Shown here one piece after another: positions 1 through 64,000 of a stretch of DNA of 64,000 bases (positions within the stretch are counted from its first letter, which is position 1; the number at the start of each line of letters is the position of its first letter). Both the position numbers and the translations under genes were made by a program. This stretch comes from an uncultured Clostridia bacterium (GTDB taxonomy: Bacteria; Bacillota; Clostridia; Oscillospirales; CAG-272). Location: positions 57,879 to 121,878 of the forward strand of contig CALWJT010000037.1 of assembly GCA_944381075.1 (NCBI GenBank), given 5' to 3'. The notes beneath the pieces are model-generated. The model did no database searches, was not told where the DNA came from, and was given only the letters and a program-made list of their open reading frames with translations.

Positions 1-624
1 TTCCCATTCGCCGGAGCCGCTGACGTACTTCTTACCGTTCATATCTTCCATCAGATCGGAAATCGTAGCGGACACAAAATGGAAGTTGTTGGTAGAGTTG
101 GTGATGAAGCCAAATGTGAATCTGGTGGCGGAGCTGTAGTTTCTGACGCGGATCTTCACATATTCCGCTCTGGGGTTGGAGCCGCTTTCCGCGCCGATCT
201 CCATATTGGTTTTCCGGTATTCGTCGATGACGAAGCCGACGCCGGGCGCCGTGTTTTCACCGGTCACTTCAAAATGGAACACTTCGCCGTTTTCAGTAAT
301 AGACCAGGAAGCGTTCTCCAAATAGGCCTCGTAAATGTGGAGAGCCGGGGCGATCGGGATTCCGTTTTCATCGATCGGCTGATTGTAGTTGGAGCCGTTG
401 ATGACGAAAATATCGCCGTAGTCGTCAGGTCCCTCGTTCTGTTCCCATTCTCCGGTTTCCTCGTTGTATTTTGCCCAGAGAGAGGTCGTATCTGCCGAGA
501 AATCGAGGAAGTCAACGCAATCGACGCCTTGAGAATCCTGCGTGATGGGACCGGCCGAAACGAGCAGCGAGGCTGCGCTTACGACGAACAGTACCGATAA
601 AAATACTGCAAAAATTTTTTTCAT
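1..624 (-). CDS. secreted protein of unknown function (N-terminal 208 codons; C-terminus runs off the window start)
   Basis: Absent from the ORF track because there is no stop in the window. The reverse strand from ATG 624..622 reads MKKIFAVFLSVLFVVSAASLLVSAGPITQDSQ... (signal-peptide-like) and stays open to base 1. Listed + ORF 79..600 is its low-complexity antisense shadow. Confidence 0.6.
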   Translation of the reverse strand, partial: MKKIFAVFLSVLFVVSAASLLVSAGPITQDSQGVDCVDFLDFSADTTSLWAKYNEETGEWEQNEGPDDYGDIFVINGSNYNQPIDENGIPIAPALHIYEAYLENASWSITENGEVFHFEVTGENTAPGVGFVIDEYRKTNMEIGAESGSNPRAEYVKIRVRNYSSATRFTFGFITNSTNNFHFVSATISDLMEDMNGKKYVSGSGEWE

Positions 625-715
625 AAGTAAAAGATCCTTTCTGAAAATTTTTTACAAGAAGATTATACCATTTGACATGGAAAAAGTCAATATGCAATCT
701 TATGTTTTGTGCATA

Positions 716-1168
716 TTAGAAGGGAAGGTTTTCCATGTGATCGAGCATGTCGATGCGTCTTTGGTGCCTTCCGCCGAGAAATGCGGTATCTAAGAAGGCG
801 TCCGTGATTTCGGCCGCTTTTTCAAAGGGAAGAATCCGCGCGCCAAGGCACAGGACATTGGCATTGTTGTGCTGACGGGTCAATACAGCGGAATCCGTAT
901 CCCCGCAAAGAGCAGCGCGGATGCCGATATGGCGGTTTGCGGCGATGCTCATTCCGATTCCTGTGCCGCAGATCAAGATGCCGAATTCACATTCGCCGTT
1001 TTTTATTTTGCCGCATACACGCTTTGCATATACGGGGTAATCGACGGAATCTTCGGTGTCCGTTCCGAGGTTCACACACTCGTAGCCGCGGCCCGTGAGA
1101 TGCTCGATCAGTCTTTTTTTGTAGTCTACGCCGGCATGATCCGACGCGATTGCGATTTTTGTTGCCAT
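716..1168 (-). CDS. rpiB: ribose-5-phosphate isomerase B (RpiB/LacAB family)
   Basis: MATKIAIASDHAGVDYKK...ILICGTGIGMSIAANR...ARILPFEKAAEI is a typical RpiB sequence and length (150 aa). RBS AAAGGAAA lies upstream. Confidence 0.9.
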   Translation of the reverse strand: MATKIAIASDHAGVDYKKRLIEHLTGRGYECVNLGTDTEDSVDYPVYAKRVCGKIKNGECEFGILICGTGIGMSIAANRHIGIRAALCGDTDSAVLTRQHNNANVLCLGARILPFEKAAEITDAFLDTAFLGGRHQRRIDMLDHMENLPF

Positions 1169-1217
1169 ATTGGATTTCCTTTCTGTATGCTGTCCGGCCT
1201 ATGACCGGAAAAATTTT

Positions 1218-1925
1218 TCAGTGACAAAGAGGTTTTTGGAGTGTCCTTTCGGCTTGAGAAGGACGGAGATAGACCGGTCTTAGACCGGCGTCGGTAAAGT
1301 CAGCTGGCTCAGGATTTCTGCGGTATGCTTCCAGTGCCGCAAGCGCCACGCCATAGCCGTTCTGCCATCTTGCGTGCATGGGGGTTTCTTCCATATAAGA
1401 CAAAGAAAGCCCTTCCATGATCTCATAGCCGTCTCCCGTAAAATAAACAGGCTTATCATAAAGTGACAGCCTTTGCGCGAGTGCCTGTGCGGACTCCGGC
1501 GCGTCCTGCGAGAGACGGATGAGCGCTTTGCCGCGGACTTCAAACAGAGCGGTATAAAGCTGACCGCGTCTTGCATCCATCACCGGACAAATCAAAGCGT
1601 CTCCACAAAAGGGCGAGAGGCTTCTCGCCATCGCCTCCAGCGTGGATACGCCGATGCAAAGCTTATGCTTTTCAAAGGCGAGACCTTTAATAAGGGAAAT
1701 CCCGATCCGTATGCCGGTGAACGAACCGGGACCGTGCGAGACGGCGAACATGTCGACGTCATCCAGCCTGGTTCCGGTGTGGAGGAATAGATCGCGGATG
1801 ATGGGCAGCATCGTTTCGCTGTGGGTAAGACCGGATTTCTGGGAATAAACGGCGATCGGCGTCTCGTCCTCACAGAGTGCGGCCGAGGCGACGAGCGCGG
1901 AGGTGTCGATGGCAAGTATCTTCAT
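1218..1925 (-). CDS. tsaB: tRNA t6A37 biosynthesis protein TsaB (YeaZ)
   Basis: MKILAIDTSALVASAALCED...VSHGPGSFTGIRIGISLIKGLA is the TsaB signature. I start at the internal ATG 1925 (ATGA overlap with the tsaE stop); the track ORF extends upstream to 2057. Confidence 0.9.
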   Translation of the reverse strand: MKILAIDTSALVASAALCEDETPIAVYSQKSGLTHSETMLPIIRDLFLHTGTRLDDVDMFAVSHGPGSFTGIRIGISLIKGLAFEKHKLCIGVSTLEAMARSLSPFCGDALICPVMDARRGQLYTALFEVRGKALIRLSQDAPESAQALAQRLSLYDKPVYFTGDGYEIMEGLSLSYMEETPMHARWQNGYGVALAALEAYRRNPEPADFTDAGLRPVYLRPSQAERTLQKPLCH

Positions 1926-2401
1926 AGGCTTTCCTTTCTGCTGCCCGCGGCGTTTCGCCGGATGCGGATGGTACGCATATCGGGATGGGCCGCATCTTTT
2001 TCGATATAAACAGAAATGTAGTCTTCCGGCAGCCACGGTCCGATGTTTTCGCTCCATTCGGCAAAGCAGATGCCACGGCGTTCGAGGTAATCGTCGAATC
2101 CTATGCCGTAAAGGGAATCGTCGTCGCTTATCCGGTACATATCGAAGTGAAAGACGGGGATTTTTCCGGGATATTCATTGACGATGGTGTAGGTCGGGCT
2201 CTGGACGCGCGTACCGGGCGACAAATATGACACCGCTCCGCGGACAAACGCTGTTTTGCCGGCACCGATCTCCCCAAATAGAGCGACAAAGTCACCGGGA
2301 ACAAGTGTCTTGGCAAACGCGACGCCGGCAGCTTCCGTTTCGGCGGGATCCCGCGTGAGGATTTTTTCCGTTGTCATTTCTTCTCTCATCCTAAATATCA
2401 A
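1922..2401 (-). CDS. tsaE: tRNA t6A37 biosynthesis ATPase TsaE (YjeE)
   Basis: P-loop FGEIGAGKTAFVRG and SPTYTIVNEY...FHFDMYR motifs; translationally coupled to tsaB. The start may be one of the in-frame Met codons at 2389 or 2377. Confidence 0.85.
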   Translation of the reverse strand: MIFRMREEMTTEKILTRDPAETEAAGVAFAKTLVPGDFVALFGEIGAGKTAFVRGAVSYLSPGTRVQSPTYTIVNEYPGKIPVFHFDMYRISDDDSLYGIGFDDYLERRGICFAEWSENIGPWLPEDYISVYIEKDAAHPDMRTIRIRRNAAGSRKESL

Positions 2402-2407
2402 ATTCCG

Positions 2408-3625
2408 TTATCGCTTGACTCTTGCGAGCGTATGAAGACTGACCTCCAGCGCTTGACAGAGGGCTTCGATATCCTCCTCTGTGTTCTGCATGCCGAAGGA
2501 GATCCGTATGGTGCAGTCCGCGTCCTGCTTTGAAAGTCCAAAGGAGCGCAGCGTATCGCTGGCATGTCCGGTGTTGGAGGAGCAGGCGGAGCCGCTTGAA
2601 ACGAATACTCCGCGGGCGGAAAGGCTGTGCAGAAGGGTTTCGCTGCGGATCCCGGGGACGGTAAGGCTTACGATATGCGGCGCGACGGAAACGGTCTGCG
2701 GGAGGTTGATCCTTACGCCGGATCCGGAAAAGCGGGCGAGCCGGTCCTCCAGCATATGGCGCAGCGACCGCATTTGCGAGAGGAAATCGGGAAAATGCTT
2801 GCTGCCGTCCGCTGCCGCAGCACCGAAGCCGGCGATGCCGATGACGTTTTCCGTTCCGGAGCGCATCCCCCATTCCTGTCCGCCGCCGAAGATGACGGGG
2901 GAAAGCGCGCGGGTCTTTCGTATTTTATCGTTGATATAAAGCGCGCCGACGCCCTTCGGACCGCCGATTTTATGCGCGCTTATCGTCACCATATCCGCAT
3001 GCTCTGCGGGGGAGCCCTCGATTTTGAGAAATCCCTGTACCGCGTCGCAGTGGATGAGCACGTCGGGATTTGCCGCTCTTGCCAGGGCTGCGATTTGCGC
3101 AAGGTCATTCACGGCGCCGGTTTCATTGTTGACGAGCATGGCGCACACGAGGATGACGTCCTTGCCTAAGGCGTGGCGGTAGGCTTCCATATCCCATGCG
3201 CCCTGCGGCGAGGGGATGCGGACGACATGGAATCCAAGCGATGCCAGATGAGCGGCTGATTCCAGAACGGACGCATGCTCCGTTTCTCCGACGAGGATCG
3301 TTTTTCCGCGGTTGCGTTCCTTGGCTGCCGCCGAGCCGATGATGGCAAGATTGTTGGCCTCCGTGCCGCTTGCGGTAAAAATCAGGTTCTCCGGCTTCGG
3401 ATGCAGCCCTATTTTAATCGGAGAAAGCGCCGCCAAGACATTTGACCGCGCTTCGTTGACTGCTTCCTCCGCTTCTACGCCGAGTGTATGGAGCGAGGAA
3501 GGGTTCCCGTATACATGCTCCATGATCTCTATCATTTTTTCGCGCGCAGCGCCGCAGAGCGGCGTAGTCGCGCTGTTGTCAAGATAATGCTCTTTTCTCA
3601 TTTGCCTGTGTCCGTCAAAATTCAA
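2408..3625 (-). CDS. cysteine desulfurase (NifS/IscS-type class V aminotransferase), copy 1
   Basis: YLDNSATTP N-terminus, PLP-lysine motif SAHKIGGPKGVGALY, active-site loop SSGSACSS. An alternative start (MRKEHY) at 3601 would remove the 11-nt overlap with the upstream gene. Confidence 0.85.
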   Translation of the reverse strand: MNFDGHRQMRKEHYLDNSATTPLCGAAREKMIEIMEHVYGNPSSLHTLGVEAEEAVNEARSNVLAALSPIKIGLHPKPENLIFTASGTEANNLAIIGSAAAKERNRGKTILVGETEHASVLESAAHLASLGFHVVRIPSPQGAWDMEAYRHALGKDVILVCAMLVNNETGAVNDLAQIAALARAANPDVLIHCDAVQGFLKIEGSPAEHADMVTISAHKIGGPKGVGALYINDKIRKTRALSPVIFGGGQEWGMRSGTENVIGIAGFGAAAADGSKHFPDFLSQMRSLRHMLEDRLARFSGSGVRINLPQTVSVAPHIVSLTVPGIRSETLLHSLSARGVFVSSGSACSSNTGHASDTLRSFGLSKQDADCTIRISFGMQNTEEDIEALCQALEVSLHTLARVKR

Positions 3626-4178
3626 AATTTTTCACCATAGAGGAGACCTCCTCCAGATGCTCCGAAAAGACGGCTTCCGCCGCTGTGTAGGTGAAGATAT
3701 AAAGGTAGCCGGCGTTCATCATAAAATACTGCATGATCTTGTAGGTTACTCCGTCGCTCTCTACCGTATATACATATTTTACGCAGCCGACCTCCTGTAC
3801 GCCGAAATACTGTCCCTCTGTGCTGCATTCATCTTCTAACAGGACGGTATTTTTGAAGGTGGACTGTATTTTTGTGTAATAATTTGTACGGAAATAATCA
3901 TCCGCGCTCGCATAGCTTCCGCTCGGCGTCATGGGAACAAGGGAAACGTTGCTGCCGTCGCTGGCCTTGGCGCCGATCATGCTGGTCCCCGTGTCGGCGC
4001 CGGCATAGGACTGGGGGATCCAGTCGTCCGGCACATACAGCTTGCAGCTTACAAAATCGCTGTCGACAAGGATCATGCCGTCCGGTATGCTGGGGTCGTC
4101 GTTCCCGCAGGAGCAAAGGGCAAACAGTGCCATAGAAACGACGAGCGTGACTGCTGTAATTCTCTTTAATATCCTCAT
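3615..4178 (-). CDS. lipoprotein of unknown function
   Basis: MRILKRITAVTLVVSMALFALCSCGNDD has a signal peptide plus lipobox (LCSC). No recognisable domain. Confidence 0.6.
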   Translation of the reverse strand: MRILKRITAVTLVVSMALFALCSCGNDDPSIPDGMILVDSDFVSCKLYVPDDWIPQSYAGADTGTSMIGAKASDGSNVSLVPMTPSGSYASADDYFRTNYYTKIQSTFKNTVLLEDECSTEGQYFGVQEVGCVKYVYTVESDGVTYKIMQYFMMNAGYLYIFTYTAAEAVFSEHLEEVSSMVKNFEF

Positions 4179-4325
4179 TTGAATTCCTCTTTATTTTATG
4201 CCTCGCGGCTCTCTTTTCATATTTACAAATTATTATATCATATTTTTTTATCCTGTCAATGCGTGGGCCGTGAAAAAACTGTAAATATCCCGTATAAATC
4301 TTCCTTGTGAAATCCAAAATGGGTA

Positions 4326-4354
4326 TTGCATTTGCGGGAAAAATCTGTTATAAT
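4326..4354 (+). promoter_or_regulatory. sigma-A type promoter for the SRP RNA
   Basis: TTGCAT (4326-31), 17 nt spacer, TATAAT (4349-54). Confidence 0.6.
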
Positions 4355-4364
4355 AATCGAAGCG

Positions 4365-4657
4365 AGATATAAAATCAGGTCATACCGGCCGGGGAGTCAG
4401 CGGTGCCCTGTACCTGCAATCCGCTACAGCAGGGGTGGTTTCCCATTTTGAGGGATGATTTTGTGTGGTCTGCGCTGTATCTCCCCCGTGATGACGGGTG
4501 GGTCTCGTGCAATCGGCGGCTGTGAATCATGTCAGGCGGGGAACCGAGCAGCATTAAGCAGCTCAGCCGATGTGCCACGAGGCGGCCTGCCCCGAGCGGG
4601 GAATACGGCTTACGCATGGAGGATCTTCTCGATATTTGGGTGTATGGCCTGATTTTG
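4365..4657 (+). ncRNA. ffs: signal recognition particle RNA (large, Bacillus-type scRNA with Alu domain)
   Basis: Conserved domain IV core GTCAGGCGGGGAACCGAGCAGC...AAGCAGC...GATGTGCC at 4530-4578. A terminal helix pairs AAAATCAGGTCATACC (4371-86) with GGGTGTATGGCCTGATTTT (4638-56). No credible ORF. Sits directly upstream of dnaX-ybaB-recR, as in B. subtilis. Ends are approximate. Confidence 0.8.
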
Positions 4658-4694
4658 TAGCTCGCTCTTAGTTTGATGAGGAGGTGGCGGTTTC

Positions 4695-6293
4695 ATGTAT
4701 CAGGCGCTTTATCGAAAATGGCGTCCTGCGGTATTCGACGATGTTGTGGGACAGGAACACATCACGTCCATTCTCAAAAGCGAGGTCGAAAGCGGAAAGA
4801 TCTCGCACGCTTACCTTTTCTGCGGACCGCGCGGTACCGGAAAGACCACCTGTGCCAAAATCATTGCAAAGGCGGCGAACTGCGAGCATCCGGAGCATGG
4901 GAACCCGTGCGGGAAGTGTCCCTCCTGCCTTTTGGTGGAGGAGGGCTCGGCAACGGACATCATCGAAATGGACGCGGCGAGCAACAACGGCGTCGACAAC
5001 ATCCGGGACCTGCGGGACGGTATCCTCTATACGCCTGCGGATTTAAAATACCGCGTCTATATTATCGACGAAGTGCATATGCTCTCGATCTCAGCCTTCA
5101 ATGCGCTTTTGAAAACACTTGAGGAGCCGCCGGAGCACGTCATTTTCATTCTTGCAACAACGGAACTGCATAAAATCCCGGCGACGGTGCTCTCGCGCTG
5201 TCAGCGATTCGACTTTCACCGCGTTTCCTCTGAGGCGATCGTCGGTCGGCTGAAAACGGTATGCGCAGGCGAGGGCATCGAGGCGGAGCCGCGTGCCCTG
5301 TCGCTGATCGCCGGTCTTTCGCAGGGCGGACTCCGAGATGCGCTCAATATGCTGGAATACTGTGCGGGGGAAGGAGAGGTCATCACGGCGGAACGGGCGG
5401 AAAATCTGCTCGGCGCCTCGCCTCGCTCGCTCCTTGCTTCGTTTGCCGATGCGGTCGCTGTGCGCGACGCGGTTCCGGCCCTTGCTGTGATTGACGAGGT
5501 TTATCAGTCCTCGCGCGATATCGCGGTGTTCTGGCGGGAGCTTGTCTCCTTTTATCGGGACATGCTCATCGCGCTGGGCACGAAAATGGCAAGGGCAGGC
5601 GACGAAACCGTGAAGCATTCGGCGGGCGCTTATTCGCTGCCGCGCCTTTTGTATGTGATGGAGATCCTTATTTCGGCGGAAACGGATATGCAGAAAAATC
5701 CGTCCGGCGCAAGATTATATGCGGAGATGGCGGTCATTCGCGCGTGCGACAGCTCGCTTGAGGGAAGCCCGTCGGCGCTTGCCGAACGGATCTCCGCGCT
5801 GGAGCAGAGACTTGCCGAGGGTCCCGCGTCGCCCTCCGAGCCTTTGAGACCTGAGCCCAAGGCCGATCCCGATATGACGAAAAAGGAGGAGCTGAAAGCG
5901 CCTGCCGCGTCTCCAAAGGAAACGGCTCCGCAGCCTGCCCCGCCGCAAAAGGAAAAATCTCGTGAAAAAACTCTGCGGGGATTCCGGAAATGGCCGGAGG
6001 TGATACGGAAGCTTTCCGCCACGGAAGGGCTGCTGGTTCCGTTTTTGCAGTCCGCCTATGCGTATGAAGGGTCTGACGGCAGGTTCTACCTGTATTTTGA
6101 AAATTCCTTTGCCGTATCCCTTTTGACGGAGGAAAAAAAACGCACGCTGTGCGCCGCCGTCAATGCGGCGGGCGGCGGAAATTACCAGCCGTCTGAAATC
6201 ATCGGGACGGTAAGGGAGGATGCGGGAGGACTGCGCGAGCCGATCGACGATCTTCTCGATATGGAGACTCAAAAGGAGAACTCCGGATTTTGA
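4695..6293 (+). CDS. dnaX: DNA polymerase III subunit gamma/tau
   Basis: MYQALYRKWRP..F.DVVGQEHI...YLFCGPRGTGKTTCAKI...C..C..C clamp-loader signature. RBS GAGGAGGTGG. Confidence 0.95.
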   Translation: MYQALYRKWRPAVFDDVVGQEHITSILKSEVESGKISHAYLFCGPRGTGKTTCAKIIAKAANCEHPEHGNPCGKCPSCLLVEEGSATDIIEMDAASNNGVDNIRDLRDGILYTPADLKYRVYIIDEVHMLSISAFNALLKTLEEPPEHVIFILATTELHKIPATVLSRCQRFDFHRVSSEAIVGRLKTVCAGEGIEAEPRALSLIAGLSQGGLRDALNMLEYCAGEGEVITAERAENLLGASPRSLLASFADAVAVRDAVPALAVIDEVYQSSRDIAVFWRELVSFYRDMLIALGTKMARAGDETVKHSAGAYSLPRLLYVMEILISAETDMQKNPSGARLYAEMAVIRACDSSLEGSPSALAERISALEQRLAEGPASPSEPLRPEPKADPDMTKKEELKAPAASPKETAPQPAPPQKEKSREKTLRGFRKWPEVIRKLSATEGLLVPFLQSAYAYEGSDGRFYLYFENSFAVSLLTEEKKRTLCAAVNAAGGGNYQPSEIIGTVREDAGGLREPIDDLLDMETQKENSGF

Positions 6294-6329
6294 TCTATTA
6301 TTCTATTCGCCAAAGGAGAGAACAGGGTT

Positions 6330-6674
6330 ATGAAAGCAAGAGTACCTCAAGGACCTTCCATGAACGCCATGCTGAAGCAGGCGCAGAAAATGCAGGAGGA
6401 TATGGCAGCGCTCCAGGCTGAGCTTGAGGAGCGGGAATATGAGATTTCCGCCGGAGGCGGCGCCGTCAAAATCAAGATCAACGGGAAAAAAGAGATCTTA
6501 TCGCTTGAAATCTCTCCGGAGATCGTCGATCCGGACGATGTAGAGACGCTTTCGGATATTCTGACGGCAGGCATCAACGAAGCGATCCGCCGTGTTGAGG
6601 AAACCTCGCAGCGCGAGATGGAAAAAATCACGTCCGGCATGCCGGGGATGCCCGGCATGCCAGGGCTTTTTTGA
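6330..6674 (+). CDS. ybaB: nucleoid-associated protein YbaB/EbfC
   Basis: 114 aa with the NMNAMLKQAQKMQEDM...GGGAVKIKINGK pattern. Canonical position between dnaX and recR. Confidence 0.9.
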   Translation: MKARVPQGPSMNAMLKQAQKMQEDMAALQAELEEREYEISAGGGAVKIKINGKKEILSLEISPEIVDPDDVETLSDILTAGINEAIRRVEETSQREMEKITSGMPGMPGMPGLF

Positions 6675-6693
6675 GAAGGAGCGGAGCTGAATC

Positions 6694-7290
6694 TTGGAAT
6701 ACATTCTTCCGCTTCAGAAGCTGATCGAGCAGTTCTGCCGGCTTTCCGGCGTCGGACAAAAAACGGCTGTCCGCTATGCGTTTTCCGTTCTGGACATGAG
6801 CGAAGAGGAGGCGAAGGCGTTCGCCGACGCGATCGTTTCCGCCAAGCGGGACATCGTGAAATGCGAGATATGCGGGAACCTCAGCGATAAGCCGGTATGC
6901 AGCATCTGCTCGGATGAGCGTCGGGACCGGTCGGTCGTCTGTGTGGTCGAGGATGCCAAAACGGTGATGGCGCTCGAAAGAGTAAAGGAATACAACGGGA
7001 CGTATCATGTTCTGGGAGGCGCCATATCGCCAATGGACGGTGTGGGGCCGGATGAGCTGCGCATCGGAGAGCTTTTGGACAGGATCCGAAAGGGCGGCAT
7101 ACGGGAAGTGATCCTCGCGACCAATCCCAATATCGAGGGGGAGACGACCGCAATGTACTTGTCGAAGCTGCTTTCTCCGCTCGGCGTGCGCGTGACGCGG
7201 CTTGCCTACGGCGTTCCGGTGGGCGCGGACCTCGAATATGCGGATGAGGTGACGCTTCTGCGCGCGCTGGACGGACGGCGCGATATTTAA
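6694..7290 (+). CDS. recR: recombination protein RecR
   Basis: LIEQFCRLSGVGQKTA HhH motif, zinc finger C..CGN...C.IC, Toprim VCVVEDAKTVMALE. TTG start with GGAG 7 nt upstream. Confidence 0.95.
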   Translation: MEYILPLQKLIEQFCRLSGVGQKTAVRYAFSVLDMSEEEAKAFADAIVSAKRDIVKCEICGNLSDKPVCSICSDERRDRSVVCVVEDAKTVMALERVKEYNGTYHVLGGAISPMDGVGPDELRIGELLDRIRKGGIREVILATNPNIEGETTAMYLSKLLSPLGVRVTRLAYGVPVGADLEYADEVTLLRALDGRRDI

Positions 7291-7814
7291 TCCTGCGGCA
7301 GCAGCAGGCGGCAGATAAGAGAAGAGAAGAATACGCAGAACAGCATTGCGGCAAAGGCGGCGGGCAGGGCATGGCGGGTCTTTCTCACATTGACCGACGC
7401 AAAATAAACTGCGCTTACATAAAGAATGGTATCGGAAGAGCCGAGCAGCACGGAGGCTACGTTTCCCGCAAAGCTGTCGGCTCCGTATTGTTCAAATAGC
7501 TCTGAAATCATGGCGTTCGACGCGCTTCCGGAGATCGGTCTCATGATGACAAGAGGAAGGATCTCGGAGGGGATCCCGATTTTTTCGCAAAACGGCGCGA
7601 TTTTTTCCGCTAAGAAATCTACCAGTCCGGAAGCGGAAAGCATCGATACCGAAACCATCAGGACAATCAGCGTCGGGAGCAGGCCGACGCAGGTCCGGAT
7701 GCCGTCCTTTGTTCCGTCTATAAAATGGTCGAACGATGTCCTTTTGGAAAAAAGGAGAGCAGCGCCGACAAGTACGATAACGCCGCAGATGACGGCGGAG
7801 GCAAGGAGCTCCAA
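7287..7814 (-). CDS. spmB: spore maturation protein B (nucleoside-recognition/Gate-domain membrane protein)
   Basis: Polytopic membrane protein ...MRPISGSASNAMISELF...SAVYFASV. Paired with spmA. Confidence 0.85.
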   Translation of the reverse strand: MELLASAVICGVIVLVGAALLFSKRTSFDHFIDGTKDGIRTCVGLLPTLIVLMVSVSMLSASGLVDFLAEKIAPFCEKIGIPSEILPLVIMRPISGSASNAMISELFEQYGADSFAGNVASVLLGSSDTILYVSAVYFASVNVRKTRHALPAAFAAMLFCVFFSSLICRLLLPQD

Positions 7815-7820
7815 TTTTTA

Positions 7821-8480
7821 TCACTCCGTTCCGGCTTTCGATTCCCGCGTTTTGGGAGGTGCGCTATCCCGTGCGTTTTTCATTTTGTATCCGGCGTGGG
7901 AAAACAGCGCAAAGGCTTTGGCAAAAAACACAGCGACCGCGGCGCAGACCACCGAACAAATCCATACGGGAATCAGAATGGAAAACGGATTTGCCGATCC
8001 TGCCGCCCGCCGGAGTGCAATGAGCGTTGTCGGCATCAGGGAAACGGCGCAGGTATTCATAACGACAAAGGTGATCATGTCATCCGAAGCGGTGCCGTCG
8101 TCTCCGTTTGCTTTGCTGAGCGCCTTCATTGCTTGGATGCCGATGGGGGTCGCCGCATTTCCGAGACCAAGCATATTGGCGCTGATATTGGCGGCGATTT
8201 CGTCGGTCGCGATCCCTTTTTTGCAGTTTTCTGGAAATATGAATTTCAGTATCGGCGCGATGACTTTGGCAAGCAGACGACATACGCCGATATCCTGAAG
8301 AACGCACATGACGCCGCTCCAAAATCCCATCGTTCCGACAAGCGCAAGGGTCAATGTGACCGCTTTCGACGCGCCGTCGAGCATTGCGCCGGCAAGCTGT
8401 GACAAATTTCCTGTGAAAATTGCAAAAATCAGGGAGATTATGCTAATAATTGAGAATATTTTACCTAAGATATGAATCAT
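7821..8480 (-). CDS. spmA: spore maturation protein A
   Basis: ...ANISANMLGLGNAATPIGIQAMKAL... is a typical SpmA motif. Lies upstream of spmB. Confidence 0.85.
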   Translation of the reverse strand: MIHILGKIFSIISIISLIFAIFTGNLSQLAGAMLDGASKAVTLTLALVGTMGFWSGVMCVLQDIGVCRLLAKVIAPILKFIFPENCKKGIATDEIAANISANMLGLGNAATPIGIQAMKALSKANGDDGTASDDMITFVVMNTCAVSLMPTTLIALRRAAGSANPFSILIPVWICSVVCAAVAVFFAKAFALFSHAGYKMKNARDSAPPKTRESKAGTE

Positions 8481-8536
8481 CTCCTTTATGATTTTTGTTA
8501 AATATTACTGAATTTTCGGAATTTTATTTACATTTA

Positions 8537-8565
8537 TTGACAAAATTAACACCGCATGGTATACT
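8537..8565 (+). promoter_or_regulatory. sigma-A promoter of abrB
   Basis: TTGACA (8537-42), 17 nt spacer, TGgTATACT (8560-65 is the -10). Confidence 0.6.
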
Positions 8566-8612
8566 AACCTTACCCTGAATTTAAATTTAATTTTAGAGGA
8601 GGCCTAATTGTC

Positions 8613-8876
8613 ATGAAATCGACAGGAATCGTCAGAAGAATTGATGAGCTTGGAAGAATTGTACTTCCCATTGAAATCAGAAAAAATCTGAATCTCGGAA
8701 GCCGCGATGCGGTGGAAATCTTCGTAAATGAAGATACGATTGTTTTGAAAAAATATGAACCGGCATGCATCTTTTGCGGAAGTATGGACAATGCGTCTTT
8801 GTTCAGAGGCAAAATTATTTGTGATAAGTGTCTCTCTGAATTGAAAAAGACAGACTGCGATAATGCAGATTCGTAA
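8613..8876 (+). CDS. abrB: transition-state regulator AbrB (SpoVT/AbrB swapped-hairpin domain)
   Basis: MKSTGIVRRIDELGRIVLPIEIRKNLNL..RDAVEIFV.EDTIVLKKY matches the AbrB N-terminal DNA-binding domain nearly perfectly. Confidence 0.85.
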   Translation: MKSTGIVRRIDELGRIVLPIEIRKNLNLGSRDAVEIFVNEDTIVLKKYEPACIFCGSMDNASLFRGKIICDKCLSELKKTDCDNADS

Positions 8877-8897
8877 TATTTTTATTCGAGGCTACAT

Positions 8898-8936
8898 AAA
8901 AAAATCACGCATTGTGTTAAAATGCGTGATTTTTTT
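8898..8936. terminator. bidirectional intrinsic terminator (abrB / RNHCP gene)
   Basis: AAAAAAATCACGCATT-loop-AATGCGTGATTTTTTT: a perfect hairpin flanked by an A-run and a T-run. Confidence 0.8.
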
Positions 8937-9264
8937 ATGTTTCTTTTGCCGTCAGAGAGATCAAAAGCTCGATATCGTCGGGCTGGACGCTCGCCTCGTT
9001 TGCCGCCCGGTTGCGGCGGATCTCCCCGCATTTCTCGCATCGGTGTACGATGACATATCCTTTCTTGGAATCGATTTCCACCTTTATCGGCCTCATGATT
9101 CCTCCGCAGGGATTGGCCCTGTCTCCGGGGTGGATATCCACGTGCAGAGAGCATAAGCATTTTGGACAATGATTGCGGGAGCTGTATCCGAGGGGCTTAA
9201 CCTCCAGACCGCAATTTTTACAAATAAAAGAATCGTCGTTTTTCTGGAATCGTTTCTGTTCCAT
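8935..9264 (-). CDS. RNHCP domain-containing zinc-ribbon protein
   Basis: Contains the literal SRNHCPKCLCSLHVD motif plus C..C pairs (CKNCG, CEKCG). Confidence 0.8.
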   Translation of the reverse strand: MEQKRFQKNDDSFICKNCGLEVKPLGYSSRNHCPKCLCSLHVDIHPGDRANPCGGIMRPIKVEIDSKKGYVIVHRCEKCGEIRRNRAANEASVQPDDIELLISLTAKET

Positions 9265-9345
9265 GAAGTGCCTCCAAGCTGAATGTGCAGCATTTTTCTT
9301 ACCATCATCATACCGGTTTTCTTATTTTTTGTCAAGACTGCTTGC

Positions 9346-9374
9346 TTGACAGGCAGGAACGTCCATGATATAAT
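9346..9374 (+). promoter_or_regulatory. consensus sigma-A promoter upstream of the HAD phosphatase gene
   Basis: TTGACA (9346-51), 17 nt spacer, TGaTATAAT (-10 at 9369-74). Leaves a ~165-nt 5' UTR. Confidence 0.6.
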
Positions 9375-9546
9375 AATCAAGTACATGTATAAAAATGTAT
9401 GGTTTTATAAAAAACGGAAAATCAAAACCCACCGCAGAGAAGCGCGGGCGGCTGCGATGCGGCTCCGGTACACTGCCGATGGAGAATGCTTTCTCCGTCC
9501 TGTGGAGGCGGTGCTGCTTTATCAATAATTTTTGGGAAGTTTCTTT

Positions 9547-10353
9547 ATGGATTTAAAAAAAATCAGGCTGTTTCTTTTTGACATGGACGGAACGCTTTAT
9601 CTTGGAGATCGGCTGTTTTCGTTTACAAGGCCGCTTCTGGACGCCATCCGGCAGGCGGGAAAAACATATCTATTTATGACCAACAATTCGTCGAAGAGCG
9701 TCGGCGACTATGTAAAAAAGCTGGAAAGGCTTGGAATTCCCGCGGCGTATGACGATTTTATCACCTCCTCTCAGGCGACAGCGGACTATTTGACGGCGAA
9801 CCATCCGAAAGTGAAATTCTATGTCTGCGGGACGCGCTCTTTCAAGGAAGAGCTGTCCGGTGCGGGGGTCCTTGTGTGCGACGCCTATGCCGAGGATATC
9901 GGGGGCGTTGTCATGGGCTACGATACGGAGCTGACCTATCAGAAGCTCGATGATGTGTCAAGGCTTCTGACGCTGCGCGATATCCCGTATATCGCGGCCA
10001 ATCCCGACCTTGTCTGTCCGACGGAATATGGCTATGTGCCGGACTGCGGATCCGTTTGCGGAATGATTTACAACGCAACGGGCAAGCGTCCGCACTATAT
10101 CGGAAAGCCCCGCCCAGAAATGCCGCTTGCGGCGGTGGCGAGGATCGCGAAGCGGGATGCCGGCGTATGTCCCGATACGACACTTGTCGTCGGCGACCGG
10201 CTTTATACGGACATCGCGTGCGCAGTCGCCGCCGGTATCCATTCCTTGCTCGTGCTGAGCGGAGAATCCACGCTTTCCGACGTGGAAAAAAGTGAGGTAA
10301 AGCCGGAGCTTATCCTGCGCGACTGCGCGGAGCTGCTTGAAAAAATACAATAA
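9547..10353 (+). CDS. HAD-superfamily subfamily IIA hydrolase (NagD-like sugar-phosphate/pNPP phosphatase)
   Basis: LFDMDGTLYLGDRLF (DxDGT nucleophile motif), MTNNSSKS, GKP, VGDRLYTDI. I prefer ATG 9547 over the track's TTG 9532. Confidence 0.8.
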   Translation: MDLKKIRLFLFDMDGTLYLGDRLFSFTRPLLDAIRQAGKTYLFMTNNSSKSVGDYVKKLERLGIPAAYDDFITSSQATADYLTANHPKVKFYVCGTRSFKEELSGAGVLVCDAYAEDIGGVVMGYDTELTYQKLDDVSRLLTLRDIPYIAANPDLVCPTEYGYVPDCGSVCGMIYNATGKRPHYIGKPRPEMPLAAVARIAKRDAGVCPDTTLVVGDRLYTDIACAVAAGIHSLLVLSGESTLSDVEKSEVKPELILRDCAELLEKIQ

Positions 10354-10376
10354 GGGCAAGGCTGCTGGAGGCAAGT

Positions 10377-10931
10377 ATGGCAAGACCAAGGGGGATTCCG
10401 TTTTCGGAGGAAAATGAGAGCTTAGGCTATGCGGAGTTTGCTGTGACCCGCGTTCCGGACAAAAAAATAAAGACGCAGCGGCTGCTGCTTGTGCTGCTTT
10501 ATATCGTGTTTGCGGCGGCTTATTGCGCCTTGTTCCTGGGCGTATGGAAGCTGGGGACGCTCATCGCCGTCCTGCCGCTGCTTTTGCTCATTCTATGGCT
10601 TGTCACCTGGAAATTCACGAAGATCGAGTATACTTATATCGTGTGTCAGGGACAGCTCCATATTTATCGGGTGGACGGATGGAATCGGGCAAGGGAAGTG
10701 TTCTGCGCCAAAATCTGTGAAAGCGAGGGGATCCATCCGGCGAGCGAGGCGGACAAACAGAGGAACATGCTGGACTTTTCGGCGGGGATGGGGACGCCGG
10801 ACCTTTATGTCGGGATCTTCCCTGCGGAAAAGGGGAAAACCGCCGTTTGCTTTACGGCGGCAGCCCGGCTGCTTTCGAGCCTTCGCTATTATGGAGGAGA
10901 ACGGGTCGTTGTGACTGCCGTTTCTCATTGA
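10377..10931 (+). CDS. membrane protein of unknown function (2 TM hairpin + cytoplasmic domain)
   Basis: Long ORF with a hydrophobic hairpin LLLVLLYIVFAAAYCALFLGVWKLGTLIAVLPLLLLILWLV. 23-nt gap after the HAD gene and 8 nt before the PAP2 gene. Confidence 0.5.
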   Translation: MARPRGIPFSEENESLGYAEFAVTRVPDKKIKTQRLLLVLLYIVFAAAYCALFLGVWKLGTLIAVLPLLLLILWLVTWKFTKIEYTYIVCQGQLHIYRVDGWNRAREVFCAKICESEGIHPASEADKQRNMLDFSAGMGTPDLYVGIFPAEKGKTAVCFTAAARLLSSLRYYGGERVVVTAVSH

Positions 10932-10939
10932 GGTGACGG

Positions 10940-11611
10940 ATGAGAGCATTTTTGAAAACGCATCGGCATATTTGGTGGGCGCTTTATTTTGTCGTGTATC
11001 TTGCCGCGTTCTTCCTTGTGGAGCGCATCGTGCCGACGGAAGGCTATCACGTCATGTATCATCCGCTGGACGACAAGATCCCGTTCTGCGAATATTTCAT
11101 TGTTTTCTATTATGTCTGGTATCTGTTCCTTGCCGGGACCGCGCTTGTCCTGATTTTCTGCGACGGACCTGCTTTCCGCCGCTATATGTGGTTTTTGATA
11201 TTAGGGTTTTCCTTTACTCTGATTTTCAATGTCATTTATCCGAACGGTCAGGACCTGCGTCCGGAGCTTTCCTCGCTCGGACGCGAGAATTTTTTCACGG
11301 AGCTCGTCGGGATGATCTACGCTTCCGATACCAATACCAATGTGTGTCCCAGCATGCACGTGATCGGATCCTTTGCGGCGATGTTCTCGGTGTTCGACTG
11401 TAAGAGGCTCAGAAGGACCATTTGGGCGCCGGCTGTTGCCGTGGCGCTCACCATACTGATCTCCGCGTCGACTGTGCTTGTCAAGCAGCATTCCATTGTC
11501 GATGTATTCTGGGGCGTCGTCGCCTCCGCGGTGCTGTTTCCCATCGCTTATGTCCTGCTGCGCGGGAAATCGAATTCGCTGGAAAAGCGAAACGAGAATT
11601 CGCTGATATAA
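10940..11611 (+). CDS. PAP2-superfamily (phosphatidic-acid-phosphatase-related) membrane protein
   Basis: Polytopic protein. C-terminal motifs CPSMH and VKQHSIVDV fit PAP2 motifs C2 (SxH) and C3 (HxxxD). Confidence 0.65.
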   Translation: MRAFLKTHRHIWWALYFVVYLAAFFLVERIVPTEGYHVMYHPLDDKIPFCEYFIVFYYVWYLFLAGTALVLIFCDGPAFRRYMWFLILGFSFTLIFNVIYPNGQDLRPELSSLGRENFFTELVGMIYASDTNTNVCPSMHVIGSFAAMFSVFDCKRLRRTIWAPAVAVALTILISASTVLVKQHSIVDVFWGVVASAVLFPIAYVLLRGKSNSLEKRNENSLI

Positions 11612-11684
11612 ATCCCAGCTGCTGCATTTTCGGGATTTCAAATAAATCGATATCGCCGGAGTCCCCGGCGGAACGGAGCGTTAT

Positions 11685-13097
11685 ATGAGAAAAACAAAAA
11701 TTGTATGTACGATCGGGCCTGCGTCCGCGAGCGAGGAGGTTATCACGGAGATGGCGCTTGCCGGCATGAACGTTGCGCGCCTGAATTTTTCGCACGGGAC
11801 GCATGCGGACCATCAGGAAAAAATCAATACCATCAAAAAGGTAAGGGAAAAGCTGAACCTCCCGATTGCCATCATGCTGGATACCAAGGGGCCGGAATAC
11901 CGGATCGGGACGTTTCGGGATGGCAAGATTACGCTTGCCGACGGCGACCGATTTACCTTTACGACGGAAAACGTCGAGGGGGATGAGCATCGGGTATCCG
12001 TCAACTATAAGGACCTTTGCGAAAATCTTGCACCGGGCGACCGGATTTTGGTCAACAACGGGCTTGTGATCTTCGAGGTTGTGGAGCTGTCCAAGACCGA
12101 AGCGGTATGCCGTGTGCTTGCGGGCGGCGAGATCTCCAACCGGAAGAGCATGAGCTTCCCCGGCAAGCTCATGAGCGGGCCGTACCTCAGTGAGCAGGAC
12201 AAATCCGATATTCTGTTCGGCATCCAGAACGGCATCGATTTTATCGCGGCCTCGTTTGTCTCCGTGAAGCAGAATCTTGTCGATTTGAATGCGTTTCTGC
12301 ACGAGAACGGCGGCGAGGGGATCGACGTCATCGCAAAAATCGAGAACCGCGCGGGGGTCAACAACATCGAGGAAATTTGTTCGGAGTGCGACGGGATCAT
12401 GATCGGACGCGGCGACATGGGCGTGGAGATCCCGTTTGAGGAGCTGCCCGCCATTCAGAAATATCTGATCACAAAATGCCGCCTGCTGGGAAAGCGCGTC
12501 ATTACGGCGACGGAGATGCTGGAGTCTATGATCCATAATCCGCGTCCGACCAGAGCGGAGATTTCCGACGTTGCCAATGCTGTTTATGACGGAACGAGCG
12601 CCATCATGCTCTCCGGCGAGACCGCGGCCGGCAAGTATCCCGTCCTGACGGTGAAGACCATGTCGAAGATCGCGGAGGAGGCGGAGCGGAACATTTCCTA
12701 TGAGGAGCGGTTCCGTACCAATGAATTTTTGATCAAGAATACGACGGACGCCATTTCTCATGCGACCTGCGGAATGGCGATCGATATTCGGGCGCGCGCC
12801 ATCGTGGTATGTACGATTTCCGGCATGACGGCGCGTATGGTGTCTCGGTTCCGCTCTCCGACCGATATTATCGGCATGACGACGAGCGAGCGTGTCTGGA
12901 GAAAGCTTTCTCTCTCATGGGGTGTGACGCCGGTTATGGCAGAGGAATTTACTTCTACGGACGTGCTGTTTTATCATGCGACGACGTATGCGAAAAAATT
13001 CTTCCATCTGGTGCATGGGGATAAGATCGTCATTACCGGAGGCACGAAGAACGGCATATCCGGCACGACCAATCTTATCAAGGTGGAAACGATATAA
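11685..13097 (+). CDS. pyk: pyruvate kinase
   Basis: MRKTKIVCTIGPAS...MNVARLNFSHG...MLDTKGPE.R...IMIGRGDMGVEIP is canonical. Confidence 0.95.
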   Translation: MRKTKIVCTIGPASASEEVITEMALAGMNVARLNFSHGTHADHQEKINTIKKVREKLNLPIAIMLDTKGPEYRIGTFRDGKITLADGDRFTFTTENVEGDEHRVSVNYKDLCENLAPGDRILVNNGLVIFEVVELSKTEAVCRVLAGGEISNRKSMSFPGKLMSGPYLSEQDKSDILFGIQNGIDFIAASFVSVKQNLVDLNAFLHENGGEGIDVIAKIENRAGVNNIEEICSECDGIMIGRGDMGVEIPFEELPAIQKYLITKCRLLGKRVITATEMLESMIHNPRPTRAEISDVANAVYDGTSAIMLSGETAAGKYPVLTVKTMSKIAEEAERNISYEERFRTNEFLIKNTTDAISHATCGMAIDIRARAIVVCTISGMTARMVSRFRSPTDIIGMTTSERVWRKLSLSWGVTPVMAEEFTSTDVLFYHATTYAKKFFHLVHGDKIVITGGTKNGISGTTNLIKVETI

Positions 13098-13105
13098 CGG
13101 ATAAG

Positions 13106-13145
13106 AAAGCAAAAGGATGCGCCGGACTGCGCATCCTTTTGCTTT
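13106..13145 (+). terminator. intrinsic terminator of pyk
   Basis: AAAGCAAAAGGATGCGC-CGGACT-GCGCATCCTTTTGCTTT, a 17-bp hairpin. Confidence 0.8.
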
Positions 13146-13264
13146 CGTCTGGCATTTCTCTTTTTTGTTCCGTGCCGTTCCGCAGAGGGGAAGGTGCCGC
13201 AGCGGGACAAATCCGCTTTTTCGCTTTCCCTTGCGAAGAAATTGTTCCGATTTTTGAAAAAGCC

Positions 13265-13293
13265 TTGACAAAGGGTATGGATTCATGTAAAAT
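13265..13293 (+). promoter_or_regulatory. sigma-A promoter of T-box/ABC operon 1
   Basis: TTGACA (13265-70), 17 nt spacer, TAAAAT (13288-93). Confidence 0.55.
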
Positions 13294-13299
13294 AATTGT

Positions 13300-13583
13300 A
13301 TCATTTTTATGAAGTTTAAAAGCTGTGACCGGAAAGAGTAGGATATCGGAACGCGCATAGAGAGTTATCGGCAGGTGGAAGATAACCGCAAGTAGGATAT
13401 TTGAAGTACGCTCCGCGAGCTTTGCGCCGAACCGGCGGATACCGGACAAGGCGCAACGGGGAAGACCGTTATATCAAAAGCATGAAGCTTCATGCTTGCA
13501 GAGTCCGTATGCGCGAGCGTGCGGTAAAACAAGGTGGTAACGCGGATATTTCGCCCTCGTACAAGATGTGCGGGGGCGTTTTT
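13300..13583 (+). promoter_or_regulatory. T-box leader (tRNA-sensing transcription attenuator); specifier ambiguous, UAC (Tyr) is the best candidate
   Basis: Stem I base AAAGCT/AGCTTT, K-turn GTGA, AGAGAG bulge (13369-74), distal loop GGTGGAA, T-box motif AACAAGGTGGTAACGCGG (13528-45), terminator CGCCCTCG..CGGGGGCG+TTTTT (13552-83). The specifier-loop 3' side is UUUGAAGUACGC (13400-11). Confidence 0.85.
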
Positions 13584-13617
13584 ATTAAATTTCTAAAACG
13601 GAAAGGAAAACAGTCAA

Positions 13618-14586
13618 ATGAAATCATTTATCAGAGTTATGGCAGTCCTGCTCGTGTTTTCAATATTTTCGCTGGCGCTTGTCTCCTGCGGAAACGAAGA
13701 CACCTATGTCATCGGCATCAGCCAGCAGCAGCCGCATGTCGCCTTGGATACGGCGACCGAGGGCTTCAAGCAGGCGCTGATCGATCGGTTCGGCGAGGAC
13801 AAGGTGACCTTTGAAACGCAGAACGCACAGGGGGATCCCAGTACCTGTGTGACCATCGCCAACAACTTTGTTTCCAAAAATGTTGACCTTATCATGGCGA
13901 ATGGAACATCCGCCCTTCAGGCGGCGGCCAATGCCACGACGACCATTCCGATTCTCGGGACCTCCATCACCGAATACAGCGTCGCCCTGAATCTTGAAAA
14001 TTTTGACGGTACGGTCGGCGGAAATATTTCCGGCACCTCCGATCTTGCGCCGCTCGAGGAGCAGGCGCAGATGATCCTCGACCTTTTCCCGGAGGCCAAG
14101 AACGTAGGGCTCCTCTATTGTTCGGCGGAACCGAATTCCAAGTACCAAGTGGAGGTCGTCAAGGCCTATCTTGAGCAGAGAGGCATTGTCTGCACGGAAT
14201 ATACGTTTTCCGATTCCAACGACATTTCTCTTGTAGCGGAGCGCGCCTCCGATGAAAGCGACGTCATCTATATTCCGACTGACAATACGGCGGCTACCTG
14301 TACGGGCACCATCGATAACATTGTCCGTCCGAAAAAGGTGCCGATCATCGCGGGCGAGGAAGGGATCTGTTCCGGCTGCGGCGTTGCGGCATTTTCCATC
14401 AGCTATTATGAGATCGGCTATAAAACCGGCGAGATGGCGGCCGACATTCTGGAGGGAAAAGCGGATATTTCGACAATGGCGATCGAGTATGATCCGAATC
14501 CTGTGAAGAAATACAACAAGGAAATCTGTGAGGAACTCGGCATTTCCATTCCCGACGGATATACGGCGATTGAAGCGGGAGAATAA
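13618..14586 (+). CDS. ABC transporter substrate-binding lipoprotein (COG2984 / ABC_sub_bind family)
   Basis: Lipobox LALVSCGNED. Homologous over its length to the second SBP at 38045..39001. First gene after the T-box. Confidence 0.85.
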   Translation: MKSFIRVMAVLLVFSIFSLALVSCGNEDTYVIGISQQQPHVALDTATEGFKQALIDRFGEDKVTFETQNAQGDPSTCVTIANNFVSKNVDLIMANGTSALQAAANATTTIPILGTSITEYSVALNLENFDGTVGGNISGTSDLAPLEEQAQMILDLFPEAKNVGLLYCSAEPNSKYQVEVVKAYLEQRGIVCTEYTFSDSNDISLVAERASDESDVIYIPTDNTAATCTGTIDNIVRPKKVPIIAGEEGICSGCGVAAFSISYYEIGYKTGEMAADILEGKADISTMAIEYDPNPVKKYNKEICEELGISIPDGYTAIEAGE

Positions 14587-14589
14587 GGA

Positions 14590-15498
14590 ATGGGCGGTTG
14601 GCTGAATGCTTTGCCGGGCGCCGTGGCCCAGGGAATGATCTGGGGCATCATGGCAATCGGCGTATACATTACCTATAAAATACTCGATATCGCAGACCTT
14701 ACCGTGGATGGCTCGATGTGTACAGGCGCCGCGGTATGTACGATGCTGATGCTTTCCGGCGTCAACGTATGGCTTGCGGTTCTTGTCGCGATTTTGGCGG
14801 GGATGCTTGCCGGACTTCTAACGGGTATTTTTCATACGTTTATGGGGATTCCGGCGATTCTCGCCGGAATCCTGACGCAGCTGATTTTGTGGTCGGTGAA
14901 CCTCAAAATCATGGGAAAATCGAATCAATCCCTGCCGGCGCGCAGCTTCGATGTGCTCGTTACCCAGTTGAAACAGTGGGAGACGCTGCTTATCCTTGTC
15001 GCCTTCTGTGCGGTTCTCATCGCCGTTTTGTATTGGTTCTTTGGCACGGAGCTCGGCTCGTCCGTGCGCGCGACCGGCTGCAACATCGGCATGAGCCGCG
15101 CACAGGGCATCAACACGGATTTCAATAAGATCCTTGGACTGATGATTTCCAACGGAATCGTGGCGCTTTCCGGCGCGCTGCTCGCGCAGTATCAGGGCGC
15201 GGCGGATATCAGCATGGGACGCGGCGCCATTGTCACGGGGCTTGCGGCCGTCATCATCGGAGAGGCGGTTTTCTCGAAGGTCCTGCGCAATTTCGCCCTT
15301 CGCCTGACCGGCGTTGTGCTGGGAGGCGTCATCTATTATATCGTATATCAGACGGTTATTTATCTTGGATTTGACACCGACCTTCTGAAGATGCTTTCCG
15401 CAATCGTTGTGGCGTTCTTCCTTGCGGTCCCGTATTGGAATAAAAAATATTTCGTAAAACCGAAAAAGAAGGGGGATGGCGGAAATGCTGGAGCTTAA
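14590..15498 (+). CDS. ABC transporter permease (COG4120 type)
   Basis: Polytopic: GMIWGIMAIGVYITYKILDIADLTVDGS... parallels the permease at 37026..37985. Confidence 0.85.
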   Translation: MGGWLNALPGAVAQGMIWGIMAIGVYITYKILDIADLTVDGSMCTGAAVCTMLMLSGVNVWLAVLVAILAGMLAGLLTGIFHTFMGIPAILAGILTQLILWSVNLKIMGKSNQSLPARSFDVLVTQLKQWETLLILVAFCAVLIAVLYWFFGTELGSSVRATGCNIGMSRAQGINTDFNKILGLMISNGIVALSGALLAQYQGAADISMGRGAIVTGLAAVIIGEAVFSKVLRNFALRLTGVVLGGVIYYIVYQTVIYLGFDTDLLKMLSAIVVAFFLAVPYWNKKYFVKPKKKGDGGNAGA

Positions 15499-16279
15499 AA
15501 ACGTCACGAAGACCTTCAATCCCGGTACGGTGAACGAAAAGATCGCGCTCAAAAATCTCAATTTGCTGCTAAACGACGGGGACTTTGTCACGGTTATCGG
15601 CGGGAACGGAGCCGGAAAATCGACGATGCTCAATGCGATTGCAGGCGTCTGGAAGCCGGATGAGGGGCAGATCCTCATCGACGGCGTCGACGTGACGGGA
15701 ATGGTGGAATACAAGCGCGCTAAATTTCTCGGCCGCGTTTTTCAGGACCCGATGCTCGGTACGGCGGCGGACATGGAGATCGAAGAAAATCTCGCTCTTG
15801 CAGTAAGGCGCGGAAGGAGACGCGGCCTTGGCTGGGGGATCCGCAGCTCGGAACGTGAAAAGTACAAAGAGCTGCTGGCTGAGCTGGGACTGGGTCTCGA
15901 GCATCGTCTTACGAGCAAGGTGGGCCTGCTTTCCGGCGGACAGCGGCAGGCGGTGACGCTGCTTATGGCGACGCTGAACCGTCCGAAGCTGCTGCTCTTG
16001 GATGAGCATACGGCGGCGCTGGATCCTGCAACGGCGGCGAAGGTCATGTCGCTGACAGACCGCATCATCGACGAGGAGCATTTGACGGCGCTGATGGTCA
16101 CGCATAACATGCAGGACGCGATCACGCATGGAAACCGGCTCATTATGATGCATGAGGGGGGTATCATCTTCGATATATCCGGCGAGGAAAAAAGGAAGCT
16201 GACCATTGAGGACCTGCTCGACCGGTTCCGCAAGCTCAGCGGGACACAGTTTGCAAACGACCGCGCATTGCTGAATTGA
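15476..16279 (+). CDS. ABC transporter ATP-binding protein
   Basis: Walker A GGNGAGKST, signature LSGGQRQ, Walker B LLLLDEHTAALD. Overlaps the permease end. Confidence 0.9.
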   Translation: MAEMLELKNVTKTFNPGTVNEKIALKNLNLLLNDGDFVTVIGGNGAGKSTMLNAIAGVWKPDEGQILIDGVDVTGMVEYKRAKFLGRVFQDPMLGTAADMEIEENLALAVRRGRRRGLGWGIRSSEREKYKELLAELGLGLEHRLTSKVGLLSGGQRQAVTLLMATLNRPKLLLLDEHTAALDPATAAKVMSLTDRIIDEEHLTALMVTHNMQDAITHGNRLIMMHEGGIIFDISGEEKRKLTIEDLLDRFRKLSGTQFANDRALLN

Positions 16280-16352
16280 TAGGCTGGATTGCACGACCTT
16301 CTGTCAATTCGCCGCTGCTTTTATACGAAAGACAGGGGCTTCCTGATTTAAA

Positions 16353-16389
16353 ATAGAAAAAGTGCACCTATATGGCGCACTTTTTCTAT
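16353..16389. terminator. bidirectional terminator (ABC operon 1 / cotJ operon)
   Basis: ATAGAAAAAGTGC-11 nt-GCACTTTTTCTAT hairpin between convergent genes. Confidence 0.75.
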
Positions 16390-16397
16390 TTTAAAAA

Positions 16398-16991
16398 TCA
16401 GTCGAATTCAGGATTATAAGCGTAGTAGTTTTTGGGATTCATGTTATCCTGCGCGACACGCAGTGCGTCTCCGAAGCGCTGATAATGCGTGACTTCTCTT
16501 TGGCGCAGAAATTTGATGGGATCGCGTACGTCCGGATCGTCTACAAGACGCAGAATATTGTCATAGGTAACACGAGCCTTTTGCTCTGCCGCAAGATCCT
16601 CGTTCAAGTCGGCGAACAGGTCTCCTTTCACACCGAGATAAGCGGCCGTGAAAGGGACTCCTGCCGCGGAAACAGGATATATCCCAGTGGTATGGTCGAC
16701 GAAATAGGTGTCGAATCCGGATTTTTTGATTTCGTCCATGGAGAGATTTTTGGTCAGCTGATACAGGATCGCGGCAATCATTTCCTGATGCGCAAGCTCT
16801 TCTGTACCTACATCGGTCAGAATGCCGATGATTTCGCCATATGGCATGGAATACCGCTGATTGAGATAGCGGGTCGCAGCGGCCAACTCTCCGTCCGGAC
16901 CTCCAAGCTGGCTTATGATGATTTTCGCGTACAGCGGATTCGGATTTTTGATTTTAACAGGGTATTGTAGCTTTTTTTCGTATGCCCACAT
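16398..16991 (-). CDS. cotJC: spore coat protein CotJC (manganese-catalase family)
   Basis: MWAYEKKLQYPVKIK.PNP..AK.I..QLGGPDGELAAATRYLNQRYSMP...EELAH.E is a hallmark CotJC sequence. Confidence 0.9.
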   Translation of the reverse strand: MWAYEKKLQYPVKIKNPNPLYAKIIISQLGGPDGELAAATRYLNQRYSMPYGEIIGILTDVGTEELAHQEMIAAILYQLTKNLSMDEIKKSGFDTYFVDHTTGIYPVSAAGVPFTAAYLGVKGDLFADLNEDLAAEQKARVTYDNILRLVDDPDVRDPIKFLRQREVTHYQRFGDALRVAQDNMNPKNYYAYNPEFD

Positions 16992-16994
16992 AAA

Positions 16995-17249
16995 TCAGTT
17001 CGCCCCACTTTCCCAAGGCCATGGCTTGTCGATCCAGTGCCAATCGTTCATATCGTTGTTTGCGTAAATGGTAAGAGGGCCAAATTTTCCCTCATATTCG
17101 TCGCGCAGCCCTTTGGCTATCGCACGGTGCTTGTCGTAAAAGGCAAGCGCCTTTTTATTGGTCGGATGTCCGTCGAGATACAGGACGGTTTCCACTACTG
17201 CAAAATCCTCTGCCTGTATGCGGCGGAGAAGTCGTTCTCTCTCGTTCAT
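16995..17249 (-). CDS. cotJB: spore coat protein CotJB
   Basis: LLRRIQAEDFAVVETVLYLDGHP....ALAFY...DEYE.KFGPLT matches CotJB. 84 aa. Confidence 0.85.
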   Translation of the reverse strand: MNERERLLRRIQAEDFAVVETVLYLDGHPTNKKALAFYDKHRAIAKGLRDEYEGKFGPLTIYANNDMNDWHWIDKPWPWESGAN

Positions 17250-17563
17250 CCCATTCTCCCCCTTTGCCCATAAAATGGTTTATCCAGCTCACGGAACAGG
17301 GTCCCTTGGGCCAGTGCTTCGTCGGGTTCATATAGCTCTACGAAATCTTGAAAGGGAATGTATGCCATGGCAAGGCTCAGCGGCATATTGGAAAGGGAAC
17401 CAGAAGCGGTGTCTGCCGTGCTCCGGCTGTCCTGCATTACGCCGGCATTTGCGTACATCATGGGATTTCTATATGGATTCCCTGCGTTCGCGCTGACTGC
17501 CGCAGCATGAATGCGATTTTGATACTCAGGCAGGCGGCGTGCGGAATTCCTGGAATGTTGCAC
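17246..17563 (-). CDS. cotJA: spore coat-associated protein CotJA
   Basis: C-terminal LAMAYIPFQDF.ELYEPDEALAQGTLFRELDKPF is the CotJA motif. The true start is probably an internal Met, since CotJA is usually shorter. Confidence 0.7.
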   Translation of the reverse strand: MQHSRNSARRLPEYQNRIHAAAVSANAGNPYRNPMMYANAGVMQDSRSTADTASGSLSNMPLSLAMAYIPFQDFVELYEPDEALAQGTLFRELDKPFYGQRGRMG

Positions 17564-17721
17564 TTTGCATTTCTCCTTTGCTTGAATAGTTTGACGTGGA
17601 ATCGTCTACTTTCATGATATGTCCGAGCCCGAAAAAAGTCAATTTTGCGTGTGCGTCGTTGACCAAATCAGAAAAAAAGGATATAATATATCAGAAATGA
17701 AATATTTATCGGGAGAACTTC

Positions 17722-18231
17722 ATGAAAAATCAGATCCTGCGATATCTCATGCTGGTTTTGGCCCTGCTGATTGCGGCCGCAATCTTTTTATTTTCTGCTG
17801 AGAATGGGGAAGAATCCGGCCATTTGAGCGATAAAATCGCAGAAAAAATTTTGCAGATCTTCGGCGGTGCAGATGCGGACGCATCCGGCGTGGGTCATGG
17901 GGATGCCGTCGTTTCGGTAGGCTCCGTATTCCGCAAAATCGCTCACTTTATTGAATATTTCGCGCTCGGCGCAGCCTTTTGCGGATTTTTTGCGACTTTC
18001 TCGATATCGAAGCTCCGGTGCGGGATATTTTCCGCCGGAATTTCGATCCTGTATGCTGTTTCCGACGAGGCGCATCAGTATTTTGTTCCGGGACGCAACG
18101 CTTCCGTATGGGATGTGCTTTTGGACAGCGCCGGTGTTCTTTGCGGGGTTTTGGCGGTGCTTGGCGTCGTCACCTGGATTCGGAAAAAAAGAAAAGATAC
18201 GGCCCATTCAGAAAAAAGGAGCTTGTCCTGA
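17722..18231 (+). CDS. VanZ-family membrane protein
   Basis: RKIAHFIEYFALGAAF and SDEAHQYFVPGR.ASVWDVLLDSAGV are VanZ-like motifs. 4 TM segments. Confidence 0.8.
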   Translation: MKNQILRYLMLVLALLIAAAIFLFSAENGEESGHLSDKIAEKILQIFGGADADASGVGHGDAVVSVGSVFRKIAHFIEYFALGAAFCGFFATFSISKLRCGIFSAGISILYAVSDEAHQYFVPGRNASVWDVLLDSAGVLCGVLAVLGVVTWIRKKRKDTAHSEKRSLS

Positions 18232-18269
18232 CAAGCTCCTTTTTTCAAAAGCGTGGATGGCTCCTAATT

Positions 18270-18491
18270 TTATTCGTCGTCTTTTGTTCTCTCCTTTGGG
18301 GGAGATTCCATTTCTTCGGGCGAGGCTGCGGGAGTTGCCTTTTCGGCGGGTTTCTGATAAAGACCGGCGGCGATAAGGATGATTCCGATGATTCCAAGCC
18401 CGATTGCAGTGAGCAGATAGGCGTCGGATATGATATTGGCAATGATGTTGCCGAACAGAAGCAGCGCGAATCCGATATAAACTTTTTTCGT
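18270..18491 (-). CDS. candidate small two-TM membrane protein without a canonical start codon
   Basis: Not in the track. Frame reads (T)KKVYIGFALLLFGNIIANIISDAYLLTAIGLGIIGIILIAAGLYQKPAEKATPAASPEEMESPPKERTKDDE*. A GGAGG (18501-18497) lies 5 nt upstream of ACG 18491-89. An in-frame TAA follows just upstream, and there is no ATG/GTG/TTG. Confidence 0.3.
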   Translation of the reverse strand, partial: TKKVYIGFALLLFGNIIANIISDAYLLTAIGLGIIGIILIAAGLYQKPAEKATPAASPEEMESPPKERTKDDE

Positions 18492-18722
18492 ATATGCCTC
18501 CGAAAAAAATTATGGTTCTCTGTAATAGGTGTTGCCGATTGCAGCGACCGAATCGAAAGAATCGGGAGCTGAAATGGTGATATGAAAGTTTTCTGTAATG
18601 TCAAAATTTTTATTTGTTGAGATAAGAGCATGAAGTACTTATCTTTAAAATGGTTATATCTCTTTTATTTTGTAAAAAAGTGTTGAAATATGGCATTTTT
18701 TTATAAAATAAATATAGATAAC

Positions 18723-18754
18723 AAAAAGAGAGCTGTTTTGACAGCTCTCTTTTT
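18723..18754. terminator. bidirectional intrinsic terminator (end of the Leu T-box operon)
   Basis: AAAAAGAGAGCTG-TTTTGA-CAGCTCTCTTTTT. Confidence 0.75.
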
Positions 18755-18856
18755 GTTATCGGTGACAAGGGCAATGTATGGCTGCGATATGACAGGATTT
18801 GTAAATCCGGCCCGCCGCCTGTGATTGCCTCTTGCCACACTTTCCGACCGCCGGCA

Positions 18857-21367
18857 TCAGCCTTCAGAAAGACCGAATTTTTTTGCCGCATCCTCGCGCA
18901 TTTTATATTTGAGGATCTTACCCGCTGCGTTCATCGGGAAGCTGTCCACGAAATCGACATAACGGGGGACCTTGTGTCTTGCCATGCTGGAGGCGACATA
19001 AGCTTTGATTTCCTCCTCCGTCGCGGTTTCGCCGTCGCGCAGGACGATGCACGCCATGATTTCCTCTCCATAGCGCTTGTCCGGAACCCCGATGACCTGC
19101 ACGTCCTTGACCTTGGGATACGTGTAGAGGAATTCCTCAATTTCCTTGGGATAGATGTTCTCGCCGCCGCGGATGATCATATCCTTGAGCCGTCCCGTGA
19201 TCCGGTAGCTGCCGTCCGGCGTGCGGCAGGCGAGATCTCCGGTATGCAGCCAGCCGTCTTTGTCAATAACGGCAGCGGTAGCGGACGGCATTTTGTAATA
19301 GCCCTTCATCACGTTGTAGCCGCGTGCGACAAACTCGCCGTTTGTACCGTCCGGCGCATCGAGCCCGGTTTCGGGATCTACGATCTTGCATTCCACATGC
19401 GGAAACGCATAGCCGACGGTTTCGCATCGGATGTCGAGCGGATCATCGAGCTCCGTCATGGTACAGCCGGGCGAGGACTCGGTCTGCCCATATACGCTGA
19501 CGATCCCTCTCATGTTCATTTCATCGGGCTGCGCCGCACGGCGCATGAGGTCCGCCGGACAGTTGGAGCCTGCCATGATGCCGGTACGCATATAGGAAAA
19601 GTCCGTTTTGCGGTAGTCCTCATGATTCATCATTGCGATGAACATCGTCGGCACGCCATGGAAGCAGGTGATATGCTCGTCGTTCACGCAGGCGAGCGAG
19701 GATTTCGGAGAAAAATAGGGAAGCGGCAGGACCGTCGCGCCATGCGTCATCGCGGCCGTCATCGCGAGCACCATTCCAAAGCAGTGGAACATCGGCACCT
19801 GGATCATCATGCGGTCCGCGGTAGAAAGGTCCATGCGGTCGCCGATACATTTCCCGTTGTTGACGACGTTGTAATGGGTGAGCATCACGCCTTTAGGAAA
19901 GCCGGTCGTGCCGGACGTATACTGCATGTTGCAGACATCCTGCGGGGATACCTTGGCGGCCATGGCGGCAACGGCTTCCGCCGAAACGCCCGTACTGCGC
20001 CGGAGCGCCTCCTCCCATGTCATGCAGCCCTTCTGGCGGAAGCCAACGGTGATGACGTTGCGCAGAAAGGGGAGCCTTTTTGCGTGGAGCGGTTCCATCG
20101 GCGCTTTTTTTTCAAGCTCCGGACAAAGCTCCGCTATGATCCCTGCATAATTGGAGTCACGCCATCCTTCGATCATGATAAGCGTATGCGTATCTGACTG
20201 ACGCAGCAGATATTCCGCCTCATGGATTTTGTAGGCCGTGTTGACTGTGACCAGCACCGCGCCGATTTTGGTCGTTGCCCAGAACGCGATATACCACTGA
20301 GGCAGATTGGTTGCCCATACCGCGACATGGGAGCCTGCGCGCACGCCCATGTCGACAAGCGCGCGGGCGAAGGTATCCACGTCGTCGCGGAACTGCGCAT
20401 AGGTGCGCGTATAGTCGAGTGTCGTGTATTTGAAGGCATACTGATCGGGAAATTCCTCGACGAGCCGGTCGAGCACCTCGGAAAAGGTAAGGTCGACGAG
20501 CGCCTCCTTCTGCCAGATGAATTTTCCGGTGTGCAGCTTGTTTTCATAGAGCTTTTTTTCCGCCCGCTCGCGGGTCCGGTAACGAGACATGTAGCTTGTG
20601 TAGTGCAGAAGGATGATGTCCATGTCGGTCATGTCGGGCATCCAAGCGGGGTCCCATTCCAGGGAGAGAAATCCGTCGTAGTTGATGGAGCGAAGTGCCA
20701 GCATCATGTCGTCCAAGGGCAGGGTACCTTCGCCGACGAGACGGTATTCCGCTTTGCCGCCGACCATCTCCGAATCCTTGAGGTGGACATGCCTGATATA
20801 AGCGCCGAGATTTTTCAGCGAGACCTCCGCGGACTCACCTGCCTTACGAAAGGTATGGTGCATATCCCAGAGCGCACCGAGGCTGTCGCAGGCGAAGCGG
20901 TCGAGCATCTGCATGAGCCTCGCTGTGTCCGCATAAATTCCGACGGTTTCGAGCAGCAGCGTGACACCTTTCTGTTCTGCCTCCGGCACAAGTGCTTTCA
21001 GATACCGATAGACGGTATCCTCTGTTTTTGGTACGTCTGTCCCGCAGGCGCGGATCCGCACATAGGGAATTTTCAGACTTGCCGCCGTCTCGATACAGGC
21101 GGCGATTTCCGTCGCGGTCACATCAAATTCCGCGGGGTCTCCGATATCGCATACGGAGTCGATGCAGGGGACGGAAAGCCCCATTTCCTGCAGGTTCCGA
21201 TAGGTGGCGCGCACCATATTTTGATCGAATACCGCGTTTTTTCCGGTAAACGTCGGATTGTGGATGTCGTGGATCTCGATTCCCTCATAGCCCAAGTCGC
21301 GGGCCTTCTCTAAATAATCCCCCCATTCGGGAAGATTCCATCCTTTGGTGGAAAATGAAAATTTCAT
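18857..21367 (-). CDS. fusion protein: N-terminal xylose-isomerase-like TIM barrel (sugar-phosphate isomerase/epimerase family) + C-terminal AMP-forming acyl-CoA synthetase/ligase
   Basis: aa 1-~265: MKFSFSTKGW...YEGIEIH...LLLETVG...LWDMHHT...HVHLKD...FLSLEWD (AP_endonuc_2-type barrel). aa ~300-836: YTSGTTGFPKGVMLTH, GYYKMP, HTGDLA..DGSYRITGRLKDMIIRGGENIYPKEIE, GKILK (ANL superfamily A3-A10 motifs). Confidence 0.85.
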   Translation of the reverse strand: MKFSFSTKGWNLPEWGDYLEKARDLGYEGIEIHDIHNPTFTGKNAVFDQNMVRATYRNLQEMGLSVPCIDSVCDIGDPAEFDVTATEIAACIETAASLKIPYVRIRACGTDVPKTEDTVYRYLKALVPEAEQKGVTLLLETVGIYADTARLMQMLDRFACDSLGALWDMHHTFRKAGESAEVSLKNLGAYIRHVHLKDSEMVGGKAEYRLVGEGTLPLDDMMLALRSINYDGFLSLEWDPAWMPDMTDMDIILLHYTSYMSRYRTRERAEKKLYENKLHTGKFIWQKEALVDLTFSEVLDRLVEEFPDQYAFKYTTLDYTRTYAQFRDDVDTFARALVDMGVRAGSHVAVWATNLPQWYIAFWATTKIGAVLVTVNTAYKIHEAEYLLRQSDTHTLIMIEGWRDSNYAGIIAELCPELEKKAPMEPLHAKRLPFLRNVITVGFRQKGCMTWEEALRRSTGVSAEAVAAMAAKVSPQDVCNMQYTSGTTGFPKGVMLTHYNVVNNGKCIGDRMDLSTADRMMIQVPMFHCFGMVLAMTAAMTHGATVLPLPYFSPKSSLACVNDEHITCFHGVPTMFIAMMNHEDYRKTDFSYMRTGIMAGSNCPADLMRRAAQPDEMNMRGIVSVYGQTESSPGCTMTELDDPLDIRCETVGYAFPHVECKIVDPETGLDAPDGTNGEFVARGYNVMKGYYKMPSATAAVIDKDGWLHTGDLACRTPDGSYRITGRLKDMIIRGGENIYPKEIEEFLYTYPKVKDVQVIGVPDKRYGEEIMACIVLRDGETATEEEIKAYVASSMARHKVPRYVDFVDSFPMNAAGKILKYKMREDAAKKFGLSEG

Positions 21368-21386
21368 GGCAGCTCCTTTCCCGCGC

Positions 21387-22787
21387 TTAAATATTCTCTT
21401 CGTATGCGATCTTGTTGAGGGCGTTCACATATGCGCGGATGCTCGAACCGATGATATCCGTGGAAATCCCGTTCCCAGAGTAAAGCTTTCCGTTCTGGCG
21501 GAGTCTTACGAGCGCCGCGCCCATTGCCTCCTTGCCCTCGGTGACGGACCGGATCTGAAAATCGTCCAGCTCATATTTGATGCCGATGATTTTGTCCACC
21601 GCGAGGAAGGCGGCGTCGATCGGACCATGGCCGGAGGAGACCCCCTCAAGGATTTCGCCGTTTTTTTCCATTTTGATATAAGCGGTGGAGGAGATCCCGC
21701 TGCCGTTGGTGACAAGGAAGCCGAGCAGCCGATACGTATCGGGGACCTGGAGGGCGACGGCGGCGATGATCGCCTCCAGCTCCACGGCGCCGACGCTTTT
21801 GCCTGACGCCGTGCTCACGACGGATTCATATACCCTTTCCATGTCCTCGTCGGAAAGATCGTATCCGAGCTTTCGGACAGCGGCGGAAACCGCTGTGATA
21901 TCGTCCCCTTCGCCTAAGGCTGAAATGTCGTTTTCGCTGTCAGGCGCCGGCATCCGGACGGCGGGCGCGTCTGCGAATTTTGCGACCAAGCCAAGCGCGC
22001 GCAGCGCACGATGGATCTCCGTCATCCGGATGCCGCAGGAAAGCCCCATATCCTCCCCGCGCGTGCGCAGGATCCCCGCGATATCGTGCAGATCGGGCGC
22101 GGCGCCCGCGCCGCCGACGGCGACCGCGGCACCCGCGGCGCCGGCGCGGAGCGCGGAGATGGTGCAGGCGGCAGCGAGCGTGATTTCATCGGAGCATTGT
22201 ACTTCGAGCGGAATGTCGGCGAGTGCCGGAACCTTTTCGATGAGCTTTTCGACGAAGGCGGACAATTCCTCCGGCATCATGGTGCCGGCGCTGTCGCATA
22301 CAAGGATTTTGGCGGCTCCTGCTGAAATGGCGGTATCGATTGCCTTTGCAAGGTAGGCAAATTCGCTTCTGGTGGCATCTTCTGCGGCAAAAACGACATG
22401 ATCTGTGTGGCTTTTCGCCTGACTCACGAGCTCGGCTATCATTTCAAGGACAGCTTCCGGCTTTTTTCCGCATCGATATTCCATTCCTACGGCAGAGGTC
22501 GGCGCGGCGATAAAAAGCTCCGGCTTTTCGGCGGTACATATGGCGTTCCATGCCTCGTCGACAGACGACGCCGTATAGCCTGACGGCAGGGAAAGCGTAC
22601 TGTCCGATACGACGGCGGCGATGGTTTTCACCGCCATGGTGTCCGGCTTTGAATCCCGGATGGCGGGCAGTCGGATCGCGTCGAGTCCGATCCTGTCGAG
22701 CACCTTTGCGATCTCGACCTTTTCTCTAAGGGAAAGGGAATTTCCCATTTCATAAAGTGTAATGTCGGTAAATGTAACTTTTTTCAT
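21387..22787 (-). CDS. LeuA-like protein (HMGL-like barrel + LeuA allosteric/dimerisation domain) with degenerate catalytic motifs
   Basis: Start MKKVTFTDITLYEMGN with RBS GGAGG. The overall IPMS layout and C-terminal LeuA_dimer domain (GHGPIDAAFLAVDKIIG...SVTEGKEAMGAALVRLRQNGKLYSGNGISTDIIGSSIRAYVNALNKI) are kept. DTTLRDGEQ is replaced by DITLYEMGN and the HxH metal motif by QCS. The track ORF start at 22931 runs into the T-box. Confidence 0.8.
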   Translation of the reverse strand: MKKVTFTDITLYEMGNSLSLREKVEIAKVLDRIGLDAIRLPAIRDSKPDTMAVKTIAAVVSDSTLSLPSGYTASSVDEAWNAICTAEKPELFIAAPTSAVGMEYRCGKKPEAVLEMIAELVSQAKSHTDHVVFAAEDATRSEFAYLAKAIDTAISAGAAKILVCDSAGTMMPEELSAFVEKLIEKVPALADIPLEVQCSDEITLAAACTISALRAGAAGAAVAVGGAGAAPDLHDIAGILRTRGEDMGLSCGIRMTEIHRALRALGLVAKFADAPAVRMPAPDSENDISALGEGDDITAVSAAVRKLGYDLSDEDMERVYESVVSTASGKSVGAVELEAIIAAVALQVPDTYRLLGFLVTNGSGISSTAYIKMEKNGEILEGVSSGHGPIDAAFLAVDKIIGIKYELDDFQIRSVTEGKEAMGAALVRLRQNGKLYSGNGISTDIIGSSIRAYVNALNKIAYEENI

Positions 22788-22815
22788 TTTGACCTCCGTG
22801 CATCCGATAGAAAAA

Positions 22816-23110
22816 TCAAAAAGTCGCCCCTGTGAAGAATCACAGGGACGACAAATTTCATCTGTTCGCGGTACCACCCCGATTACCGTCCAAAAGAACG
22901 GTCTCTCGATCCGATTCGGCGAGGAACTCATCCTCGTTTAAATCGGTGCAGCTGTAACGGGTGCGCCCGTAGCCTCCTACTTTCGTTTTTTCAGAGACTC
23001 CGCTCCGGAACGAGACTGTACCTGCTTCCGCCGCCGCCTGCTCTCACCGACCGCAGGCTCTCTGGATGCCGTAAAGCTGCACATAATTCCATCGTCGCGT
23101 TTTTGTATAC
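22816..23110 (-). promoter_or_regulatory. T-box leader, leucine specifier (CUC)
   Basis: On the minus strand: AGAGAG (23063-58), distal loop GGTGAGA, T-box motif AATCGGGGTGGTACCGCG (22884-67), terminator GTCGTCCCTGTG..CACAGGGGCGAC+TTTTT (22852-16). Specifier loop is ..ACAGU-CUC-G (CUC = 23014-12), followed by UUCC pairing with GGAA (23090-87). Confidence 0.85.
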
Positions 23111-23118
23111 TATTTTCA

Positions 23119-23147
23119 ACTATATCAGAAAATTTGATGTTTGTCAA
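23119..23147 (-). promoter_or_regulatory. consensus sigma-A promoter of the Leu T-box operon
   Basis: Minus strand: TTGACA (23147-42), 17 nt spacer, TGaTATAGT (-10 at 23124-19). Confidence 0.65.
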
Positions 23148-23195
23148 GCGGAATGTAAAAATTTTAAAAAAGAAAAACTGCGGATCGGTACCGTG

Positions 23196-23212
23196 AAAAC
23201 CGAACGTTCGGT
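23196..23212 (-). terminator. probable terminator of the amidohydrolase gene
   Basis: Palindrome ACCGAACGTTCGGT followed by TTTT on the minus strand, 22 nt after the stop. Confidence 0.5.
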
Positions 23213-23233
23213 CCCCGCGGGTCCTTGCATATT

Positions 23234-24028
23234 TTACTGTTTTGGTCCAAAGAGCCGTTCAAAGTTGCCGGCAAAGTACATTTCATATTCTTTTTCGGAA
23301 AGGCCGAAGGCTTTTACCCGTTCAAGCTCGCCTGTGGCGTTCCAGATCGGGAAGTCCGTTCCGAAAAAGAAACGGTCGATCCCGAATTTGTCAAACATGG
23401 AAAGGGCATAGTCGCGGGAGATAAACATCGTGGAGCTCGAGGTATCGAACCAGAGCCTGTCGGACGGCTCCAGCACGTCATGCGCCTCTTTCCAGCGCCG
23501 GTAGCCTCCGAAATGCGCTGCAATGACGGTAAGGTCCGGGATTTTTCTCATGACGGCGGCGAGCTTTGCGGGCGATGACGCTTCATACCGGTCGTCCCCC
23601 ATGTGCATGAGGATCGGGAGTCCGCGCTTTGCGATCGCACGGTAAAGAGGAAACCGTTTTTCGTCGTCGATATCGAATTTCTGAAAATCGGGATGCAGCT
23701 TGACGCCGCGAAGTCCGAGGCAGATCGCGCGGTCGAGCTCTTCTTCAAAATTCGGATAATCGGGATGGATGGAGGCAAGTGCCGTCATGCAGTCGTGGCT
23801 CCGAATGACCTGCGCCATGAAATCCGTGATCGTTTCAGTCTGCTCCGGCGTGACTGCGGCAGAGCAGACGAGAAAATGGGAAATGCCGGCAGCTTTTCCG
23901 TCTGCCAGCAGATTCGTGACGGAAGCCGGCGCGCAGTAGCGCATGTCGTAAAAGCCTCCGATGGATTTGGAGACCTTTTCTGCGATTTTATCGGGAAAAA
24001 TATGCGTGTGAGCGTCTATGATTTTCAT
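23234..24028 (-). CDS. amidohydrolase-2 family metal-dependent hydrolase (TIM barrel, COG2159-like)
   Basis: MKIIDAHTHIFPDKI (HxH metal site), ...GVKLHPDFQ...ILMHMGD...AAHFGG...FGTDFP are typical Amidohydro_2 motifs. Own promoter TTGCCA-17-TATAAT (24141-24113, minus strand). Confidence 0.8.
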   Translation of the reverse strand: MKIIDAHTHIFPDKIAEKVSKSIGGFYDMRYCAPASVTNLLADGKAAGISHFLVCSAAVTPEQTETITDFMAQVIRSHDCMTALASIHPDYPNFEEELDRAICLGLRGVKLHPDFQKFDIDDEKRFPLYRAIAKRGLPILMHMGDDRYEASSPAKLAAVMRKIPDLTVIAAHFGGYRRWKEAHDVLEPSDRLWFDTSSSTMFISRDYALSMFDKFGIDRFFFGTDFPIWNATGELERVKAFGLSEKEYEMYFAGNFERLFGPKQ

Positions 24029-24286
24029 TTCGCTTTGCCATCCTTTTCAAAAATTTCCGGCATCGGATTTTGATAACTTTGATAATAGGGAAAACACCGG
24101 AATTTTAAGAAAAAATTATAGCACGCTTTTTTTCTTTTGGCAAGAGAAATGGCGAATTTTATTGTTCTTCGGATTTCGGAAGGCAGACAGCCGCTTTTTT
24201 CTAATATTTGTCGAATACAAAATGGAAAATTAAAAAGGACTTCCCGCTCTACCTATTTAAGGAAAAGAAGATTTTTAAAAAAGTGC

Positions 24287-24315
24287 TTGACAAACCGGCA
24301 GAACTGTGATATAGT
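24287..24315 (+). promoter_or_regulatory. consensus sigma-A promoter of the Ile T-box operon
   Basis: TTGACA (24287-92), 17 nt spacer, TGaTATAGT (-10 at 24310-15). Confidence 0.65.
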
Positions 24316-24321
24316 CATCAA

Positions 24322-24596
24322 TAACAAGCAAAAGCTGTGACGGAGAGGATCCGAATACGATGCTTTCAGAGAGCCGGTGGCAGGTGAGAACCGGCAGCGG
24401 AGGATTCAGGCGGTCTATCGCTCCCGAGCTGGAATCGTGAAAATCGCGTGCGATGAAGTAGCGCTTCCCGTGATTGCTGCGTCAAGGCATGGGACTTGTC
24501 GGAGTCCGAGAGGGGCGGTCAGATGGCCGCAATTTGAGTGGTACCGCGGATGTATATTTACACCCGTCTCAAAGAGATTGAGACGGGTGTTTTTTG
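24322..24596 (+). promoter_or_regulatory. T-box leader, isoleucine specifier (AUC)
   Basis: Base stem AGCT/AGCT, K-turn GTGA (24337-40), AGAGAG (24368-73), distal loop GGTGAGA, T-box motif AATTTGAGTGGTACCGCGG (24531-49), terminator ACACCCGTCTC..GAGACGGGTGT+TTTTTT (24560-96). Specifier loop is ..GGUCU-AUC-G (24417-20), then CUCC pairing with GGAG (24342-45). Confidence 0.85.
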
Positions 24597-24676
24597 TTTA
24601 TAGCGCCCGTCCGGAACCTTATATTTTTATTTATCTAAGCTCCGCGACCGACGCGCGGAGGGAAAGGTTGAGCAAA

Positions 24677-26953
24677 ATGGACGCAAAAACACAGACCATG
24701 TCGGGGCAGCTTTTGGAAATTGCCGAGCGCATTCGGGAGATGCGGCGGGTATCGGGCTTTTCTGAGGAGGAAATGGCGCAAAAAACGGATACCTCGCTCG
24801 CCGAATACCGTCAGTATGAGGCGGGGGCTTTGGATTTTCCTTTTACCTTTATCCATAAGTGCGCGATCGCCTTCGGCATCAGCATCGCGGATATCCTGGA
24901 AGGGGAGAGCCCGAAGCTTTCTTCCTATATGGTGACAAGAAAAGGCGAAGGGCAGCAGACGGCGAGGGAGGACGGCATCAGCATCCAAAACTTGGCGCCG
25001 CTGTTCCGCGGAAAGCTGGCAGAGCCGTACTGGGTACGGTACGAGTATTCGGAGGAGCTGCAGCACCGGCCGATCCATTTGACGACGCATTCCGGCCAGG
25101 AATTTGACATCGTGCTTTCCGGAAAGCTCAAGGTCCAGGTCGGCTCCAATACGGAGATCCTGAACGAGGGGGACAGCATCTTCTATGATTCCTCCACCCC
25201 CCACGGCATGATCGCCGTAGACGGTCAGGACTGCTGCTTCTGCGCCGTCGTCATTCCCGGCGAGAGTACGCCGGAACGGGAGATCCGGGACAGTGTGGTC
25301 TCTGCCCGGCGCGTAGAAAAGCTCGTCTGCAGCAAATTCATCGAAACCGTCGAGGACGAGAACGGAACGCCGCTTGAGATCCGTTATAAGGATCAGGAGC
25401 ACTTCAACTTCGCGTTCGATATCGTCGATGAGATCGCCGCCAAATATCCGGATAAAACGGCGATGGTCCATCTGGACCGCGACAAAAACGAAAGGCGCTT
25501 TACTTTTGCGGACATGAAGCGTGCTTCTTCCCAGTGCGCGAATTATTTCAAATCGCTCGGCATCCGGAAAGGCGACCGTGTGATGCTGGTCCTCAAGCGC
25601 CACTATGCGTTCTGGTTCGCGATCCTCGGCCTGCATAAGCTCGGCGCGATCGCGGTCCCCGCTACCAATCTTTTGAAGGACCATGATTTTGTGTATCGCT
25701 TCAACGCGGCCGGCATTTCCGCTATTCTTTGTACAGCGGACGGCGACGTGGCGGAGCAGGTCGAGCTTGCCGAGCGGGAGTCCCCGACGCTGAAAACAAA
25801 AATTCTTGTCGGCGGTACGCGCGACGGCTGGCATGATTTTGACAGCAGCTACAGCCTGTTTTCCGGAAAGTTCGCACGCGGCGAGGACGCGCCCTGCGGC
25901 TCGGATACGATGCTGATGTTCTTTACCTCCGGCACGACCGGCTATCCGAAAATCGCCGCGCACAGCTATACATATCCCTTAGCGCATTTCGCTACGGCAA
26001 AATACTGGCATTCGGTGGATTCCGACGGCCTGCACTTTACCATTTCCGATACGGGCTGGGGAAAGGCGCTCTGGGGCAAGCTCTACGGACAGTGGCTCTG
26101 CGAGGGCGCGGTGTTTACCTATGATTTCGACCGCTTCCATGCCGCCGATATCCTGCCGCTGTTTGCGAAATATCATATCACGACGTTCTGTGCGCCTCCG
26201 ACCATGTACCGCATGATGATCAAGGAGGATATCTCCAAATACGATTTCAGCTCGGTCAAACGGGCGACGACGGCAGGGGAGGCGCTCAATCCGGAAGTAT
26301 TCCTCCAGTTTGAAAAGGCGACGGGGCTCAAGCTCATGGAAGGCTTCGGCCAGACGGAAACCACGCTTACCATTGCCAATCTGACGGGGACGACCCACAA
26401 GCTCGGCGCAATGGGAAAGCCGGTCCCGCCCTATCAGATCGAATTGCTGTCACCGGACGGCAAACCGGTCGCGGACGGCGAAACGGGAGAGATCTGCATT
26501 CGCGCGGAAGAGGGCAATCTCCCGTGCGGACTGTTCCAAGGCTATTGGGGCGAGCCGGAGAAAACGGCGGAGGTTTGGCACGACGGCTATTATCATACGA
26601 GAGACGTCGCATGGCGGGATGAGGAGGGCTCTTTTTGGTACGTCGGCCGCAGCGACGACGTCATCAAATCCTCCGGCTACCGCATCGGACCATTTGAGAT
26701 CGAGAGCGTTATCATGGAGCTTCCGTATGTGCTGGAGTGCGGCGTTTCCGCGGCGCCGGACGAGGTCCGCGGACAGGTCGTCAAGGCGAGCGTCGTCCTG
26801 ACGAAGGGAACCGAGCCGTCCGAAGCGCTGAAAAAAGAAATTCAGGAATACGTCAAGGAAAAGACCGCGCCGTATAAATATCCCCGCATCGTCGTGTTCC
26901 GTGATGAGCTGCCGAAAACCATCAGCGGAAAGATTATCCGCAATCAGCTGTGA
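24677..26953 (+). CDS. fusion protein: XRE-type HTH + cupin domain + AMP-forming (medium-chain/ACSM-like) acyl-CoA synthetase
   Basis: Start MDAKTQTMSGQLLEIAERIREMRRVSGFSEEEMAQKT (HTH_3) with RBS GGAGGGAAAGG. Cupin: HSGQEFDIVLSGKLKV..G.....L.EGDSIFYDSSTPHG. ANL motifs: FFTSGTTGYPK, GYWG.PEKT, YHTRDVA, GRSDDVIKSSGYRIGPFEIES, PKTISGKI. The track ORF (from 24377) reads through the T-box. Confidence 0.85.
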   Translation: MDAKTQTMSGQLLEIAERIREMRRVSGFSEEEMAQKTDTSLAEYRQYEAGALDFPFTFIHKCAIAFGISIADILEGESPKLSSYMVTRKGEGQQTAREDGISIQNLAPLFRGKLAEPYWVRYEYSEELQHRPIHLTTHSGQEFDIVLSGKLKVQVGSNTEILNEGDSIFYDSSTPHGMIAVDGQDCCFCAVVIPGESTPEREIRDSVVSARRVEKLVCSKFIETVEDENGTPLEIRYKDQEHFNFAFDIVDEIAAKYPDKTAMVHLDRDKNERRFTFADMKRASSQCANYFKSLGIRKGDRVMLVLKRHYAFWFAILGLHKLGAIAVPATNLLKDHDFVYRFNAAGISAILCTADGDVAEQVELAERESPTLKTKILVGGTRDGWHDFDSSYSLFSGKFARGEDAPCGSDTMLMFFTSGTTGYPKIAAHSYTYPLAHFATAKYWHSVDSDGLHFTISDTGWGKALWGKLYGQWLCEGAVFTYDFDRFHAADILPLFAKYHITTFCAPPTMYRMMIKEDISKYDFSSVKRATTAGEALNPEVFLQFEKATGLKLMEGFGQTETTLTIANLTGTTHKLGAMGKPVPPYQIELLSPDGKPVADGETGEICIRAEEGNLPCGLFQGYWGEPEKTAEVWHDGYYHTRDVAWRDEEGSFWYVGRSDDVIKSSGYRIGPFEIESVIMELPYVLECGVSAAPDEVRGQVVKASVVLTKGTEPSEALKKEIQEYVKEKTAPYKYPRIVVFRDELPKTISGKIIRNQL

Positions 26954-26973
26954 TCCCGCAAGGAGGGCTTTTC

Positions 26974-27654
26974 GTGAATATTTCTCGCGTGACATTGTTC
27001 GCCGGCCACTATGGAAGCGGCAAAACCAATATTGCGGTAAATTATGCGGAATACCTTGCAGCGCTGGGATATCCTGTAACGATTGCGGACCTTGATATCG
27101 TCAATCCCTATTTCCGCACGTCAGACAGCGAGGCGGAGCTTGCCGCCCGCGGCATACGGCTGCTTCGTCCCGTTTATGCGAATACCAATCTCGATCTTCC
27201 GGCACTGCCGGCGGAGATGTACGATGTCGTACGGGATACCGACCGGTTTGCGGTGCTGGATATCGGCGGAGACGACAGGGGCGCATATGCGCTGGGAAGG
27301 TATGCCCCTTCTATTCTCGAGGAAAATCGTTATGAAATGCTGTTCGTCGCGAATTTTTACCGTCCGCTGACAAGAGATGCGGGAGCGGCGCTCGAGGTGA
27401 TGCGGGAGATCGAATGTGCCTGCGGCATCCGTTTTACCGCGCTTGTCAACAACTCCAACCTTGGAGAAGAAACGACGCCGGAGGCGGTGCTGGAAACGGC
27501 GCCGGAGATCGAGCGGCTTTCCGGCATGTGCGGGCTTCCCGTCAAAATGACGACGGTGCGCCGGAGACTCGTTCCGGCGCTTGCGGACAGCGTGCGGCAT
27601 TTATTTGCGCTGGACCTTCAGAAAAAATATTTTGAATCATTTCCATCCGCTTAA
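26974..27654 (+). CDS. P-loop NTPase (SIMIBI class, MinD/ParA/CooC-like) of unknown role
   Basis: GTG start 6 nt after AAGGAGGG. Walker A FAGHYGSGKTNIAVN, Walker B-like AVLDIGGDD. Embedded between the ligase and the oxidoreductase genes. Confidence 0.7.
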   Translation: MNISRVTLFAGHYGSGKTNIAVNYAEYLAALGYPVTIADLDIVNPYFRTSDSEAELAARGIRLLRPVYANTNLDLPALPAEMYDVVRDTDRFAVLDIGGDDRGAYALGRYAPSILEENRYEMLFVANFYRPLTRDAGAALEVMREIECACGIRFTALVNNSNLGEETTPEAVLETAPEIERLSGMCGLPVKMTTVRRRLVPALADSVRHLFALDLQKKYFESFPSA

Positions 27655-27689
27655 AAACGGATGTCTGATAGGAAGGAGATCAAAAACCG

Positions 27690-27896
27690 ATGGCAAAGCT
27701 TACGTTTCAAACGGACCTCTGCAAGGGCTGCGGACTGTGCGTGGACGCCTGTCCGAAAAAAATCCTTGCGCTGGCAAAGGGCAAGATCAACAAAAAAGGA
27801 CACAATCCGGTCGAGGTAATCGACGAAAGTCTCTGTATCGGATGCGCTTTCTGCGCGACGATGTGTCCGGACTGCATCATTACGGTCGAAAAATAA
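27690..27896 (+). CDS. 2x[4Fe-4S] ferredoxin, delta subunit of 2-oxoacid:ferredoxin oxidoreductase
   Basis: 68 aa with CKGCGLCVDACP and CIGCAFCATMCP cluster motifs. Confidence 0.85.
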   Translation: MAKLTFQTDLCKGCGLCVDACPKKILALAKGKINKKGHNPVEVIDESLCIGCAFCATMCPDCIITVEK

Positions 27897-27941
27897 AATA
27901 TACCGCTTTCCGGTTCATGCCGGAGGCTATGGAGGTTAAGT

Positions 27942-29006
27942 ATGGCAGAAAAAGTTTTGATGAAAGGGAATGAGGCGATCGCCGAGGCGGCAATCGCCGC
28001 CGGGTGCCGCCATTATTACGGATATCCGATCACGCCTCAGACGGAGATCGCCGCCTATATGGCGAAGCGCATGCCAAAGATAGGAGGCGTGTTCCTTCAG
28101 GCGGAAAGCGAGATTGCCGCCATCAACATGGTGTATGGGACCGCGTCGGCGGGATACCGCGTCATGACGTCCTCGTCGAGTCCCGGCATATCGCTCAAAT
28201 CCGAGGGACTGTCCTACATCGCAGGAAGCGATCTGCCCTCTCTTGTTGTCAACGTACAGCGCGGCGGTCCGGGTCTTGGAAGCATCCAGCCTGGGCAGTC
28301 CGATTATTTTCAGGCGACCAAGGGCGGAGGACACGGCGACTATCATATGATCGTGCTGGCGCCTGCGTCCGTGCAGGAGATGGCGAGCCTGACGGTAAAG
28401 GGGTTCGATCTTGCGGACAAATACCGCATGACGTCTATGATTCTTGCCGACGGAACCATGGGGCAGATGATGGAGCCGGTGTCCTTTGAACATATCGAAG
28501 TCAAGACCTATGACAAGCCGTGGGCGCTGACAGGCACGCGGGGGAAGCGGAAGCATAACATCATTACCTCACTTTCCCTTGTTCCCAAGGAGCTGGAGGA
28601 ATGGAATTTCTCCCGTTATGAAAGATATCGCCTCATTGAAGAGAACGAGGTGATGTACGAGGAATTCATGATGGAGGACGCAGAGGTCTGCATCGTCGCG
28701 TTCGGCATTTCCGCGCGCGTGTCGCAGAATGCGATCCGCATGGCGCGGGCCAAGGGTATACGCGCGGGGATGATCCGTCCTATCACGCTCTGGCCGTTCC
28801 CGAAAGCGCCGCTTGCCAAGGCTGCGGACAAGGTACGCGCGTTTATCAGCGTTGAGCTTTCCATGGGACAGATGATCGAGGACGTCGAGCTTGCAACAAG
28901 ATGCAAAAGGCCGGTGCTCCTCTGCAACCGGGTGGGCGGCATGATTCCTTCGCCGGAATCGGTGCTCGCAAAGATCGAAGAAGCGATGGGAGGCGACAGA
29001 ACATGA
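27942..29006 (+). CDS. 2-oxoacid:ferredoxin oxidoreductase alpha subunit (VorB/KorA type, ~350 aa)
   Basis: MAEKVLMKGNEAIAEAAI.AGC..YYGYPITPQTEI... and ...GGPGLGSIQP.QSDY are canonical for the alpha subunit. Confidence 0.9.
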   Translation: MAEKVLMKGNEAIAEAAIAAGCRHYYGYPITPQTEIAAYMAKRMPKIGGVFLQAESEIAAINMVYGTASAGYRVMTSSSSPGISLKSEGLSYIAGSDLPSLVVNVQRGGPGLGSIQPGQSDYFQATKGGGHGDYHMIVLAPASVQEMASLTVKGFDLADKYRMTSMILADGTMGQMMEPVSFEHIEVKTYDKPWALTGTRGKRKHNIITSLSLVPKELEEWNFSRYERYRLIEENEVMYEEFMMEDAEVCIVAFGISARVSQNAIRMARAKGIRAGMIRPITLWPFPKAPLAKAADKVRAFISVELSMGQMIEDVELATRCKRPVLLCNRVGGMIPSPESVLAKIEEAMGGDRT

Positions 29007-29773
29007 TCGTATTTGAAAAACCGAAGGCGCTGACCGACGCGCCGCTGCATTATTGTCCGGGCTGCACGCACGGGATCATCCACAGGCTGGTCGCCGAAGC
29101 GATCGATTCGCTCGGCATCGAGGGGATCACCGTCGGCGTAGCACCGGTCGGCTGCGCGGTGTTCGCCTACAACTACTTTTCCTGTGATATGGTCGAAGCC
29201 GCGCATGGACGTGCGCCGGCGGTCGCGACGGGACTCAAGCGCGCGGAGCCGGAGAATATCATTTTTACCTATCAGGGCGACGGTGACCTTGCCTCCATTG
29301 GCATGGCGGAAACCGTGCATGCCGCTGCGAGAAACGAGAACATCACCATTGTTTTTGTCAACAATGCAATCTACGGGATGACGGGCGGACAGATGGCGCC
29401 GACCTCGCTTCCCGGTCAGGTCACACAAACATCTCCTTACGGACGCGATACGTCGGTCTGCGGATTTCCTGTGCGCGTGTGCGAGATGCTCTCTCAGGTG
29501 GACGGCGCCGAATACATCGAGCGCGTCGCCGTCAATAACGTGAAAAACGTCAAGAACGCTGGACGCGCGATCAAAAAGGCGTTTGAAAATCAGATCAACA
29601 AAAAGGGATTTTCCTTGATAGAGGTGATCTCCTCCTGTCCTACCAACTGGGGGCTCACGCCGCAGAAGGCGCTGGAATGGGTAGAGGAAAAAATGATCCC
29701 GTATTATCCGCTCGGCGTATATAAGGACCGCAGCGCCGGATTTGTTTACGGAAAGGAGGGCGCGGCAAGATGA
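29003..29773 (+). CDS. 2-oxoacid:ferredoxin oxidoreductase beta subunit (TPP-binding)
   Basis: Start MIVFEKPKALTD.PLHYCPGCTHG (ATGA overlap with alpha). GDGD...NN..YGMTGGQ TPP motif. The track ORF start at 28901 is an upstream extension. Confidence 0.9.
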   Translation: MIVFEKPKALTDAPLHYCPGCTHGIIHRLVAEAIDSLGIEGITVGVAPVGCAVFAYNYFSCDMVEAAHGRAPAVATGLKRAEPENIIFTYQGDGDLASIGMAETVHAAARNENITIVFVNNAIYGMTGGQMAPTSLPGQVTQTSPYGRDTSVCGFPVRVCEMLSQVDGAEYIERVAVNNVKNVKNAGRAIKKAFENQINKKGFSLIEVISSCPTNWGLTPQKALEWVEEKMIPYYPLGVYKDRSAGFVYGKEGAAR

Positions 29774-30306
29774 GCACGACACAGATTTTGATCGCCGGCT
29801 TCGGCGGACAGGGCGTTCTGTTCGCCGGGAAATTCCTTGCTTATAAAGGGATGCTGGAGGAAAAGCAGATCAGCTGGCTGCCGTCCTATGGGCCGGAGAT
29901 GCGCGGCGGAACGGCAAATTGCAGCGTTATTGTCAGTGACACGCCGGTCGGCTCTCCGATTGTCACGGAACCGGATGTGCTTGTGGCGATGAATCTGCCT
30001 TCCTTCGATAAATATGAAAACGACACGGTCAAGGGAGGACTGATTCTTGTCGACAGCTCCCTGATCGAACGAAAAGCCGTTCGAGAGGACGTCAGCGTAT
30101 TTTACATACCGGCGACCCGAATGGCGCAGGAAGCGGGTTTTCCCACGCTTGCCAATATGATCTTGGTGGGCAAGCTGCTGCGCGAGTGTCCGGAGATGGG
30201 ATACGAAAATACCGAGGCCGCGCTCAAAAAGGTAGTTTCCGCCAAGCATATGGATCTTTTTGATTTGAATCTGAAGGCGATCGACATGGGGTATCGTTTT
30301 GCTTGA
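29770..30306 (+). CDS. 2-oxoacid:ferredoxin oxidoreductase gamma subunit
   Basis: [17 protein letters not shown]........[24 protein letters not shown] is the gamma-subunit signature. 4-nt overlap with beta. Confidence 0.9.
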
Positions 30307-30316
30307 ACGCTGATTG

Positions 30317-30354
30317 AAAGCTGTCCCGCACAGAATTGCGGGACAGCTTTTTTG
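30317..30354 (+). terminator. intrinsic terminator of the Ile T-box operon
   Basis: AAAGCTGTCCCGCA-CAGAAT-TGCGGGACAGCTTT+TTTTG. Confidence 0.85.
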
Positions 30355-30409
30355 TTTTGTCCGTACGAATGGCGCTGACACGAGAAAACGGCCAAATGCA
30401 GGATACCGC

Positions 30410-30438
30410 TTGACAAAGGCGGCGGTCTGCGTTATAAT
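30410..30438 (+). promoter_or_regulatory. consensus sigma-A promoter
   Basis: TTGACA (30410-15), 17 nt spacer, TATAAT (30433-38). Confidence 0.6.
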
Positions 30439-30485
30439 AATCCGGATCGTAAATGATTTTTACTTGCGGAAAAGAGGAGCGATGA

Positions 30486-31349
30486 TTGCAAAAAATGATC
30501 GGAGAAAAAATAAGAGCGCTTCGCATACAGAAAAAAATGACGCAGGCAGAGCTTGCAGGCAGCTTTATAACGCGCAATATGCTCAGCCAAATCGAGAATG
30601 GAGTTGCCATGCCTTCCGTGCCAACGGTCTTAGAGCTTGCAAAACGTCTGGACGTGCCGGCGTCATATTTTTTTTCGGATGCCGGTACGCTCGACGATTA
30701 CCGAAAAATCGGTGCGCTCGATAAAATCAAAAAGCTTTACGCGGCAAAGGAATATGAAAAATGCTTGGGAAAGCTGAGGGAACTCAGCATTTTTGACGAT
30801 GAGACGGAGATGCTCTATGCGTGGGCCAGTCTTTCCTGCGGGATCGAAAAATATCGCGCGGGGTATTTGAAAAGCGCCCGCTCCTACTTTGAGGAAGCGT
30901 TGACGCATTCCCAAAAAAGCTTATACGGAAATCCGGCTCTTTCGGACACGGCCGCGCAGTACCTTGACGCGGTCGCATGGATCCGTGCGGGGGAAAAGAC
31001 GCCTTATCCAAGGACCGAGCGGGATACCGCAGCCGAGCTTGGCGTCCTTGCGGATCTTTCTTATATTCAGGCGGTCGCCGGAGAGCGGGAGACGTTTGAA
31101 TACGGAACAGCCTTTCCGATGTATGCGGACCATTTAAAGGCGCGGGCGGATATGCAAAAGGGAAATTATAGAACGGCGGCGCAATCGCTCAAGGAGCTGG
31201 TGGCCCGGGACGGCGAAAAGCGTTACGCTGTGATGAAATATTACGCATTGCACGATCTTGAGTCCTGCAGCAGCAGGGAAGGCGACTATAAATGCGCTTA
31301 TGAATGTGCGAGCGCCGGCCGTGCGCTTGCGGAAAAAATGAACAAATAA
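30486..31349 (+). CDS. XRE-family HTH transcriptional regulator with helical (TPR-like) C-terminal domain
   Basis: IGEKIRALRIQKKMTQAELAG.....NMLSQIENG.A.PS..TVLELAKRLDVP is an HTH_3 domain. TTG start 6 nt after GAGGAG. Confidence 0.7.
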   Translation: MQKMIGEKIRALRIQKKMTQAELAGSFITRNMLSQIENGVAMPSVPTVLELAKRLDVPASYFFSDAGTLDDYRKIGALDKIKKLYAAKEYEKCLGKLRELSIFDDETEMLYAWASLSCGIEKYRAGYLKSARSYFEEALTHSQKSLYGNPALSDTAAQYLDAVAWIRAGEKTPYPRTERDTAAELGVLADLSYIQAVAGERETFEYGTAFPMYADHLKARADMQKGNYRTAAQSLKELVARDGEKRYAVMKYYALHDLESCSSREGDYKCAYECASAGRALAEKMNK

Positions 31350-31366
31350 AAAGGACAGGTAGAGTG

Positions 31367-33085
31367 ATGTTAAAACGATTCCTTCGGTATTATAAACCCC
31401 ATCGAAAGCTTTTTGCGCTCGATATGCTTTGTTCGTTCCTGCTTTCGATCTGCGATCTTTTTTATCCGATGATCACAAGATCGATGCTGAACGACTATAT
31501 CCCGAACAAAAAGCTGCGTGTCTTGATTGTATGGGGCGTTCTTTTGCTTGTGATTTACCTTGTGAAAATGGCCTTTAAGTATTTTATTCAGTATTACGGA
31601 CATGTCGTCGGCGTCCGCATGCAGGCGGATATGAGAAAAGAGGCCTTTGAACATATCGAGAAGCTGCCGTTTTCCTATTTCGACAACAACAAGACAGGCT
31701 CTATCATGTCGCGGATCGTCAACGATCTGCAGGAGATCGCGGAGCTCGCGCATCATGGGCCGGAGGACCTGATCGTTTCCGTGTTTTTGCTTGTCGGCTC
31801 TTTTATTCTGATGGCGACCATCCACCTGCCGCTGACGCTGATCATTTTTGCCTGCATTCCGTTCCTTGTGATTTTTGCCGCCAGAAAGCGACTGAAAATG
31901 AGCAGAGCATTCACGGAATCCCGTGTAGAGGTCGCCGAGGTCAATGCGACGCTGGAAAACAGCATTGCCGGCATCCGCGTTTCCAAGGCGTTCGACAATG
32001 CCGCCTATGAAACGGAAAAATTTGAATCCAGCAACCGCAGATTTGTCCTTGCAAAATCCAAGGCGTACCGCGCGATGGCGGAATTTTTCGGCGGGAACGG
32101 CTTTATCGTCGATTTTCTGAACGTCGTCATTCTGGTGGCGGGCGGACTGTTCACTTATTACGGCGCGATTAGTTTTGCAGACTTTGCGTCGTTTATCATC
32201 TTCGTCAACATTTTCATGACGCCGATCCGCAATCTCATCAACTTTGTCGAACAGCTTCAGGACGGCATGAGCGGCTTTGTCCGCTTCTGCGAGCTTGTCG
32301 ACACGCCTGTCGAGCAGGATGCGCCGGACGCGCGTGCGCTGGAATCCGTCAAGGGAAAAATCGAGTTTGAACATGTGAGCTTTTCATACGAGGAAGGGGA
32401 AAAGCAGATCCTTTCGGATATCAATCTTGCCATCGAGCCGGGGGAAACCGTGGCGCTGGTGGGACCTTCCGGCGCTGGAAAAACCACGATGTGTCATATT
32501 CTGCCGAGGTTTTATGACCTTGCGGGCGGACGGATCCTCATCGATGGCCAGGACATTACCGGTGTGACCCGCTCCTCCCTGCGCCGAAATATCGGCATCG
32601 TGACGCAGGACGTGTTCCTTTTCACGGGAACCATATATGAAAATATCGCGTACGGCAGGGAAACCGCTTCCCGCGAGGAGGTGGAGAACGCGGCAAGGCT
32701 TGCCAATATCCATGACTTTATCGTATCGCTGCCGGACGGCTACGATACGTTTGTAGGAGAACGCGGCGTCAAGCTGTCCGGCGGGCAGAAGCAGCGGATC
32801 TCCATTGCGCGCGTTTTCTTAAAGGATCCTGCGATCCTGATTTTGGATGAGGCGACGAGCGCGCTTGACAATGCGACGGAGGTCCTGATTCAAAAGTCGC
32901 TGGATCTGCTTTGCCGGGGGCGTACAACGATCGTCGTTGCACACAGGCTTTCCACTGTCAAGAATGCGGATGAGATCATCGTAATAACCGACGAGGGCAT
33001 CCGGGAACGGGGAAGTCATGCCGCGCTGCTTGAGAAAAACGGGATCTATGCGGAGCTTTACCGGTCGCAGTTCGCCTCCGTATAG
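31367..33085 (+). CDS. ABC exporter, fused permease/ATPase (MsbA/multidrug type)
   Basis: 6-TM N-terminal domain (MLKRFLRYYKPHRKLF...). GPSGAGKTT, LSGGQKQRISIAR, ILILDEATSALD. Confidence 0.9.
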   Translation: MLKRFLRYYKPHRKLFALDMLCSFLLSICDLFYPMITRSMLNDYIPNKKLRVLIVWGVLLLVIYLVKMAFKYFIQYYGHVVGVRMQADMRKEAFEHIEKLPFSYFDNNKTGSIMSRIVNDLQEIAELAHHGPEDLIVSVFLLVGSFILMATIHLPLTLIIFACIPFLVIFAARKRLKMSRAFTESRVEVAEVNATLENSIAGIRVSKAFDNAAYETEKFESSNRRFVLAKSKAYRAMAEFFGGNGFIVDFLNVVILVAGGLFTYYGAISFADFASFIIFVNIFMTPIRNLINFVEQLQDGMSGFVRFCELVDTPVEQDAPDARALESVKGKIEFEHVSFSYEEGEKQILSDINLAIEPGETVALVGPSGAGKTTMCHILPRFYDLAGGRILIDGQDITGVTRSSLRRNIGIVTQDVFLFTGTIYENIAYGRETASREEVENAARLANIHDFIVSLPDGYDTFVGERGVKLSGGQKQRISIARVFLKDPAILILDEATSALDNATEVLIQKSLDLLCRGRTTIVVAHRLSTVKNADEIIVITDEGIRERGSHAALLEKNGIYAELYRSQFASV

Positions 33086-33102
33086 GCTTGAGAGGAGAAG
33101 TT

Positions 33103-33303
33103 ATGACGATCAAAAAATTTGAGGTTGGGGATGTTCTGGAAATGAAAAAGCCGCATCCCTGCGGGACAAACCGAATGAGGGTGCTGCGCGTCGGTTCCGA
33201 TATCCGCATCCTTTGCCTTGGCTGCGGACGGGATGTCACGGTACCGCGGGAGAAGCTCGAAAAAAATATCAAGCGTGTGGTAATGCCGTCTGATGGCAAA
33301 TAA
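33103..33303 (+). CDS. DUF951 family small protein
   Basis: FEVGDVLEMKKPHPCGTNRMRVLRVGSDIRILCLGCGRDVTVPREK matches the DUF951 pattern. ATG after GAGGAG. Confidence 0.8.
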   Translation: MTIKKFEVGDVLEMKKPHPCGTNRMRVLRVGSDIRILCLGCGRDVTVPREKLEKNIKRVVMPSDGK

Positions 33304-33491
33304 CAGCAATAATCACAATTTTGAAGATGTCCATTTGGCAAATTTATATAAAATTGATAAGAGCGGGTAAATTATCCCCGAAAATGCTTGAAAAATTTTA
33401 GAATATCGTGTATCATATAATTAAAGAACGGTGCCGGGATGACGAGTAGCGGCGCCGAACAAATTCATTCCGTCAAGAAAGAGGTTTTATT

Positions 33492-33899
33492 GTGGTTAAA
33501 CTGATTATTGGGCTGAAAGGCACAGGGAAAACAAAAACTCTTATCGGTATGGTAAATGCTTCGGTCGATGCAACAGACGGTGCGGTGGTATGCCTTGAAA
33601 AGGGCGATAAGCTTCGTTATGACATCAAATATCAGGCAAGACTGATTGACGTCGATGAATACGGGATCGATGACGCACAGGCGCTTTATGGATTTGTAGC
33701 GGGCATTTATGCGTCCAACAGCGATATTACGCATATCTTTATCGACTCTGCAATCAAAATGTGCCAGCAGGACATGAAATCCTTTGAAACCTTTGTGAAG
33801 GAAGCGGCTGCGTTTGCTGAAAAGTGGAATGTCAATATCGTCATGACCTCGTCTGTTACGGAGGATATGCTCCCTGACGATATCAAACAATATCTTTGA
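33492..33899 (+). CDS. small stand-alone P-loop NTPase-like protein, unknown function
   Basis: GTG start after AAGAAAGAGG. Walker A GLKGTGKTKT, Walker B-like THIFIDS. 135 aa. Confidence 0.5.
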   Translation: MVKLIIGLKGTGKTKTLIGMVNASVDATDGAVVCLEKGDKLRYDIKYQARLIDVDEYGIDDAQALYGFVAGIYASNSDITHIFIDSAIKMCQQDMKSFETFVKEAAAFAEKWNVNIVMTSSVTEDMLPDDIKQYL

Positions 33900-33951
33900 T
33901 GGGAAAATGCCGGATGGCCGGCACAGGCTGGCTGCCGTCGTTTTCAAAAGG

Positions 33952-33989
33952 AAGGCGGAAGCTATCTCTTTTGAGATAGCTTCCGCCTT
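33952..33989. terminator. bidirectional terminator
   Basis: AAGGCGGAAGCTATCTC-TTTT-GAGATAGCTTCCGCCTT between convergent genes. Confidence 0.8.
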
Positions 33990-33993
33990 TGTC

Positions 33994-34242
33994 TTACTTT
34001 TTTACACACAACTCGATGTCGCAGCTGCGGCATTGCTTTTGACAATCTGTCATGCTTACCAGATAATCCAGCGAAACTTGATAATATTCGGCCAGCTTGA
34101 TTGCCGCCCATAAAGAGATTTCTCGTTCGCCTCTTTCGTATCGCTGATATACGGTAAGCTGCATGTTGAGGTATTTTGCGATCTCACGCTGTGTTTTATC
34201 GTGATCCTCCCTAAGGTCCCGTATACGGTGGTAAATATACAC
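33994..34242 (-). CDS. XRE-family HTH transcriptional regulator (82 aa, Cys-containing tail)
   Basis: IRDLREDHDKTQREIAKYLNMQLTVYQRYERGEREISLWAAIKLAEYYQVSLDYL is an HTH_3 domain. C-terminal CQKQCRSCDIELC. Confidence 0.8.
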   Translation of the reverse strand: MYIYHRIRDLREDHDKTQREIAKYLNMQLTVYQRYERGEREISLWAAIKLAEYYQVSLDYLVSMTDCQKQCRSCDIELCVKK

Positions 34243-34553
34243 TGTTTTTCCTCCCCATTATGAAATACAGTATTTACCATAAATTATAATATAACCCGTG
34301 CCTTATTTTATGACGGCAACATCATACGGTGTTTTTCTTTCATAGCGTTGCCGACAGAAGGAGGGGACGTATCCTTTTTAAGAGGTGTTATTTAAGGAGA
34401 AGGAAATTTGCCGCTTTCGCATGCAGGAGCCGTCCTGCGGTGAGAAAAAATCTCACATTTATTTTTCCCTGACATAACATATAGCGAGGAGGAAGTTTGA
34501 AACAAAAGCCTTTCTCCAACAAATCAATTTGATTATATCGGAGGGAAAATTTT

Positions 34554-35399
34554 ATGCCAGATATCAGAAATACCTCGCCGATCTGCGGCGGATCGGGTCG
34601 CGATTCGGTATATATAGACACCAATAGAATTCTTGATAGCTGCCGTGATAAGGACTGCTATGAGGATGTCGTCGTTTATCTTTCGGACGTCGGAAGCGAT
34701 CTTATCGAGAGAAGCGGAAGCGTTCGGACCAAGAGCGCTAAGGTCATCTGCGCGAACATACAGGTCGATACCGTGCCGTTTAACCGCGGTTTTTATCAGG
34801 TCAGCATCACCATGTATATCAAAATCGTATGTGAAGTATGCGCCTGCATCGGCAGACCGCAGGAGGTCGAAGGAATCGCGGTCGTAGAGAAAAAAGTCAT
34901 TCTTTACGGCAGCGAGGGCAATGTCAACATTTTCAAGAGCGAGCCCGGCGCACAGAATTTCTGCGGCTGCTCCTGTGCGGAACAGCCGGGAACGAATCTG
35001 CCGATCGCTGTCTTTGAGGTCGTGGATCCGATCGTCCTCAACACCAAGATCGTGGAGGCCTGCGAATGCCGCAGCTGCCATCCCTGCCTCTCGGCCTCTG
35101 AGCTTCCCGAATCCGTTTGCAGCTGCATCAACGGCAGAATCTGCTGCGAGCCGGCCGGAAAGGTGCTCACCGTATCGCTCGGCTTCTTCTCGGTCGTGAG
35201 AATCGAGCGTCCGGCGCAGTATCTTGTCCACGGTACGGAATATACGGTTCCGGAAAAGGAATGCGTATCTCCTTCGACGGACGATCCGTGCAAGATGTTC
35301 AAGCATATGGCATTCCCTGTGAACGAGTTTTATCCGCCGTCTCTTTGCGATATTAAGAACAGCGGCGACAACGATGGCTGCGGCTGCGGAAAACGCTGA
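34554..35399 (+). CDS. cysteine-rich protein of unknown function (23 Cys in 281 aa)
   Basis: RBS GGAGGG 8 nt upstream. Motifs SCRDKDC, CEVCAC, CGCSC, CECRSCHPC, CSC, CC, CGCG. No enzyme motif recognised. Confidence 0.6.
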   Translation: MPDIRNTSPICGGSGRDSVYIDTNRILDSCRDKDCYEDVVVYLSDVGSDLIERSGSVRTKSAKVICANIQVDTVPFNRGFYQVSITMYIKIVCEVCACIGRPQEVEGIAVVEKKVILYGSEGNVNIFKSEPGAQNFCGCSCAEQPGTNLPIAVFEVVDPIVLNTKIVEACECRSCHPCLSASELPESVCSCINGRICCEPAGKVLTVSLGFFSVVRIERPAQYLVHGTEYTVPEKECVSPSTDDPCKMFKHMAFPVNEFYPPSLCDIKNSGDNDGCGCGKR

Positions 35400-35442
35400 T
35401 TGCGGGTCTTTGCCTCACGTATAGCACCGATAAAATAAATCG

Positions 35443-35487
35443 ATCTCCGAACGTTTCTCCGGCAGGGGAGGCGTTCGGAGATTTTTG
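35443..35487 (+). terminator. intrinsic terminator
   Basis: ATCTCCGAACG-18 nt-CGTTCGGAGAT+TTTTG. Confidence 0.75.
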
Positions 35488-35736
35488 TCGAAAAAGAAAA
35501 TGTTTTACAATTTTTCTCATAATCATTTGTTTTATTATAAAAATTATATTGACAAAAATAGTTTATTGTAGTAAATTAAAATTGAAATGAGAGTGATTCC
35601 ATTGTAATTCTGATGATATTGCCATAATCGATCAAAAATAAAAAGGCATCTTCTCTATAGGAAAACAGTAGATTGGGACATGGGATGAGATGCGAAACCA
35701 ATCAAAAAATGGGAATATCCCGGAAGGAGCCGTGAT

Positions 35737-36075
35737 ATGTCAAAACTTTCTGTTTCATTCTTTGTTCTGTGCTTTCTTTGTATATTGGGATTCTCGTCTT
35801 GCAAAGAACAAGTAATCCCTTATCATGAAGAGAATATGGATACTTATCTGGAACCGGATAAAAAAGACTTGCCCACATCGGAGGAATTTTCAAAGGTAAA
35901 AGAAGGAATGAGCTTTACCGAGGTAGTAAATCTGATTGGACATCCGCAAAGAGAAATTGGTTCAGGGGCGATTATTTATGAATTTGATCTTTCAGATGGA
36001 ACGGCCTGCGCTGTTTATTTTATTCCAAATGACGAAGGTAAGTATATAGTAAACGGAATTATGAAACCGGAATAG
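35737..36075 (+). CDS. small lipoprotein (DUF3862/BLIP-like fold suspected)
   Basis: MSKLSVSFFVLCFLCILGFSSCKEQ has a lipobox. F.KVKEGMSFTEVVNLIGHP motif. The gene and its upstream region are markedly AT-rich compared with the neighbours. Confidence 0.6.
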   Translation: MSKLSVSFFVLCFLCILGFSSCKEQVIPYHEENMDTYLEPDKKDLPTSEEFSKVKEGMSFTEVVNLIGHPQREIGSGAIIYEFDLSDGTACAVYFIPNDEGKYIVNGIMKPE

Positions 36076-36156
36076 GTCGTCGCTGTCGGACTCATCCTTT
36101 CGCTTCGGAAAAGAAGGAAGAGGACCGTCCCGCCCCCGACTTTTTCAAATTCCATC

Positions 36157-36196
36157 AAAAGGGAGCCGGCAAGCTTTTGCTTGCCGGCTCCCTTTT
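36157..36196. terminator. bidirectional terminator
   Basis: AAAAGGGAGCCGGCAAGC-TTTT-GCTTGCCGGCTCCCTTTT, an 18-bp stem. Confidence 0.85.
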
Positions 36197-36259
36197 TTAG
36201 AAAATCAAAAATTTCGGGTCGTTACCGCGTTTTGCCGGATTTGTGATCCGTCTGCGGAA

Positions 36260-37033
36260 TCAGTTGCCGCATTCGACGCTGATTTCATTGAACAGTCCCA
36301 GCAGATCGGAAACGGTCGTTTCCTCTTTCCTCTTGCCGGAGCGGTCGAGGACGATCTGCCCCTTGTGCATCATCAAAAGACGGGTTCCGTATTCGACGGC
36401 ATAGCGAAGGTTGTGCGTTACCATGATCGCGGTAATGTGCTTTTCGCGGACGATCCTGTCGGTCAGGGCCATGATGATTTCCGCCGTTTTCGGGTCGAGA
36501 GCGGCGGTATGCTCGTCAAGGATCAGAAAATCGATAGGCGTCATCGTGGACATCAGCAGCGCTACCGCCTGCCGTTGCCCGCCGGAGAGAGCGCCTGCCT
36601 TGACGTGAAGCTTGTCTTCCAGTCCCAGCCCCAGAACGGCAAGCTGTTCCCGATAAGCATCGATCCTTGCCTTGTCGACGCCTCTGGCAAGGCCGTATGA
36701 CCTGCCCTTGTTGTCGGCGAGCGACAGATTCTCCAGAATAGTGAGCGTCGGGCAGGTCCCCAGCGCCGGGTTCTGATAGACTCGCCCGATGCTTGCGTAG
36801 CGCTTGTATTCGGGAACTTTGGTGATATCCTTTCCTCCGATGAGAATCTGACCCTTTTCTACGGGGATGGAACCGCAGATGATGTTCAGCATGGAGGTTT
36901 TTCCGCTGCCGTTGGAGCCGACAACGGAAACAAATTCTCCATCGGCGACGATAAGACCGAAATCGCGGAAAAGCGTCATTTCCGTGATTTCGCCGGGATT
37001 ATAGATTTTGGTAATGCCGCGGAGCTCAAGCAT
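36260..37033 (-). CDS. ABC transporter ATP-binding protein (operon 2)
   Basis: MLELRGITKIYNPG..., GSNGSGKTS, LSGGQRQ, FLILDEHTAALD. The start overlaps the permease stop (ATGCTTGA). Confidence 0.9.
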   Translation of the reverse strand: MLELRGITKIYNPGEITEMTLFRDFGLIVADGEFVSVVGSNGSGKTSMLNIICGSIPVEKGQILIGGKDITKVPEYKRYASIGRVYQNPALGTCPTLTILENLSLADNKGRSYGLARGVDKARIDAYREQLAVLGLGLEDKLHVKAGALSGGQRQAVALLMSTMTPIDFLILDEHTAALDPKTAEIIMALTDRIVREKHITAIMVTHNLRYAVEYGTRLLMMHKGQIVLDRSGKRKEETTVSDLLGLFNEISVECGN

Positions 37034-37985
37034 GAGGCAGCCCTCCCTTCTTTTCCGCACGGGAACGCCGGCTGAGAAACGCGGAAATTTTTCCGTTGAA
37101 GATGAGGATCAGCATGAACATGACGGCATTCCAGAGCTTTAGATAGATCCCGTCGCTGTCCACGAGCACAAGGTAATTGAGACACAGGGAATAAAAAACG
37201 GATCCGAAAATGACCGAGGTGGTCCCCTTCATAAAGCGAAGTCCGGAGAATACGGCAAGCCCGATGATGACGGAGGCTAGCGCCTGTACGACCTTCCCGC
37301 TGCCGGAGGTGTTGTCGTACTGCGTATAGAGCTGCGCGTAGAGCGCGCCGGATACGGCGGTAAATCCGTTGGCAATGGCAATCCCGAGGATCTTGTACGT
37401 CCCGGCATCGCGTCCGAGGGAGACGACGAGCTTTTCGTTGTCTCCTGTCGCGCGAAGCAGGTATCCCATTTTGGTTTTCAGGAAAAGATCGACAATTATT
37501 TTCAGCACGACTACGATGAGAATGAGAATGATAAGAATGGCGTAATCCTTTGTGCCTTCTCCAAGCCACCTTTCAAGAAAGGTATTGTCGAACAGCCCTT
37601 CAAGGCTTTCGCTGCGATAGGAAAAAATCGTCGTGGTATAGCCGTTCTGCGTCAAAAGCTTTGTCAGAGCGAGATTGACGGAAAGAAGCGCTGTCATGAC
37701 GATGATGCCGGAGAGCAGCTTCGAGATCCGAAAGCGGACATGGAGCAGTCCCGTGACCGTTCCCGCGAGCATGCCGACAAAAAAGGAGAGAAAGACAGCG
37801 AGCAGCGGCGGCAGCCCGAGCCGCAGCATGAAAATGGTGCAACATACACCGCCGAGCGGAAAGGTCCCGTCGACGGAAAGGTCTGGAAAATCCAGAATGG
37901 AATAGGAAATATAGACGCCAAGGGCGAGAACGGCAAAGCAAAGTCCCATTTGCAGACCGTCGATGGTGGTACCGAGAAAAAGCAT
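37026..37985 (-). CDS. ABC transporter permease (operon 2)
   Basis: Polytopic protein, paralogous to 14590..15498 (LGVYISYSILDFPDLSVDGTF...). Confidence 0.85.
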   Translation of the reverse strand: MLFLGTTIDGLQMGLCFAVLALGVYISYSILDFPDLSVDGTFPLGGVCCTIFMLRLGLPPLLAVFLSFFVGMLAGTVTGLLHVRFRISKLLSGIIVMTALLSVNLALTKLLTQNGYTTTIFSYRSESLEGLFDNTFLERWLGEGTKDYAILIILILIVVVLKIIVDLFLKTKMGYLLRATGDNEKLVVSLGRDAGTYKILGIAIANGFTAVSGALYAQLYTQYDNTSGSGKVVQALASVIIGLAVFSGLRFMKGTTSVIFGSVFYSLCLNYLVLVDSDGIYLKLWNAVMFMLILIFNGKISAFLSRRSRAEKKGGLPHA

Positions 37986-38044
37986 GGAAAAATCCTTTCA
38001 AAATCTAATAAGGCAAATTGGAACGGCAGATATCCCGTTTCGGA

Positions 38045-39001
38045 TCATTCTGCGACGTCCGTCGCGTCGATGGTATCGGGCACGGTGAGTCCGAGCAGCT
38101 CGCATACCTCGCTGTTGTAGTAGTTGGCAGGTTCGGTGATGACGGAGACCGGGATCTCCGAGGCGCTCTTGCCGCCCAGAATTTCCGCGGCGGCTTTGCC
38201 TGCGGCACGGCCGACATCGATGTAATCGATGGAGGCGCTTGCAGCGCAGCCAACCTTCACCTGTTCGATCTCCGAGCCGAATACCGGGATTTTATGATCG
38301 TTTGTGATGGGAAGAATGTTGGTTTCCAGTTTGCCGACGATGGTATTGTCGAGCAGATTGACAAAGCAGTCAACGCCGCGGTCGATAAGCTCATTGGTCT
38401 TGGTGTCGATGGTAGTGATGTCCGATACCGCGCTGTCGAGAATCTGCATGCCCGCATAGGCTTCCGCCGCCTTTTTGAGCTGCTCTACCTGGAACGGAGA
38501 GCTGGATTCTTCTGTGGAATATAGGACACCGATGGTAAGGTCGGTTTTGCCCATGAAGGCTGTAACGACCTCGAGCTGCTTTTCAAAATTCGGGATATCG
38601 GAGGAGCCGGTGAGATTTTCATAATTTTCCATTGTCGTGCTGTCGGTCACGGCGCAGTAAACGACGGGGACTTTGCCGTCCGCCGCGTTCGCCGCAGCAA
38701 CAGCGGAGGGCGTCGCGATAGCAATGATGACGGCCGCCTGCTTATTGACGAACGTATTGGCCTGTGACTGTGAGACGCTGGCGTCAAAATTGCTGTTGAG
38801 GTATTCGACGGTATAGGCATCCAGATCGATGCCGCTTTCCTCAAGGCCAGCCATAACGCCGTCGTAGCAGTTGTTGAGCGAGCCGTGCGAACCGAACTGG
38901 ATGATGCCGATGACAGGCTTTTCGCTGCCGCACGAGGAAAGAGCGGAAAGAGCAGTGAGCAAAAGGGCTGCCGAAAGCAGCAGGGAAATGATTTTTTTCA
39001 T
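38045..39001 (-). CDS. ABC transporter substrate-binding lipoprotein (COG2984 family, operon 2)
   Basis: MKKIISLLLSAALLLTALSALSSCGSEKP has a lipobox. Paralog of 13618..14586. The track ORF start at 39058 is an extension. Confidence 0.85.
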   Translation of the reverse strand: MKKIISLLLSAALLLTALSALSSCGSEKPVIGIIQFGSHGSLNNCYDGVMAGLEESGIDLDAYTVEYLNSNFDASVSQSQANTFVNKQAAVIIAIATPSAVAAANAADGKVPVVYCAVTDSTTMENYENLTGSSDIPNFEKQLEVVTAFMGKTDLTIGVLYSTEESSSPFQVEQLKKAAEAYAGMQILDSAVSDITTIDTKTNELIDRGVDCFVNLLDNTIVGKLETNILPITNDHKIPVFGSEIEQVKVGCAASASIDYIDVGRAAGKAAAEILGGKSASEIPVSVITEPANYYNSEVCELLGLTVPDTIDATDVAE

Positions 39002-39042
39002 GGAAGAGACCTTCTTTCGTTGGAATTTGAATTGAATCGAGA

Positions 39043-39324
39043 AAATAAAAAAGCCCAAGCATCGAATCGATGCTTGGGACGAATTTCAAAAGAGAGAAAT
39101 CCGCGGTACCACCCAAATGAACTTGGTGTTCGCTCTGTTCGCATACCCATGATATGCGGCGCGCAGGATAACGGAAGCGCACTCCGTCGGAGCCTACTTG
39201 CGGTTGGCGTTCGGTCCGCCCTCAAAAGCCCATTCGCGTCCTTATACCTGCCGCAATCCCACCGCCTGCGGCTCTCTTGGAAGGAGAAGGGGACGTTACT
39301 CTTCTTTCTCAACGGTTTGGATTA
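39043..39324 (-). promoter_or_regulatory. T-box leader, tryptophan specifier (UGG)
   Basis: Minus strand: GAAGAGTA, AGAGAG (39278-73), distal loop GGTGGGA, specifier loop CGAA-UGG-G (UGG = 39232-30) flanked by helices CGTCC/GGACG and GAAAG/CTTTT, T-box motif CATTTGGGTGGTACCGCGG (39119-01), terminator CCCAAGCATCGA..TCGATGCTTGGG+TTTTTT (39080-43). Confidence 0.85.
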
Positions 39325-39330
39325 TGCTTC

Positions 39331-39359
39331 ATTATAAAAGAAGGCGAGCTTTTTGTCAA
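39331..39359 (-). promoter_or_regulatory. consensus sigma-A promoter of the Trp T-box operon
   Basis: Minus strand: TTGACA (39359-54), 17 nt spacer, TATAAT (39336-31). Confidence 0.65.
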
Positions 39360-39400
39360 GAGGTTTTTAAAAATAATTTTTTGGATTTTTCCGGACATGG

Positions 39401-39429
39401 TTGATTTCCTACTTTTCCTATGGTAAAAT
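39401..39429 (+). promoter_or_regulatory. sigma-A promoter of the Rrf2-nifS-cysK unit
   Basis: TTGATT (39401-06), 17 nt spacer, TGgTAAAAT (-10 at 39424-29). Confidence 0.55.
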
Positions 39430-39452
39430 AGCAAAAAAGGACGGAGGACGCT

Positions 39453-39863
39453 ATGAAAATTTCGACAAAAGGGCGTTACGCGATGCGCGTGATGCTGGAT
39501 CTCGCGGAAAACGGAAGCGCGGGCGGCTTCGTTTCGTTGAAGGAGATTTCAAAACGGCAGGAGATCTCCGTAAAATACCTGGAGCAGATCATCTCTCTTC
39601 TTTTGAAATGCGGCTATGTAGAAAGCTCCCGGGGAAGCGCGGGCGGATACCGGCTTACAAAAAAGCCGGAGGAATATACCTTCGGCGATATTCTTCGCGC
39701 GGCAGAGGGGAGCCTTGTACCTGTCTCCTGTGTGGAGGAAGCTTACTGCACACGATCGAACAAGTGCCGGATCTGTAAATACTGGAAGGGGCTTTACGCG
39801 GTGGTCAACCGGTATATCGACAGCATAACCCTTGCGGAAATCTTACGAAATACGCCATCCTGA
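39453..39863 (+). CDS. iscR: Rrf2-family transcriptional regulator, IscR-like with Cys ligand set
   Basis: MKISTKGRYAMRVMLDLA...SLKEIS.RQ.IS.KYLEQI...L.K.GYV.S.RG..GGY.L is Rrf2. C-x5-C-x5-C-x2-C (SCVEEAYCTRSNKCRIC) has the spacing of the IscR Fe-S ligands. Confidence 0.8.
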   Translation: MKISTKGRYAMRVMLDLAENGSAGGFVSLKEISKRQEISVKYLEQIISLLLKCGYVESSRGSAGGYRLTKKPEEYTFGDILRAAEGSLVPVSCVEEAYCTRSNKCRICKYWKGLYAVVNRYIDSITLAEILRNTPS

Positions 39864-39913
39864 GAGAAGCGCTGGCATGCTGTCTGAAAATTCGATTGAA
39901 AAGGAGGATGGGA

Positions 39914-41059
39914 ATGATTTATGCGGACAACGCCGCGACGACAAGACTTTCCGACGCGGCGAAGAAGGCGATGCTTCCGTATTATGACGTCCGGTACGGG
40001 AATCCGTCGAGTCTCCACACGGCGGGACGGGAGGCAAGGGCGGCGCTTGCGCAGGCAAGGGAAAAGGCGGCGGCGTGCATTGGCGCCTCCCCTTTGGAGC
40101 TTGTGTTTACCTCCGGCGGCAGCGAATCGGATTGTCAGGCGCTTATCACCGCCGCCGAATGGGGGAGACGGCAGGGAAAAAGACATTTTATTTCCTCCGC
40201 CATCGAGCACCATGCTGTTCTGCATACGCTGAAAAAGCTGGAACGGTATGGATTTTCGGTGACGCTCCTTCCCGTGGATAAGAGCGGGATCGTCACAGCG
40301 GAGGCGGTTCGGGCGGCGATTCGTCCGGATACGGCGGCAGCTTCGATCATGTATGCAAACAATGAGACCGGAACGGTGATGCCGGTTTCGGAGATTGGAG
40401 CGGTATGCCGGGAGGCCGGCGTTCTGTTTCACACCGATGCTGTTGCGGCGGCGGGGCATCTCCCCATTGATGTGAAGGCGCAGAACATCGATATGCTGTC
40501 CCTTTCCGCCCATAAATTCCATGGTCCGAAGGGTGTGGGAGCCTTCTATATAAGGGAAGGGATTCCCGCGGCATCGCTCATAGAGGGCGGTGCGCAGGAG
40601 GCGGGACGGCGTGCAGGGACAGAAAATGTTCCCGGCGTTGTCGGAATGGCAGAGGCATTGTCGGAAGCTTGTCTCCATATGGAAGCGAATGCGGCGTATG
40701 TCCGTTCGCTTCGGGATAAGCTGATAGAGGGATTGGCTTCTGTGCCGCGGAGCGTGCTCTGCGGGGATCGGCTGCGCAGACTGCCCGGAACTGTCAGCGT
40801 ATGCTTTGAGGGAATCGAGAGCGAAGCGCTTCTGCTGATGCTCGACGCGCAGGGGATCTGCGCGTCCTCTGGTTCCGCCTGCACGGCCGAGCTGCAAAAG
40901 TCCAGCCATGTGCTTCGAGCGATGGGCTTTTCGGACACAGAGGCGCGCGGCTCTCTGCGCCTGTCGCTTGACGAATACAACACGGAGGTGGAGATCGACC
41001 ATATTTTGGATGTGCTGCCGCGAGCCGTCGCGGCTCTAAGAAGGCTGTCTCCGGCTTGA
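39914..41059 (+). CDS. cysteine desulfurase (NifS/IscS type), copy 2
   Basis: MIYADNAATT..., SAHKFHGPKGVGAFY (PLP Lys), SSGSACT active-site loop. ATG 6 nt after AAAGGAGG; the track ORF starts at TTG 39896. Confidence 0.85.
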   Translation: MIYADNAATTRLSDAAKKAMLPYYDVRYGNPSSLHTAGREARAALAQAREKAAACIGASPLELVFTSGGSESDCQALITAAEWGRRQGKRHFISSAIEHHAVLHTLKKLERYGFSVTLLPVDKSGIVTAEAVRAAIRPDTAAASIMYANNETGTVMPVSEIGAVCREAGVLFHTDAVAAAGHLPIDVKAQNIDMLSLSAHKFHGPKGVGAFYIREGIPAASLIEGGAQEAGRRAGTENVPGVVGMAEALSEACLHMEANAAYVRSLRDKLIEGLASVPRSVLCGDRLRRLPGTVSVCFEGIESEALLLMLDAQGICASSGSACTAELQKSSHVLRAMGFSDTEARGSLRLSLDEYNTEVEIDHILDVLPRAVAALRRLSPA

Positions 41060-41198
41060 ACCGGAAGAGAAAGCTTTTCCAAAAGGATGGCATGGGGAAA
41101 GGGAAGCGCCGTGTCTGGTCTGCACTTGCTTGAAAAAATGGCAGATCTTGTTTTTTACCATATATCAATTCAAATCCTGAGAAAGAAGGCATGTGATC

Positions 41199-42131
41199 AT
41201 GAAAATTTATCAGTCCGTATCCGATCTTATTGGGCGCACACCGCTTCTCGAACTTGTCGGCTTAGAAAAAGCCTATCAGCTTCCGGCAAGGCTTTTCGGC
41301 AAGATGGAGTGCTTCAATCCGGCGGGGAGTGTCAAGGACCGCGTGGCGCTGGAAATGTTAGAGAGCGCCGAACATGCGGGAACGATTACGGGGGATTCTG
41401 TAATCATAGAGCCTACGAGCGGGAACACCGGAATCGGGCTTGCCGCGCTCGCCGCTTCCCGCGGGATGCGTGCCGTCATTGTGATGCCGGACAGCATGAG
41501 CCCGGAACGGATCGCGCTCATGCGGGCATATGGCGCCGAGGTGGTGTTGACGCCGGGGGCGCTCGGAATGCAGGGAGCCGTGGACCGCGCGCAGGCGCTC
41601 GCCGCGGAGCTCCCCGGAGGATGGATCGCCGGACAGTTTGTCAATCCGGCCAATCCCGCGGCGCATGAAAAGACGACGGGACCGGAAATCTATGAGGATA
41701 CAGAGGGGCGGGTCGATATTTTTGTCGCAGGCGTCGGCACCGGCGGGACCGTGACCGGTGTTGGCCGGTATTTAAAATCGCAAAAGCCGCAGGTGAAGGT
41801 CGTCGCCGTGGAGCCCGCATCCTCGCCGCTTCTGTCGAAGGGCCATGCCGGGCCGCACAAGCTCCAGGGGATCGGCGCGAACTTTGTTCCGGAAATCCTT
41901 GACAGGGAGATATACGATGAAATCCTTTGCGTGGAGGATGCGGACGCGATGCGGTGCGGGCGTGAAATCGCGCAGAAAGAGGGGATCCTTGTCGGAATTT
42001 CCTCCGGCGCCGCGGCTTTTGCCGCGATAGCGCTCGCCAAAAGGCCGGAAAACGCCGGCAAATGGATCGTCGCATTGCTGCCGGATTCCGGAGAACGGTA
42101 TCTTTCTACAGAAATGTTCCGAGACTCTTGA
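41199..42131 (+). CDS. cysK: cysteine synthase A (O-acetylserine sulfhydrylase)
   Basis: LIGRTPLLEL......LFGKMECFNPAGSVKDRVA (PLP Lys), EPTSGNTGIGLA, GVGTGGTVTGVG. ATG 41199 is preferred to the track's GTG 41193 on RBS spacing. Confidence 0.9.
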   Translation: MKIYQSVSDLIGRTPLLELVGLEKAYQLPARLFGKMECFNPAGSVKDRVALEMLESAEHAGTITGDSVIIEPTSGNTGIGLAALAASRGMRAVIVMPDSMSPERIALMRAYGAEVVLTPGALGMQGAVDRAQALAAELPGGWIAGQFVNPANPAAHEKTTGPEIYEDTEGRVDIFVAGVGTGGTVTGVGRYLKSQKPQVKVVAVEPASSPLLSKGHAGPHKLQGIGANFVPEILDREIYDEILCVEDADAMRCGREIAQKEGILVGISSGAAAFAAIALAKRPENAGKWIVALLPDSGERYLSTEMFRDS

Positions 42132-42215
42132 TTGTAAAATTTGTATAAAAATTCATAATACAACGTTGTATCCTGAGAAATATTGCATAAAATTTGAAAA
42201 AATTTTGAAAAAATC

Positions 42216-42244
42216 TTGACAGCGATGTGGACGGATGCTATAAT
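42216..42244 (+). promoter_or_regulatory. consensus sigma-A promoter of the metNIQ leader
   Basis: TTGACA (42216-21), 17 nt spacer, TATAAT (42239-44), preceded by an A/T-rich repeated TTTGAAAAAA (UP-like). Confidence 0.65.
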
Positions 42245-42288
42245 ACTGACAATCCCATGAGGAAATTTGTAAAAATTGGAGAACCAAG

Positions 42289-42402
42289 ATGGCAAGCGTA
42301 TTCATGATGATGGATATGATGATGTGCATGTCCCAGATGGACATGGACAGGATTTGTCATGCAGAAAACTCCAATTTGCTTTCCGGCAGAGAAACGGTAT
42401 AA
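42289..42402 (+). CDS. candidate Met-rich leader peptide (37 aa, 10 Met)
   Basis: GGAGA, 7 nt spacer, then ATG. Encodes MASVFMMMDMMMCMSQMDMDRICHAENSNLLSGRETV*, with all nine internal ATGs in one frame. Lies between the promoter and the terminator upstream of metN. Not in the track (under 60 aa). Confidence 0.45.
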   Translation: MASVFMMMDMMMCMSQMDMDRICHAENSNLLSGRETV

Positions 42403-42435
42403 CGGATTTCGGGAACCGAATCTTGAGATTTTTTG

Positions 42436-42473
42436 AGGCAGGAAACCATTTTGGTAGTCCTGCCTTACTTTTT
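42436..42473 (+). terminator. leader terminator/attenuator upstream of metN
   Basis: AGGCAGGA-14 nt-TCCTGCCT followed by TACTTTTTG. 30 nt before the metN start. Confidence 0.65.
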
Positions 42474-42503
42474 GTCATAGGAAAAGCGAAGGAGGTGCCT
42501 TGT

Positions 42504-43547
42504 TTGAGTGATGAAATCATTCGAGTAGAAGAGCTGAACAAAACCTTTACAGGCAAAAGCGGGACCATTGTGGCGCTGGACGGTGTAAATCTTTCCATCC
42601 GGCGCGGCGAGATCTTTGGTATCATCGGGCTTTCCGGTGCGGGAAAGAGCACGCTTGTCCGGTGCATCAATTTTCTGGAACGGCCGACCTCGGGCCGCGT
42701 CCTCTTTCAGGGTCGGGATCTTGCCGAGCTGAAGCCGCGCGAGCTTCTGCTTGCCAGGCAGTCGATGGGAATGATCTTTCAGGGCTTTAATCTGCTGTCT
42801 CAAAGAAATGCCCTGCAAAACATCTGCTTCCCGATGGAAATCGCCGGCGTACCCAGAGCGGATGCGAAAAAACGGGCGAATGAGCTTCTGGAGCTGGTCG
42901 GGCTTTCCGATCGGGCGGATGCCTATCCGTCGCAGATGTCGGGCGGACAGAAGCAGCGGATTGCGATTGCCCGGGCGCTGTCTACCAGTCCGAGCGTTCT
43001 CCTTTGCGACGAGGCGACGAGCGCTCTGGACCCGAATACGACAAGGCAGATCCTGGAGCTTTTAAAGCATATCAACAAAGCGCTTGGCATCACGGTGGTG
43101 ATGATAACGCATGAAATGAAGGTCATCGAGACCATATGCAACCGTGTGGCGGTAATCGATGAAAGCCATATCGTCGAGATGGGAGAGGTAAAGGACATTT
43201 TCATTCGTCCTCAGTCGAAAATCGCAAAGCAGCTGATTTTTCCGCAGGGGGATGATGCGCCGAATATCTCCAAGGCAGGGAAGCGCTCCCTTCGGCTTGT
43301 GTTTGACGGGACATCCGCTTTTGAGCCGATTATTTCTCAGATGACGCTGGACTGTCGGGCCGCGGTTAATATCCTTGCCGCCAATACGAAAAACGTGGAT
43401 GGAAAAACCTATGGACAGATGGTCATCCAGCTTCCGGAGGATGAGGTTTCCGCCGCAAGGATTGAGGCTTATCTGAAAGACCGGAGCATATTCTTTAAAG
43501 AGGAGGTGCCGGAGAATGCTGAATGCGATACTGGTCGGTATTCTTGA
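42504..43547 (+). CDS. metN: methionine ABC transporter ATP-binding protein (with C-terminal NIL domain)
   Basis: TTG start 8 nt after AAGGAGG. IRVEELNKTF, GLSGAGKSTL, MSGGQKQRIAIARAL, LLCDEATSALDP. C-terminal NIL-like LRLVFDG....PIISQM. The track ORF (42276) includes the leader. Confidence 0.9.
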   Translation: MSDEIIRVEELNKTFTGKSGTIVALDGVNLSIRRGEIFGIIGLSGAGKSTLVRCINFLERPTSGRVLFQGRDLAELKPRELLLARQSMGMIFQGFNLLSQRNALQNICFPMEIAGVPRADAKKRANELLELVGLSDRADAYPSQMSGGQKQRIAIARALSTSPSVLLCDEATSALDPNTTRQILELLKHINKALGITVVMITHEMKVIETICNRVAVIDESHIVEMGEVKDIFIRPQSKIAKQLIFPQGDDAPNISKAGKRSLRLVFDGTSAFEPIISQMTLDCRAAVNILAANTKNVDGKTYGQMVIQLPEDEVSAARIEAYLKDRSIFFKEEVPENAECDTGRYS

Positions 43548-44163
43548 AACCGTTTATATGACAGTGGTGTCTACTATTTTTGCATATGTGATTGGCTTGC
43601 CGCTCGGCGTCATTCTCTATGTAACGGATAAGGGAGGCACGCATCCGATTTTGTGGCTGAACCGGGTAATCGGCTTCATCGTCAATTTTCTCAGAAGCGT
43701 ACCTTTTATCATTCTTCTGGTCTGGGTCATGCCGATCACCCGAGCGATCGTCGGAACCACGATCGGTTCCACGGCGGTTATTGTCCCGCTCGTGATTGCG
43801 GCGGCGCCTTTTATCGCGCGCATGGTGGAATCCTCGCTCAAGGAGGTGGACCTTGGGATCATTGAAGCAGCGCAGTCTATGGGGGCCTCCTCTTTCCAGC
43901 TGATTTACAAGGTTCTGATTCCGGAGGCGAAGCCCTCGCTGCTCGTGGGCAGCGCGATCGCCATTACGACGATCCTCGGATATTCCGCTTTGGCGGGGAC
44001 CGTAGGCGGCGGCGGTCTCGGTGCGCTTGCGTATAACTATGGTTATATCCGCAGAGATGAAGATGTGCTTCTGGTGACAGTCATCCTGCTTGTCATCGTG
44101 GTGCAGATTTTTCAGGAGGTCGGCATGCTTATTGCAAAGAAGGCCGATAAACGAGTCAAATAA
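43516..44163 (+). CDS. metI: methionine ABC transporter permease
   Basis: 215 aa, 5 TM, ...RSVPFIILLVWVMPITR.IVGT.IG..A.IVPL... is typical of MetI. Confidence 0.9.
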   Translation: MLNAILVGILETVYMTVVSTIFAYVIGLPLGVILYVTDKGGTHPILWLNRVIGFIVNFLRSVPFIILLVWVMPITRAIVGTTIGSTAVIVPLVIAAAPFIARMVESSLKEVDLGIIEAAQSMGASSFQLIYKVLIPEAKPSLLVGSAIAITTILGYSALAGTVGGGGLGALAYNYGYIRRDEDVLLVTVILLVIVVQIFQEVGMLIAKKADKRVK

Positions 44164-44191
44164 AATTTTTATATAAAAAGGAGATCCATTT

Positions 44192-44995
44192 ATGAAAAAA
44201 ATCCTCTCAACCCTGCTTGCTTTGGCGCTTGTATTTTCCGCTCTGGCATTTGCCTCCTGCGGAAAAACTGACGACAAAACCATCCGCGTCGGCGCATCGC
44301 CTTCGCCTCATGCTGAGATCCTTGCGGTCGCTAAGGATATCCTTGCCGAACAGGGCTATACGCTGGAGATCGTAGAGTTCAACGACTATATCATTCCGAA
44401 CAATTCGGTCGAAAGCGGAGAGCTGGATGCGAATTATTTTCAGCATCAGCCGTATCTGGACAGCTTTAACAGCGAGAACGGAACGCATCTGGTCTCCGTG
44501 CTGGACGTCCATTATGAGCCGCTTGGCATCTATGCCGGAAAAACTTCGTCCCTTGCGGAGCTGCCGGACGGCGCGACCATTGCGATCCCGAATGATACGA
44601 GCAACGAAGCGAGAGCGCTCCTGCTTCTGGAGGCAAACGGCCTTATCACGCTGAAGGAGGGCGCGGGACTGAACGCTACGGTGCTGGATATCGAGAGCAA
44701 TCCGCACGGCTATGAGATCAAGGAGCTTGTCGCTGAACAGATCCCCGTATCGCTTCCCGACGTCGATATCGCTGTCATCAACGGGAACTACGCGCTGACC
44801 AACGAGCTTGGTGAGGCACTTGTCTATGAAAGTGCGGAATCCGATGCCGCTGAAACGTATATCAACGTTCTGGTGGTGAAAGAGGGCAATGAGAACCTTG
44901 ACAAGATCCAAGCACTTGTGGAGGCACTCAGCAGCGATGAAGTAAGAGATTATATTGTCGATACCTATGGGGAGGCGGTCGTTCCGGTGTTTTGA
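44192..44995 (+). CDS. metQ: methionine-binding lipoprotein (NlpA/MetQ family)
   Basis: Lipobox LAFASCGK. IRVGASPSPHAEIL, FNDY..PN.....ELDANYFQH.PYL. Confidence 0.9.
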   Translation: MKKILSTLLALALVFSALAFASCGKTDDKTIRVGASPSPHAEILAVAKDILAEQGYTLEIVEFNDYIIPNNSVESGELDANYFQHQPYLDSFNSENGTHLVSVLDVHYEPLGIYAGKTSSLAELPDGATIAIPNDTSNEARALLLLEANGLITLKEGAGLNATVLDIESNPHGYEIKELVAEQIPVSLPDVDIAVINGNYALTNELGEALVYESAESDAAETYINVLVVKEGNENLDKIQALVEALSSDEVRDYIVDTYGEAVVPVF

Positions 44996-45010
44996 TCGCT
45001 CAGCTTTTCC

Positions 45011-45050
45011 TATAAAAATGTCCTGTGCCGAAGTACAGGACATTTTTATA
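45011..45050 (+). terminator. intrinsic terminator of metNIQ
   Basis: TATAAAAATGTCCTGT-GCCGAAGT-ACAGGACATTTTTATA, a 16-bp palindrome. Confidence 0.8.
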
Positions 45051-45283
45051 GGCTACCGTGCCTGTTTTTTGATCCGAAACATTTTCCTGAGAAGCGGCGA
45101 GAGGAATTTCGGCGATTTGAATACTACGATTTTCACTATGCTCATTCCTTTCGGATTATACTTTTCTGTTTTTATTATATGATAAGAGAAAAACTTGGTG
45201 AAAAAAGAAAAAAGATTTTTCAAAACCTATTGCTTTTTCTTATATTTTGTGATAGACTTTAAAAGAAAAGGATGAAACAGTAG

Positions 45284-45322
45284 AGTTGAGAGTGGGTTCT
45301 TGCCCACTCTCAACTGTTTGTA
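45284..45322 (+). promoter_or_regulatory. leader hairpin upstream of rimP-nusA-infB (possible weak/NusA-dependent attenuator)
   Basis: AGTTGAGAGTGGG-TTCTTG-CCCACTCTCAACT is a perfect 13-bp stem, followed by the interrupted U-tract GTTTGT. 30 nt before rimP. Confidence 0.45.
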
Positions 45323-45351
45323 AAGCGACAAAACTATGATGGGAGGGTCCT

Positions 45352-45855
45352 ATGGCAAAGGGAATGGGAATCGCAGAACGGGTCGAGACGTTGATTGCTC
45401 CGTGTGTTGCGGCACTCGGCTATCGGATTTGGGACGTAGAATATGTAAAAGAGGGCGCAGAGTGGTATCTTCGCATTACCATCGATTCCGACGAAGGCAT
45501 CGGGATCGACGATTGTGAAAAGGTTTCCAAGGCGATCACGCCGGTTATCGACGAAGCGGACCCGATCGAGGATTTCTACTATTTGGAGGTTTCCTCCCCA
45601 GGGATCGAACGGGTATTGAGAAAGCCTGCGCATTTTGCCGCCTCCATCGGTTCTGAGGTTGAGCTGCGCCTATATGCGCCGGACGAACGAAAGCGGAAGG
45701 CATATACGGGGACGCTTCTTTCCTACGACGGCAAGGCGGCCGCCGTTTGCTGCGGGGGAGAGGAGATCGCCATTCCGTGCGAGAAGATCTCCAAAGCGCA
45801 GACGGTTTATGATTTCAGTAAAAATATCAACAAGGAAGGAAAATCGGAAACATGA
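45352..45855 (+). CDS. rimP: ribosome maturation factor RimP
   Basis: ...LG..IWDVEYVKEG.EWYLRI.ID...GI.IDDCE.VS......LD..DPI...Y.LEVSSPGIER.L. Confidence 0.9.
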   Translation: MAKGMGIAERVETLIAPCVAALGYRIWDVEYVKEGAEWYLRITIDSDEGIGIDDCEKVSKAITPVIDEADPIEDFYYLEVSSPGIERVLRKPAHFAASIGSEVELRLYAPDERKRKAYTGTLLSYDGKAAAVCCGGEEIAIPCEKISKAQTVYDFSKNINKEGKSET

Positions 45856-46877
45856 ATACCGAATTTTTTAATGCACTTGACGCGCTGGAAAAAGAGCGCG
45901 GCATTCCGAAGGAATATATGCTCGAGCGTGTCGAAGCGGCGCTCATCAGCGCCTACAAGAAAGACAGCGGCGGCAACAGCAACGTCAGGGTCGTGCTGGA
46001 TCCGGTGAAAAAGGACGTGAAGGTCTATCGGGTCAGAAATATCGTGGAGACCGTCGAGGATCCGGAAACGGAAATCTCGCTCGACGATGCCAAAAAGCTC
46101 AGCCGGCGTTATACGCTTGGCGGGGTTGTCGAAACGGAAGTGAAAACAAAAAATTTCGGCAGGATCAGCGCGCAGACGGCAAAGCAGGTCATCATTCAGG
46201 GGATCCGCGAGGCGGAGCGCTCCATGATGATCCGCGAGTACGAAAGCAAAAAAGAAGAAGTGATTACGGCGACGGTGGTGAAGATCGATCCGCAGAACGG
46301 AAATGTGATCGTCGATACCGGAACCAGCGAGGCCGTGCTTCTGAAAGGGGAGCAGATCCCGGGAGAGGAATTCGAGGTCGGCGAACACGTCAAAGTATTC
46401 GTTATGGAAGTCAAGAACGAATTGAAGGGCCCTATTGTCACGCTTTCCCGCACGCATTTCGGGCTTGTCAAGAGACTCTTTGAGCTTGAGGTCCCGGAGA
46501 TTCAGGACGGTACCGTTATCATCAAGGGGATTGCAAGAGAGGCCGGCTCCCGAACAAAAATCGCGGTGGAAAGCCGGGACGAAAACGTAGATCCGGTCGG
46601 CGCCTGCATCGGGAACCGCGGCAGTCGGATCTCAAGCATTTTGGGAGAGCTTCGCGGAGAAAAAATCGACGTTGTCAAATACAGCGACGTACCGGAGGAA
46701 TATATATCCGCTGCGCTTTCTCCGGCGGCCGTAAAAAGCGTTTCTCTGGACGGCGAGCGAAGCTGCCGTGTTTTGGTAGCCCCCGATCAGCTTTCTCTTG
46801 CCATTGGCAAGGAGGGCCAGAATGCGAGGCTTGCGGCAAAGCTCACGGGCTATAAAATCGACATCAAGACCGAATGA
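45852..46877 (+). CDS. nusA: transcription termination/antitermination factor NusA
   Basis: FFNALDALEKERGIPKEYMLE...; S1 and KH domains (...GACIGNRGSRI..I..EL.GEKIDVV.YS...). ATGA overlap with rimP. Confidence 0.95.
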   Translation: MNTEFFNALDALEKERGIPKEYMLERVEAALISAYKKDSGGNSNVRVVLDPVKKDVKVYRVRNIVETVEDPETEISLDDAKKLSRRYTLGGVVETEVKTKNFGRISAQTAKQVIIQGIREAERSMMIREYESKKEEVITATVVKIDPQNGNVIVDTGTSEAVLLKGEQIPGEEFEVGEHVKVFVMEVKNELKGPIVTLSRTHFGLVKRLFELEVPEIQDGTVIIKGIAREAGSRTKIAVESRDENVDPVGACIGNRGSRISSILGELRGEKIDVVKYSDVPEEYISAALSPAAVKSVSLDGERSCRVLVAPDQLSLAIGKEGQNARLAAKLTGYKIDIKTE

Positions 46878-47176
46878 GGCGAAGGGAGGAGTGCTCCTTG
46901 CAAAATACAGTCCGAAAAAAAATTCCAGAGCGCAAATGTATTGGGTGCGGTGAAAAGAAGGCGAAGAATGAACTGATCCGCATCGTCAGGCTGCCGGACG
47001 ACGGAGGAATCGAAATCGACCGTACCGGAAAAAAATCCGGGCGCGGCGCCTATATCTGCCGTTCCAAAGCTTGTCTGAAAAAGGCGAGACGGAGGCTGGA
47101 GGCAAGTCTTTTATGTGCGATCCCCGATGATATATTTGATAAGCTTGCGCTTGAAATCGAAAGGGAACAGACGTGA
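46874..47176 (+). CDS. rnpM: YlxR/RnpM (DUF448) RNA-binding protein
   Basis: PERKCIGCGEKKAKNELIRIV...........D.TGK.SGRGAYIC.S..CL.KA is the DUF448 signature. Confidence 0.85.
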   Translation: MRRREECSLQNTVRKKIPERKCIGCGEKKAKNELIRIVRLPDDGGIEIDRTGKKSGRGAYICRSKACLKKARRRLEASLLCAIPDDIFDKLALEIEREQT

Positions 47177-47493
47177 ACCATAACAATACGGAAAAAACAA
47201 GAGGGCTTCTTTTTAGGCTGGGACTTGCAAAAAAAGCGGGGAAGCTTATCTCCGGCACCGATATGGTATGCGGCGGCATTCGAGAGGGAAAAGTCCTTGT
47301 GGTGGTAACTTCTTTGGATTTATCCGAGAATACTGCAAAGAGGATCGGGGACCGCTGCCGGTATTATGGCATCCCCCTGATCGTGTGCGAGGCCTCCAAG
47401 GATGTGCTCGGCGCGGCTGTCGGGAAACCGTTTGCTGCGTGCGTTGGGATCACCGATAAAAATCTGTCTCGGCTCATTTTGCGCAATCAATAA
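47173..47493 (+). CDS. ylxQ: L7Ae-family RNA-binding protein YlxQ
   Basis: [13 protein letters not shown].......I..GK..LV....D.SENT.K.I...C.YY.IP. Canonical nusA-ylxR-ylxQ-infB order. Confidence 0.85.
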
Positions 47494-47518
47494 CGTATCC
47501 AGTGAAAGGAATGAGAAC

Positions 47519-50098
47519 ATGGCGATCAATCAAAATCAAATGAAAATCAGCGTTCTTGCCAAGGATTTTAATATAAAAAGCAAGGATATCGTCGATATCC
47601 TTGCCGCTGCTGGCATCGATAGGAAAACCTCTGGAACGATAGGTCCGGAGGAATATTCACTCTTTTTTGACAGGCTGACCACAGCCAATCAAATAACCAA
47701 CATGTCGGATTACCTTGCAGGAAAAGCGGATATCGAGCGTCCCAGGATACCGGAAGCGCCGAAATCTCAGGAAAAACCGCTTGCCGCAGCGGATGCGGTC
47801 AGAACGCAGGAGCAGCCTTCTGAAAAAACAGCTTCGGCAGCAAAAGCGGACGAAAGCAAAAAAACAGAGGTTTCCGAACCGTCTTCGGCGGAAGGACAAA
47901 AAAAGAAAGAAGAAAGGGCGTCCTCTGACTTTGAGAAGAACCCGCAGAGGCAGCAGCCTCATGAGACGAAGCCTCAGGCGGCCCAGCGTCCGGCACAGCC
48001 GCAGCCTCATTCCGCAGGACAGCCGGCGCGTCCCGCGGCGCCTCAGGCCCAGAATCCGGGCAGACCGGTACCGCAGCCGCAGCCTCAGAAGCCGAAAGAG
48101 AAGAAAGAGCAGAAGCCTATGGCGCCCAAGACGACACGTATCGTCGATACCCGGACGACAACGGTTGACCTTTCCAAATACGATGAGCGCCTTGAAAGCT
48201 TCGTGCCGGACAGCGGGCGCCGCGGCGGTTCGGTTCCCGACAGGCAAAAGCTGAAAAAGCAGCAAAACTATAATCCGTATGCCAAGGGAAACAAGGACAA
48301 AAACAGTAAAAATATGAACGGAAAGTTCAAAAAAGCCGAAATTAAAAAGGTGCAGCTTTCCGTTTCCATTCCAGATGAGATCGTGGTCTCGGAGCTTGCG
48401 GCAAAACTCAAGGTGACCGCGAGCGAGGTCGTCAAGCGGCTCATGATGATGGGCGTGATGGCGACCGTCAATCAGGTCATCGATTACGATACCGCTTATC
48501 TTGTCGCAGATGAGCTCGGCGCCAAGGTGACGAAGGAAGTCGTTGTCACGATTGAAGATAAGCTCTTCGATGAGGCGGAGGACGCTCCGGAATCTCTTGT
48601 AACGCGCCCCCCTGTCGTCTGCGTGATGGGACACGTCGACCACGGCAAGACGTCGCTGCTCGACGCCATCCGCAACACCCATGTCACGGCGGGCGAAGCC
48701 GGCGGAATCACGCAGCATATCGGTGCTTATCGAGTCAGCGTGAACGGGCAGGACATCACCTTCCTCGATACGCCGGGACATGAAGCCTTTACTGCCATGC
48801 GTGCACGCGGCGCCAAATCGACGGATATTGCCATCCTTGTTGTCGCCGCAGACGACGGCATCATGCCGCAGACGGTAGAGGCCATCAACCATGCAAAAGC
48901 GGCGGGGATTCCGATCGTCGTTGCCATCAACAAGATCGACAAGCCGGGCGCAAATCCGGAAAACGTCAAGCAGGAGCTGACAAAATACGATCTTGTCCCG
49001 GAGGAATGGGGGGGAGATACCATCTGCGTCCCGGTATCTGCGCTGACGAAAAAGGGCTTGCCGGAGCTGCTTGAAATGGTACTGCTTGTGGCGGAGGTCA
49101 AGGAATTCAAGGCCAATCCGAGCCGCCGCGCAAAGGGACTCGTGATCGAAGCGAAGCTCGACCGCGGACGCGGACCGGTGGCAACGATCCTTGTTCAGAA
49201 CGGCACGCTTCATGCCGGCGATACCGTCATTGTCGGAACAGCGGTCGGCCGTGTCCGCGCGATGACGGACGATACGGGAAAGCAGATCAAATCGGCCGGT
49301 CCGTCTATACCGGTAGAAATTATCGGACTCGATTCCGTTCCTTCGGCGGGCGATGAGCTTGCTGCCGTCGAGGATGAGCGCATGGCAAAGGCGCTTGCTG
49401 AACAGCGCCGTCAAAAGGAGAAGGAAGAGGTATTCAAGGCAAACGCCAAGGTAAATCTCAACGATCTCTTTGCACAGATGAGCGAGGGAGTCAAGGACCT
49501 CAATATCATTGTCAAGGCCGATGTAAAGGGATCTGCGGAGGCTGTCAAGTCCTCTCTTGAAAAGCTCAGCAACGAAGAAGTCAAGGTCAATGTCATTCAT
49601 ACCGGCGTCGGCGGGGTTACAGAGGGAGACGTCATGCTTGCCGCTGCGTCAAATGCAATCATTGTCGGCTTTAATGTGCGTCCGGATAAAGCGGCGCTGG
49701 ATTCCGCTGCGGCACAGGGTGTGGATATCCGCACCTATCGGATCATTTATGAATGTATTGAAGAAATCACTTCCGCCATCAAGGGCATGCTGAAGCCGAT
49801 ATACCGCGAGGTGATCCTCGGCCACGCAGAGGTCAGACAAACCATTCACGTGCCGAATGTCGGAATGATTGCCGGCTCCTATGTGACCGACGGAAAGGTG
49901 ACGCGCAATTCTCAGATCCGCGTAATTCGCGACGGCGTCATCATCTTTGAGGACAAAATCGCATCGCTTCGCCGCTTCAAGGACGACGTGAAAGAGGTGG
50001 CGTCCGGATATGAATGCGGCATAGGACTGGATAAATTTGGAGATATCAAAGAAAAAGACGTTCTCGAAGCCTATACGATGGAGCAGATCGAACGATAA
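47519..50098 (+). CDS. infB: translation initiation factor IF-2
   Basis: Start [16 protein letters not shown]. Pro/Gln/Lys-rich N-terminal region. G-domain [26 protein letters not shown]. The track ORF start at 47402 overlaps ylxQ. Confidence 0.95.
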
Positions 50099-50110
50099 AG
50101 GAGAATTTTC

Positions 50111-52099
50111 ATGAGATTCAGACAGGTTCATCTTGATTTTCATACGAGCGAATGCCTTTCGGGGATCGGCAGCAGGTTTTCAAAGGAGCAGTTTCAGCGC
50201 GCGCTGAAGCTTGGGCACGTGGATTCCATCACTTTGTTTTCCAAATGCCATCACGGATGGGCGTATCATCCTTCCGAAGCGAACGAAATGCATCCGGGAC
50301 TGGATTTTGATCTTTTGGGCGCGCAGATAGAGGCCGCTCATGAGATCGGCGTAAAAACGCCGGTATATCTTTCCGCTGGACTGGATGAAAAAACGGCGCG
50401 CCGCCATCCCGAATGGCTGCTGCGCAATGCGGACGAGACCATCGGCTGGACGCCGGATTTCACACGGCCGGGCTACCACAGGCTTTGCTTCGGGACTCCG
50501 TATCTCGACTATCTTTTGGCGCAGATCGCGGAGGTATGCGAAAATTACGACGCGGATGGCATTTTCCTGGATATCGTCGGGATCATTCCGTGCTATTGTC
50601 AGACCTGTGTGCATAGGATGCGTGAGCGCGGGTGGGATCCGTATAAGCCGGAAAATGCCTACCGTCTTGCGGTGGAAACCTATTTAAACTATACGCGGCG
50701 TGTCAGAGAAACCATTGACAGATACCATCCCGGTATGCCGGTTTTCCACAATGCAGGACATATCGACATCGGCAACCGCGAGTTTGCGCATGCCAATACG
50801 CATCTGGAGCTGGAAAGCCTGCCGACCGGCGGCTGGGGATATGACCACTTTCCGTTGTCTGCGGCATATGCAAGGACGCTCGGCATGGAATATCTCGGCA
50901 TGACGGGAAAGTTCCATCGGAGCTGGGGAGAATTCGGGGGCTTCAAGCATCCGAACGCGCTTCGCTATGAAGCGGCGCTGTCTCTTGCCAACGGTGCGAA
51001 GTGCTCCATTGGAGACCAGCTGCATCCTCTCGGATTCATGGAGGAGGCGACCTACAGACTGATCGGTGCGGCTTATGCCGAGGTGGAGAAAAAGGAGCCC
51101 TGGTGCGGCCATGTGGAAGCGGTCGCCGATGTCGCGATCCTTTCGCAGGAGGCGGTTTTCCACCATATGCACCCTGCGGAGTGTCCGCCCGAACGCAATT
51201 CATGGAAGGGGAGCGCCGGCGCCTCAAGGATCCTGCTCGAGGGCAAATATTTATTCGATGTGGTAGATACAGAAGAGGACTTTGACCGCTATAAAGTGCT
51301 GATTCTGACCGATGATTCTCTTGTCGATGATAAGATCGCAGATAAGCTGCGCGCCTTCGCCGCAGGCGGCGGAAAGATCCTTGCCTCCGGAGAATCGGCT
51401 CTCTACGCCGATGGGCGCGGCTTTGCCGTGGACCTCGGCGCCGAGGCGATAGGAAAGGCAAAATTCGTTCCAAGCTATCTGCGTCCGAAATTCGAGATGA
51501 ACGGGCTCTGGAACGCTGCCTACGTCATATACGAACCTTCGATGGAAGTCCGCGCGACAGGCGAGGTGATCGGCCTTCGAGAGGACCCGTACTTCGAGAG
51601 GACAGTCGAGCATTTTTCCAGTCATGCACAGACGCCGAACGATATTTCCAAATCCTATCCTGCGATCACGGTCGGACGCGACGGCGCTTATATTGCATAC
51701 AATATTTTTATGGAATATGCAAAGATGGGCTCTCTTATCGCGCGCGAGACGGTGACGCATGTGCTGGACCTTTTGCTCGGCGAGGAAAAGACGCTTACGA
51801 CGAACCTTCCGGCGCAGGGCGTGACGACGCTGATGCGGCAGGAAGCAGAGCACCGTTATGTCAATCATCTTCTGTATGCGGCGCCGGTGAGACGCGGCGA
51901 GCGCACGGAAATCATTGAAGACCTTGTCCCGATCTATGGGACGGAGGTGTCCTTGAAGCTGTGTAAGGCGCCCTCGCGCGTATATCTTGCCCCGCAGATG
52001 AAGGACATTGATTTCAGCTATGACGACGGGATACTGACCTATACGGTGGATCGCTTTGAATGCCATCAAATGGTTGTCATCGAGGATTCAGGGGTTTAA
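50111..52099 (+). CDS. putative glycoside hydrolase (GHL6 / GH42-like TIM barrel plus beta-galactosidase-trimerisation-like domain)
   Basis: MRFRQVHLDFHTSE...SITLFSKCHHGWAYHPS... resembles, from memory, the 'hypothetical glycosyl hydrolase 6' family. RBS AAAGGAGAA. Starts 12 nt after infB. Confidence 0.5.
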   Translation: MRFRQVHLDFHTSECLSGIGSRFSKEQFQRALKLGHVDSITLFSKCHHGWAYHPSEANEMHPGLDFDLLGAQIEAAHEIGVKTPVYLSAGLDEKTARRHPEWLLRNADETIGWTPDFTRPGYHRLCFGTPYLDYLLAQIAEVCENYDADGIFLDIVGIIPCYCQTCVHRMRERGWDPYKPENAYRLAVETYLNYTRRVRETIDRYHPGMPVFHNAGHIDIGNREFAHANTHLELESLPTGGWGYDHFPLSAAYARTLGMEYLGMTGKFHRSWGEFGGFKHPNALRYEAALSLANGAKCSIGDQLHPLGFMEEATYRLIGAAYAEVEKKEPWCGHVEAVADVAILSQEAVFHHMHPAECPPERNSWKGSAGASRILLEGKYLFDVVDTEEDFDRYKVLILTDDSLVDDKIADKLRAFAAGGGKILASGESALYADGRGFAVDLGAEAIGKAKFVPSYLRPKFEMNGLWNAAYVIYEPSMEVRATGEVIGLREDPYFERTVEHFSSHAQTPNDISKSYPAITVGRDGAYIAYNIFMEYAKMGSLIARETVTHVLDLLLGEEKTLTTNLPAQGVTTLMRQEAEHRYVNHLLYAAPVRRGERTEIIEDLVPIYGTEVSLKLCKAPSRVYLAPQMKDIDFSYDDGILTYTVDRFECHQMVVIEDSGV

Positions 52100-52112
52100 G
52101 AGCAGGGAAAGC

Positions 52113-52146
52113 AAAAAGGCTGCGGCAGGTTTGCCGCAGCCTTTTT
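52113..52146 (+). terminator. intrinsic terminator ending the rimP...infB-GH transcription unit
   Basis: AAAAAGGCTGCGGCA-GGTT-TGCCGCAGCCTTTTT. Confidence 0.85.
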
Positions 52147-52324
52147 ATGTAAAAAACAGGAAATTTTCCTCTACTTTCCTTTTCACCGCTTTTCGCTGTA
52201 TTTCCGCGGGGATGCTTGAAAAATTGACGCACGCTTCAAATATTTGTTCCAAATAAAAAAAGATACGCAGCGCAAAATAATGACGGACGAAAAAGTCCGA
52301 ATCATAAATAAGGGAGACAGCAAA

Positions 52325-52513
52325 ATGCCGGTTATCACATCCAAAGAGCTGGGGACCATTCAGGACCAGCTCAATCTTGAGAGAAATCTCGTCAACAAAT
52401 ATACCGAATATGCGGAGAGCACAAACGATACGGTGCTCAAGCAAAAATACGAACAGATCGCAGCAAAGCATGAAAGTCATTATGAATCGCTTTTCTGCTA
52501 TCTTACGAAATAA
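52325..52513 (+). CDS. small helical protein paired with the CotF-like gene (spore-coat associated?)
   Basis: MPVITSKELGTIQDQLNLERNLVNKYTEYAESTNDTVLKQKYEQIAAKHESHYESL. ATG after GGGAGA. Adjacent to the Coat_F gene, an arrangement common in Clostridia. Confidence 0.6.
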   Translation: MPVITSKELGTIQDQLNLERNLVNKYTEYAESTNDTVLKQKYEQIAAKHESHYESLFCYLTK

Positions 52514-52525
52514 GGAGGTAGAAAA

Positions 52526-52783
52526 ATGGTACAGCCTTCTTTTTCCGACAAAGACAGAATTACGGATGCCCTGAATTCTCAGAAGTATATCACCGATCAT
52601 TATAACAATTTTGCCAACGAAGCGGCATCGCCCGAGCTTCGCGGTACGGTCATGCAGATTTTGACGGAGGAGCACGATATCCAGTTCGATCTTTTCCGGG
52701 AGATGAGCAGCCGCGGCTGGTATCCGACGGAAGTTGCCGATGCCCAAAAGGTGACGGAAGCAAGAAATAAATATCAGCAGTAA
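52526..52783 (+). CDS. spore coat protein, CotF (Coat_F) domain
   Basis: DKDRITDALNSQKYITDHYNNFANEAASPELRGTVMQILTEEHDIQFDLFREMSSRGWY matches the Coat_F pattern. Confidence 0.8.
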   Translation: MVQPSFSDKDRITDALNSQKYITDHYNNFANEAASPELRGTVMQILTEEHDIQFDLFREMSSRGWYPTEVADAQKVTEARNKYQQ

Positions 52784-52787
52784 GCGT

Positions 52788-52826
52788 AAAAGATGCGCCG
52801 GACTTTTTATCCGGCGTATCTTTTAT
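52788..52826. terminator. bidirectional terminator
   Basis: AAAGATGCGCCGGA-CTTTTTA-TCCGGCGTATCTTT (one G-U pair). Confidence 0.7.
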
Positions 52827-53044
52827 TTTGCTTTTTTGTATTTTTCAGAGCCGTCGAGAGCGGTAACGGGAACGTCGGCGATATCACAGTAGGACTGTGC
52901 TTCTTCTTCCGTTCCGGGAATGGTCGGCGTAATTCCGGTGCAATCCGTTGCCGACGCGATCGGATTGGTCAAAAAGGCGTCCTTGGAGTAATCCGCAGCG
53001 CTTTTATAGTACCGTTCCTTCCGGGATTTATTTTTCAGTGCCAT
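52823..53044 (-). CDS. small hypothetical protein (73 aa)
   Basis: Internal start MALKNKSRKERYYKSAADYSKDAFLTNPIASATDCTGITPTIPGTEEEAQSYCDIADVPVTALDGSEKYKKAK with RBS AAAGGA. The N-terminal part of the track ORF (to 53248) is implausible. Confidence 0.5.
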   Translation of the reverse strand: MALKNKSRKERYYKSAADYSKDAFLTNPIASATDCTGITPTIPGTEEEAQSYCDIADVPVTALDGSEKYKKAK

Positions 53045-53189
53045 TTTATATCCTTTCCCTTTATATTGATAGTCGGAATCTATTTTTATTTTTTCACAGA
53101 AAAAGAACGGATATACGTGTCGGCCTTGACAAAAACAGCGTGCTGAGGTAAAATAATACATCATAGCTTTGTCAGAGGGAGAGAAGATC

Positions 53190-53597
53190 ATGGCAAAAAA
53201 ATTAGGAATCGCGGGATCATTTTGCATATTCTTCCTTTTTTTGTGCATGCTTTCTTCCTGCGGTCCGGCGTCCTATGCCGAAGAAACAGAGCCGCCGACG
53301 GTCATTACGGCGGATCTTTCATTGGACGTTCTATATGACATTCTGGCGGAAAAGGGCGATGATATTCGGTTTTCCGATATCCCGGAGCAATATTTTTATG
53401 TGATCTCCTCGGCATTGGTCCCGCAGCTTCGGTACCCGATCGATGAAAACACTTCCTTCTATATCATGCAGCTTTCGGAGGATGAATTTTCGATCATTCT
53501 TACCGTCGCAACGGAAGAGGGAAGCTTGGACTACAGCGGTGCGGAAGAAATCATGTCTTATATTGAGGGCTTATCGGAGTCTGCGGAAGCTGACTGA
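53190..53597 (+). CDS. lipoprotein of unknown function (1 of 3 in tandem)
   Basis: MAKKLGIAGSFCIFFLFLCMLSSCGPAS has a lipobox. ATG after GGGAGAG. Confidence 0.6.
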   Translation: MAKKLGIAGSFCIFFLFLCMLSSCGPASYAEETEPPTVITADLSLDVLYDILAEKGDDIRFSDIPEQYFYVISSALVPQLRYPIDENTSFYIMQLSEDEFSIILTVATEEGSLDYSGAEEIMSYIEGLSESAEAD

Positions 53598-53650
53598 CGA
53601 CTGACGGATGATGAAAATTTTACCGGATTTTCCGGAGGAAGGATTACCAT

Positions 53651-54274
53651 ATGAAAAAGTTTATCAGTATGATGACGGCGGTACTTCTTGCCGCAATTCT
53701 TTTTGCCTGCGGAGAAGCCTCCGATGCGGAAACGACAGGGAATACAGAGCCTCCCGTGCAGACCTCGGGCACGGAAGCTACGTCCTCGAATGCGGAATCG
53801 ACGCCGGGGGAAACTTCCTCTGTGCAAACGACGAGCGCGCAGGAGACCAAAGCGGCAGAAACCACTTCCGCTTCCGAAGAAACCACGACGGATTCCTCTG
53901 TCCCTGCGGGAGCGCCGGTCGTTTTGGTGACAAACGGGAGCGAAAATGTTTCCTGTTATATGACGGAGCAGTCCCCCGGGATTGCGGGCGGCTTTGATCT
54001 GACAGAGGACTATACGCTTCTTCCGACGCTTGTGGGCGAGAGCTTTTCTCTTGTCGCGTCGGCGGACCGCGACGACCTCTATTACGGGACCTATATGCTT
54101 TACGATAAAAACTTCGAGTCGCAGGGCATGTATTCTTTCAATGAACAGCATCAGATTATCGATACGGCATCTGAGGCGGGTACTTATTATGTGAGGATAA
54201 CCGTTACCGTAGGAGACCCGATTTTATCTACGGAAGTCTATTATGCGTGGGCCGCTCTCATTCTTTCTGAGTAA
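53651..54274 (+). CDS. lipoprotein of unknown function (2 of 3) with Ser/Thr/Glu-rich linker
   Basis: MKKFISMMTAVLLAAILFACGEAS has a lipobox, followed by a T/S/E-rich low-complexity segment of about 70 aa. Confidence 0.6.
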   Translation: MKKFISMMTAVLLAAILFACGEASDAETTGNTEPPVQTSGTEATSSNAESTPGETSSVQTTSAQETKAAETTSASEETTTDSSVPAGAPVVLVTNGSENVSCYMTEQSPGIAGGFDLTEDYTLLPTLVGESFSLVASADRDDLYYGTYMLYDKNFESQGMYSFNEQHQIIDTASEAGTYYVRITVTVGDPILSTEVYYAWAALILSE

Positions 54275-54343
54275 AAGGTGAGATGATAGGGGGAGCATCT
54301 TCGACCAATAACCAAAGCACAGCAGATTGTCGGAGGTGCAGAA

Positions 54344-54976
54344 ATGAAAAAAATCCTTTTGATATTTCTTGCGGGGGTACTTTTGATTGCTTCCGCTTGC
54401 TCCTGTTCGGCGCAGCCGTTTTCCTTTGGAGAGGAATCGTCGTTGAGATTCGATAAGGAAGAGGGCGGTATGCCGTTTCAAGACGGGGCTGAGACGGAGA
54501 CCCATTCCTACGAGCAGACCACCGGAAACGATGGGACCGGTACCGCTTTGGAACGTTTGGAGAAGCCTTCCGTCACGTTCACACGAGTGAGCAAGGATGT
54601 CCAGCCGTACAGTGAGCTGGTTTATATTCAGGCTTCAGAGGAAGGCTTCTTCGCCGACGGCTTCTTGATGTTTGAAAGCGTCTGCGACCGCCTGCCGGAT
54701 ATTCTGAAAGATATCCCTGATATCATTCTTGATCCTTCATCCAAGCTGAATATCCTTGCAGCGCCGGGCGTTTCCGTTCAGCCGGAGATCCGCTATCAGA
54801 TTTATGGCTTTGAGGATTACCGGTTCGTTTTTGAAGCCGACAGTCTTGCGGAGATCGCCGCTTACTGTCAGTCGGCGGCAGAGCATTGTTTTTATCTTTA
54901 TTTTTCGGTTACGACTGTGTGCGAAGCCGGCACGCGCCGCGACGCCTATTTTGCTAGGATCAGCATTGCGGCATAG
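54344..54976 (+). CDS. lipoprotein of unknown function (3 of 3)
   Basis: MKKILLIFLAGVLLIASACSCSAQ has a lipobox. Confidence 0.6.
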   Translation: MKKILLIFLAGVLLIASACSCSAQPFSFGEESSLRFDKEEGGMPFQDGAETETHSYEQTTGNDGTGTALERLEKPSVTFTRVSKDVQPYSELVYIQASEEGFFADGFLMFESVCDRLPDILKDIPDIILDPSSKLNILAAPGVSVQPEIRYQIYGFEDYRFVFEADSLAEIAAYCQSAAEHCFYLYFSVTTVCEAGTRRDAYFARISIAA

Positions 54977-55029
54977 TTTTCATCTTCCGGCTGGATAAAG
55001 CGGGGTTTTGACGGAAGGGAATTTGCGGA

Positions 55030-55066
55030 AGTCTTTGCGACTTCCGCAAATTTTTTGAAAAAGGAC
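55030..55066 (+). terminator. intrinsic terminator
   Basis: AATTTGCGGAAGTC-TTTGC-GACTTCCGCAAATT+TTTTTG. Confidence 0.85.
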
Positions 55067-55169
55067 AAAAAAATACAAAATATATATTCCATTTTCAAAA
55101 AATTTGTGCTATACTATATAAGTTAAATCAAAAAAAGTGAAAATCAAATCAAAAGCGAGGATATAGGAC

Positions 55170-57011
55170 TTGAAACGAGAAGATTTGCGAAATGTCGCCA
55201 TTATCGCTCACGTCGATCACGGCAAGACGACGCTGGTCGATGAAATGCTCAAGCAGGGCGGTATTTATAGAGAAAATCAGGCGACGGAAGAGCGTGTGAT
55301 GGATTCCAACGCCATCGAAAGAGAACGCGGCATCACGATTCTTGCCAAAAATACCGCCGTTCATTATAACGGCGTGAAGATCAATATCGTCGATACGCCC
55401 GGGCATGCGGATTTCGGCGGCGAGGTCGAGCGTATCCTGAAAATGGTCAACGGCGTCATTCTGCTGGTCGATGCTGCCGAGGGCCCGATGCCGCAGACGC
55501 GGTTTGTCCTGAAAAAGGCGCTGGAGCTGAACCACCGCGTCATCGTCGTCGTCAATAAGATCGACCGTCCCGACGCACGGCTCGACGAGGTCGGAGACGA
55601 GATTTTAGAGCTTCTGCTTGAGCTCAACGCAACGGACGAGCAGCTCGACTCGCCGATGCTGTGGTGCTCCGGCAGGACCGGCACCGCTTCCTATTCTCCC
55701 TATGAGCCGGGAAAAGATTTAAAGCCATTATTCGATACGATCTTAGATTATATCCCTGCGCCGGAGGGCGAGGTCGACGCGCCGCTCCAGCTTCTGGTAT
55801 CCTCTATCGATTACAATGATTATGTAGGCAGGATCGGGATTGGACGCATCGAGCGCGGCACCATCCGCCAGAACCAGGAGGCGATGATCTGCAACTTCCA
55901 TGATAAGGACAAGCCGCCGGTCAAGACCAAGATCGTCAGCATCAGCCAGATCGACGGTCTGCGCCGCATTCCGGTGACGGAGGCGAAAATGGGAGATATC
56001 ATCTGCTTTTCCGGCGCCGCGGATATTTCCATCGGCGATACCATCACGGCGGTCGACTGCGTGGAGCCGCTGGAATTCGTCAAGGTCAGCGAGCCGACCA
56101 TGGAAATGACGTTTTCCGTCAACGACAGCCCGTTCGCCGGCAAAGAGGGAAAATTCGTAACTTCCCGCCAGCTGCGCGAGCGCCTTTATAAGGAGCTGCT
56201 GCGGGATGTATCCCTGCGCGTGTCCGACGGGGAGACGACGGACTGCTTCAAGGTCGCCGGACGCGGAGAGATGCATCTTTCCATCCTCATTGAAAATATG
56301 CGGCGTGAAGGATATGAGCTGTGCGTCAGTACGCCGCGCGTGCTGTATCAGCAGATCGACGGCAAGCTTTGCGAACCGATCGAGCGGGTGGAAATCGATG
56401 TGCCGAGCGAATACTGCGGTTCCGTGATGGAGAAGCTCGGCGCGAGACGGGGCGAGCTTGTCAACATGAATCCGTCGTCGCACGGAACGCGCACAAGGCT
56501 TGAATATTTGATCCCGACAAGATGTCTGTTCGGCTACCGCAGCGAATTTCTGACGGATACGCGCGGCGAGGGCATCCTCAATTCCGTATTCGATTCCTAC
56601 GCGCCCTACAAGGGCGATATCACGCGCCGCTTTACCGGCTCGCTTGTCGCTTCGGAGGCGGGAGAGTCGACGTCCTACGGCGTATTCAACGCACAGGACA
56701 GAGGCATTATGTTTATCAGCAACCAGTGTCCGGTCTATGAGGGAATGATCGTCGGCGAGAATCCGAAGCAGGGGGATATTGCCGTCAATGTCTGCAAGGA
56801 AAAGCATTTGACCGCGATCCGCTCCAAGGGGGCAGACGAGGCCCTGCGCCTTGTTCCGCCGAAGATCATGAGCCTGGAAGAGGCCATCGAATTCATCGCC
56901 GACGACGAGCTGATCGAGGTCACGCCGAAATCCATACGCCTGCGCAAGCGGATCCTGTCTGCGGACCAGCGCTATAAGCTTGCCGGAAAAATCAAAAAAG
57001 AGGGCAAATGA
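55170..57011 (+). CDS. typA: translational GTPase TypA/BipA
   Basis: [22 protein letters not shown]......., [19 protein letters not shown]. 613 aa. TTG start. Confidence 0.95.
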
Positions 57012-57772
57012 ACAAAAGGGGAGCAGAGAATATGGATGGTGCGTGGAGCCGAACGGCGAGTCTTATCGGTGAGGACGGGGTAAAAAAGCTGTCCTCTGCG
57101 CGCGTCATCCTGTTCGGCGTCGGCGGCGTCGGGTCCTATTGTGCAGAAGCATTGGCAAGGGCCGGCGTCGGGACGATATGCCTTGTAGATCCGGATACGG
57201 TCGCGGTGTCCAATCTCAACCGGCAGCTTGTCGCCCTGCATTCTACGATAGGAAAGAACAAGGCCGAGGTCATGCGGGAACGGATTCTGGATATCAATCC
57301 GAGCGCCCGCGTGACGGCTGTCCGTCTCTTTTATCTGCCGGAGAATGCAGATGAGATCGAGCTTTCGCATTACGATGTGGTGATCGACGCCGTAGATACG
57401 GTTTCGGCGAAAGTCGAGCTTGCTGTCCGTGCGCAGGCGGCGGGAATTCCAATCCTCAGTGCGATGGGAACGGGGAATAAGCTGCATCCGGAGCTTTTGG
57501 AGCTGGCAGACCTTTCCGAAACGGAAGCATGCCCGCTTGCACGTGTCATGCGCAGAGAGCTGCGGGCGCGCGGCATCACGCATATGCGGGTGGTGTATTC
57601 CAGGGAAATCCCGATCGTGCCGAACACAAAGGATGCAAAAACGGATTCTTTATCCGCTGGGAAACGGAGAACGCCGGGAAGCATCTCCTTTGTGCCTTCC
57701 TGCGCAGGGCTCCTGCTTGCTTCTGAGGCAGTCAATATTTTGCTCGGTCCTACGAAACGAGAGAAAAAATAA
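57008..57772 (+). CDS. tcdA: tRNA threonylcarbamoyladenosine dehydratase (ThiF/E1-like)
   Basis: R...LIGE.G..KL....V.LFGVGGVGSY.AEALARAGVG...LVD.D.V.VSNLNRQ. Confidence 0.85.
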   Translation: MNKRGAENMDGAWSRTASLIGEDGVKKLSSARVILFGVGGVGSYCAEALARAGVGTICLVDPDTVAVSNLNRQLVALHSTIGKNKAEVMRERILDINPSARVTAVRLFYLPENADEIELSHYDVVIDAVDTVSAKVELAVRAQAAGIPILSAMGTGNKLHPELLELADLSETEACPLARVMRRELRARGITHMRVVYSREIPIVPNTKDAKTDSLSAGKRRTPGSISFVPSCAGLLLASEAVNILLGPTKREKK

Positions 57773-57849
57773 AATATCGGTTTTTTCATGACAATGCCAG
57801 GTGAGATAAAATTTTTTCATAAAAACATGAATTTTTTATGAAAAAGCTG

Positions 57850-57877
57850 TTGACAAATGTCATTTTTATGATATAAT
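57850..57877 (+). promoter_or_regulatory. near-perfect orphan sigma-A promoter
   Basis: TTGACA (57850-55), 16 nt spacer, TGaTATAAT (-10 at 57872-77). Confidence 0.6.
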
Positions 57878-57883
57878 ATACTC

Positions 57884-57966
57884 GTTGTTTTTCATTTCCA
57901 TGTTTTCAGGTATGGTCCAATAGGGCTGTACTTTCAATAACAGGTTTTTACCTGTTATTTTTTTTT
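57884..57966 (+). ncRNA. candidate small RNA (~80 nt) defined by promoter + terminator
   Basis: The predicted TSS is ~7 nt after the -10. The region ends in AATAACAGG-TTTTTA-CCTGTTATT followed by a long T-run. It has no RBS and no ORF longer than 7 codons. The next gene (hrcA) has its own promoter and CIRCE. Confidence 0.4.
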
Positions 57967-58101
57967 GCAAAAACGAGCTGTTCCGTTTTTGCTCCGGTAA
58001 AGACATCCGCGCGTTTATATGGATATTCGTCGGATTTTGGCACATCTGCATCATGAGTGTTGAAATTAACAAAATATTCATAAAAAAATTGGGGAATACT
58101 C

Positions 58102-58130
58102 TTGACAAAGCCGTGAAATGGTGGTAAAAC
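58102..58130 (+). promoter_or_regulatory. sigma-A promoter of the hrcA-grpE-dnaK-dnaJ operon
   Basis: TTGACA (58102-07), 17 nt spacer, TGgTAAAAC (58125-30), immediately upstream of CIRCE. Confidence 0.6.
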
Positions 58131-58141
58131 TATACTAAAGT

Positions 58142-58168
58142 TTAGCACTTGCATCTGATGAGTGCTAA
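58142..58168 (+). promoter_or_regulatory. CIRCE operator (HrcA binding site)
   Basis: TTAGCACTT-GCATCTGAT-GAGTGCTAA versus consensus TTAGCACTC-N9-GAGTGCTAA (one mismatch). Confidence 0.9.
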
Positions 58169-58183
58169 AAACGGGGTGAAAAA

Positions 58184-59254
58184 ATGGACAATAAGCTTAC
58201 GGTCGGAGGCGATCTCAGCCAAAGGAAAAAGCTTATTCTGCGTTCTGTCATCGAATCGCATATCTCGACCGGCGAGCCGATCGGTTCCAAATATTTGATG
58301 ACGAACTCCGAGATTCCATATTCTTCGGCAACCATTCGCAATGAAATGGCGGAGCTTGAAAATATGGGATATCTTGAACAGCCGCATACCTCGGCCGGCA
58401 GGATACCGACGAGTCTTGGATACCGCTTTTATGTCGATACGCTGATGGAAAGCTACAAGCTCACCACAACCGAGATTGTTTCCTTGAACAACATTATCAA
58501 AAATAAGATGGGGGAGCTGGATTCCATCCTGAAAAGCGCCTCCAAGCTGATTGCATCGATGACGAATTATACGACGGTGGCGGTAAAATCCCATACCGGC
58601 GCGCTCACGGTTTCGCAGTTTTCCTATATGCTTCTTGAACCGACCGCTTTTCTGCTGGTGATGCGGATGTCGGATGGCAATGTGGAAACAAGGCATATCC
58701 GAACGGAAATCCCTGTGGATGAGGAAATACTGAACCGCCTTTCGGTTGTTTTAAATGAAAATTTCAAGAACATTCAGTCCGGGGCGATCACGCTTCCGAT
58801 GATTATGAAAGCAGAATCGGAGATGGAGGGCGCCGGCACGGTGATTTCATCGGTGATCAAAGCGATCTATGATACGATCGGAAAATCAGAAGAGGCGGAC
58901 ATCAACTTTGAGGGCATCAATAAGCTATTGGAGTATCCGGAATTTTCAGATGTCGGACAGATGAAGAAGATCATCCGCATGTTTGAAAACAAGGACGATT
59001 TGATGAAGATCATTGAGAGTGCCGATGATGACAAGGTGAACATCTTCATTGGCCATGACGGAGAGCTTGTTGACAATTCCGCCTTCGTTTTCAAGACCAT
59101 CAAGGTCGGCGGGAAGCCGGTAGGTGCAATCGGTGTATTCGGACCGAGCCGGATGGATTATTCCAAGGTAATTTCCACCGTCGAATATCTTTCAGAGAGT
59201 TTGTCGGGCGAGCGTGCGGCCGGACTTCTGAAAGAGGCGGACGATTCGGAATAG
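58184..59254 (+). CDS. hrcA: heat-inducible transcription repressor HrcA
   Basis: LSQRKKLILRSVIESHISTGEPIGSKYL......PYSSATIRNEMAELE.MGYLEQPHTSAGRIPT..GYR.YVD. Confidence 0.95.
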   Translation: MDNKLTVGGDLSQRKKLILRSVIESHISTGEPIGSKYLMTNSEIPYSSATIRNEMAELENMGYLEQPHTSAGRIPTSLGYRFYVDTLMESYKLTTTEIVSLNNIIKNKMGELDSILKSASKLIASMTNYTTVAVKSHTGALTVSQFSYMLLEPTAFLLVMRMSDGNVETRHIRTEIPVDEEILNRLSVVLNENFKNIQSGAITLPMIMKAESEMEGAGTVISSVIKAIYDTIGKSEEADINFEGINKLLEYPEFSDVGQMKKIIRMFENKDDLMKIIESADDDKVNIFIGHDGELVDNSAFVFKTIKVGGKPVGAIGVFGPSRMDYSKVISTVEYLSESLSGERAAGLLKEADDSE

Positions 59255-59269
59255 AAAGGACATATCAAG

Positions 59270-59806
59270 ATGGATGAAAAAACGGTAAACGAAGAAAATA
59301 AGGAAGCGCCGGATACGGCGGCGCAGGAAAAGGCAGCGAAAACAGAAAAGAAGGAAATCGCAAAGCTGACGGAGGAGCTGGATAAGGCAAAGTCCGAGCT
59401 TGCTGCGCTGAACGACAAGTATCTGCGTATGATGGCGGAATACGACAACTACAGAAAGCGAAGCGGCAAGGAACGCGAGGGCGTCTATGCAGATGCCTAC
59501 GGAGACGCACTGGCCGCCATTCTTCCGGTGATGGACAATTTGGAGCGGGCGCTCGCCTTTTCCGAAGGGGAAACGCTGACCGAGGGCGTCAAAATGACGC
59601 TGCGGCAGTTTGAAGACGCTTTGAAGCGTCTCGGGGTAGAACCGTTCGGCAAGCGGGGCGATGAATTTGATCCCAAGATCCATAACGCCATCATGCAGAC
59701 GGAGGATGAGGAGCTCGGAGAAAATAAGGTCGCCGAGGTGCTTCAGAAGGGCTATACGAAGGGCGATAAGATCCTTCGCCATGCGATGGTGAAGGTTGTG
59801 AAATAA
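59270..59806 (+). CDS. grpE: nucleotide exchange factor GrpE
   Basis: ...L..L.DKYLRM.AEYDNYRKR..KE........A......LP..DNLERAL..........G..M......L...GV....G..FDP..H.A. Confidence 0.95.
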   Translation: MDEKTVNEENKEAPDTAAQEKAAKTEKKEIAKLTEELDKAKSELAALNDKYLRMMAEYDNYRKRSGKEREGVYADAYGDALAAILPVMDNLERALAFSEGETLTEGVKMTLRQFEDALKRLGVEPFGKRGDEFDPKIHNAIMQTEDEELGENKVAEVLQKGYTKGDKILRHAMVKVVK

Positions 59807-59876
59807 TTTATAGATCGCTGAATATATATTATCCATTACAATATATAGAATTTTTACTTTACGGAGGAAATAGATT

Positions 59877-61700
59877 ATGGGAAAAATTATAGGCATTGAC
59901 CTTGGTACGACGAACTCTTGTGTTGCGGTATATGAGGGCGGCGAACCCGTTGTCATTACAAATCCTGAGGGGTCCAGAACGACGCCTTCCGTCGTCGCCT
60001 TTTCTAAAGACGGCGAGCGTATGATCGGTCAGATCGCAAAACGGCAGGCCATCACCAATCCGGAAAGAACCGTGATGAGCATCAAGCGCCATATGGGCAC
60101 GGATTATAAAGTCGAAATCGACGGCAAAAAATATACACCTCAGGAAATTTCGGCAATGATTCTGCAAAAACTGAAGGCGGATGCCGAGAGCTATCTGGGA
60201 ACCACGGTGACGCAAGCGGTCATCACAGTGCCTGCGTACTTCTCGGATTCGCAAAGACAGGCGACAAAGGATGCCGGCAAGATCGCCGGATTGGAGGTCC
60301 TGAGGATCATCAACGAACCGACGGCCGCGGCGCTTGCTTATGGCATCGATAAAGACGGCGTCAACCAGAAGGTCATGATTTTCGACCTCGGCGGCGGTAC
60401 ATTCGATGTTTCAATCCTTGAGATTTCAGACGGTGTTTTTGAGGTGCTGGCCACCAACGGCAATACTCATCTCGGTGGAGACGACTTTGATAACCGTGTG
60501 ATCGACTGGATCGCAGAGACCTTTATGAAGGAGAACGGCGGCATCGACCTGCGCAAGGATAAGATGGCGCTCCAAAGACTGAAGGAAGCGGCAGAAAAGG
60601 CGAAGATCGAGCTTTCCGGCATGACGAGCGCCAATATCAATCTGCCGTTTATCACGGCGGATGCAACGGGACCGAAGCATTTCAATGCAGATCTCTCCAG
60701 AGCGAAATTCAACGAGCTGACGGCCGACCTTGTCGATAAATGTATGGGTCCGTGCCAGCAGGCGCTGAAGGACGCCGGACTTTCGATTTCTCAGATCGAC
60801 AAGGTGCTTCTTGTCGGCGGTTCGACAAGAATCCCGGCGGTCCAGGATGCGGTAAAGAAATTCAGCGGTAAGGATCCGTTCAAAGGGATCAATCCGGATG
60901 AATGCGTCGCCATTGGCGCCGCGATCCAGGCGGGCGTGCTCGGCGGCGAGGTCAAGGACCTGCTGCTGCTCGATGTGACACCGCTTTCTCTTGGCATCGA
61001 GACGCTGGGCGGCGTCTGCACAAAGATCATCGACCGCAATACGACCATTCCGGTCAAGAAGTCGCAGATCTTCTCGACGGCGGCCGACGGACAGACGTCC
61101 GTTGAAATCCATGTCCTGCAGGGCGAGCGCGAACGCGCCGCGGACAACACCACGCTCGGACGCTTCTCGCTCGACGGAATTCCGGCGGCTCCGCGCGGCG
61201 TTCCGCAGATCGAGGTGACGTTTGACATCGATGCCAACGGCATTGTCAATGTCACGGCGCTCGATAAGGGAACCGGCAAAGAGCAGCATGTCACCATCAC
61301 CTCCTCGACCAATATGAGCAAGGAGGACATTGAGAAGGCGGTCAAGGAAGCGGAAAAATTCGCAGAGGAAGACAAGAAGTTCAAAGAGCTTGTCGATGCG
61401 AAGAATCAGGCGGAATCGATGATCAGCCAGAGCGAAAAGGTCATTTCGGAGTCCGGCGACAAGATATCCGAGGACGATAAGCAGGCGCTTCGTGCCGAGG
61501 CCGACAGCCTCAAGGAAGCCGTCAAGTCGGACAACGTGGACACCATCAAGAGCGGACTGGAAGCGTTCCAGAAGAAATTTTTCGAGGTATCGGAGAAGCT
61601 CTATAAGAACGCGGGAGGTGCCGGTCAGGACGGCGGCTCCGGTTCTGCCGGCACGCAGAATGAGGATGGCAGCTTCAACGCGGATTACACCGAAAAATAA
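59877..61700 (+). CDS. dnaK: molecular chaperone DnaK (Hsp70)
   Basis: [50 protein letters not shown], etc. Confidence 0.98.
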
Positions 61701-61766
61701 TAGAATCATGGTTGTTAAGGGCGGACTTTGCGTTCGCCCTTAACAGGGTTAGGACGGTCACAGGAT

Positions 61767-62903
61767 ATGAGAGATTATTATGAAGTCCTCGGCGTTTCCA
61801 AGAATGCCTCGGACGATGAGATAAAAAAAGCATACCGGGCGCTTGCGAAAAAATATCATCCCGATATGAATCCCGGGAACAAGGAAGCAGAGGAAAAATT
61901 CAAGGAAGTCAATCAGGCGTATGCGGTTTTGTCGGATCCCGACAAAAAAGCAAAATATGACAGATTCGGTCCCGAAGCGGCGGAGGGTGGTGCTTCCGGT
62001 TTCGAGGGCTTTGGCGGCTTCGGAGGATTTTCCGGCGATGGCTTCGACATCAGCGATATTTTTGAAGGCTTTTTCGGAGGCGGCGGCGGAAGCCGCAGGA
62101 CCCGCAACGGTCCGATGCGCGGCGATGATCTGCTCCAGAGGATTTTTATTTCTTTTGAGGAGGCGGCGTTCGGCTGCAAAAAGGAAATCAAATATGCAAG
62201 GGTAGAAAAATGTCCGGACTGCAGCGGCACCGGCTGTGCAGCCGGCACCGCTCCCAAGGTCTGCTCCAAATGCGGCGGTACGGGACAAATCAAGGTGCAG
62301 CAAAGAACACCGCTTGGTGTTTTTCAAACGACTAAGACCTGTGACGCCTGCGGCGGTGCGGGACAAACCATCGCCAATCCCTGCAAGACCTGCCGCGGTA
62401 CGGGACTTGTCAGCGTCACCAAGACGCTTGAGGTATCCATCCCCGCCGGCATCGACAACGGGCAGCGCGTCACACTTCGCGGCATGGGAAACAGCGGAAA
62501 GAACGGCGGCCCTTCGGGCGATCTTTACATCGCAGTTCAAGTGAGAGCCCATCCGATCTTTACCAGAGACGGATTTAATCTTTATTGCGAGATACCGATT
62601 ACATTTCCCGAAGCGGCGCTGGGGGCAGAGATCCGCATCCCGACGCTGGAGGGCGATACCACCTATACCATTCCGGAAGGGACACAGACCGGAACGACCT
62701 TTTCCATCAAGGGAAAGGGGATCCCCTACATCAATGGAAAGGGAAGAGGCGACATTTTATTTAAGGTGACAGTAGAAGTGCCAAAGGGCATGAATGAATC
62801 TCAGAAGGAAGCGCTCCGTAAATTTGCGAATGCATGCGGCAAATCCAATTATTCCAAAAAGGAAAAGTTTTTCTCTAAAATCTTCGGGAAGGACAAAGGC
62901 TGA
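61767..62903 (+). CDS. dnaJ: co-chaperone DnaJ
   Basis: [33 protein letters not shown] (J domain), G/F-rich region, four CxxCxGxG zinc motifs ([32 protein letters not shown]). Confidence 0.95.
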
Positions 62904-63826
62904 TGACGTGGACACAGATAAAGGTCACTTGTAAAACAGAAGAGCTGGAGATGGTCTGTGCCGTCATGTCGATGGTGGATCCATCTGTCATGATAGAGGA
63001 CTACAGCGATATCGAAACGGAGCTGCAAACGGTTTACGGCGATTTGATCGACGAATCCATCCTGAACAGCGATAAAAGTGTTGCCTCCTGCAGCGTATAT
63101 GTGCCGGAGGATAAAAATGCGGGAGAGGTGATTTCCTACCTTGAGAGCATGCTTTCGGCGGACAATATCCATGCAAAAATTGAAAGCTTAGGGACAAATG
63201 AAGAGGAATGGTCCACGGCCTGGAAACGGTATTATAAGCCGACGCCTATCGGGAAGCGTCTTGTCGTCGTACCGAGCTGGGAGTCCTATGAAAAGCGTCC
63301 GGGCGAGCTTGTCATTACCATGGACCCCGGCATGGCGTTTGGCACCGGCACACACGAGACGACGCGTCTTTGCGCGCAGCTGCTGGAAGAATACATGATA
63401 AAGGGCAGCCGCATGCTTGACATTGGAAGCGGAAGCGGGATCCTCGCAATTTGTGCGGCAAAGCTCGGCGCGGCGGAATGTCTTGCATGCGACATCGATC
63501 CGGTTGCCGTTCGTACCGAGGAAGAAAACGTAACGCGCAATGGCTGCGGCAATATCCGGTGCCGGGTTTCCGACCTGCTGTCAAACATAAGTGCATCAAC
63601 GGACGGCGTTTTTGATGTAGTGACGGCTAACATCGTTGCCGATGTCATCATAAAGCTCGTTCCCGAGCTTGGCGGCTTCCTCAAAAAGGGAGGACGCTTT
63701 ATTGCATCCGGTATTATTGAACCGAGGATGGCGGAGGTGGATGCAGCAGTGGAAGGGTGCGGATTTGCGAAAATCGACGGAAAAAAGGAAAACGGCTGGT
63801 ATGCAGGAGTTTATGAGAAAACGTGA
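62903..63826 (+). CDS. prmA: ribosomal protein L11 methyltransferase
   Basis: W......YY.P..IG.RL.V.PSWE......GE..I.MDPGMAFGTGTHETT.LC...LE, LDIGSGSGILAI SAM motif. Confidence 0.9.
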   Translation: MTWTQIKVTCKTEELEMVCAVMSMVDPSVMIEDYSDIETELQTVYGDLIDESILNSDKSVASCSVYVPEDKNAGEVISYLESMLSADNIHAKIESLGTNEEEWSTAWKRYYKPTPIGKRLVVVPSWESYEKRPGELVITMDPGMAFGTGTHETTRLCAQLLEEYMIKGSRMLDIGSGSGILAICAAKLGAAECLACDIDPVAVRTEEENVTRNGCGNIRCRVSDLLSNISASTDGVFDVVTANIVADVIIKLVPELGGFLKKGGRFIASGIIEPRMAEVDAAVEGCGFAKIDGKKENGWYAGVYEKT

Positions 63827-63862
63827 ATTTGTAAAAATTTACGTAAAATTTTCTCAAAATTC

Positions 63863-63891
63863 TTTACAAAACAGCCTTTTTGGTATATACT
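63863..63891 (+). promoter_or_regulatory. possible sigma-A promoter ahead of rsmE
   Basis: TTTACA (63863-68), 17 nt spacer, TATACT (63886-91). Confidence 0.4.
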
Positions 63892-63976
63892 AATATTTAA
63901 AGCGGGATATGTGAGTGGATTCTATATCCCGTTTCTGTATGTATCAGAGTCCGTGCATGGGGAGGCTTCGTTAAAA

Positions 63977-64000
63977 ATGCCGCGTTTTTTCCTTTCATCC
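63977..64000 (+). CDS. rsmE: 16S rRNA (uracil1498-N3)-methyltransferase RsmE, first 8 codons only
   Basis: GGGGAGG RBS followed by ATG. MPRFFLSS matches the conserved RsmE N-terminus (MPRFF). The position after prmA matches the B. subtilis dnaK-operon order. Confidence 0.5.

Follow-up and report, generated by a model that had tools for sequence, protein, structure and literature searches.

The ability of rumen and gut anaerobes to synthesise leucine, isoleucine and valine from branched-chain volatile fatty acids has been recognised from the 1960s onwards; these acids are growth factors of fibre-degrading bacteria and are in use as feed additives. Separate end-product-binding subunits occur in branched-chain amino-acid synthesis as the AHAS small subunits IlvN and IlvH, which are small ACT-domain proteins. 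Leucine formation by isovalerate carboxylation is physiologically well established (PMC7356843, citing Allison 1962 and 1966). In histidine-related regulation, a catalytically dead paralogue of histidyl-tRNA synthetase, HisZ, is the regulatory subunit of the HisG(S) ATP phosphoribosyltransferase (PMC9734150).

The residues on which LeuA-type catalysis and feedback rely are well described. Across the DRE-TIM metallolyases one Arg is invariant and essential, and an Asp and two His bind the essential metal (PMC11532901). The accessory domain, H379/Y410 and the GxGERxG motif are required for catalysis and acetyl-CoA binding (PMC9860122, PMC2704214), and in the Mtb enzyme G531, G533, L535, A536, A565 and A567 are leucine-site or feedback residues (PMC2704214). 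A Leu T-box before canonical leuA has also been described (PMC2700814). Here we analyse a LeuA look-alike, referred to as pseudo-LeuA, that is encoded together with an acyl-CoA ligase in a 64,000-nt stretch of DNA from an uncultured Clostridia bacterium (the window), and we compare it with its relatives in other genomes and metagenomes. Full-text literature searches yielded no description of the pseudo-LeuA family, its operon or a LeuA-derived accessory protein.

Organization of the operon and its transcription signals

The features of the locus are collected in Table 1. The start codon of pseudo-LeuA was assigned to the ATG at 22787, which lies 3′ of the T-box terminator; a longer ORF of 514 aa, reaching up to 22931, extends into the T-box and was rejected as spurious. 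Pfam searches with the translated protein gave matches to HMGL-like (PF00682, residues 14–256, E 3.4e-33) and to LeuA_dimer (PF08502, residues 335–460, E 3.6e-31). These hits bear out the LeuA layout, i.e. an HMGL-like barrel followed by a C-terminal LeuA_dimer domain, that had been assigned in the preliminary description, and the strings quoted there are all found in the protein (DITLYEMGN at residues 8–16, QCSDEIT at 197–203, GGAGAAPD at 225–232, and GHGPIDA).

Table 1. Coordinates of the pseudo-LeuA operon, its control elements and the neighbouring genes in the window.
Feature	Position	Strand	Remarks
Sigma-70-type promoter	23119..23147	-	TTGACA-17-TATAGT with TG extension; 11/12 consensus, consensus match only; directly 5′ of T-box
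T-box leader, RF00230	22841..23104	-	102 bits vs. gathering score 93; E 5.9e-22
T-box intrinsic terminator	22823..22852	-	13-bp stem and T run; overlaps T-box sequence (terminator/antiterminator switch)
Pseudo-LeuA gene	21387..22787	-	466 aa and stop; RBS GGAGG at 22793..22797
HMGL-like (DRE-TIM) barrel, residues 1–262	22002..22787	-	without Arg/Asp pair (Y12, E13), HxH (Q197, S199) and GxGERxG loop
Variable linker, residues 263–298	21894..22001	-	in place of LeuA accessory subdomain I (catalytic His/Tyr region)
Accessory subdomain II, residues 299–345	21753..21893	-	kept; aligns with subdomain II helices of MAMS 6e1j
LeuA-type regulatory (LeuA_dimer) domain, residues 346–466	21390..21752	-	GxGPIDA, EAMG and GxGISTDI kept
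Xylose-isomerase-like TIM barrel (AP_endonuc_2), N-terminal part of fusion	20528..21367	-	RBS AAAGGAG
AMP-forming acyl-CoA ligase domain of fusion	18857..20527	-	PRK12583 model, 669 bits
Terminator-like hairpin closing the two-gene operon	18717..18760	-	
Amidohydro_2 gene	23234..24028	-	frequent companion of the gene pair; here 5′ of Leu T-box promoter
Divergent second T-box	24328..24574	+	specifier AUC (Ile) at 24417..24419
HTH_3, Cupin_2 and MbcS-like acyl-CoA ligase	24677..26953	+	NF047394 MbcS 417 bits, under cut-off of 850
Walker-A protein	26950..27654	+	
Ferredoxin	27690..27896	+	
VorB-type 2-oxoacid:ferredoxin oxidoreductase	alpha 27942..29006; beta 29003..29773; gamma 29770..30306	+	VorB NF005507 538 bits vs. 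cut-off of 399

A Leu T-box upstream of the gene had likewise been proposed, and this assignment holds: the leader scores above the gathering threshold of its RNA family, the specifier is CUC (Leu) at 23014..23012 followed by the purine G at 23011, and the Leu class extends over the whole family. Leu specifiers were found upstream of pseudo-LeuA in 67 of 68 relatives (CTC in 61 and CTG in 6; one was unaligned), and the specifier of the Synergistes T-box is also CUC. The presence of a Leu T-box before a leuA-type gene could, however, simply be an inheritance from an ancestral leuA.

Downstream of pseudo-LeuA lies a gene encoding a TIM barrel fused to an acyl-CoA ligase (TIM-ligase). The gap between the pseudo-LeuA stop and the TIM-ligase start, which has its own RBS, is 19 nt; in Synergistes jonesii there is a 4-nt overlap instead. 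TIM-ligase follows directly 3′ of pseudo-LeuA, as a single ORF, in each of the 75 genome loci of sufficient length. The reverse search, started from the TIM domain, located pseudo-LeuA immediately upstream in 78 of 80 metagenome loci. Two TIM-ligase loci are without it, one in the 6 kb upstream (L142) and the other within 6 kb on both sides (L082), from which we presume that the ligase is able to function by itself. The best 150 representatives included no natural fusion of pseudo-LeuA to the ligase. Stand-alone TIM proteins, and with them a three-subunit system, were suggested by short hits on long contigs; these hits were set aside as frameshift fragments from error-prone assemblies, because the adjoining PFOR gene is fragmented as well. 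The identity of the ligase across relatives is 71–79%, and the TIM-fused protein is a candidate isovalerate-CoA ligase.

Loss of the catalytic machinery

The register of the motifs was established by HMMER against PDB chains of IPMS and MAMS, by MAFFT against E. coli LeuA, and in a 194-sequence MAFFT alignment. The three independent alignments were concordant, which rules out mis-registered motifs. The preliminary description had equated DTTLRDGEQ of the active enzymes with DITLYEMGN. The replacements of Arg by Y12 and of Asp by E13 (Arg13 and Asp14 in E. coli LeuA) stand, but the trailing GN does not lie under EQ, owing to a deletion of 2–4 residues. The metal-ligand motif HTHDDLG aligns with QCSDEIT both in the PDB chains and in E. 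coli LeuA, so that the two metal-binding His are exchanged for Gln and Ser. The region corresponding to NGIGERAGN is replaced by a shortened loop, aligned as GG---AGAA, and the Thr of the PDTVG motif is Ser. Moreover, a deletion has removed accessory subdomain I (E. coli GSGAFAHSSGIHQDG..., bearing the catalytic His and Tyr).

The same losses are seen throughout the family. Neither metal-ligand position is His in any of 193 relatives, and the gap at subdomain I is present in 193 of 193 members. The Arg of the LRDGxQ motif is found in only 109 of the 193, and the position of its Asp is occupied by E in 108, by Q in 25 and by D in 17. The alignments thus agree, family-wide, with the earlier view of an IPMS look-alike whose catalytic apparatus is gone, and pseudo-LeuA is predicted to be without IPMS activity. 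In NCBIfam, every LeuA model scores far under its cut-off for pseudo-LeuA, with 284.3 bits vs. a cut-off of 532 for the best one (NF002086) and 262.4 vs. 598.7 bits for TIGR00973. Citramalate and homocitrate synthases were rejected as identities of the protein, given their much lower scores and the absence of the same catalytic residues. Names given by JGI sometimes label pseudo-LeuA proteins “2-isopropylmalate synthase”.

Conservation and fold of the family

Pseudo-LeuA is carried by at least 591 species genomes of Bacillota and Synergistota, and about 115 representatives remain at 50% identity. Within the family, identity is highest in the regulatory domain (71%) and subdomain II (59%), followed by the barrel (45%) and the linker (26%). 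Conservation in 95% or more of the members applies to 41 of 121 positions in the regulatory domain vs. 19 of 262 in the barrel. The motifs GxGP(I)DA, EAMG and GxGxxTDI, which are common to E. coli LeuA, are invariant across the family; together with the PF08502 match they confirm that the LeuA-type regulatory domain is intact, as had been described, and that this holds family-wide. This pattern of conservation indicates that the family is under purifying selection, with the fold kept and the catalytic residues lost, and that it is functional and not decaying.

In the AF2 model the pLDDT of the barrel is mostly above 90, and that of the linker is below 50 at residues 272–287. Foldseek superimposed the barrel on IPMS catalytic domains (3ewb, 3eeg, 3rmj) with an rmsd of 1.7–1.9 Å. 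Searched alone against PDB sequences, the C-terminal domain gave just a weak match to LiCMS, and Mtb LeuA was reached only by a profile. By the profile-based alignment the Mtb residues G531, G533, L535, A536, A565 and A567 map onto the regulatory motifs of pseudo-LeuA; over the pocket residues V551–A558 of Mtb the alignment is unreliable, the profile included. The retention of the regulatory motifs is no more than suggestive of leucine binding.

Genomic neighbourhood and pathway context

In other genomes the Amidohydro_2 gene is often situated directly 3′ of the TIM-ligase gene. Within the flanks that were fetched, an OFOR gene was detected at 34 of the 63 genome loci; for the metagenome loci the figure was 17 of 42. 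The operon of Synergistes has the order pseudo-LeuA, TIM-ligase and a PFOR-type OFOR. Many loci also contain paralogous, MbcS-like ligases behind Ile (ATC) or Val (GTA/GTC) T-boxes, and the HTH-cupin-MbcS-like ligase of the window is a candidate 2-methylbutyrate-CoA ligase. In the loci examined, with flanks of about 10 kb, pseudo-LeuA never adjoins leuBCD. By its gene content, the operon is part of a probable cluster for the activation and reductive carboxylation of branched-chain fatty acids. It is this context, with its Vor/PFOR-type oxidoreductases and the ligase paralogues behind Ile and Val T-boxes, that makes a leucine-controlled ligase meaningful.

Possible functions of pseudo-LeuA

The reading that we favour, and to which we give an about even chance, is that pseudo-LeuA acts as a non-catalytic, leucine-sensing regulatory subunit of a ligase that activates isovalerate for carboxylation on the way to leucine. 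A role as a sensor or regulatory subunit had been suggested in the preliminary description. It is supported indirectly by the near-obligate and tightly spaced synteny with TIM-ligase in both search directions, by the concentration of constraint in the regulatory domain and subdomain II, and by the C-terminal half, which scores as LeuA and not as CimA (133.6 bits to the LeuA model vs. 29.2 and 14.3 bits to CimA models). The 2-oxoacid sensor offered there as a second option is less likely, if the barrel was meant, since this has lost both its 2-oxoacid/metal site and its acetyl-CoA groove. Conserved adjacency and the tight spacing of the genes would be in keeping with a physical complex of pseudo-LeuA with the ligase.

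According to the mechanism that we propose, pseudo-LeuA and TIM-ligase would be co-transcribed from the Leu-specific T-box, where uncharged tRNA-Leu would permit read-through into both genes, as judged from the RNA family, the specifier codon and the terminator. The ligase would turn isovalerate into isovaleryl-CoA, and the adjoining Vor-type (elsewhere PFOR-type) oxidoreductase would convert the latter to 4-methyl-2-oxopentanoate by reductive carboxylation. Transamination of this product would yield leucine, which corresponds to the classical rumen isovalerate-carboxylation pathway. Pseudo-LeuA would dimerise via its regulatory domains and dock on the ligase, with the fused TIM domain as the probable adaptor; binding of free leucine to the docked protein would then lower ligase activity. 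An ATP-costly salvage route would in this way be placed under two layers of control, T-box attenuation and LeuA-type end-product feedback, like de novo leucine synthesis. On a more tentative level, a little short of an even chance, the two degenerate barrels, i.e. the dead LeuA and the sugar-isomerase-like TIM fused to the ligase, may together form an allosteric module that moves LeuA-type leucine feedback onto an isovalerate-CoA ligase, with the Ile and Val branches served likewise by HTH-cupin modules.

Part of the barrel is nevertheless well kept. Family-wide, it retains the residues D8, S98, D137, A138, R140 and D165 of the LeuA active-site face and a family-specific conserved loop (P96, M102, E103, K109), which could form a residual or new ligand site. 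The TIM domain of the window protein has a full E/D/H/E-like set, and three barrel-type proteins co-occur. Such features would suit a neo-functionalised enzyme, whose barrel, by itself or in concert with the TIM domain and the Amidohydro_2 protein, carries out another reaction, metal-independent or trans-metal, with a substrate related to isovalerate or leucine. We judge this unlikely. The residues essential in DRE-TIM enzymes (PMC11532901) are all lost or variable, the Arg, the metal His and subdomain I as described above and the Glu as well, and among the folded parts of the protein the barrel shows the least constraint. About 17% of members carry replacements at the metal-ligand positions of the TIM domain (E140K, E237V, D168N), which also weakens the case for this domain as an obviously active isomerase. 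In addition, the pathway needs no extra chemistry.

The identity of the ligand can be questioned too. Identity between the regulatory domain and its E. coli LeuA counterpart is no more than about 30%, 22 conserved positions of the domain are family-specific, and related domains bind Ile in citramalate synthase (3f6g match). Pseudo-LeuA might accordingly sense 4-methyl-2-oxopentanoate, isovalerate or its CoA ester, or another branched-chain amino acid, possibly with activation of the ligase as the outcome. We assign a low probability to this option, since the domain scores as LeuA-type and not CimA-type, and the Leu T-box ties the operon to Leu in nearly all of the relatives.

An assembly role without sensing is similarly improbable. 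A pseudo-LeuA dimer could merely stabilise or dimerise the ligase, or tether it to the oxidoreductase for channelling of isovaleryl-CoA, with the regulatory domain kept for dimerisation. This would agree with the Pfam name of LeuA_dimer as a dimerisation domain, with the tight synteny with TIM-ligase, and with the channelling complexes that DRE-TIM barrels form with CoA-dependent enzymes; structures of the DmpG/DmpF type are among the Foldseek fold matches of pseudo-LeuA. Yet the residues of loops and strands that in LeuA line the leucine site (GxGP-x-DA and EA-x-G) are invariant, beyond the demands of dimerisation (PMC2704214). A specific tether to the oxidoreductase is disfavoured because this partner varies between VorABC and a single-chain PFOR type, and about half of the loci have none in the neighbourhood.

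The loss of catalytic residues would also be expected of a functionless, decaying leuA relic, but family-wide conservation rules out a recent pseudogene and effectively refutes such decay, as the reading frame and RBS are intact, the same losses recur throughout the family in both phyla, and the regulatory domain is the most conserved part.

If the allosteric module proposed above exists, the long-unknown genes by which rumen and gut anaerobes make leucine through isovalerate carboxylation would be identified, together with the logic of their control. For activation and for carboxylation the cluster supplies candidate genes, and the design that it suggests is an amino-acid-specific T-box and a sensor module for each ligase. 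In bacteria, pseudo-LeuA would moreover give a clear example of a biosynthetic enzyme reused as a ligand-sensing pseudoenzyme for another enzyme, which bears on the evolution of allostery. For annotation, counting pseudo-LeuA as LeuA would lead to false predictions of de novo leucine synthesis in metabolic reconstructions from gut MAGs.

Comparison with known systems

With respect to rumen isovalerate carboxylation, the gene content fits (an acyl-CoA ligase with a Vor/PFOR-type OFOR, and T-boxes for Leu, Ile and Val), and the carriers, Clostridia and Synergistes, come from the rumen and gut, in line with the physiology (PMC7356843). The classical work gave labelling patterns and neither genes nor regulation. 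MbcS of Staphylococcus aureus, which activates branched short-chain acids (PMC10026030), is the nearest curated relative of the ligases behind Ile and Val T-boxes (NF047394). The partner ligase of pseudo-LeuA, in contrast, belongs to another, PRK12583-like subfamily with a TIM-barrel N-terminal domain, and MbcS supplies fatty-acid synthesis, not amino-acid synthesis. In IlvN and IlvH, as in our favoured reading of pseudo-LeuA, feedback inhibition of a catalytic protein is brought about by a distinct, stand-alone protein that binds the ligand; however, the two are ACT-domain proteins and not dead paralogues of another enzyme.

A dead paralogue of a pathway-related enzyme that serves as the end-product-sensing subunit of another amino-acid-biosynthesis enzyme is found in HisZ-HisG(S) (PMC9734150), and the likeness is one of working principle only. 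The folds and partners are unrelated, and the complex and allostery of HisZ are experimental, whereas those of pseudo-LeuA are proposed from genomics. Canonical LeuA shares with pseudo-LeuA the HMGL-like barrel, subdomain II and the LeuA_dimer domain with its glycine/proline motifs, and possibly a Leu T-box (PMC2700814). Pseudo-LeuA differs in being devoid of the Arg/Asp pair, HxH, the GxGERxG loop and subdomain I, and in having an acyl-CoA ligase gene as its partner. The MAMS of Brassicaceae are also descendants of IPMS by modular loss (PMC11532901), and 6e1j is the top Foldseek match of pseudo-LeuA and among its best PDB sequence matches. MAMS, though, kept catalysis and lost the regulatory domain, and the pseudo-LeuA family did the reverse.

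Sequence features and loss of the catalytic apparatus

The pseudo-LeuA gene, encoding a look-alike of isopropylmalate synthase (IPMS, LeuA), has an unbroken reading frame of 466 codons; a longer, 514-aa ORF from a mechanical listing was rejected as a real gene, since it extends into the upstream T-box. The preliminary description had assigned a LeuA layout to the protein, and both parts of it were matched by Pfam: residues 14-256 as the HMGL-like barrel (E 3.4e-33) and residues 335-460, C-terminal, as LeuA_dimer (E 3.6e-31). All the strings quoted in that description were found in the protein.

Features of the Leu operon and the surrounding cluster (positions in the window)
Feature	Position	Strand	Remarks
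Promoter of Leu operon	23147..23119	-	
Leu T-box	23104..22841	-	
Terminator hairpin	22852..22823	-	just upstream of pseudo-LeuA
GGAGG	22793..22797	-	5′ of pseudo-LeuA start
Start ATG of pseudo-LeuA	22787	-	
pseudo-LeuA	21387..22787	-	
Gap between pseudo-LeuA and TIM-ligase			19 nt, contains RBS
TIM-ligase	18857..21367	-	836 aa; AP_endonuc_2 (xylose-isomerase-like) TIM barrel + AMP-forming acyl-CoA ligase
Operon-end terminator	18760..18717	-	
Second T-box	24328..24574	+	Ile specifier AUC at 24417..24419; divergent from Leu operon; own promoter and terminator
Genes under Ile T-box	24677..30306	+	
Walker-A protein	26950..27654	+	234 aa, GHYGSGKT
Amidohydro_2 gene	23234..24028	-	N-terminal HxH intact (DAHTHI); upstream of Leu T-box promoter
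ABC transporter set	13618..16279	+	ABC_sub_bind / BPD_transp_2 type, with ATPase
ABC transporter set	36260..39058	-	ABC_sub_bind / BPD_transp_2 type, with ATPase

Motif register was checked by HMMER alignments to solved chains of IPMS and of MAMS (methylthioalkylmalate synthase of Brassicaceae) and by a MAFFT alignment to E. coli LeuA, which concur: the motifs had not been mis-registered and the ligands are absent. DTTLRDGEQ of E. coli LeuA is represented by DITLYEM with a deletion of 2-4 residues, Arg being replaced by Y12 and Asp by E13, and GEQ being lost. The earlier reading, DITLYEMGN, was right as to the Arg and Asp replacements, but its GN does not lie under EQ, as the deletion follows DITLYE. 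HTHDDLG reads QCSDEIT (His to Q197 and His to S199), as previously reported; the region formerly read as GGAGAAPD aligns with NGIGERAGN as GG---AGAA, a shortened loop; and PDTVG reads CDSAG (Thr to Ser). Accessory subdomain I (in E. coli LeuA, GSGAFAHSSGIHQDG...) is reduced to a short unconserved linker with about 35 residues missing, a deletion that had been overlooked, so that the erasure of catalytic motifs was, if anything, understated. In active enzymes the essential metal is bound by Asp/His/His and a subdomain I His serves as the catalytic base (PMC11532901), the acetyl-CoA groove is formed by GxGERxG together with H379 and Y410 (PMC2704214), and activity requires the accessory domain (PMC9860122). 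All NCBIfam curated LeuA models scored far under their cut-offs with pseudo-LeuA (best 284 bits vs. 532). Judged by these alignments, pseudo-LeuA is very probably a non-catalytic LeuA paralogue.

A disabled but conserved family

Many relatives with 44-99% identity occur in Oscillospiraceae, Acutalibacteraceae, Lachnospiraceae, Christensenellaceae and Synergistaceae, including the cultured Synergistes jonesii, and a pseudo-LeuA gene is present in at least 591 GTDB species genomes. When 1.84 billion representatives were scanned exhaustively with HMMER, about 115 full-length family representatives stood out at the 50% level, cleanly apart from canonical LeuA, which begins only at about 220 bits and whose matches are split into two stretches because subdomain I is missing from the query family. 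In an alignment of 193 members, none has His at either of the two metal-His positions, subdomain I is missing in all, the LeuA Arg is retained in only 109, and the position equivalent to MAMS Glu227 varies. In the regulatory domain, by contrast, equivalents of E. coli LeuA G425, G427, G462, G477, G479, T482 and D483 are invariant, and those of P428, D430 and A431 are retained in 95-98% of members. Mean pairwise identity within the family is 45% in the barrel (19/262 positions conserved at ≥95%), 26% in the linker (0/36), 59% in subdomain II (12/47) and 71% in the regulatory domain (41/121). The barrel was modeled confidently by AlphaFold2 with 27 relatives (pLDDT mostly >90) and superposed on IPMS catalytic domains at 1.7-1.9 Å; the fold is retained and the chemistry lost. 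The pattern of conservation indicates that catalytic loss belongs to the family as a whole and is under selection, rather than reflecting decay.

Leucine T-box and regulatory domain

The leader before pseudo-LeuA is a bona fide T-box (RF00230-type), at 102 bits above the gathering score of 93; its specifier is CUC, in agreement with the Leu T-box proposed earlier. T-boxes were found by Rfam upstream of the gene in 14/18 short loci, and a Stem I HMM detected 68 in 80 genome loci, with the specifiers CTC (61) and CTG (6) and one unaligned. T-boxes are uncommon outside Bacillota; the leader of Synergistes jonesii is a weaker one (73.9 bits, under the gathering score), with CUC as well.

The C-terminal 171 residues alone scored 133.6 bits with a LeuA model vs. 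29.2 and 14.3 bits with two citramalate synthase models, so this domain is LeuA-derived. Together with the glycine motifs invariant in 193 members, this bears out the claim that a LeuA-type regulatory domain was kept. In a profile of the C-terminal half, G531-N-G533-P-L535-A536 of M. tuberculosis LeuA aligns with the family G-x-G-P-I-D and the A565/A567 region with the invariant E-A-M-G; PMC2704214 describes these M. tuberculosis residues as contacting leucine or as abolishing feedback. Over V551-A558 the alignment is unreliable. Its LeuA derivation favors leucine as the ligand of the domain, without proving it. In three proteins of the 50% representative library (P0369, P0359, P0386), LeuA_dimer domains of the family type, with 57-64% identity to the window protein, follow N-terminal membrane-protein fragments (MFS_1, MBOAT, 7TMR-HDED); these are either chimeric assemblies or genuine alternative architectures.

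Near-obligate pairing with TIM-ligase

Among 80 genome loci, the gene for TIM-ligase directly follows pseudo-LeuA wherever the contig extends, and TIM and ligase form a single ORF in 75/75. Identity to the window proteins is 71-79% for the ligase part, 43-52% for pseudo-LeuA and 33-56% for the TIM domain, the ligase being by far the most conserved of the three. When the search was reversed, with the TIM domain on metagenome contigs as its starting point, pseudo-LeuA proved to lie immediately upstream in 78/80 loci. Of the other two, L096 has it 374 nt upstream, and in L142 it was not found in the 6 kb upstream of TIM-ligase. It was also missing from a further locus, L082 (GCA_009741665.1, VOFI01001440.1), over 6 kb to each side. 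The T-box is absent from L082 too, and that assembly is error-rich, with many frameshifts. The 120 best-scoring TIM-domain relatives are ligase fusions or fragments thereof, except two odd chimeras (P0232, P0238), and the 'short' relatives examined proved to be frameshift artefacts.

The TIM domain of the window protein retains the canonical metal-ligand positions. About 17% of relatives carry replacements there (E140K, E237V), and D168N occurs in about one third of members, so that catalysis by this domain is not a conserved requirement. Invariant residues include W167, D198, N186-L187-G188 and W238. The constant pairing with pseudo-LeuA suggests that the TIM domain is an adaptor; like the pseudo-LeuA barrel, it may be degenerate.

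Surrounding cluster and pathway

Genes under the Ile T-box encode an HTH_3-Cupin_2-MbcS-like acyl-CoA ligase, a Walker-A protein, a ferredoxin and the alpha, beta and gamma subunits of a VorB-type 2-oxoacid:ferredoxin oxidoreductase (OFOR). In other genomes a Val T-box (GUA or GUC) precedes a further HTH-cupin-ligase paralogue; the HTH-cupin module may be the Ile/Val counterpart of pseudo-LeuA. MbcS is a branched-chain carboxylate ligase known from S. aureus (PMC10026030). In many loci the Walker-A protein is conserved at this place, after the MbcS-like ligase and before ferredoxin and Vor; it matched no Pfam or NCBIfam model, and may be an ATPase that serves in maturing or assembling the oxidoreductase.

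Linkage of the pair to OFORs and to Ile/Val T-box ligases is frequent, an OFOR gene being present inside the examined flanks in 34/63 genome and 17/42 metagenome loci. In Synergistota (L083, Synergistes jonesii JPZR01000019.1, 9714..17561) and several MAGs (L085-L087 share this order), pseudo-LeuA and TIM-ligase are followed by a single-chain PFOR-type enzyme, which scores as the pyruvate:ferredoxin oxidoreductase equivalog at 1677 bits. The Amidohydro_2 gene is directly downstream of TIM-ligase in about 25/63 genome loci. In the classical rumen pathway, summarized in PMC7356843 from the work of Allison and co-workers, Leu, Ile and Val arise by carboxylation and amination of isovalerate, 2-methylbutyrate and isobutyrate. 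The gene content of the cluster is that expected of this pathway, and the operon probably makes leucine from isovalerate.

Proposed role and comparison with known systems

The ligase would make isovaleryl-CoA for reductive carboxylation to 4-methyl-2-oxopentanoate, and a pseudo-LeuA dimer would dock on it via the TIM domain, bind free leucine and restrain it. Control would thus act in two tiers, by tRNA charging via the T-box and by free leucine via allostery. To this composite, in which pseudo-LeuA is, much as the preliminary description proposed, a leucine-sensing regulator of the ligase, we give about even chances. It is weakened by L142 and L082, two loci where pseudo-LeuA is missing from the 6 kb that precede TIM-ligase, and by the failure to find a Rosetta-stone pseudo-LeuA::ligase fusion among the best 150 representatives. 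A Leu T-box can precede canonical leuA and could have been inherited from an ancestral leuA, which counts against the model (PMC2700814). Pseudo-LeuA may instead have a new catalytic activity, since conservation extends to some residues on the active-site face and to a loop peculiar to the family (P96, M102, E103, K109); it may play a purely structural or channelling role, or sense a different ligand. That it is a relic is ruled out by family conservation.

The family is visible in databases, as 'alpha-isopropylmalate synthase regulatory domain-containing protein' at NCBI and at times as '2-isopropylmalate synthase' at JGI, and is not explained there. Full-text searches, which covered only a minority of subscription journals, found no published description of this family or its operon, or of a ligase regulator derived from LeuA. 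MAMS took the opposite evolutionary path from IPMS, keeping catalysis and losing the regulatory domain (PMC11532901). The closest functional analogy to the proposed pseudo-LeuA/ligase pair is HisZ/HisG(S) (PMC9734150). Pseudoenzymes that serve as allosteric subunits are a known principle, which would here be combined with a T-box-controlled amino-acid pathway.

Follow-up and report, generated by a model that had tools for sequence, protein, structure and literature searches.

A tRNA-Ile T-box probably controls an operon for salvage of 2-methylbutyrate into isoleucine in Clostridia

Six co-directional genes lie behind a structured RNA leader in the 64-kb window, the whole stretch of DNA analysed here. 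The leader follows a sigma-70-type promoter at 24287..24315 (+), TTGACA-17-TGaTATAGT, which has 11 of 12 matches and the TG extension of an extended -10. In the orthologous leaders inspected, a -35 CTTGACAA with a TGn -10 is found at an equal distance from Stem I. The T-box leader itself (24328..24574, +) comprises Stem I, Stem II, IIA/B, Stem III and the antiterminator and matches the full Rfam model RF00230 (1-219) with 93.7 bits (E 3.1e-19), barely over the gathering score of 93. A Stem-I covariance model built in this analysis also detects it, at 24330-24431 with 86.7 bits (E 1.4e-17). Sequence inspection located the K-turn GTGA at 24337-24340, GGAG at 24342-24345 pairing with CTCC at 24421-24424, AGAGAG at 24368-24373 and GGTGAGA at 24383-24389. 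The conserved T-box sequence AATTTGAGTGGTACCGCGG (AAUUUGAGUGGUACCGCGG), identified by inspection and in the RF00230 alignment at 24531..24549 (+), makes up the antiterminator's 5' strand and holds the UGGU bulge, the element that pairs with the tRNA 3' NCCA end; in 74 of 80 related loci, AGTGGTACCGCG precedes the ligase by about 100 nt. An intrinsic terminator with a 13-bp stem and a U-tract was found by terminator search at 24560..24596 (+), and its hairpin (24560-24590, 13 pairs, then a T-run) also forms in the leader's MFE structure. In the RF00230 covariance model (CM) alignment, the 5' arm of this hairpin shares bases with the antiterminator's 3' strand, and terminator and antiterminator are a mutually competing pair. 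Promoter, T-box hallmarks and terminator had all been proposed in the initial annotation, and each is confirmed here at the position given there.

T-boxes switch downstream genes on in response to uncharged tRNA, and the base after the specifier is usually a purine. The RF00230 CM alignment places AUC (isoleucine; ATC in DNA, 24417..24419, +) and the following G at 24420 at the specifier positions of the model with high posterior probability, directly ahead of CUCC at 24421-24424, the 3' strand of the closing helix. Our Stem-I model, which was run over 81 sources and gave 160 matches, allowed the specifier slot to be read across 150 related leaders. AUC precedes all 71 of 71 orthologous ligase (lig1) genes while the bases on either side vary, the following base being C in 26 of the 71 Ile leaders. 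Pairing in the closing helix that fixes the register is 99.8%, each of its four pairs has compensatory changes, and the figure falls to 27-45% when the partner is slid. Orthologous leaders have RF00230 scores of up to 105 bits, and the Ile T-box is absent from 6 of the 80 loci. The AUC specifier read earlier from a hand fold agrees with both covariance models and with the alignment of orthologous leaders, and we regard the element as most likely a transcription-attenuation riboswitch specific for tRNA-Ile.

The six genes are separated by gaps of -4 to 45 nt, all on the forward strand. Family searches and independent gene calls identified the first as ligase 1 (24677..26953, 758 aa), an HTH-cupin::AMP-forming acyl-CoA synthetase consisting of an XRE-type HTH (aa 14-77), a cupin (Cupin_2, aa 137-190) and an acyl-CoA synthetase part (aa 219-756; AMP-binding and AMP-binding_C). 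It is followed by a P-loop NTPase of the SIMIBI class (26974..27654, 226 aa) with the Walker A motif GHYGSGKT and weak CbiA/MinD matches, whose AF2 model (pLDDT 84.9) has ATPase-type HypB and SRP GTPases as best folds (TM 0.5-0.6). The next gene encodes a 2x[4Fe-4S] ferredoxin, or delta subunit (27690..27896, 68 aa; Fer4 families, two CxxCxxCxxxCP motifs), with OGOR delta as its top NCBIfam match. The remaining three encode a 2-oxoacid:ferredoxin oxidoreductase: alpha (27942..29006; POR_N and PFOR_II), TPP-binding beta (29003..29773, 256 aa; family search and gene calls), whose start overlaps the alpha stop (ATGA), and gamma (29770..30306; PF01558 POR, gene calls). A terminator with a 15-bp stem and a T-run (30316..30351, +) closes the unit, and the six-gene operon with a strong final hairpin described at the outset is confirmed in content and order. 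A gene for the branched-chain aminotransferase, ilvE, was found neither in this operon nor elsewhere in the 64-kb window.

AMP-forming ligases are effectively irreversible toward acyl-CoA. The nearest characterised relative of ligase 1 is MacsMa from Methanosarcina (PDB 3ETC), to which its catalytic domain aligns with 645 bits (E 9e-193) and about 58% identity, judged by eye from the alignment. MacsMa prefers 2-methylbutyrate, the sole substrate that it fully converts to the CoA thioester, and Trp259, a residue critical in MacsMa, corresponds in the alignment to the conserved W444 of ligase 1 (PMC10455477). The top NCBIfam match of ligase 1 is MbcS, the methylbutyryl-CoA synthetase family of S. 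aureus. Ligase 1 is therefore predicted from these relationships to be a 2-methylbutyrate-CoA ligase.

For the oxidoreductase, homology does not establish the substrate. The alpha subunit scores above the cutoff of the NCBIfam 'VorB' subfamily model NF005507 (538 bits vs 399) but fails the archaeal VOR equivalog model, so that the earlier designation 'VOR-type' stands as an annotation label only. Among solved structures in the PDB it is closest to 1YD7, a generic 2-ketoacid enzyme from Pyrococcus, and to the 2-oxoglutarate synthases 8YS5 and 6N2N. The ferredoxin-alpha-beta-gamma layout is shared with Pfor4 of C. thermocellum, which handles all three branched 2-oxoacids in vivo and is needed to make branched fatty acids (PMC13011478).

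The 80 related loci are drawn from gut and rumen Clostridia. Wherever a locus extends as far as gamma (52 loci, in several families of Clostridia and in Erysipelotrichaceae), its genes follow the arrangement ligase(s)-P-loop-ferredoxin-alpha-beta-gamma(-ilvE) without exception, and the P-loop gene accompanies the ferredoxin-alpha-beta-gamma genes, in this order, at every locus with enough sequence to tell. In most loci the operon contains another, paralogous ligase (lig2) with a T-box of its own. The lig2 T-boxes read Val in 44 of 44 readable leaders (GUA 38, GUC 6), and the lig2 paralogues form a separate clade (47/47); ligase 1 shares about 70% identity with the lig1 clade, compared with about 63% for this Val-associated one. 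A third T-box reads Leu in 18 of 18 cases (CUC 13, CUG 5) and precedes a LeuA-like gene and a lig3 module. Specifiers thus pair one-to-one with ligase families: Ile with lig1, Val with lig2 and Leu with lig3. In 43 loci, an ilvE gene (equivalog match of 481 bits, cutoff 307) immediately follows gamma or stands ahead of the P-loop gene, and no ilvBNCD genes were found within the related clusters.

The Leu version is also present in the window, divergently oriented on the minus strand. Promoter search and RNA models identified a promoter and Leu T-box (CUC) module at 22841..23147, with the promoter at 23147-23119 and the T-box at 23104-22841, and our Stem-I model matches this leader at 23000-23102. 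Behind it lie a LeuA homologue (21387..22787, -; family search) that retains the LeuA_dimer regulatory domain and is devoid of the catalytic RDGEQ and HxH motifs, with identical losses in 28 orthologues, and ligase 3 (18857..21367, -), which sequence analysis shows as a fusion of a xylose-isomerase-like TIM barrel with an AMP-forming ligase. Ligase 3 is a candidate for the isovalerate arm, and about 30 of the 80 loci have it next to the Ile/Val operon. The operon of the window seems to be the single-ligase, Ile-only form of a modular system in which one oxidoreductase is common to all ligases. The initial annotation had the pathway wired directly to tRNA-Ile. For the oxidoreductase this holds only in single-ligase variants such as that of the window; in two-ligase relatives, lig1 and the oxidoreductase are separated by the terminator of the Val T-box, so that Ile starvation alone may not induce the latter.

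We propose, with a probability of about 0.74, that the tRNA-Ile T-box (AUC) controls an operon salvaging exogenous 2-methylbutyrate, an acid of gut fermentation, into isoleucine. The conversion of 2-methylbutyrate and CO2 to isoleucine had been proposed in the initial annotation, a reading that comparative genomics, together with the MacsMa relationship, now supports strongly. With charged tRNA-Ile, the leader terminator (24560-24596) would form and transcription would stop. Uncharged tRNA-Ile would pair through its anticodon GAU with AUC in Stem I, and its free 3' end would engage the UGGU bulge and stabilise the antiterminator, so that RNA polymerase could enter the operon. The MacsMa-type ligase would then convert 2-methylbutyrate and ATP to 2-methylbutyryl-CoA, and the four-subunit oxidoreductase, running in reverse, would combine this with CO2 and reduced ferredoxin to give 2-oxo-3-methylvalerate. 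A branched-chain aminotransferase, encoded in the operon of most relatives and presumably elsewhere in this genome, would complete the route to isoleucine. The leader anatomy, its specifier, the gene content and the match of specifier to ligase family are observed directly; we infer which substrates the enzymes use, which way the oxidoreductase runs and that the operon is induced in vivo, with activation and ferredoxin-dependent carboxylation of 2-methylbutyrate as the most likely response to uncharged tRNA-Ile.

Reductive carboxylation of propionate is a reported route to isoleucine in clostridia. The Ile-gated ligase might activate propionate, with the oxidoreductase acting as a 2-oxobutyrate synthase (propionyl-CoA + CO2) that replaces threonine deaminase or citramalate synthase and feeds ordinary ilvBNCDE. 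Since 2-oxobutyrate is likewise an Ile-specific precursor, an Ile T-box would fit; the gut is rich in propionate, ilvE is absent from the window's operon, and MacsMa-family enzymes adenylate propionate (PMC10455477). We consider this unlikely, because MacsMa reaches the thioester with 2-methylbutyrate only, the related clusters come without ilvBNCD, and ilvE beside the oxidoreductase in the 43 loci suggests direct transamination of its product. Moreover, the oxidoreductase also serves the Val-gated ligase, and for Val only isobutyrate to 2-oxoisovalerate is sensible.

It is quite improbable that 2-methylbutyryl-CoA instead primes anteiso branched-chain fatty acids, with the Ile T-box triggering free-acid scavenging that spares scarce Ile or its keto acid from lipids and the oxidoreductase normally oxidative, as Pfor4. 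The Pfor4 requirement in branched fatty acid synthesis (PMC13011478) speaks for it, as does the match to MbcS, whose role in S. aureus is primer supply (PMC13041820). An oxidative enzyme induced under Ile starvation would, however, destroy an Ile precursor, and ilvE co-transcription and three aminoacyl-tRNA sensors, one per ligase, fit amino-acid synthesis. The two roles are compatible, since one acyl-CoA pool could feed both.

An oxidoreductase for 2-oxoglutarate or pyruvate that is merely co-transcribed, with only the ligase or neither being Ile-related, would suit the 2-oxoglutarate synthases among the nearest structures, the OGOR delta match and the substrate left open by homology, but is very unlikely given the gene order conserved across these families and the lack of any reason to gate such an enzyme by tRNA-Ile or tRNA-Val. 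That the T-box is degenerate or otherwise specific, AUC being a coincidence of register, is scarcely credible: the marginal Rfam score, the non-purine after the codon in 37% of orthologues and a UCN (Ser) readable one base downstream are outweighed by the invariance of AUC between varying neighbours, by higher-scoring orthologues, by Val and Leu codons emerging in the identical register of sister leaders, and by the neighbouring registers themselves, of which the upstream one gives CAU or UAU, encoding different amino acids, and the downstream one leaves no spacer before the covariation-fixed helix.

Rumen anaerobes convert 2-methylbutyrate, isobutyrate and isovalerate with CO2 to Ile, Val and Leu, as reportedly described by Robinson & Allison 1969, Allison & Peel 1971 and Allison et al. 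1966 (cited in PMC7356843 and PMC2812497). The carboxylation chemistry is long known; the gene assignment and the amino-acid-specific T-box gating were not found in the literature searched. The salvage reading would provide gene candidates for a nutritional pathway otherwise known from 1960s labelling work only, and gut and rumen relatives carry matching Val and Leu switches ahead of sister enzymes.

A scan of the window with the Rfam covariance model (CM) for T-box leaders, RF00230, gave a full-length match at 24328-24574 on the forward strand (93.7 bits against a gathering score of 93, E-value 3.1e-19), which bears out the initial annotation's reading of this stretch as a T-box. Orthologous leaders scored 95-105 bits against the same model. 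A promoter with a near-consensus extended -10 element is present at 24287-24315 of the forward strand, and the landmarks of the leader, all on this strand, stand exactly where they had been picked out by eye: the K-turn GTGA (24337-40), GGAG (24342-45) paired with CTCC (24421-24), AGAGAG (24368-73) and GGTGAGA (24383-89). The specifier, i.e. the Stem I triplet that pairs with the tRNA anticodon, is ATC followed by G (24417-19). An AUC specifier had been proposed from a hand fold; the CM alignment goes beyond it and sets AUC and the following G at the specifier positions of the model. The conserved T-box sequence AAUUUGAGUGGUACCGCGG, equivalent to AATTTGAGTGGTACCGCGG, carries a UGGU bulge (24531-49, forward strand) and is followed by a leader terminator with a 13-bp stem and a T-run (24560-24596, forward strand). 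According to the CM alignment, CCCGUCUCA is common to the 5' arm of the terminator and the 3' strand of the antiterminator, rendering the two mutually exclusive, and the terminator is present in the minimum-energy fold of the leader. T-boxes switch genes on when the cognate tRNA is uncharged, and from its sequence the window leader would most likely bind tRNA-Ile and respond by read-through. There are no tRNA genes within the 64-kb window. Among related leaders the K-turn, AGAGA and GGUGNRA motifs are kept (alignments A3 and A4), with CGA instead of TGA in the K-turn of some.

To follow the specifier across relatives, a Stem-I covariance model was built from 39 leaders of all three kinds (Ile, Val and Leu) and searched against the window and 80 related loci, giving 160 hits at E ≤ 1e-3, the best 150 of which were aligned. 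Leaders in front of lig1, the Ile-T-box-associated ligase paralogue to which the window ligase belongs, carry AUC one base 5' of the closing helix in 71 of 71 cases, so the proposed isoleucine codon is invariant among orthologues. The leaders of lig2, the Val-associated paralogue, specify Val in 44 of 44 cases (GUA 38, GUC 6), and those of a LeuA-like gene specify Leu in 18 of 18 (CUC 13, CUG 5). Sixteen more hits read as Val or Leu at loci that end short of the downstream gene. Applied to 20 short loci, the Rfam model found AUC before lig1, GUA before one lig2 and CUC before one LeuA-like gene. The AGTGGTACCGCG motif lies approximately 100 nt upstream of lig1 in 74 of the 80 loci, with a second copy between lig1 and lig2.

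The register of the specifier was assessed using the closing helix. Among the best 150 of the 160 hits this helix is 99.8% paired with compensatory changes in all four pairs, and shifting the partner by one, two or three columns lowers the pairing to 27-45%, figures that lean towards the model to which the alignment was fitted. The base before AUC is C or U in Ile leaders. A register one base further 5' (CAU or UAU) and one a base further 3' (UCN) were both rejected because AUC alone is invariant and the covarying helix fixes the register. The base following a T-box specifier is usually a conserved purine. After AUC we found A in 38, C in 26 and G in 7 of the 71 Ile leaders (G in the window); as C follows in 26 of them, the purine rule is only partly kept among orthologues.

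The window leader thus resembles the Ile-class T-boxes found before ileS or ilv genes in Firmicutes: it has the Stem I K-turn, the specifier loop and the distal AGAGA/GGUGNRA platform, Stems II, IIA/B and III, the AUC specifier, the 14-nt T-box sequence with its UGGN bulge, and a competing terminator and antiterminator. What sets it apart is the target. Unlike those T-boxes, it precedes an acyl-CoA ligase and a ferredoxin-dependent 2-oxoacid oxidoreductase, and the operon encodes no synthetase, transporter or classical ilv pathway. Further differences are the C that often follows the specifier in orthologues and the presence, in relatives, of up to three T-boxes of differing specificity along one cluster.

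The six tightly packed, co-directional genes and the closing terminator of the initial annotation were all recovered on the forward strand. They encode an XRE-type helix-turn-helix (HTH) domain, a cupin and an AMP-forming acyl-CoA synthetase in one protein of 758 aa (24677-26953), a P-loop protein of 226 aa (26974-27654), a ferredoxin of 68 aa with two 4Fe-4S motifs (27690-27896) and the oxidoreductase subunits alpha (27942-29006), beta (29003-29773) and gamma (29770-30306). The intergenic gaps range from -4 to 45 nt. A 15-bp terminator ends the operon (30316-51, forward strand), and a separate consensus promoter lies beyond it.

A ligase scan over 185,579 species genomes (one genome per species) yielded at least 587 confirmed stretches, and 80 loci were analyzed. 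Their carriers are gut and rumen Oscillospiraceae, Acutalibacteraceae, Ruminococcus, Erysipelotrichaceae and similar bacteria. The order P-loop gene, ferredoxin, alpha, beta, gamma after the ligase is kept in every locus long enough to judge. About 50 of the 80 loci carry lig2, a second HTH-cupin::ligase, between lig1 and the P-loop gene, and about 30 are adjoined by a module of a LeuA-like gene and a TIM-barrel::ligase (lig3, the Leu-associated paralogue). A class IV branched-chain aminotransferase is encoded inside the cluster in 43 loci, usually right after gamma, and scores 481 bits on the ilvE equivalog model, whose cutoff is 307. The window operon itself holds the ligase and the 2-oxoacid:ferredoxin oxidoreductase (OFOR) as its parts of the predicted pathway, and no ilvE was found within the 64-kb window.

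Relatives with two ligases have a promoter-like site for each T-box, and in most of these loci, such as L003 (10266-10587), the terminator of the Val T-box separates lig1 from the shared oxidoreductase. Transcripts from the Ile promoter therefore meet a second checkpoint. In this arrangement amino-acid specificity is gated at the ligase, with the oxidoreductase placed formally under control of the Val switch.

Individual loci depart from these layouts. L041 has a second T-box (10339-10560) directly before the P-loop and oxidoreductase genes with no second ligase, and its specifier, GCA (UGC in another register), is neither Val nor Ile. In L042, L066 and L077, lig1 directly follows lig3 without an Ile T-box and would therefore fall under the upstream Leu switch. 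L056 carries a group II intron fragment (30-95) at the expected leader site. L047, whose contig is placed in a Sphaerochaetaceae (Spirochaetota) MAG, has the same T-box/ligase/oxidoreductase cluster, a sign of either horizontal transfer or a binning error.

AMP-forming ligases use ATP to drive a free acid to its CoA ester. The window ligase matches PF00501 (215 bits) and PF13193 (82 bits), and its residues 219-756 align end-to-end with MacsMa of Methanosarcina acetivorans (PDB 3ETC; 645 bits, E-value 9e-193). The SGWGK/TGWGK motif and the pocket tryptophan are conserved between the two, W444 of the window ligase aligning with Trp259 of MacsMa, a critical residue (PMC10455477). The preferred substrate of MacsMa, and the one carried through to the CoA thioester, is 2-methylbutyrate (PMC10455477), which is also the substrate predicted for the window ligase from its Ile T-box. 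By analogy with MacsMa and from the T-box, we infer that the window ligase prefers 2-methylbutyrate. Unlike the archaeal enzyme, it is bacterial and under T-box control, and it has an N-terminal XRE-HTH and cupin extension (~215 aa) that MacsMa lacks. The top NCBIfam family for the ligase is MbcS (NF047394), the methylbutyryl-CoA synthetase of Staphylococcus aureus. Because the score of 417.5 bits is far under the equivalog cutoff of 850, the window ligase is related to MbcS but no member of this family. Both are AMP-forming and act, by prediction for the window ligase, on short branched acids, whereas MbcS supplies fatty-acid primers and has no link to an oxidoreductase or a T-box.

The window ligase is 70% identical to the lig1 group and 63% to the lig2 group. 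In a neighbour-joining tree the 47 full-length lig2 sequences form their own clade with all first-position ligases outside. Thirteen positions, each at least 90% conserved within its group, split lig1 from lig2. Twelve of them lie in the HTH-cupin part (aa 12-195; the extension, aa 1-218, is encoded at 24677-25330), suggesting that the N-terminal domain carries paralogue-specific sensing. Around the promoters in 70 Ile leaders we found A/T tracts but no conserved palindrome that might serve as an HTH operator. The sole split position in the catalytic domain is in the TGWGK motif, with G462 in lig1 and MacsMa and alanine in lig2. Given what is known of the superfamily, we read the change from glycine to alanine as one that would make the pocket smaller by a single methyl group, which is what sets 2-methylbutyrate apart from isobutyrate.

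The OFOR is encoded as a complete four-subunit set consisting of alpha (POR_N and PFOR_II), beta (TPP_enzyme_C), gamma (POR) and delta, the ferredoxin with 2x[4Fe-4S]. The initial annotation had called it 'VOR-type'. Alpha passes the 'VorB' subfamily model NF005507 (538 against a cutoff of 399), but alpha fails the archaeal VOR alpha equivalog NF006232 (62.6 against 646) and beta fails NF008818 (64 against 405), leaving 'VOR' as a label only. Among solved structures, alpha comes closest to a generic 2-ketoacid enzyme from Pyrococcus and to 2-oxoglutarate synthases. Four-subunit OFORs acting on branched-chain keto acids include the anabolic archaeal VOR of Methanothermobacter. Enzymes of this class are reversible, and the window OFOR shares the reversible TPP and [4Fe-4S] chemistry of the branched-keto-acid OFORs. 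By layout and domain set, the best functional analogue found is probably Pfor4 of C. thermocellum (Clo1313_1353-1356), which has the same order of ferredoxin (delta), alpha, beta and gamma. In vivo, Pfor4 acts on each of the three branched keto acids, and deleting it leaves the cell without any branched fatty acids (PMC13011478). It is described as oxidative and as serving lipid primers, whereas the context here points to the reductive direction: the ATP-spending ligase upstream, ilvE downstream in relatives and the starvation switch all argue for it.

Sequence searches with the P-loop protein gave weak MinD/ParA matches. Its AF2 model (pLDDT 84.9) is closest to ATPase-type HypB and SRP GTPases (TM 0.5-0.6), and the model suggests a SIMIBI-class NTPase fold. 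A NifH-like role in electron transfer is unlikely as the protein has no conserved cysteines.

Isoleucine, valine and leucine are made by rumen anaerobes from branched acids according to labelling studies as relayed in PMC7356843 and PMC2812497 (Robinson & Allison 1969; Allison & Peel 1971; Allison et al. 1966). The route predicted here has the same chemistry, from acid to acyl-CoA, 2-oxoacid and amino acid, and the same gut and rumen habitat. The work of 1966-1971, as relayed there, consists of labelling and physiology with no genes or regulation, whereas the window locus offers candidate genes and a regulatory logic. The ligase would convert 2-methylbutyrate to 2-methylbutyryl-CoA, the oxidoreductase would carboxylate this with CO2 and reduced ferredoxin to 2-oxo-3-methylvalerate, and the latter would be turned into isoleucine. 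The window would represent a reduced, Ile-only form with the whole oxidoreductase under the control of tRNA-Ile. We consider this chain most likely because it accounts for the Ile sensor together with a MacsMa-type ligase, the downstream oxidoreductase, ilvE in most relatives and the sister Val and Leu sensors with their ligases. The metabolic part of this reading is a well-supported prediction.

It is plausible that the acyl-CoA is also put to a side use and primes lipid synthesis, as with MbcS or Pfor4. Taken by itself, such a role leaves the tRNA gating and ilvE unexplained, and an oxidative enzyme would waste the isoleucine precursor during starvation. A route from propionate to 2-oxobutyrate would likewise be specific for isoleucine, but the shared Val arm, the position of ilvE beside the oxidoreductase and the behaviour of MacsMa make it a poor fit. 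That the oxidoreductase is a coincidental neighbour of the ligase and T-box is at odds with a gene order conserved over the 52 loci that reach gamma. A wrong reading of the specifier is excluded, as AUC is invariant and the helix covaries.

The window also carries a divergent module (23147-18857, reverse strand) next to the Ile operon. A Leu T-box with specifier CUC (23104-22841) and its own promoter precedes a LeuA homologue (22787-21387), in which the catalytic motifs RDGEQ and HxH are gone but the LeuA_dimer regulatory domain remains, and lig3, a fusion of a xylose-isomerase-like TIM barrel with an AMP-ligase (21367-18857, 836 aa). The LeuA-like protein, a possible Leu-sensing pseudoenzyme, and lig3 may together form the arm for isovalerate and Leu. 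An Amidohydrolase_2 gene (PF04909; 23234-24028, reverse strand) separates the two T-box modules and has a promoter of its own (24143-24115). Reversible metal-dependent decarboxylases are among the members of PF04909, and about 10 related loci have homologues next to their lig3 module.

Taken together, we propose that gut and rumen Clostridia of several hundred species (at least 587 stretches) possess a modular, demand-gated salvage system. Ile, Val and Leu T-boxes would each be wired to their own CoA ligase, for 2-methylbutyrate, isobutyrate and isovalerate, respectively, and all would feed one shared, reverse-running ferredoxin oxidoreductase and IlvE, with sensor domains perhaps adding feedback. 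We put the probability of this reading at roughly 0.55. The HTH-cupin parts of lig1 and lig2 and the catalytically dead LeuA with its Leu-binding domain beside lig3 may provide end-product feedback at the protein level, consistent with the location of the lig1/lig2 split positions.

Other features of the window include a further T-box (13316-13561, forward strand, 106 bits) upstream of a TrpX-like ABC transporter (13618-16279). Its specificity is ambiguous, the CM register reading ACG (Thr) followed by C, and the register one base 5' reading UAC (Tyr) followed by G. Genes for a second TrpX-like substrate-binding protein and ABC transporter (36260-39058) lie downstream of a T-box whose specifier is UGG (Trp; 39072-39321, reverse strand). 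The bacterial large SRP RNA is encoded at 4380-4647 (forward strand, 174 bits), and a manganese-catalase-like ORF (PF05067; 16398-16991, reverse strand) is present in what appears to be a strict anaerobe.

The full-text literature that we searched names no bacterial genes or regulation for the conversion of branched acids to Ile, Val or Leu and describes neither a T-box on such an operon nor the three-sensor layout. Such genes are not mentioned in the T-box surveys of Wels 2008 and Sun 2013, and a prior mention in Vitreschak 2008 or Gutierrez-Preciado 2009 is possible. The chemistry and the RNA class are already known; new are the member of the T-box regulon and the predicted gene-level assignment of an old pathway.

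The locus places a T-box on a predicted CO2-fixing, ferredoxin-dependent enzyme otherwise annotated as catabolic, and control of this kind would have to be built into metabolic models and auxotrophy predictions for gut Clostridia. As the specifier codon names the amino acid served, the three paralogous ligases and the one oxidoreductase are directly testable candidates in hundreds of gut and rumen species, and the paired Ile and Val ligases are a natural experiment in substrate discrimination, e.g. at G462 versus Ala. Branched-chain volatile fatty acids are classic growth factors of rumen cellulolytic bacteria and are fed to dairy cattle. If true, the modular system would be the long-missing genetic basis of their requirement and assimilation in fibre-degrading anaerobes.

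Follow-up and report, generated by a model that had tools for sequence, protein, structure and literature searches.

It is long established that anaerobes of the rumen and gut make isoleucine, valine and leucine from 2-methylbutyrate, isobutyrate and isovalerate. N-terminal domains of DNA-binding type occur in adenylate-forming and other metabolic enzymes such as BirA, PutA and NadR, and in BirA this domain is a winged helix-turn-helix (HTH) with a known operator, bioO. To our knowledge, an XRE-type HTH has so far been seen together with a cupin in transcription factors and in a handful of phosphonate enzymes, and the HTH-like domain of the latter (HppE, Psf4, HEPD and MPnS) is not known to bind DNA, which provides a precedent for an HTH-cupin protein that does not bind DNA. 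XRE-cupin repressors bind palindromes as dimers and leave the DNA upon sensing a precursor (PMC7901475). In rumen anaerobes, 2-methylbutyrate and isovalerate serve the synthesis of isoleucine and leucine (PMC10658910). Among the acyl-CoA ligases that act on such acids, MacsMa of M. acetivorans has 2-methylbutyrate as its preferred substrate (PMC10455477), and MbcS of Staphylococcus aureus activates branched short-chain acids, its published role being to provide fatty-acid primers for membranes and not to make amino acids (PMC10026030).

The window analysed here, a stretch of 64,000 nt from an uncultured Clostridia bacterium, contains a gene in which an XRE-cupin module and an acyl-CoA ligase are joined (Table 1). 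It is a single unbroken ORF from ATG 24677 to the stop at 26953, and Pfam matches along its translation agree with the initial annotation that an N-terminal HTH, a cupin and a complete ligase form one protein, a genuine fusion. Were the start codon to lie beyond the HTH-cupin module, these would be separate genes; this is contradicted by independent gene calls on six metagenome contigs with an identical protein, all of which use ATG 24677. GGAGG-type sites also precede the start codon in most relatives. An 858-aa ORF from GTG 24377 is a mechanical extension that reads through the T-box leader and its terminator, and is therefore not real. In the linker between cupin and ligase, two of 42 positions are invariant across both paralogue groups, and standalone homologues of the module terminate here. 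The full-length AF2 model of the fusion, made to see whether the module docks onto the ligase, has a pTM of 0.63, with low-confidence junctions. No second copy of the module was found within the window, and a literature search returned no published description of the fusion.

Table 1. Features of the fusion gene and its operon (window coordinates).
Feature	Coordinates	Strand	Basis or detail
Sigma-70 promoter	24287..24315	+	TTGACA 24287-24292, 17-nt spacer, TGaTATAGT extended -10 24307-24315
T-box leader	24328..24574	+	Rfam RF00230, 93.7 bits (gathering score 93), E 7.9e-20
Intrinsic terminator of the T-box	24561..24598	+	Stem CACCCGTCTCAA...TTGAGACGGGTG, then T-run; read from sequence
Ribosome-binding site GGAGGG	24657..24662	+	Read from sequence, 14 nt 5′ of ATG
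CDS, HTH-cupin-ligase fusion, 758 aa	24677..26953	+	
XRE-type five-helix HTH fold, aa 12-80	24710..24916	+	Sub-threshold Pfam, 434 repressor alignment, AF2
Cupin beta-barrel, aa 93-195	24953..25261	+	Pfam Cupin_2, AF2
Linker cupin/ligase, poorly conserved, aa 196-240	25262..25396	+	Mean conservation 0.60
MACS-type acyl-CoA ligase, large N-domain + AMP-binding_C	25397..26953	+	Pfam, 3ETC
CbiA/ParA-like P-loop protein, 226 aa	26974..27654	+	Weak Pfam CbiA match
Four-subunit 2-oxoacid:ferredoxin oxidoreductase	27690..30306	+	Pfam POR_N, PFOR_II, TPP_enzyme_C, POR
Oxidoreductase delta, 2x[4Fe-4S]	27690-27896	+	
Oxidoreductase alpha	27942-29006	+	
Oxidoreductase beta	29003-29773	+	
Oxidoreductase gamma	29770-30306	+	

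The ligase part belongs to the ANL superfamily and is of the MACS type. Pfam AMP-binding (residues 251–624, E 2e-63) and AMP-binding_C (residues 674–752, E 6e-23) both match, and residues 219–756 align with MacsMa (PDB 3ETC; E 8.7e-193) so that the whole enzyme is covered. The match to human ACSM2A is weaker (E 3.6e-95); the ligase first described as full and ACSM-like is thus complete but lies closer to MacsMa. The best NCBIfam model for this part is MbcS, at 417 bits under an equivalog cut-off of 850. The ligase motifs A3 (TSGTTGYPK) and A10 (PKTISGK) are present, and motif A7 reads YHTRD, with Arg at residue 642 instead of the usual Gly (Y-x-T-G-D). Gly is found at this position in 99 of 103 relatives, and the Arg change is common to a small clade; in an acetyl-CoA synthetase, changes at any position of the A7 motif lowered the catalytic rate (PMC3438747). 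Because MacsMa is active alone in vitro (PMC10455477), the HTH-cupin module is not needed for catalysis. From the similarity to MacsMa, the isoleucine T-box and the operon content, the ligase most likely activates 2-methylbutyrate. Another ligase in the window has a xylose-isomerase-like TIM barrel as its N-terminal, enzyme-like domain.

Upstream of the fusion lies the isoleucine T-box that had been proposed there, recognised by its Rfam match, an AUC (Ile) specifier codon at 24417–24419, the conserved T-box sequence TGGTACCGCG at 24539–24548, and a terminator hairpin with a T-run, into which the 3′-end of the Rfam match extends. An A/T-rich tract is found immediately 5′ of the promoter TTGACA, and the TTGACA-17-TGnTAtAAT layout recurs in almost all 75 related loci with an alignable promoter region, the spacers not being conserved. 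A cognate T-box precedes the fusion in 74 of 76 related loci. With a pairing-aware search, the specifiers are ATC for 75 fused orthologues and GTA or GTC (Val) for 44 paralogues; a simple regular expression gave ATC in only 47 of 81 loci. When 19 loci were scanned at the Rfam gathering score, four T-boxes passed and many others fell just under 93 bits.

Downstream of the ligase, the gene for the P-loop protein, whose start was taken from independent metagenome gene calls and whose product has no NCBIfam match, is followed by those for the oxidoreductase. The P-loop gene occupies the same place between ligase and oxidoreductase in those related bacterial loci whose sequence reaches this far and in an archaeal locus, L087, and it is syntenic in relatives with the delta, alpha, beta and gamma genes. 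These genes likely form a pathway from branched-chain acid through acyl-CoA and 2-oxoacid to amino acid, of which we infer both the substrate and the direction. The MACS-type domain would convert 2-methylbutyrate to 2-methylbutyryl-CoA in the ATP-dependent first step of isoleucine salvage, and the co-transcribed oxidoreductase would carboxylate this product reductively to 2-oxo-3-methylvalerate, from which transamination would yield isoleucine. Uncharged tRNA-Ile would turn the operon on via the T-box. The T-box specifiers assign dedicated genes to the route from branched-chain acid to amino acid directly, at the level of sequence, with Ile-type and Val-type ligases, each behind its cognate T-box, beside one shared 2-oxoacid:ferredoxin oxidoreductase, and the pathway becomes testable in hundreds of uncultured gut species.

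The fused architecture is strongly conserved in relatives, contrary to the lack of conservation that would have told against the initial annotation: every complete ORF at the 80 fetched loci is fused (756–762 aa), and relatives of the N-terminal module occur in at least 570 species-level genomes. The initial "unusual" calls for qualification: the architecture is uncharacterised, yet very common among Clostridia of the gut and rumen. Many relatives have a second fused paralogue behind a valine T-box, and some operons hold both the Ile-type and the Val-type fusion. With 64–86% identity among relatives, against 67–92% for the catalytic domain, the module is conserved nearly as strongly as the ligase itself. 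Conserved differences specific to one or the other paralogue fall at 8 of 73 positions in the HTH, 8 of 98 in the cupin and 4 of 518 in the ligase, an excess in the module that stems partly from its higher overall divergence.

Standalone homologues of the module (184–199 aa) are 35–46% identical to it across its entire length. In all eight contexts examined, which include Bacteroidota and one archaeon, such a homologue lies directly 5′ of a ligase from the same subfamily that is not fused and is 52–61% identical to the ligase part in the window; the archaeal pair has a gene overlap of 4 nt. Across Bacteria and Archaea the XRE-cupin module is obligatorily associated with one enzyme family, either fused to it or encoded just upstream. 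Most of the standalone pairs have neither a T-box nor an adjacent oxidoreductase, which suggests that the function shared by fused and split forms may concern the ligase reaction generally, not amino-acid feedback.

Our preferred reading, to which we give a probability of roughly 0.45, is that the module is a ligand-sensing partner domain of the ligase that does not bind DNA. The HTH of the window protein scores 20.5 bits with Pfam HTH_19 and HTH_31 (residues 14–77), below their cut-offs of 30.2 and 27, and aligns with the 434 repressor at E 0.005. The orthologous segments pass the Pfam thresholds, and the AF2 model of residues 1–203 (pLDDT 86.6) has five helices (residues 3–26, 30–36, 41–48, 56–66 and 70–74) followed by a beta-barrel; on these grounds the HTH fold is real despite its sub-threshold score, while the initial "standard HTH_3" overstated the match for this protein. 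The "recognition" helix, helix 3, reads T-S-L-A-E-Y-R-Q-Y-E-A-G in the window protein and has the family consensus V-S-[LV]-E-E-Y-x-x-Y-E-x-G. Here the equivalents of the base-reading residues Q28, Q29 and S30 of the 434 repressor are [L/V][E/A/D][E/D] and vary among orthologues. The invariant HTH residues are R23, Y44, Y47, E48 and G50, whose counterparts in the 434 structure we take to be core or salt-bridge positions. Arg and Gln do occur in helix 3 of the window protein itself. Instead of the polar or basic DNA-reading surface that is expected of an XRE-cupin transcription factor, helix 3 presents an acidic one, rich in Glu and Asp. The net charge over residues 12–80 is -5 in the window protein, and the HTH means are -5.5 for Ile-type fusions, -5.1 for Val-type fusions and -6.7 for standalone homologues, compared with +4 for the 434 repressor and +2 for the window's own XRE protein, both taken as DNA-binding controls.

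Operators were sought by visual alignment of 75 promoter regions, by inspection of inverted repeats in the window and in the upstream regions of split pairs, and by a census of gapped palindromes with shuffled controls. No shared palindrome was found in 76 upstream regions beyond the T-box stems and T5/A5 tracts, and none in five split-pair upstream regions. The recurring A/T tracts resemble those in UP elements. The initial annotation had envisaged a second, DNA-level layer of control with a palindromic operator near the promoter; the acidic HTH, its variable, Glu/Asp-rich reading positions and the operator search all speak against this. DNA binding by the module is not supported, the charge and residue arguments lowering its odds without excluding it.

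These observations bear on the idea that the fusion is a bifunctional enzyme-repressor, a trigger enzyme like BirA, PutA and NadR, in which an HTH dimer would sit on an operator and the cupin would sense the branched-chain acid or a pathway metabolite. The fusion would then couple the ligase to transcription of its own operon or of other branched-chain amino-acid genes, and each standalone homologue would act as an ordinary, local repressor of XRE-cupin type on the ligase gene beside it. The module can be aligned from end to end with E. coli PuuR (19% identity, E 5e-5) and its HTH fold is intact, but the would-be reading residues are Glu/Asp-rich across phyla and variable among close orthologues, and the HTH segments of two paralogous fusions of one operon differ mostly by conservative hydrophobic changes (M/L, F/L, L/I). 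Characterised XRE-cupin proteins are local repressors of neighbouring metabolic genes (PMC7901475), and the order of regulator and enzyme in the split pairs resembles puuD-puuR, yet neither the 76 promoter/leader regions nor the five split-pair upstream regions offer a conserved palindrome to which such a repressor could bind. Most split pairs lack a T-box and so need some other transcriptional control; 74 of the 76 fused loci are already gated by a cognate T-box. A fusion would also lock the "repressor" and a metabolic enzyme at 1:1, and the 4-nt overlap in the archaeon suggests coupled production. On balance we regard an enzyme-repressor as unlikely. Tight gene linkage had been considered as a further argument against it and was dropped, since puuR sits 27 nt after puuD. 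Distinctly unlikely is a BirA-like variant, in which binding of the module to DNA or another nucleic acid would require a certain catalytic or ligand state, for example with acyl-adenylate or amino acid bound, and would thereby link ligase turnover to the transcription of branched-chain amino-acid genes elsewhere in the genome, the standalone pairs being the ancestral two-component form.

The cupin domain is well defined, with a Cupin_2 match to residues 137–190 (E 2.5e-11) that exceeds the gathering score and a pLDDT of 90–98 across the barrel. Its invariant residues are H138, Q141, E142, D166 and H176, among which His138, Glu142 and His176 are retained in Firmicutes, Bacteroidota and Archaea alike. 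Among solved structures, the two-domain folds that Foldseek places closest are HppE, Psf4, HEPD and MPnS (TM ~0.5, 19% identity), and the family profile matches HppE end to end (E 7.8e-8), placing these three residues on its H, E and H, which we take to be the iron ligands of HppE. The cupin could accordingly be imagined as catalytic, a metal-dependent enzyme domain (such as an isomerase, epimerase or lyase) with the acid, acyl-adenylate or acyl-CoA as its substrate and with the HTH-like domain helping to form the active site; an enzyme-like N-terminal domain, as on the other ligase in the window, fits this picture. The triad is nevertheless not diagnostic of catalysis, as the repressor PuuR carries the same H-x3-E...H pattern, and it was dropped as a sign of it. 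HppE-type enzymes are the best structural matches for the module, but at ~19% identity they superimpose poorly (rmsd ~12 Å, TM ~0.5). The route from acid through acyl-CoA to 2-oxoacid needs no extra chemical step, and the known HTH-cupin enzymes use O2, which is improbable in strict anaerobes. A catalytic cupin thus seems very unlikely. Neither gene adjacency nor the His-Glu-His triad discriminates between a sensor and a repressor, as PuuR has both.

A purely structural role would have the module only oligomerise the ligase, or dock it to the oxidoreductase and P-loop protein so that the acyl-CoA is channelled, with no ligand-dependent function. The gene set of ligase, P-loop protein and oxidoreductase is conserved in bacteria and an archaeon, but many split pairs have no oxidoreductase nearby. 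The conserved acidic HTH surface suggests a protein partner and the fusion holds module and ligase at 1:1, whereas the polar residues and histidines conserved within the cupin suggest that it binds a small molecule or metal rather than being a passive scaffold. We consider such an adaptor the least probable of the readings.

The ligand-sensing partner domain is compatible with all findings, and the ligand-gated regulatory domain proposed in the initial annotation is in this respect retained, with its allosteric role and its ligand put forward conditionally. The module would descend from an XRE-cupin protein that was the standing partner of the ligase, as it still is, as a separate upstream gene, in other lineages; it would no longer read DNA and would serve instead as a sensor or regulatory domain that acts in cis. 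The pocket of the cupin, with His138, Glu142, His176, conserved polar residues and possibly a metal, may bind a small molecule of the pathway, and the acidic HTH may be a protein-protein or dimerisation surface. Together they might tune ligase activity, the ligand and the effect on catalysis being guesses. If the module indeed acts as a sensor or allosterically, XRE-cupin proteins have a wider functional range than supposed and thousands of "transcriptional regulator" annotations need revision; if it does bind DNA, the fusion represents a new class of trigger enzyme.

In contrast to BirA, the fusion has an XRE domain plus a cupin, and neither an operator at its own promoter nor a basic DNA-binding surface is evident. 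HppE, Psf4, HEPD and MPnS likewise consist of an HTH-like domain and a cupin; they differ in their low identity (~19%), in their oxygen-requiring chemistry and in having no association with an acyl-CoA ligase. MbcS, a methylbutyryl-CoA synthetase, provides the top NCBIfam model for the ligase part, and this model (525 positions) covers only that part of the window protein. MacsMa shares the ANL motifs and aligns over the whole enzyme, but its solved chain is a 580-aa stand-alone enzyme that corresponds to the ligase part only, and in the window protein Arg replaces the conserved motif III Gly. The XRE-cupin factors PuuR, PauR, PsdR, ErfA and DbuR resemble the module in its two-domain layout and size, apparent in the Pfam and AF2 results and in the alignments with the 184–199-aa homologues and PuuR, as well as in the cupin H-x3-E...H residues and the local association with a metabolic enzyme gene. 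The module departs from them in its acidic HTH, with Glu/Asp at the reading positions and no operator found, in the control of its expression by a T-box, and in its constant association with one enzyme family, by fusion or as a pair.

The XRE-type HTH, cupin and MACS-type acyl-CoA ligase domains lie in one protein, and the fusion proposed in the initial annotation is borne out by the single ORF, by the Pfam matches and by relatives of the same architecture. Its ATG is also the start that gene prediction chose on each of six independent metagenome contigs encoding an identical protein. A longer, 858-aa version returned by an ORF finder was rejected as an artefact because its start falls inside the T-box leader. 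The claim of an HTH domain held for the fold: the match to standard models is weak in the window protein (20.5 bits), but the predicted fold is taken as real because orthologues reach the Pfam thresholds and the AlphaFold2 model of aa 1–203 (pLDDT 86.6) places a beta-barrel after five helices. Over its full length, the ligase part can be aligned with MacsMa of Methanosarcina acetivorans (3ETC; E = 8.7e-193), and it is more distant from human ACSM2A (E = 3.6e-95). Ligase motif III (A7; 26598–26603, aa 641–642) reads Y-H-T-R-D, with Arg where 99 of 103 relatives have Gly; the Arg variant is shared by a small clade of relatives (L001, P0001, P0028, P0036 and P0044). In an acetyl-CoA synthetase, changing any motif III position reduced the catalytic rate (PMC3438747).

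Features of the fusion gene and its neighbourhood in the window
Feature	Position	Strand	Details
LeuA-like gene	21387–22931	-	divergent; behind Leu T-box; 284 bits vs equivalog cut-off 532
Second T-box, specifier CUC (Leu)	22841–23104	-	102 bits
Amidohydro_2-family gene	23234–24028	-	between the two divergent T-box operons
Strong promoter	24287–24315		TTGACA, 17 nt, TGaTATAGT; upstream of T-box
T-box leader	24328–24574		RF00230, 93.7 bits
Ile T-box specifier AUC	24417–24419
T-box terminator	24561–24598
Ribosome-binding-type GGAGGG	14 nt 5′ of ATG 24677		read from sequence
HTH-cupin-ligase CDS	24677–26953	+	single uninterrupted ORF, ATG to stop, 758 aa
HTH_19 and HTH_31	aa 14–77		Pfam 20.5 bits, under gathering scores 30.2 and 27
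Cupin_2	aa 137–190		Pfam E 2.5e-11
AMP-binding	aa 251–624		Pfam E 2e-63
AMP-binding_C	aa 674–752		Pfam E 6e-23
CbiA/ParA-like P-loop gene	26974–27654		downstream of ligase; without NCBIfam match
Ordinary XRE-family protein	30486–31349		immediately after oxidoreductase genes; HTH_3 E 8e-13

The upstream Ile T-box was likewise recovered, and the fusion and P-loop genes are followed by the four subunit genes (delta, alpha, beta, gamma) of a 2-oxoacid:ferredoxin oxidoreductase. Because the Ile T-box precedes the ligase and the oxidoreductase follows it, a route from 2-methylbutyrate to Ile is proposed, in which the ligase would form 2-methylbutyryl-CoA, the oxidoreductase would reductively carboxylate it to 2-oxo-3-methylvalerate, and transamination would yield Ile. 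MacsMa prefers 2-methylbutyrate as substrate (PMC10455477), and rumen anaerobes make Ile and Leu from branched-chain volatile fatty acids (PMC10658910). The added value of the fusion is that it ties these genes to a pathway from branched-chain acid to amino acid. The P-loop gene, constantly found between the ligase and oxidoreductase delta genes in bacteria and also present at an archaeal locus (L087), may encode a protein that helps assemble the oxidoreductase or serves it as an Fe-S factor. Behind the divergent LeuA-like gene (region 18857–23104, minus strand) is a gene for an 836-aa protein in which a xylose-isomerase-like TIM barrel (AP_endonuc_2) is joined to an acyl-CoA ligase of a different, PRK12583-like subfamily. 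This second ligase likewise has an unusual N-terminal domain and a branched-chain amino-acid T-box ahead of it, and may be the isovalerate/Leu counterpart. The order of genes around the Amidohydro_2 gene recurs on two other contigs (L091 and L092).

Relatives of the 215-aa N-terminal module turned up in at least 570 genomes when each species was represented by a single genome. Eighty loci were fetched, from Oscillospiraceae, Acutalibacteraceae, Christensenellaceae, Lachnospiraceae and some Spirochaetales, and the domain architecture is kept in all their complete ORFs (756–762 aa), with 64–86% identity to the window in the module and 67–92% in the ligase part. T-box sequence lies 75–300 nt 5′ of the start codon in 74 of the 76 loci with enough upstream sequence, and for 75 fused genes a search that took base pairing into account assigned an ATC specifier. 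In most loci, a second, paralogous HTH-cupin-ligase gene (product ~760 aa) lies between the first fusion and the P-loop gene (L016:10608–12905, L050:3034–3290, L052:2511–2751 and more than 40 others). This Val-type copy is missing from the window and from a minority of relatives. It sits behind a T-box of its own, for which a GTA or GTC (Val) specifier was called 44 times, and would serve an equivalent route from isobutyrate. Three Spirochaetales and Sphaerochaetaceae MAGs (L019, L023, L032) have the same fusion and Ile T-box, with modules 69–70% identical to the Clostridia-type protein of the window, and two of them (L023, L032) the same oxidoreductase genes 3′ of it, which suggests either a cassette moved horizontally between phyla or a binning error. 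In one relative, relaxase and large serine recombinase genes lie directly upstream of the operon (L016:4618–7499); this cassette may sit beside, or on, a mobile element.

The module also exists as a separate protein. Against 1.84 billion representative proteins it gave 570 matches at E ≤ 1e-10, many of them proteins of 180–200 aa aligned end to end at 35–46% identity, and a profile search listed thousands of clusters of standalone module-like proteins. For all eight standalone homologues looked up on their contigs, the next same-strand gene encodes a ligase of the same subfamily that lacks the module; the two genes overlap by 4 nt at the closest and are 116 nt apart at the most. The seven complete ligases are 52–61% identical to the window's ligase part, and the eighth is truncated where its contig stops. 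Among the hosts are Acutalibacteraceae, Zongyangia hominis, with an Ile T-box ahead of the pair, Candidatus Soleaferrea, a Bacteroidota (Prolixibacteraceae) lineage and a Methanomassiliicoccaceae archaeon, where the two genes overlap and P-loop and oxidoreductase genes adjoin divergently. Since the module is found both split beside and fused to the same ligase (a "Rosetta stone" relationship), the two are functional partners, and the module is an integral, conserved one. Most split pairs (L081, L085, L088, L094, L095) have no T-box or oxidoreductase nearby, their neighbours being amylase, PGI, aldolase and sporulation genes, so the pair is also used outside an amino-acid salvage context.

Several features speak to whether the HTH reads DNA, as a second control layer. 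Over a 69-aa HTH segment, Ile-type fusions average a net charge of -5.5, Val-type fusions -5.1 and standalone proteins -6.7, compared with +4 in 434 repressor, +2 in the XRE protein at 30486 and about +3 in the PuuR HTH core (hand count from sequence; 0 for PuuR aa 8–76, acidic tail included). The residues aligned to 434 Q28, Q29, S30 and Q33, which we take to be base-contacting, are [L/V/T], [E/A/D], [E/D] and [Q/A/R]; the would-be reading positions are thus acidic, and they vary among orthologues. The invariant R23, Y44, Y47, E48 and G50 align with 434 R10, I31, L34, E35 and G37, presumably hydrophobic-core and salt-bridge positions. Promoters of related loci share nothing beyond -35 and -10 boxes and an A/T tract. 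The search for palindromic operators proposed initially gave none: a gapped-palindrome census of 76 upstream regions returned T-box stems and T5/A5 tracts only (best recurrent palindrome in 17 of 76 loci, against 2–3 in shuffles), and no palindrome is common to the split-pair upstream regions. Together, the acidic HTH, its variable reading positions and the missing local operator lower the odds of DNA binding, which is judged unlikely. The XRE protein at 30486, in which a net positive HTH is joined to a long helical C-terminal part, is, as a candidate regulator of this neighbourhood, of a more conventional type.

Conserved differences between Ile- and Val-type proteins fall at 8 of 73 HTH positions, 8 of 98 in the cupin, and 4 of 415 and 0 of 103 in the ligase domains. 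This enrichment in the module would fit a specificity-bearing sensor, but is in part a consequence of the module being more divergent; in the HTH, most of the differences are conservative hydrophobic swaps. Three of the four ligase differences (G462A, L465M, G477A) lie in the DTGWGKALWG segment, which would line the acyl pocket, as in acetyl-CoA synthetase structures, and the bulkier residues are those of the Val type, which would be in line with its isobutyrate route. The full-length AlphaFold2 model (pLDDT 75.4, pTM 0.63) gives no confident docking of the module on the ligase. A pure adaptor, joined to its ligase as partner and sensing nothing, is the least probable reading. Of the initial interpretations, a ligand-sensing regulatory role in the ligase fits best, at a probability of roughly 0.45, while the DNA-level layer is unsupported.

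The nearest Foldseek matches to the two-domain model are HppE (E = 8.5e-14), then 1Y9Q, Psf4, HEPD and MPnS. With the family profile, 1Y9Q, an uncharacterised HTH_3-cupin protein of V. cholerae, scores E = 6.5e-11, and HppE, matched from end to end, E = 7.8e-8. The module's invariant H138, E142 and H176 align with H, E and H of HppE, presumably its iron ligands, as a catalytic cupin would have it; this reading is nevertheless improbable, and the triad does not discriminate because PuuR, a bona fide repressor, has the same H-x3-E...H pattern. Nor is tight linkage an argument against a repressor, because puuR follows puuD at a distance of 27 nt and is part of the operon that PuuR controls. An XRE-like domain without DNA binding would have its precedent in the phosphonate enzymes. 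No description of the HTH-cupin-ligase architecture was found in the literature searched, and the fusion combines two known kinds of part, XRE-cupin modules and MACS ligases.
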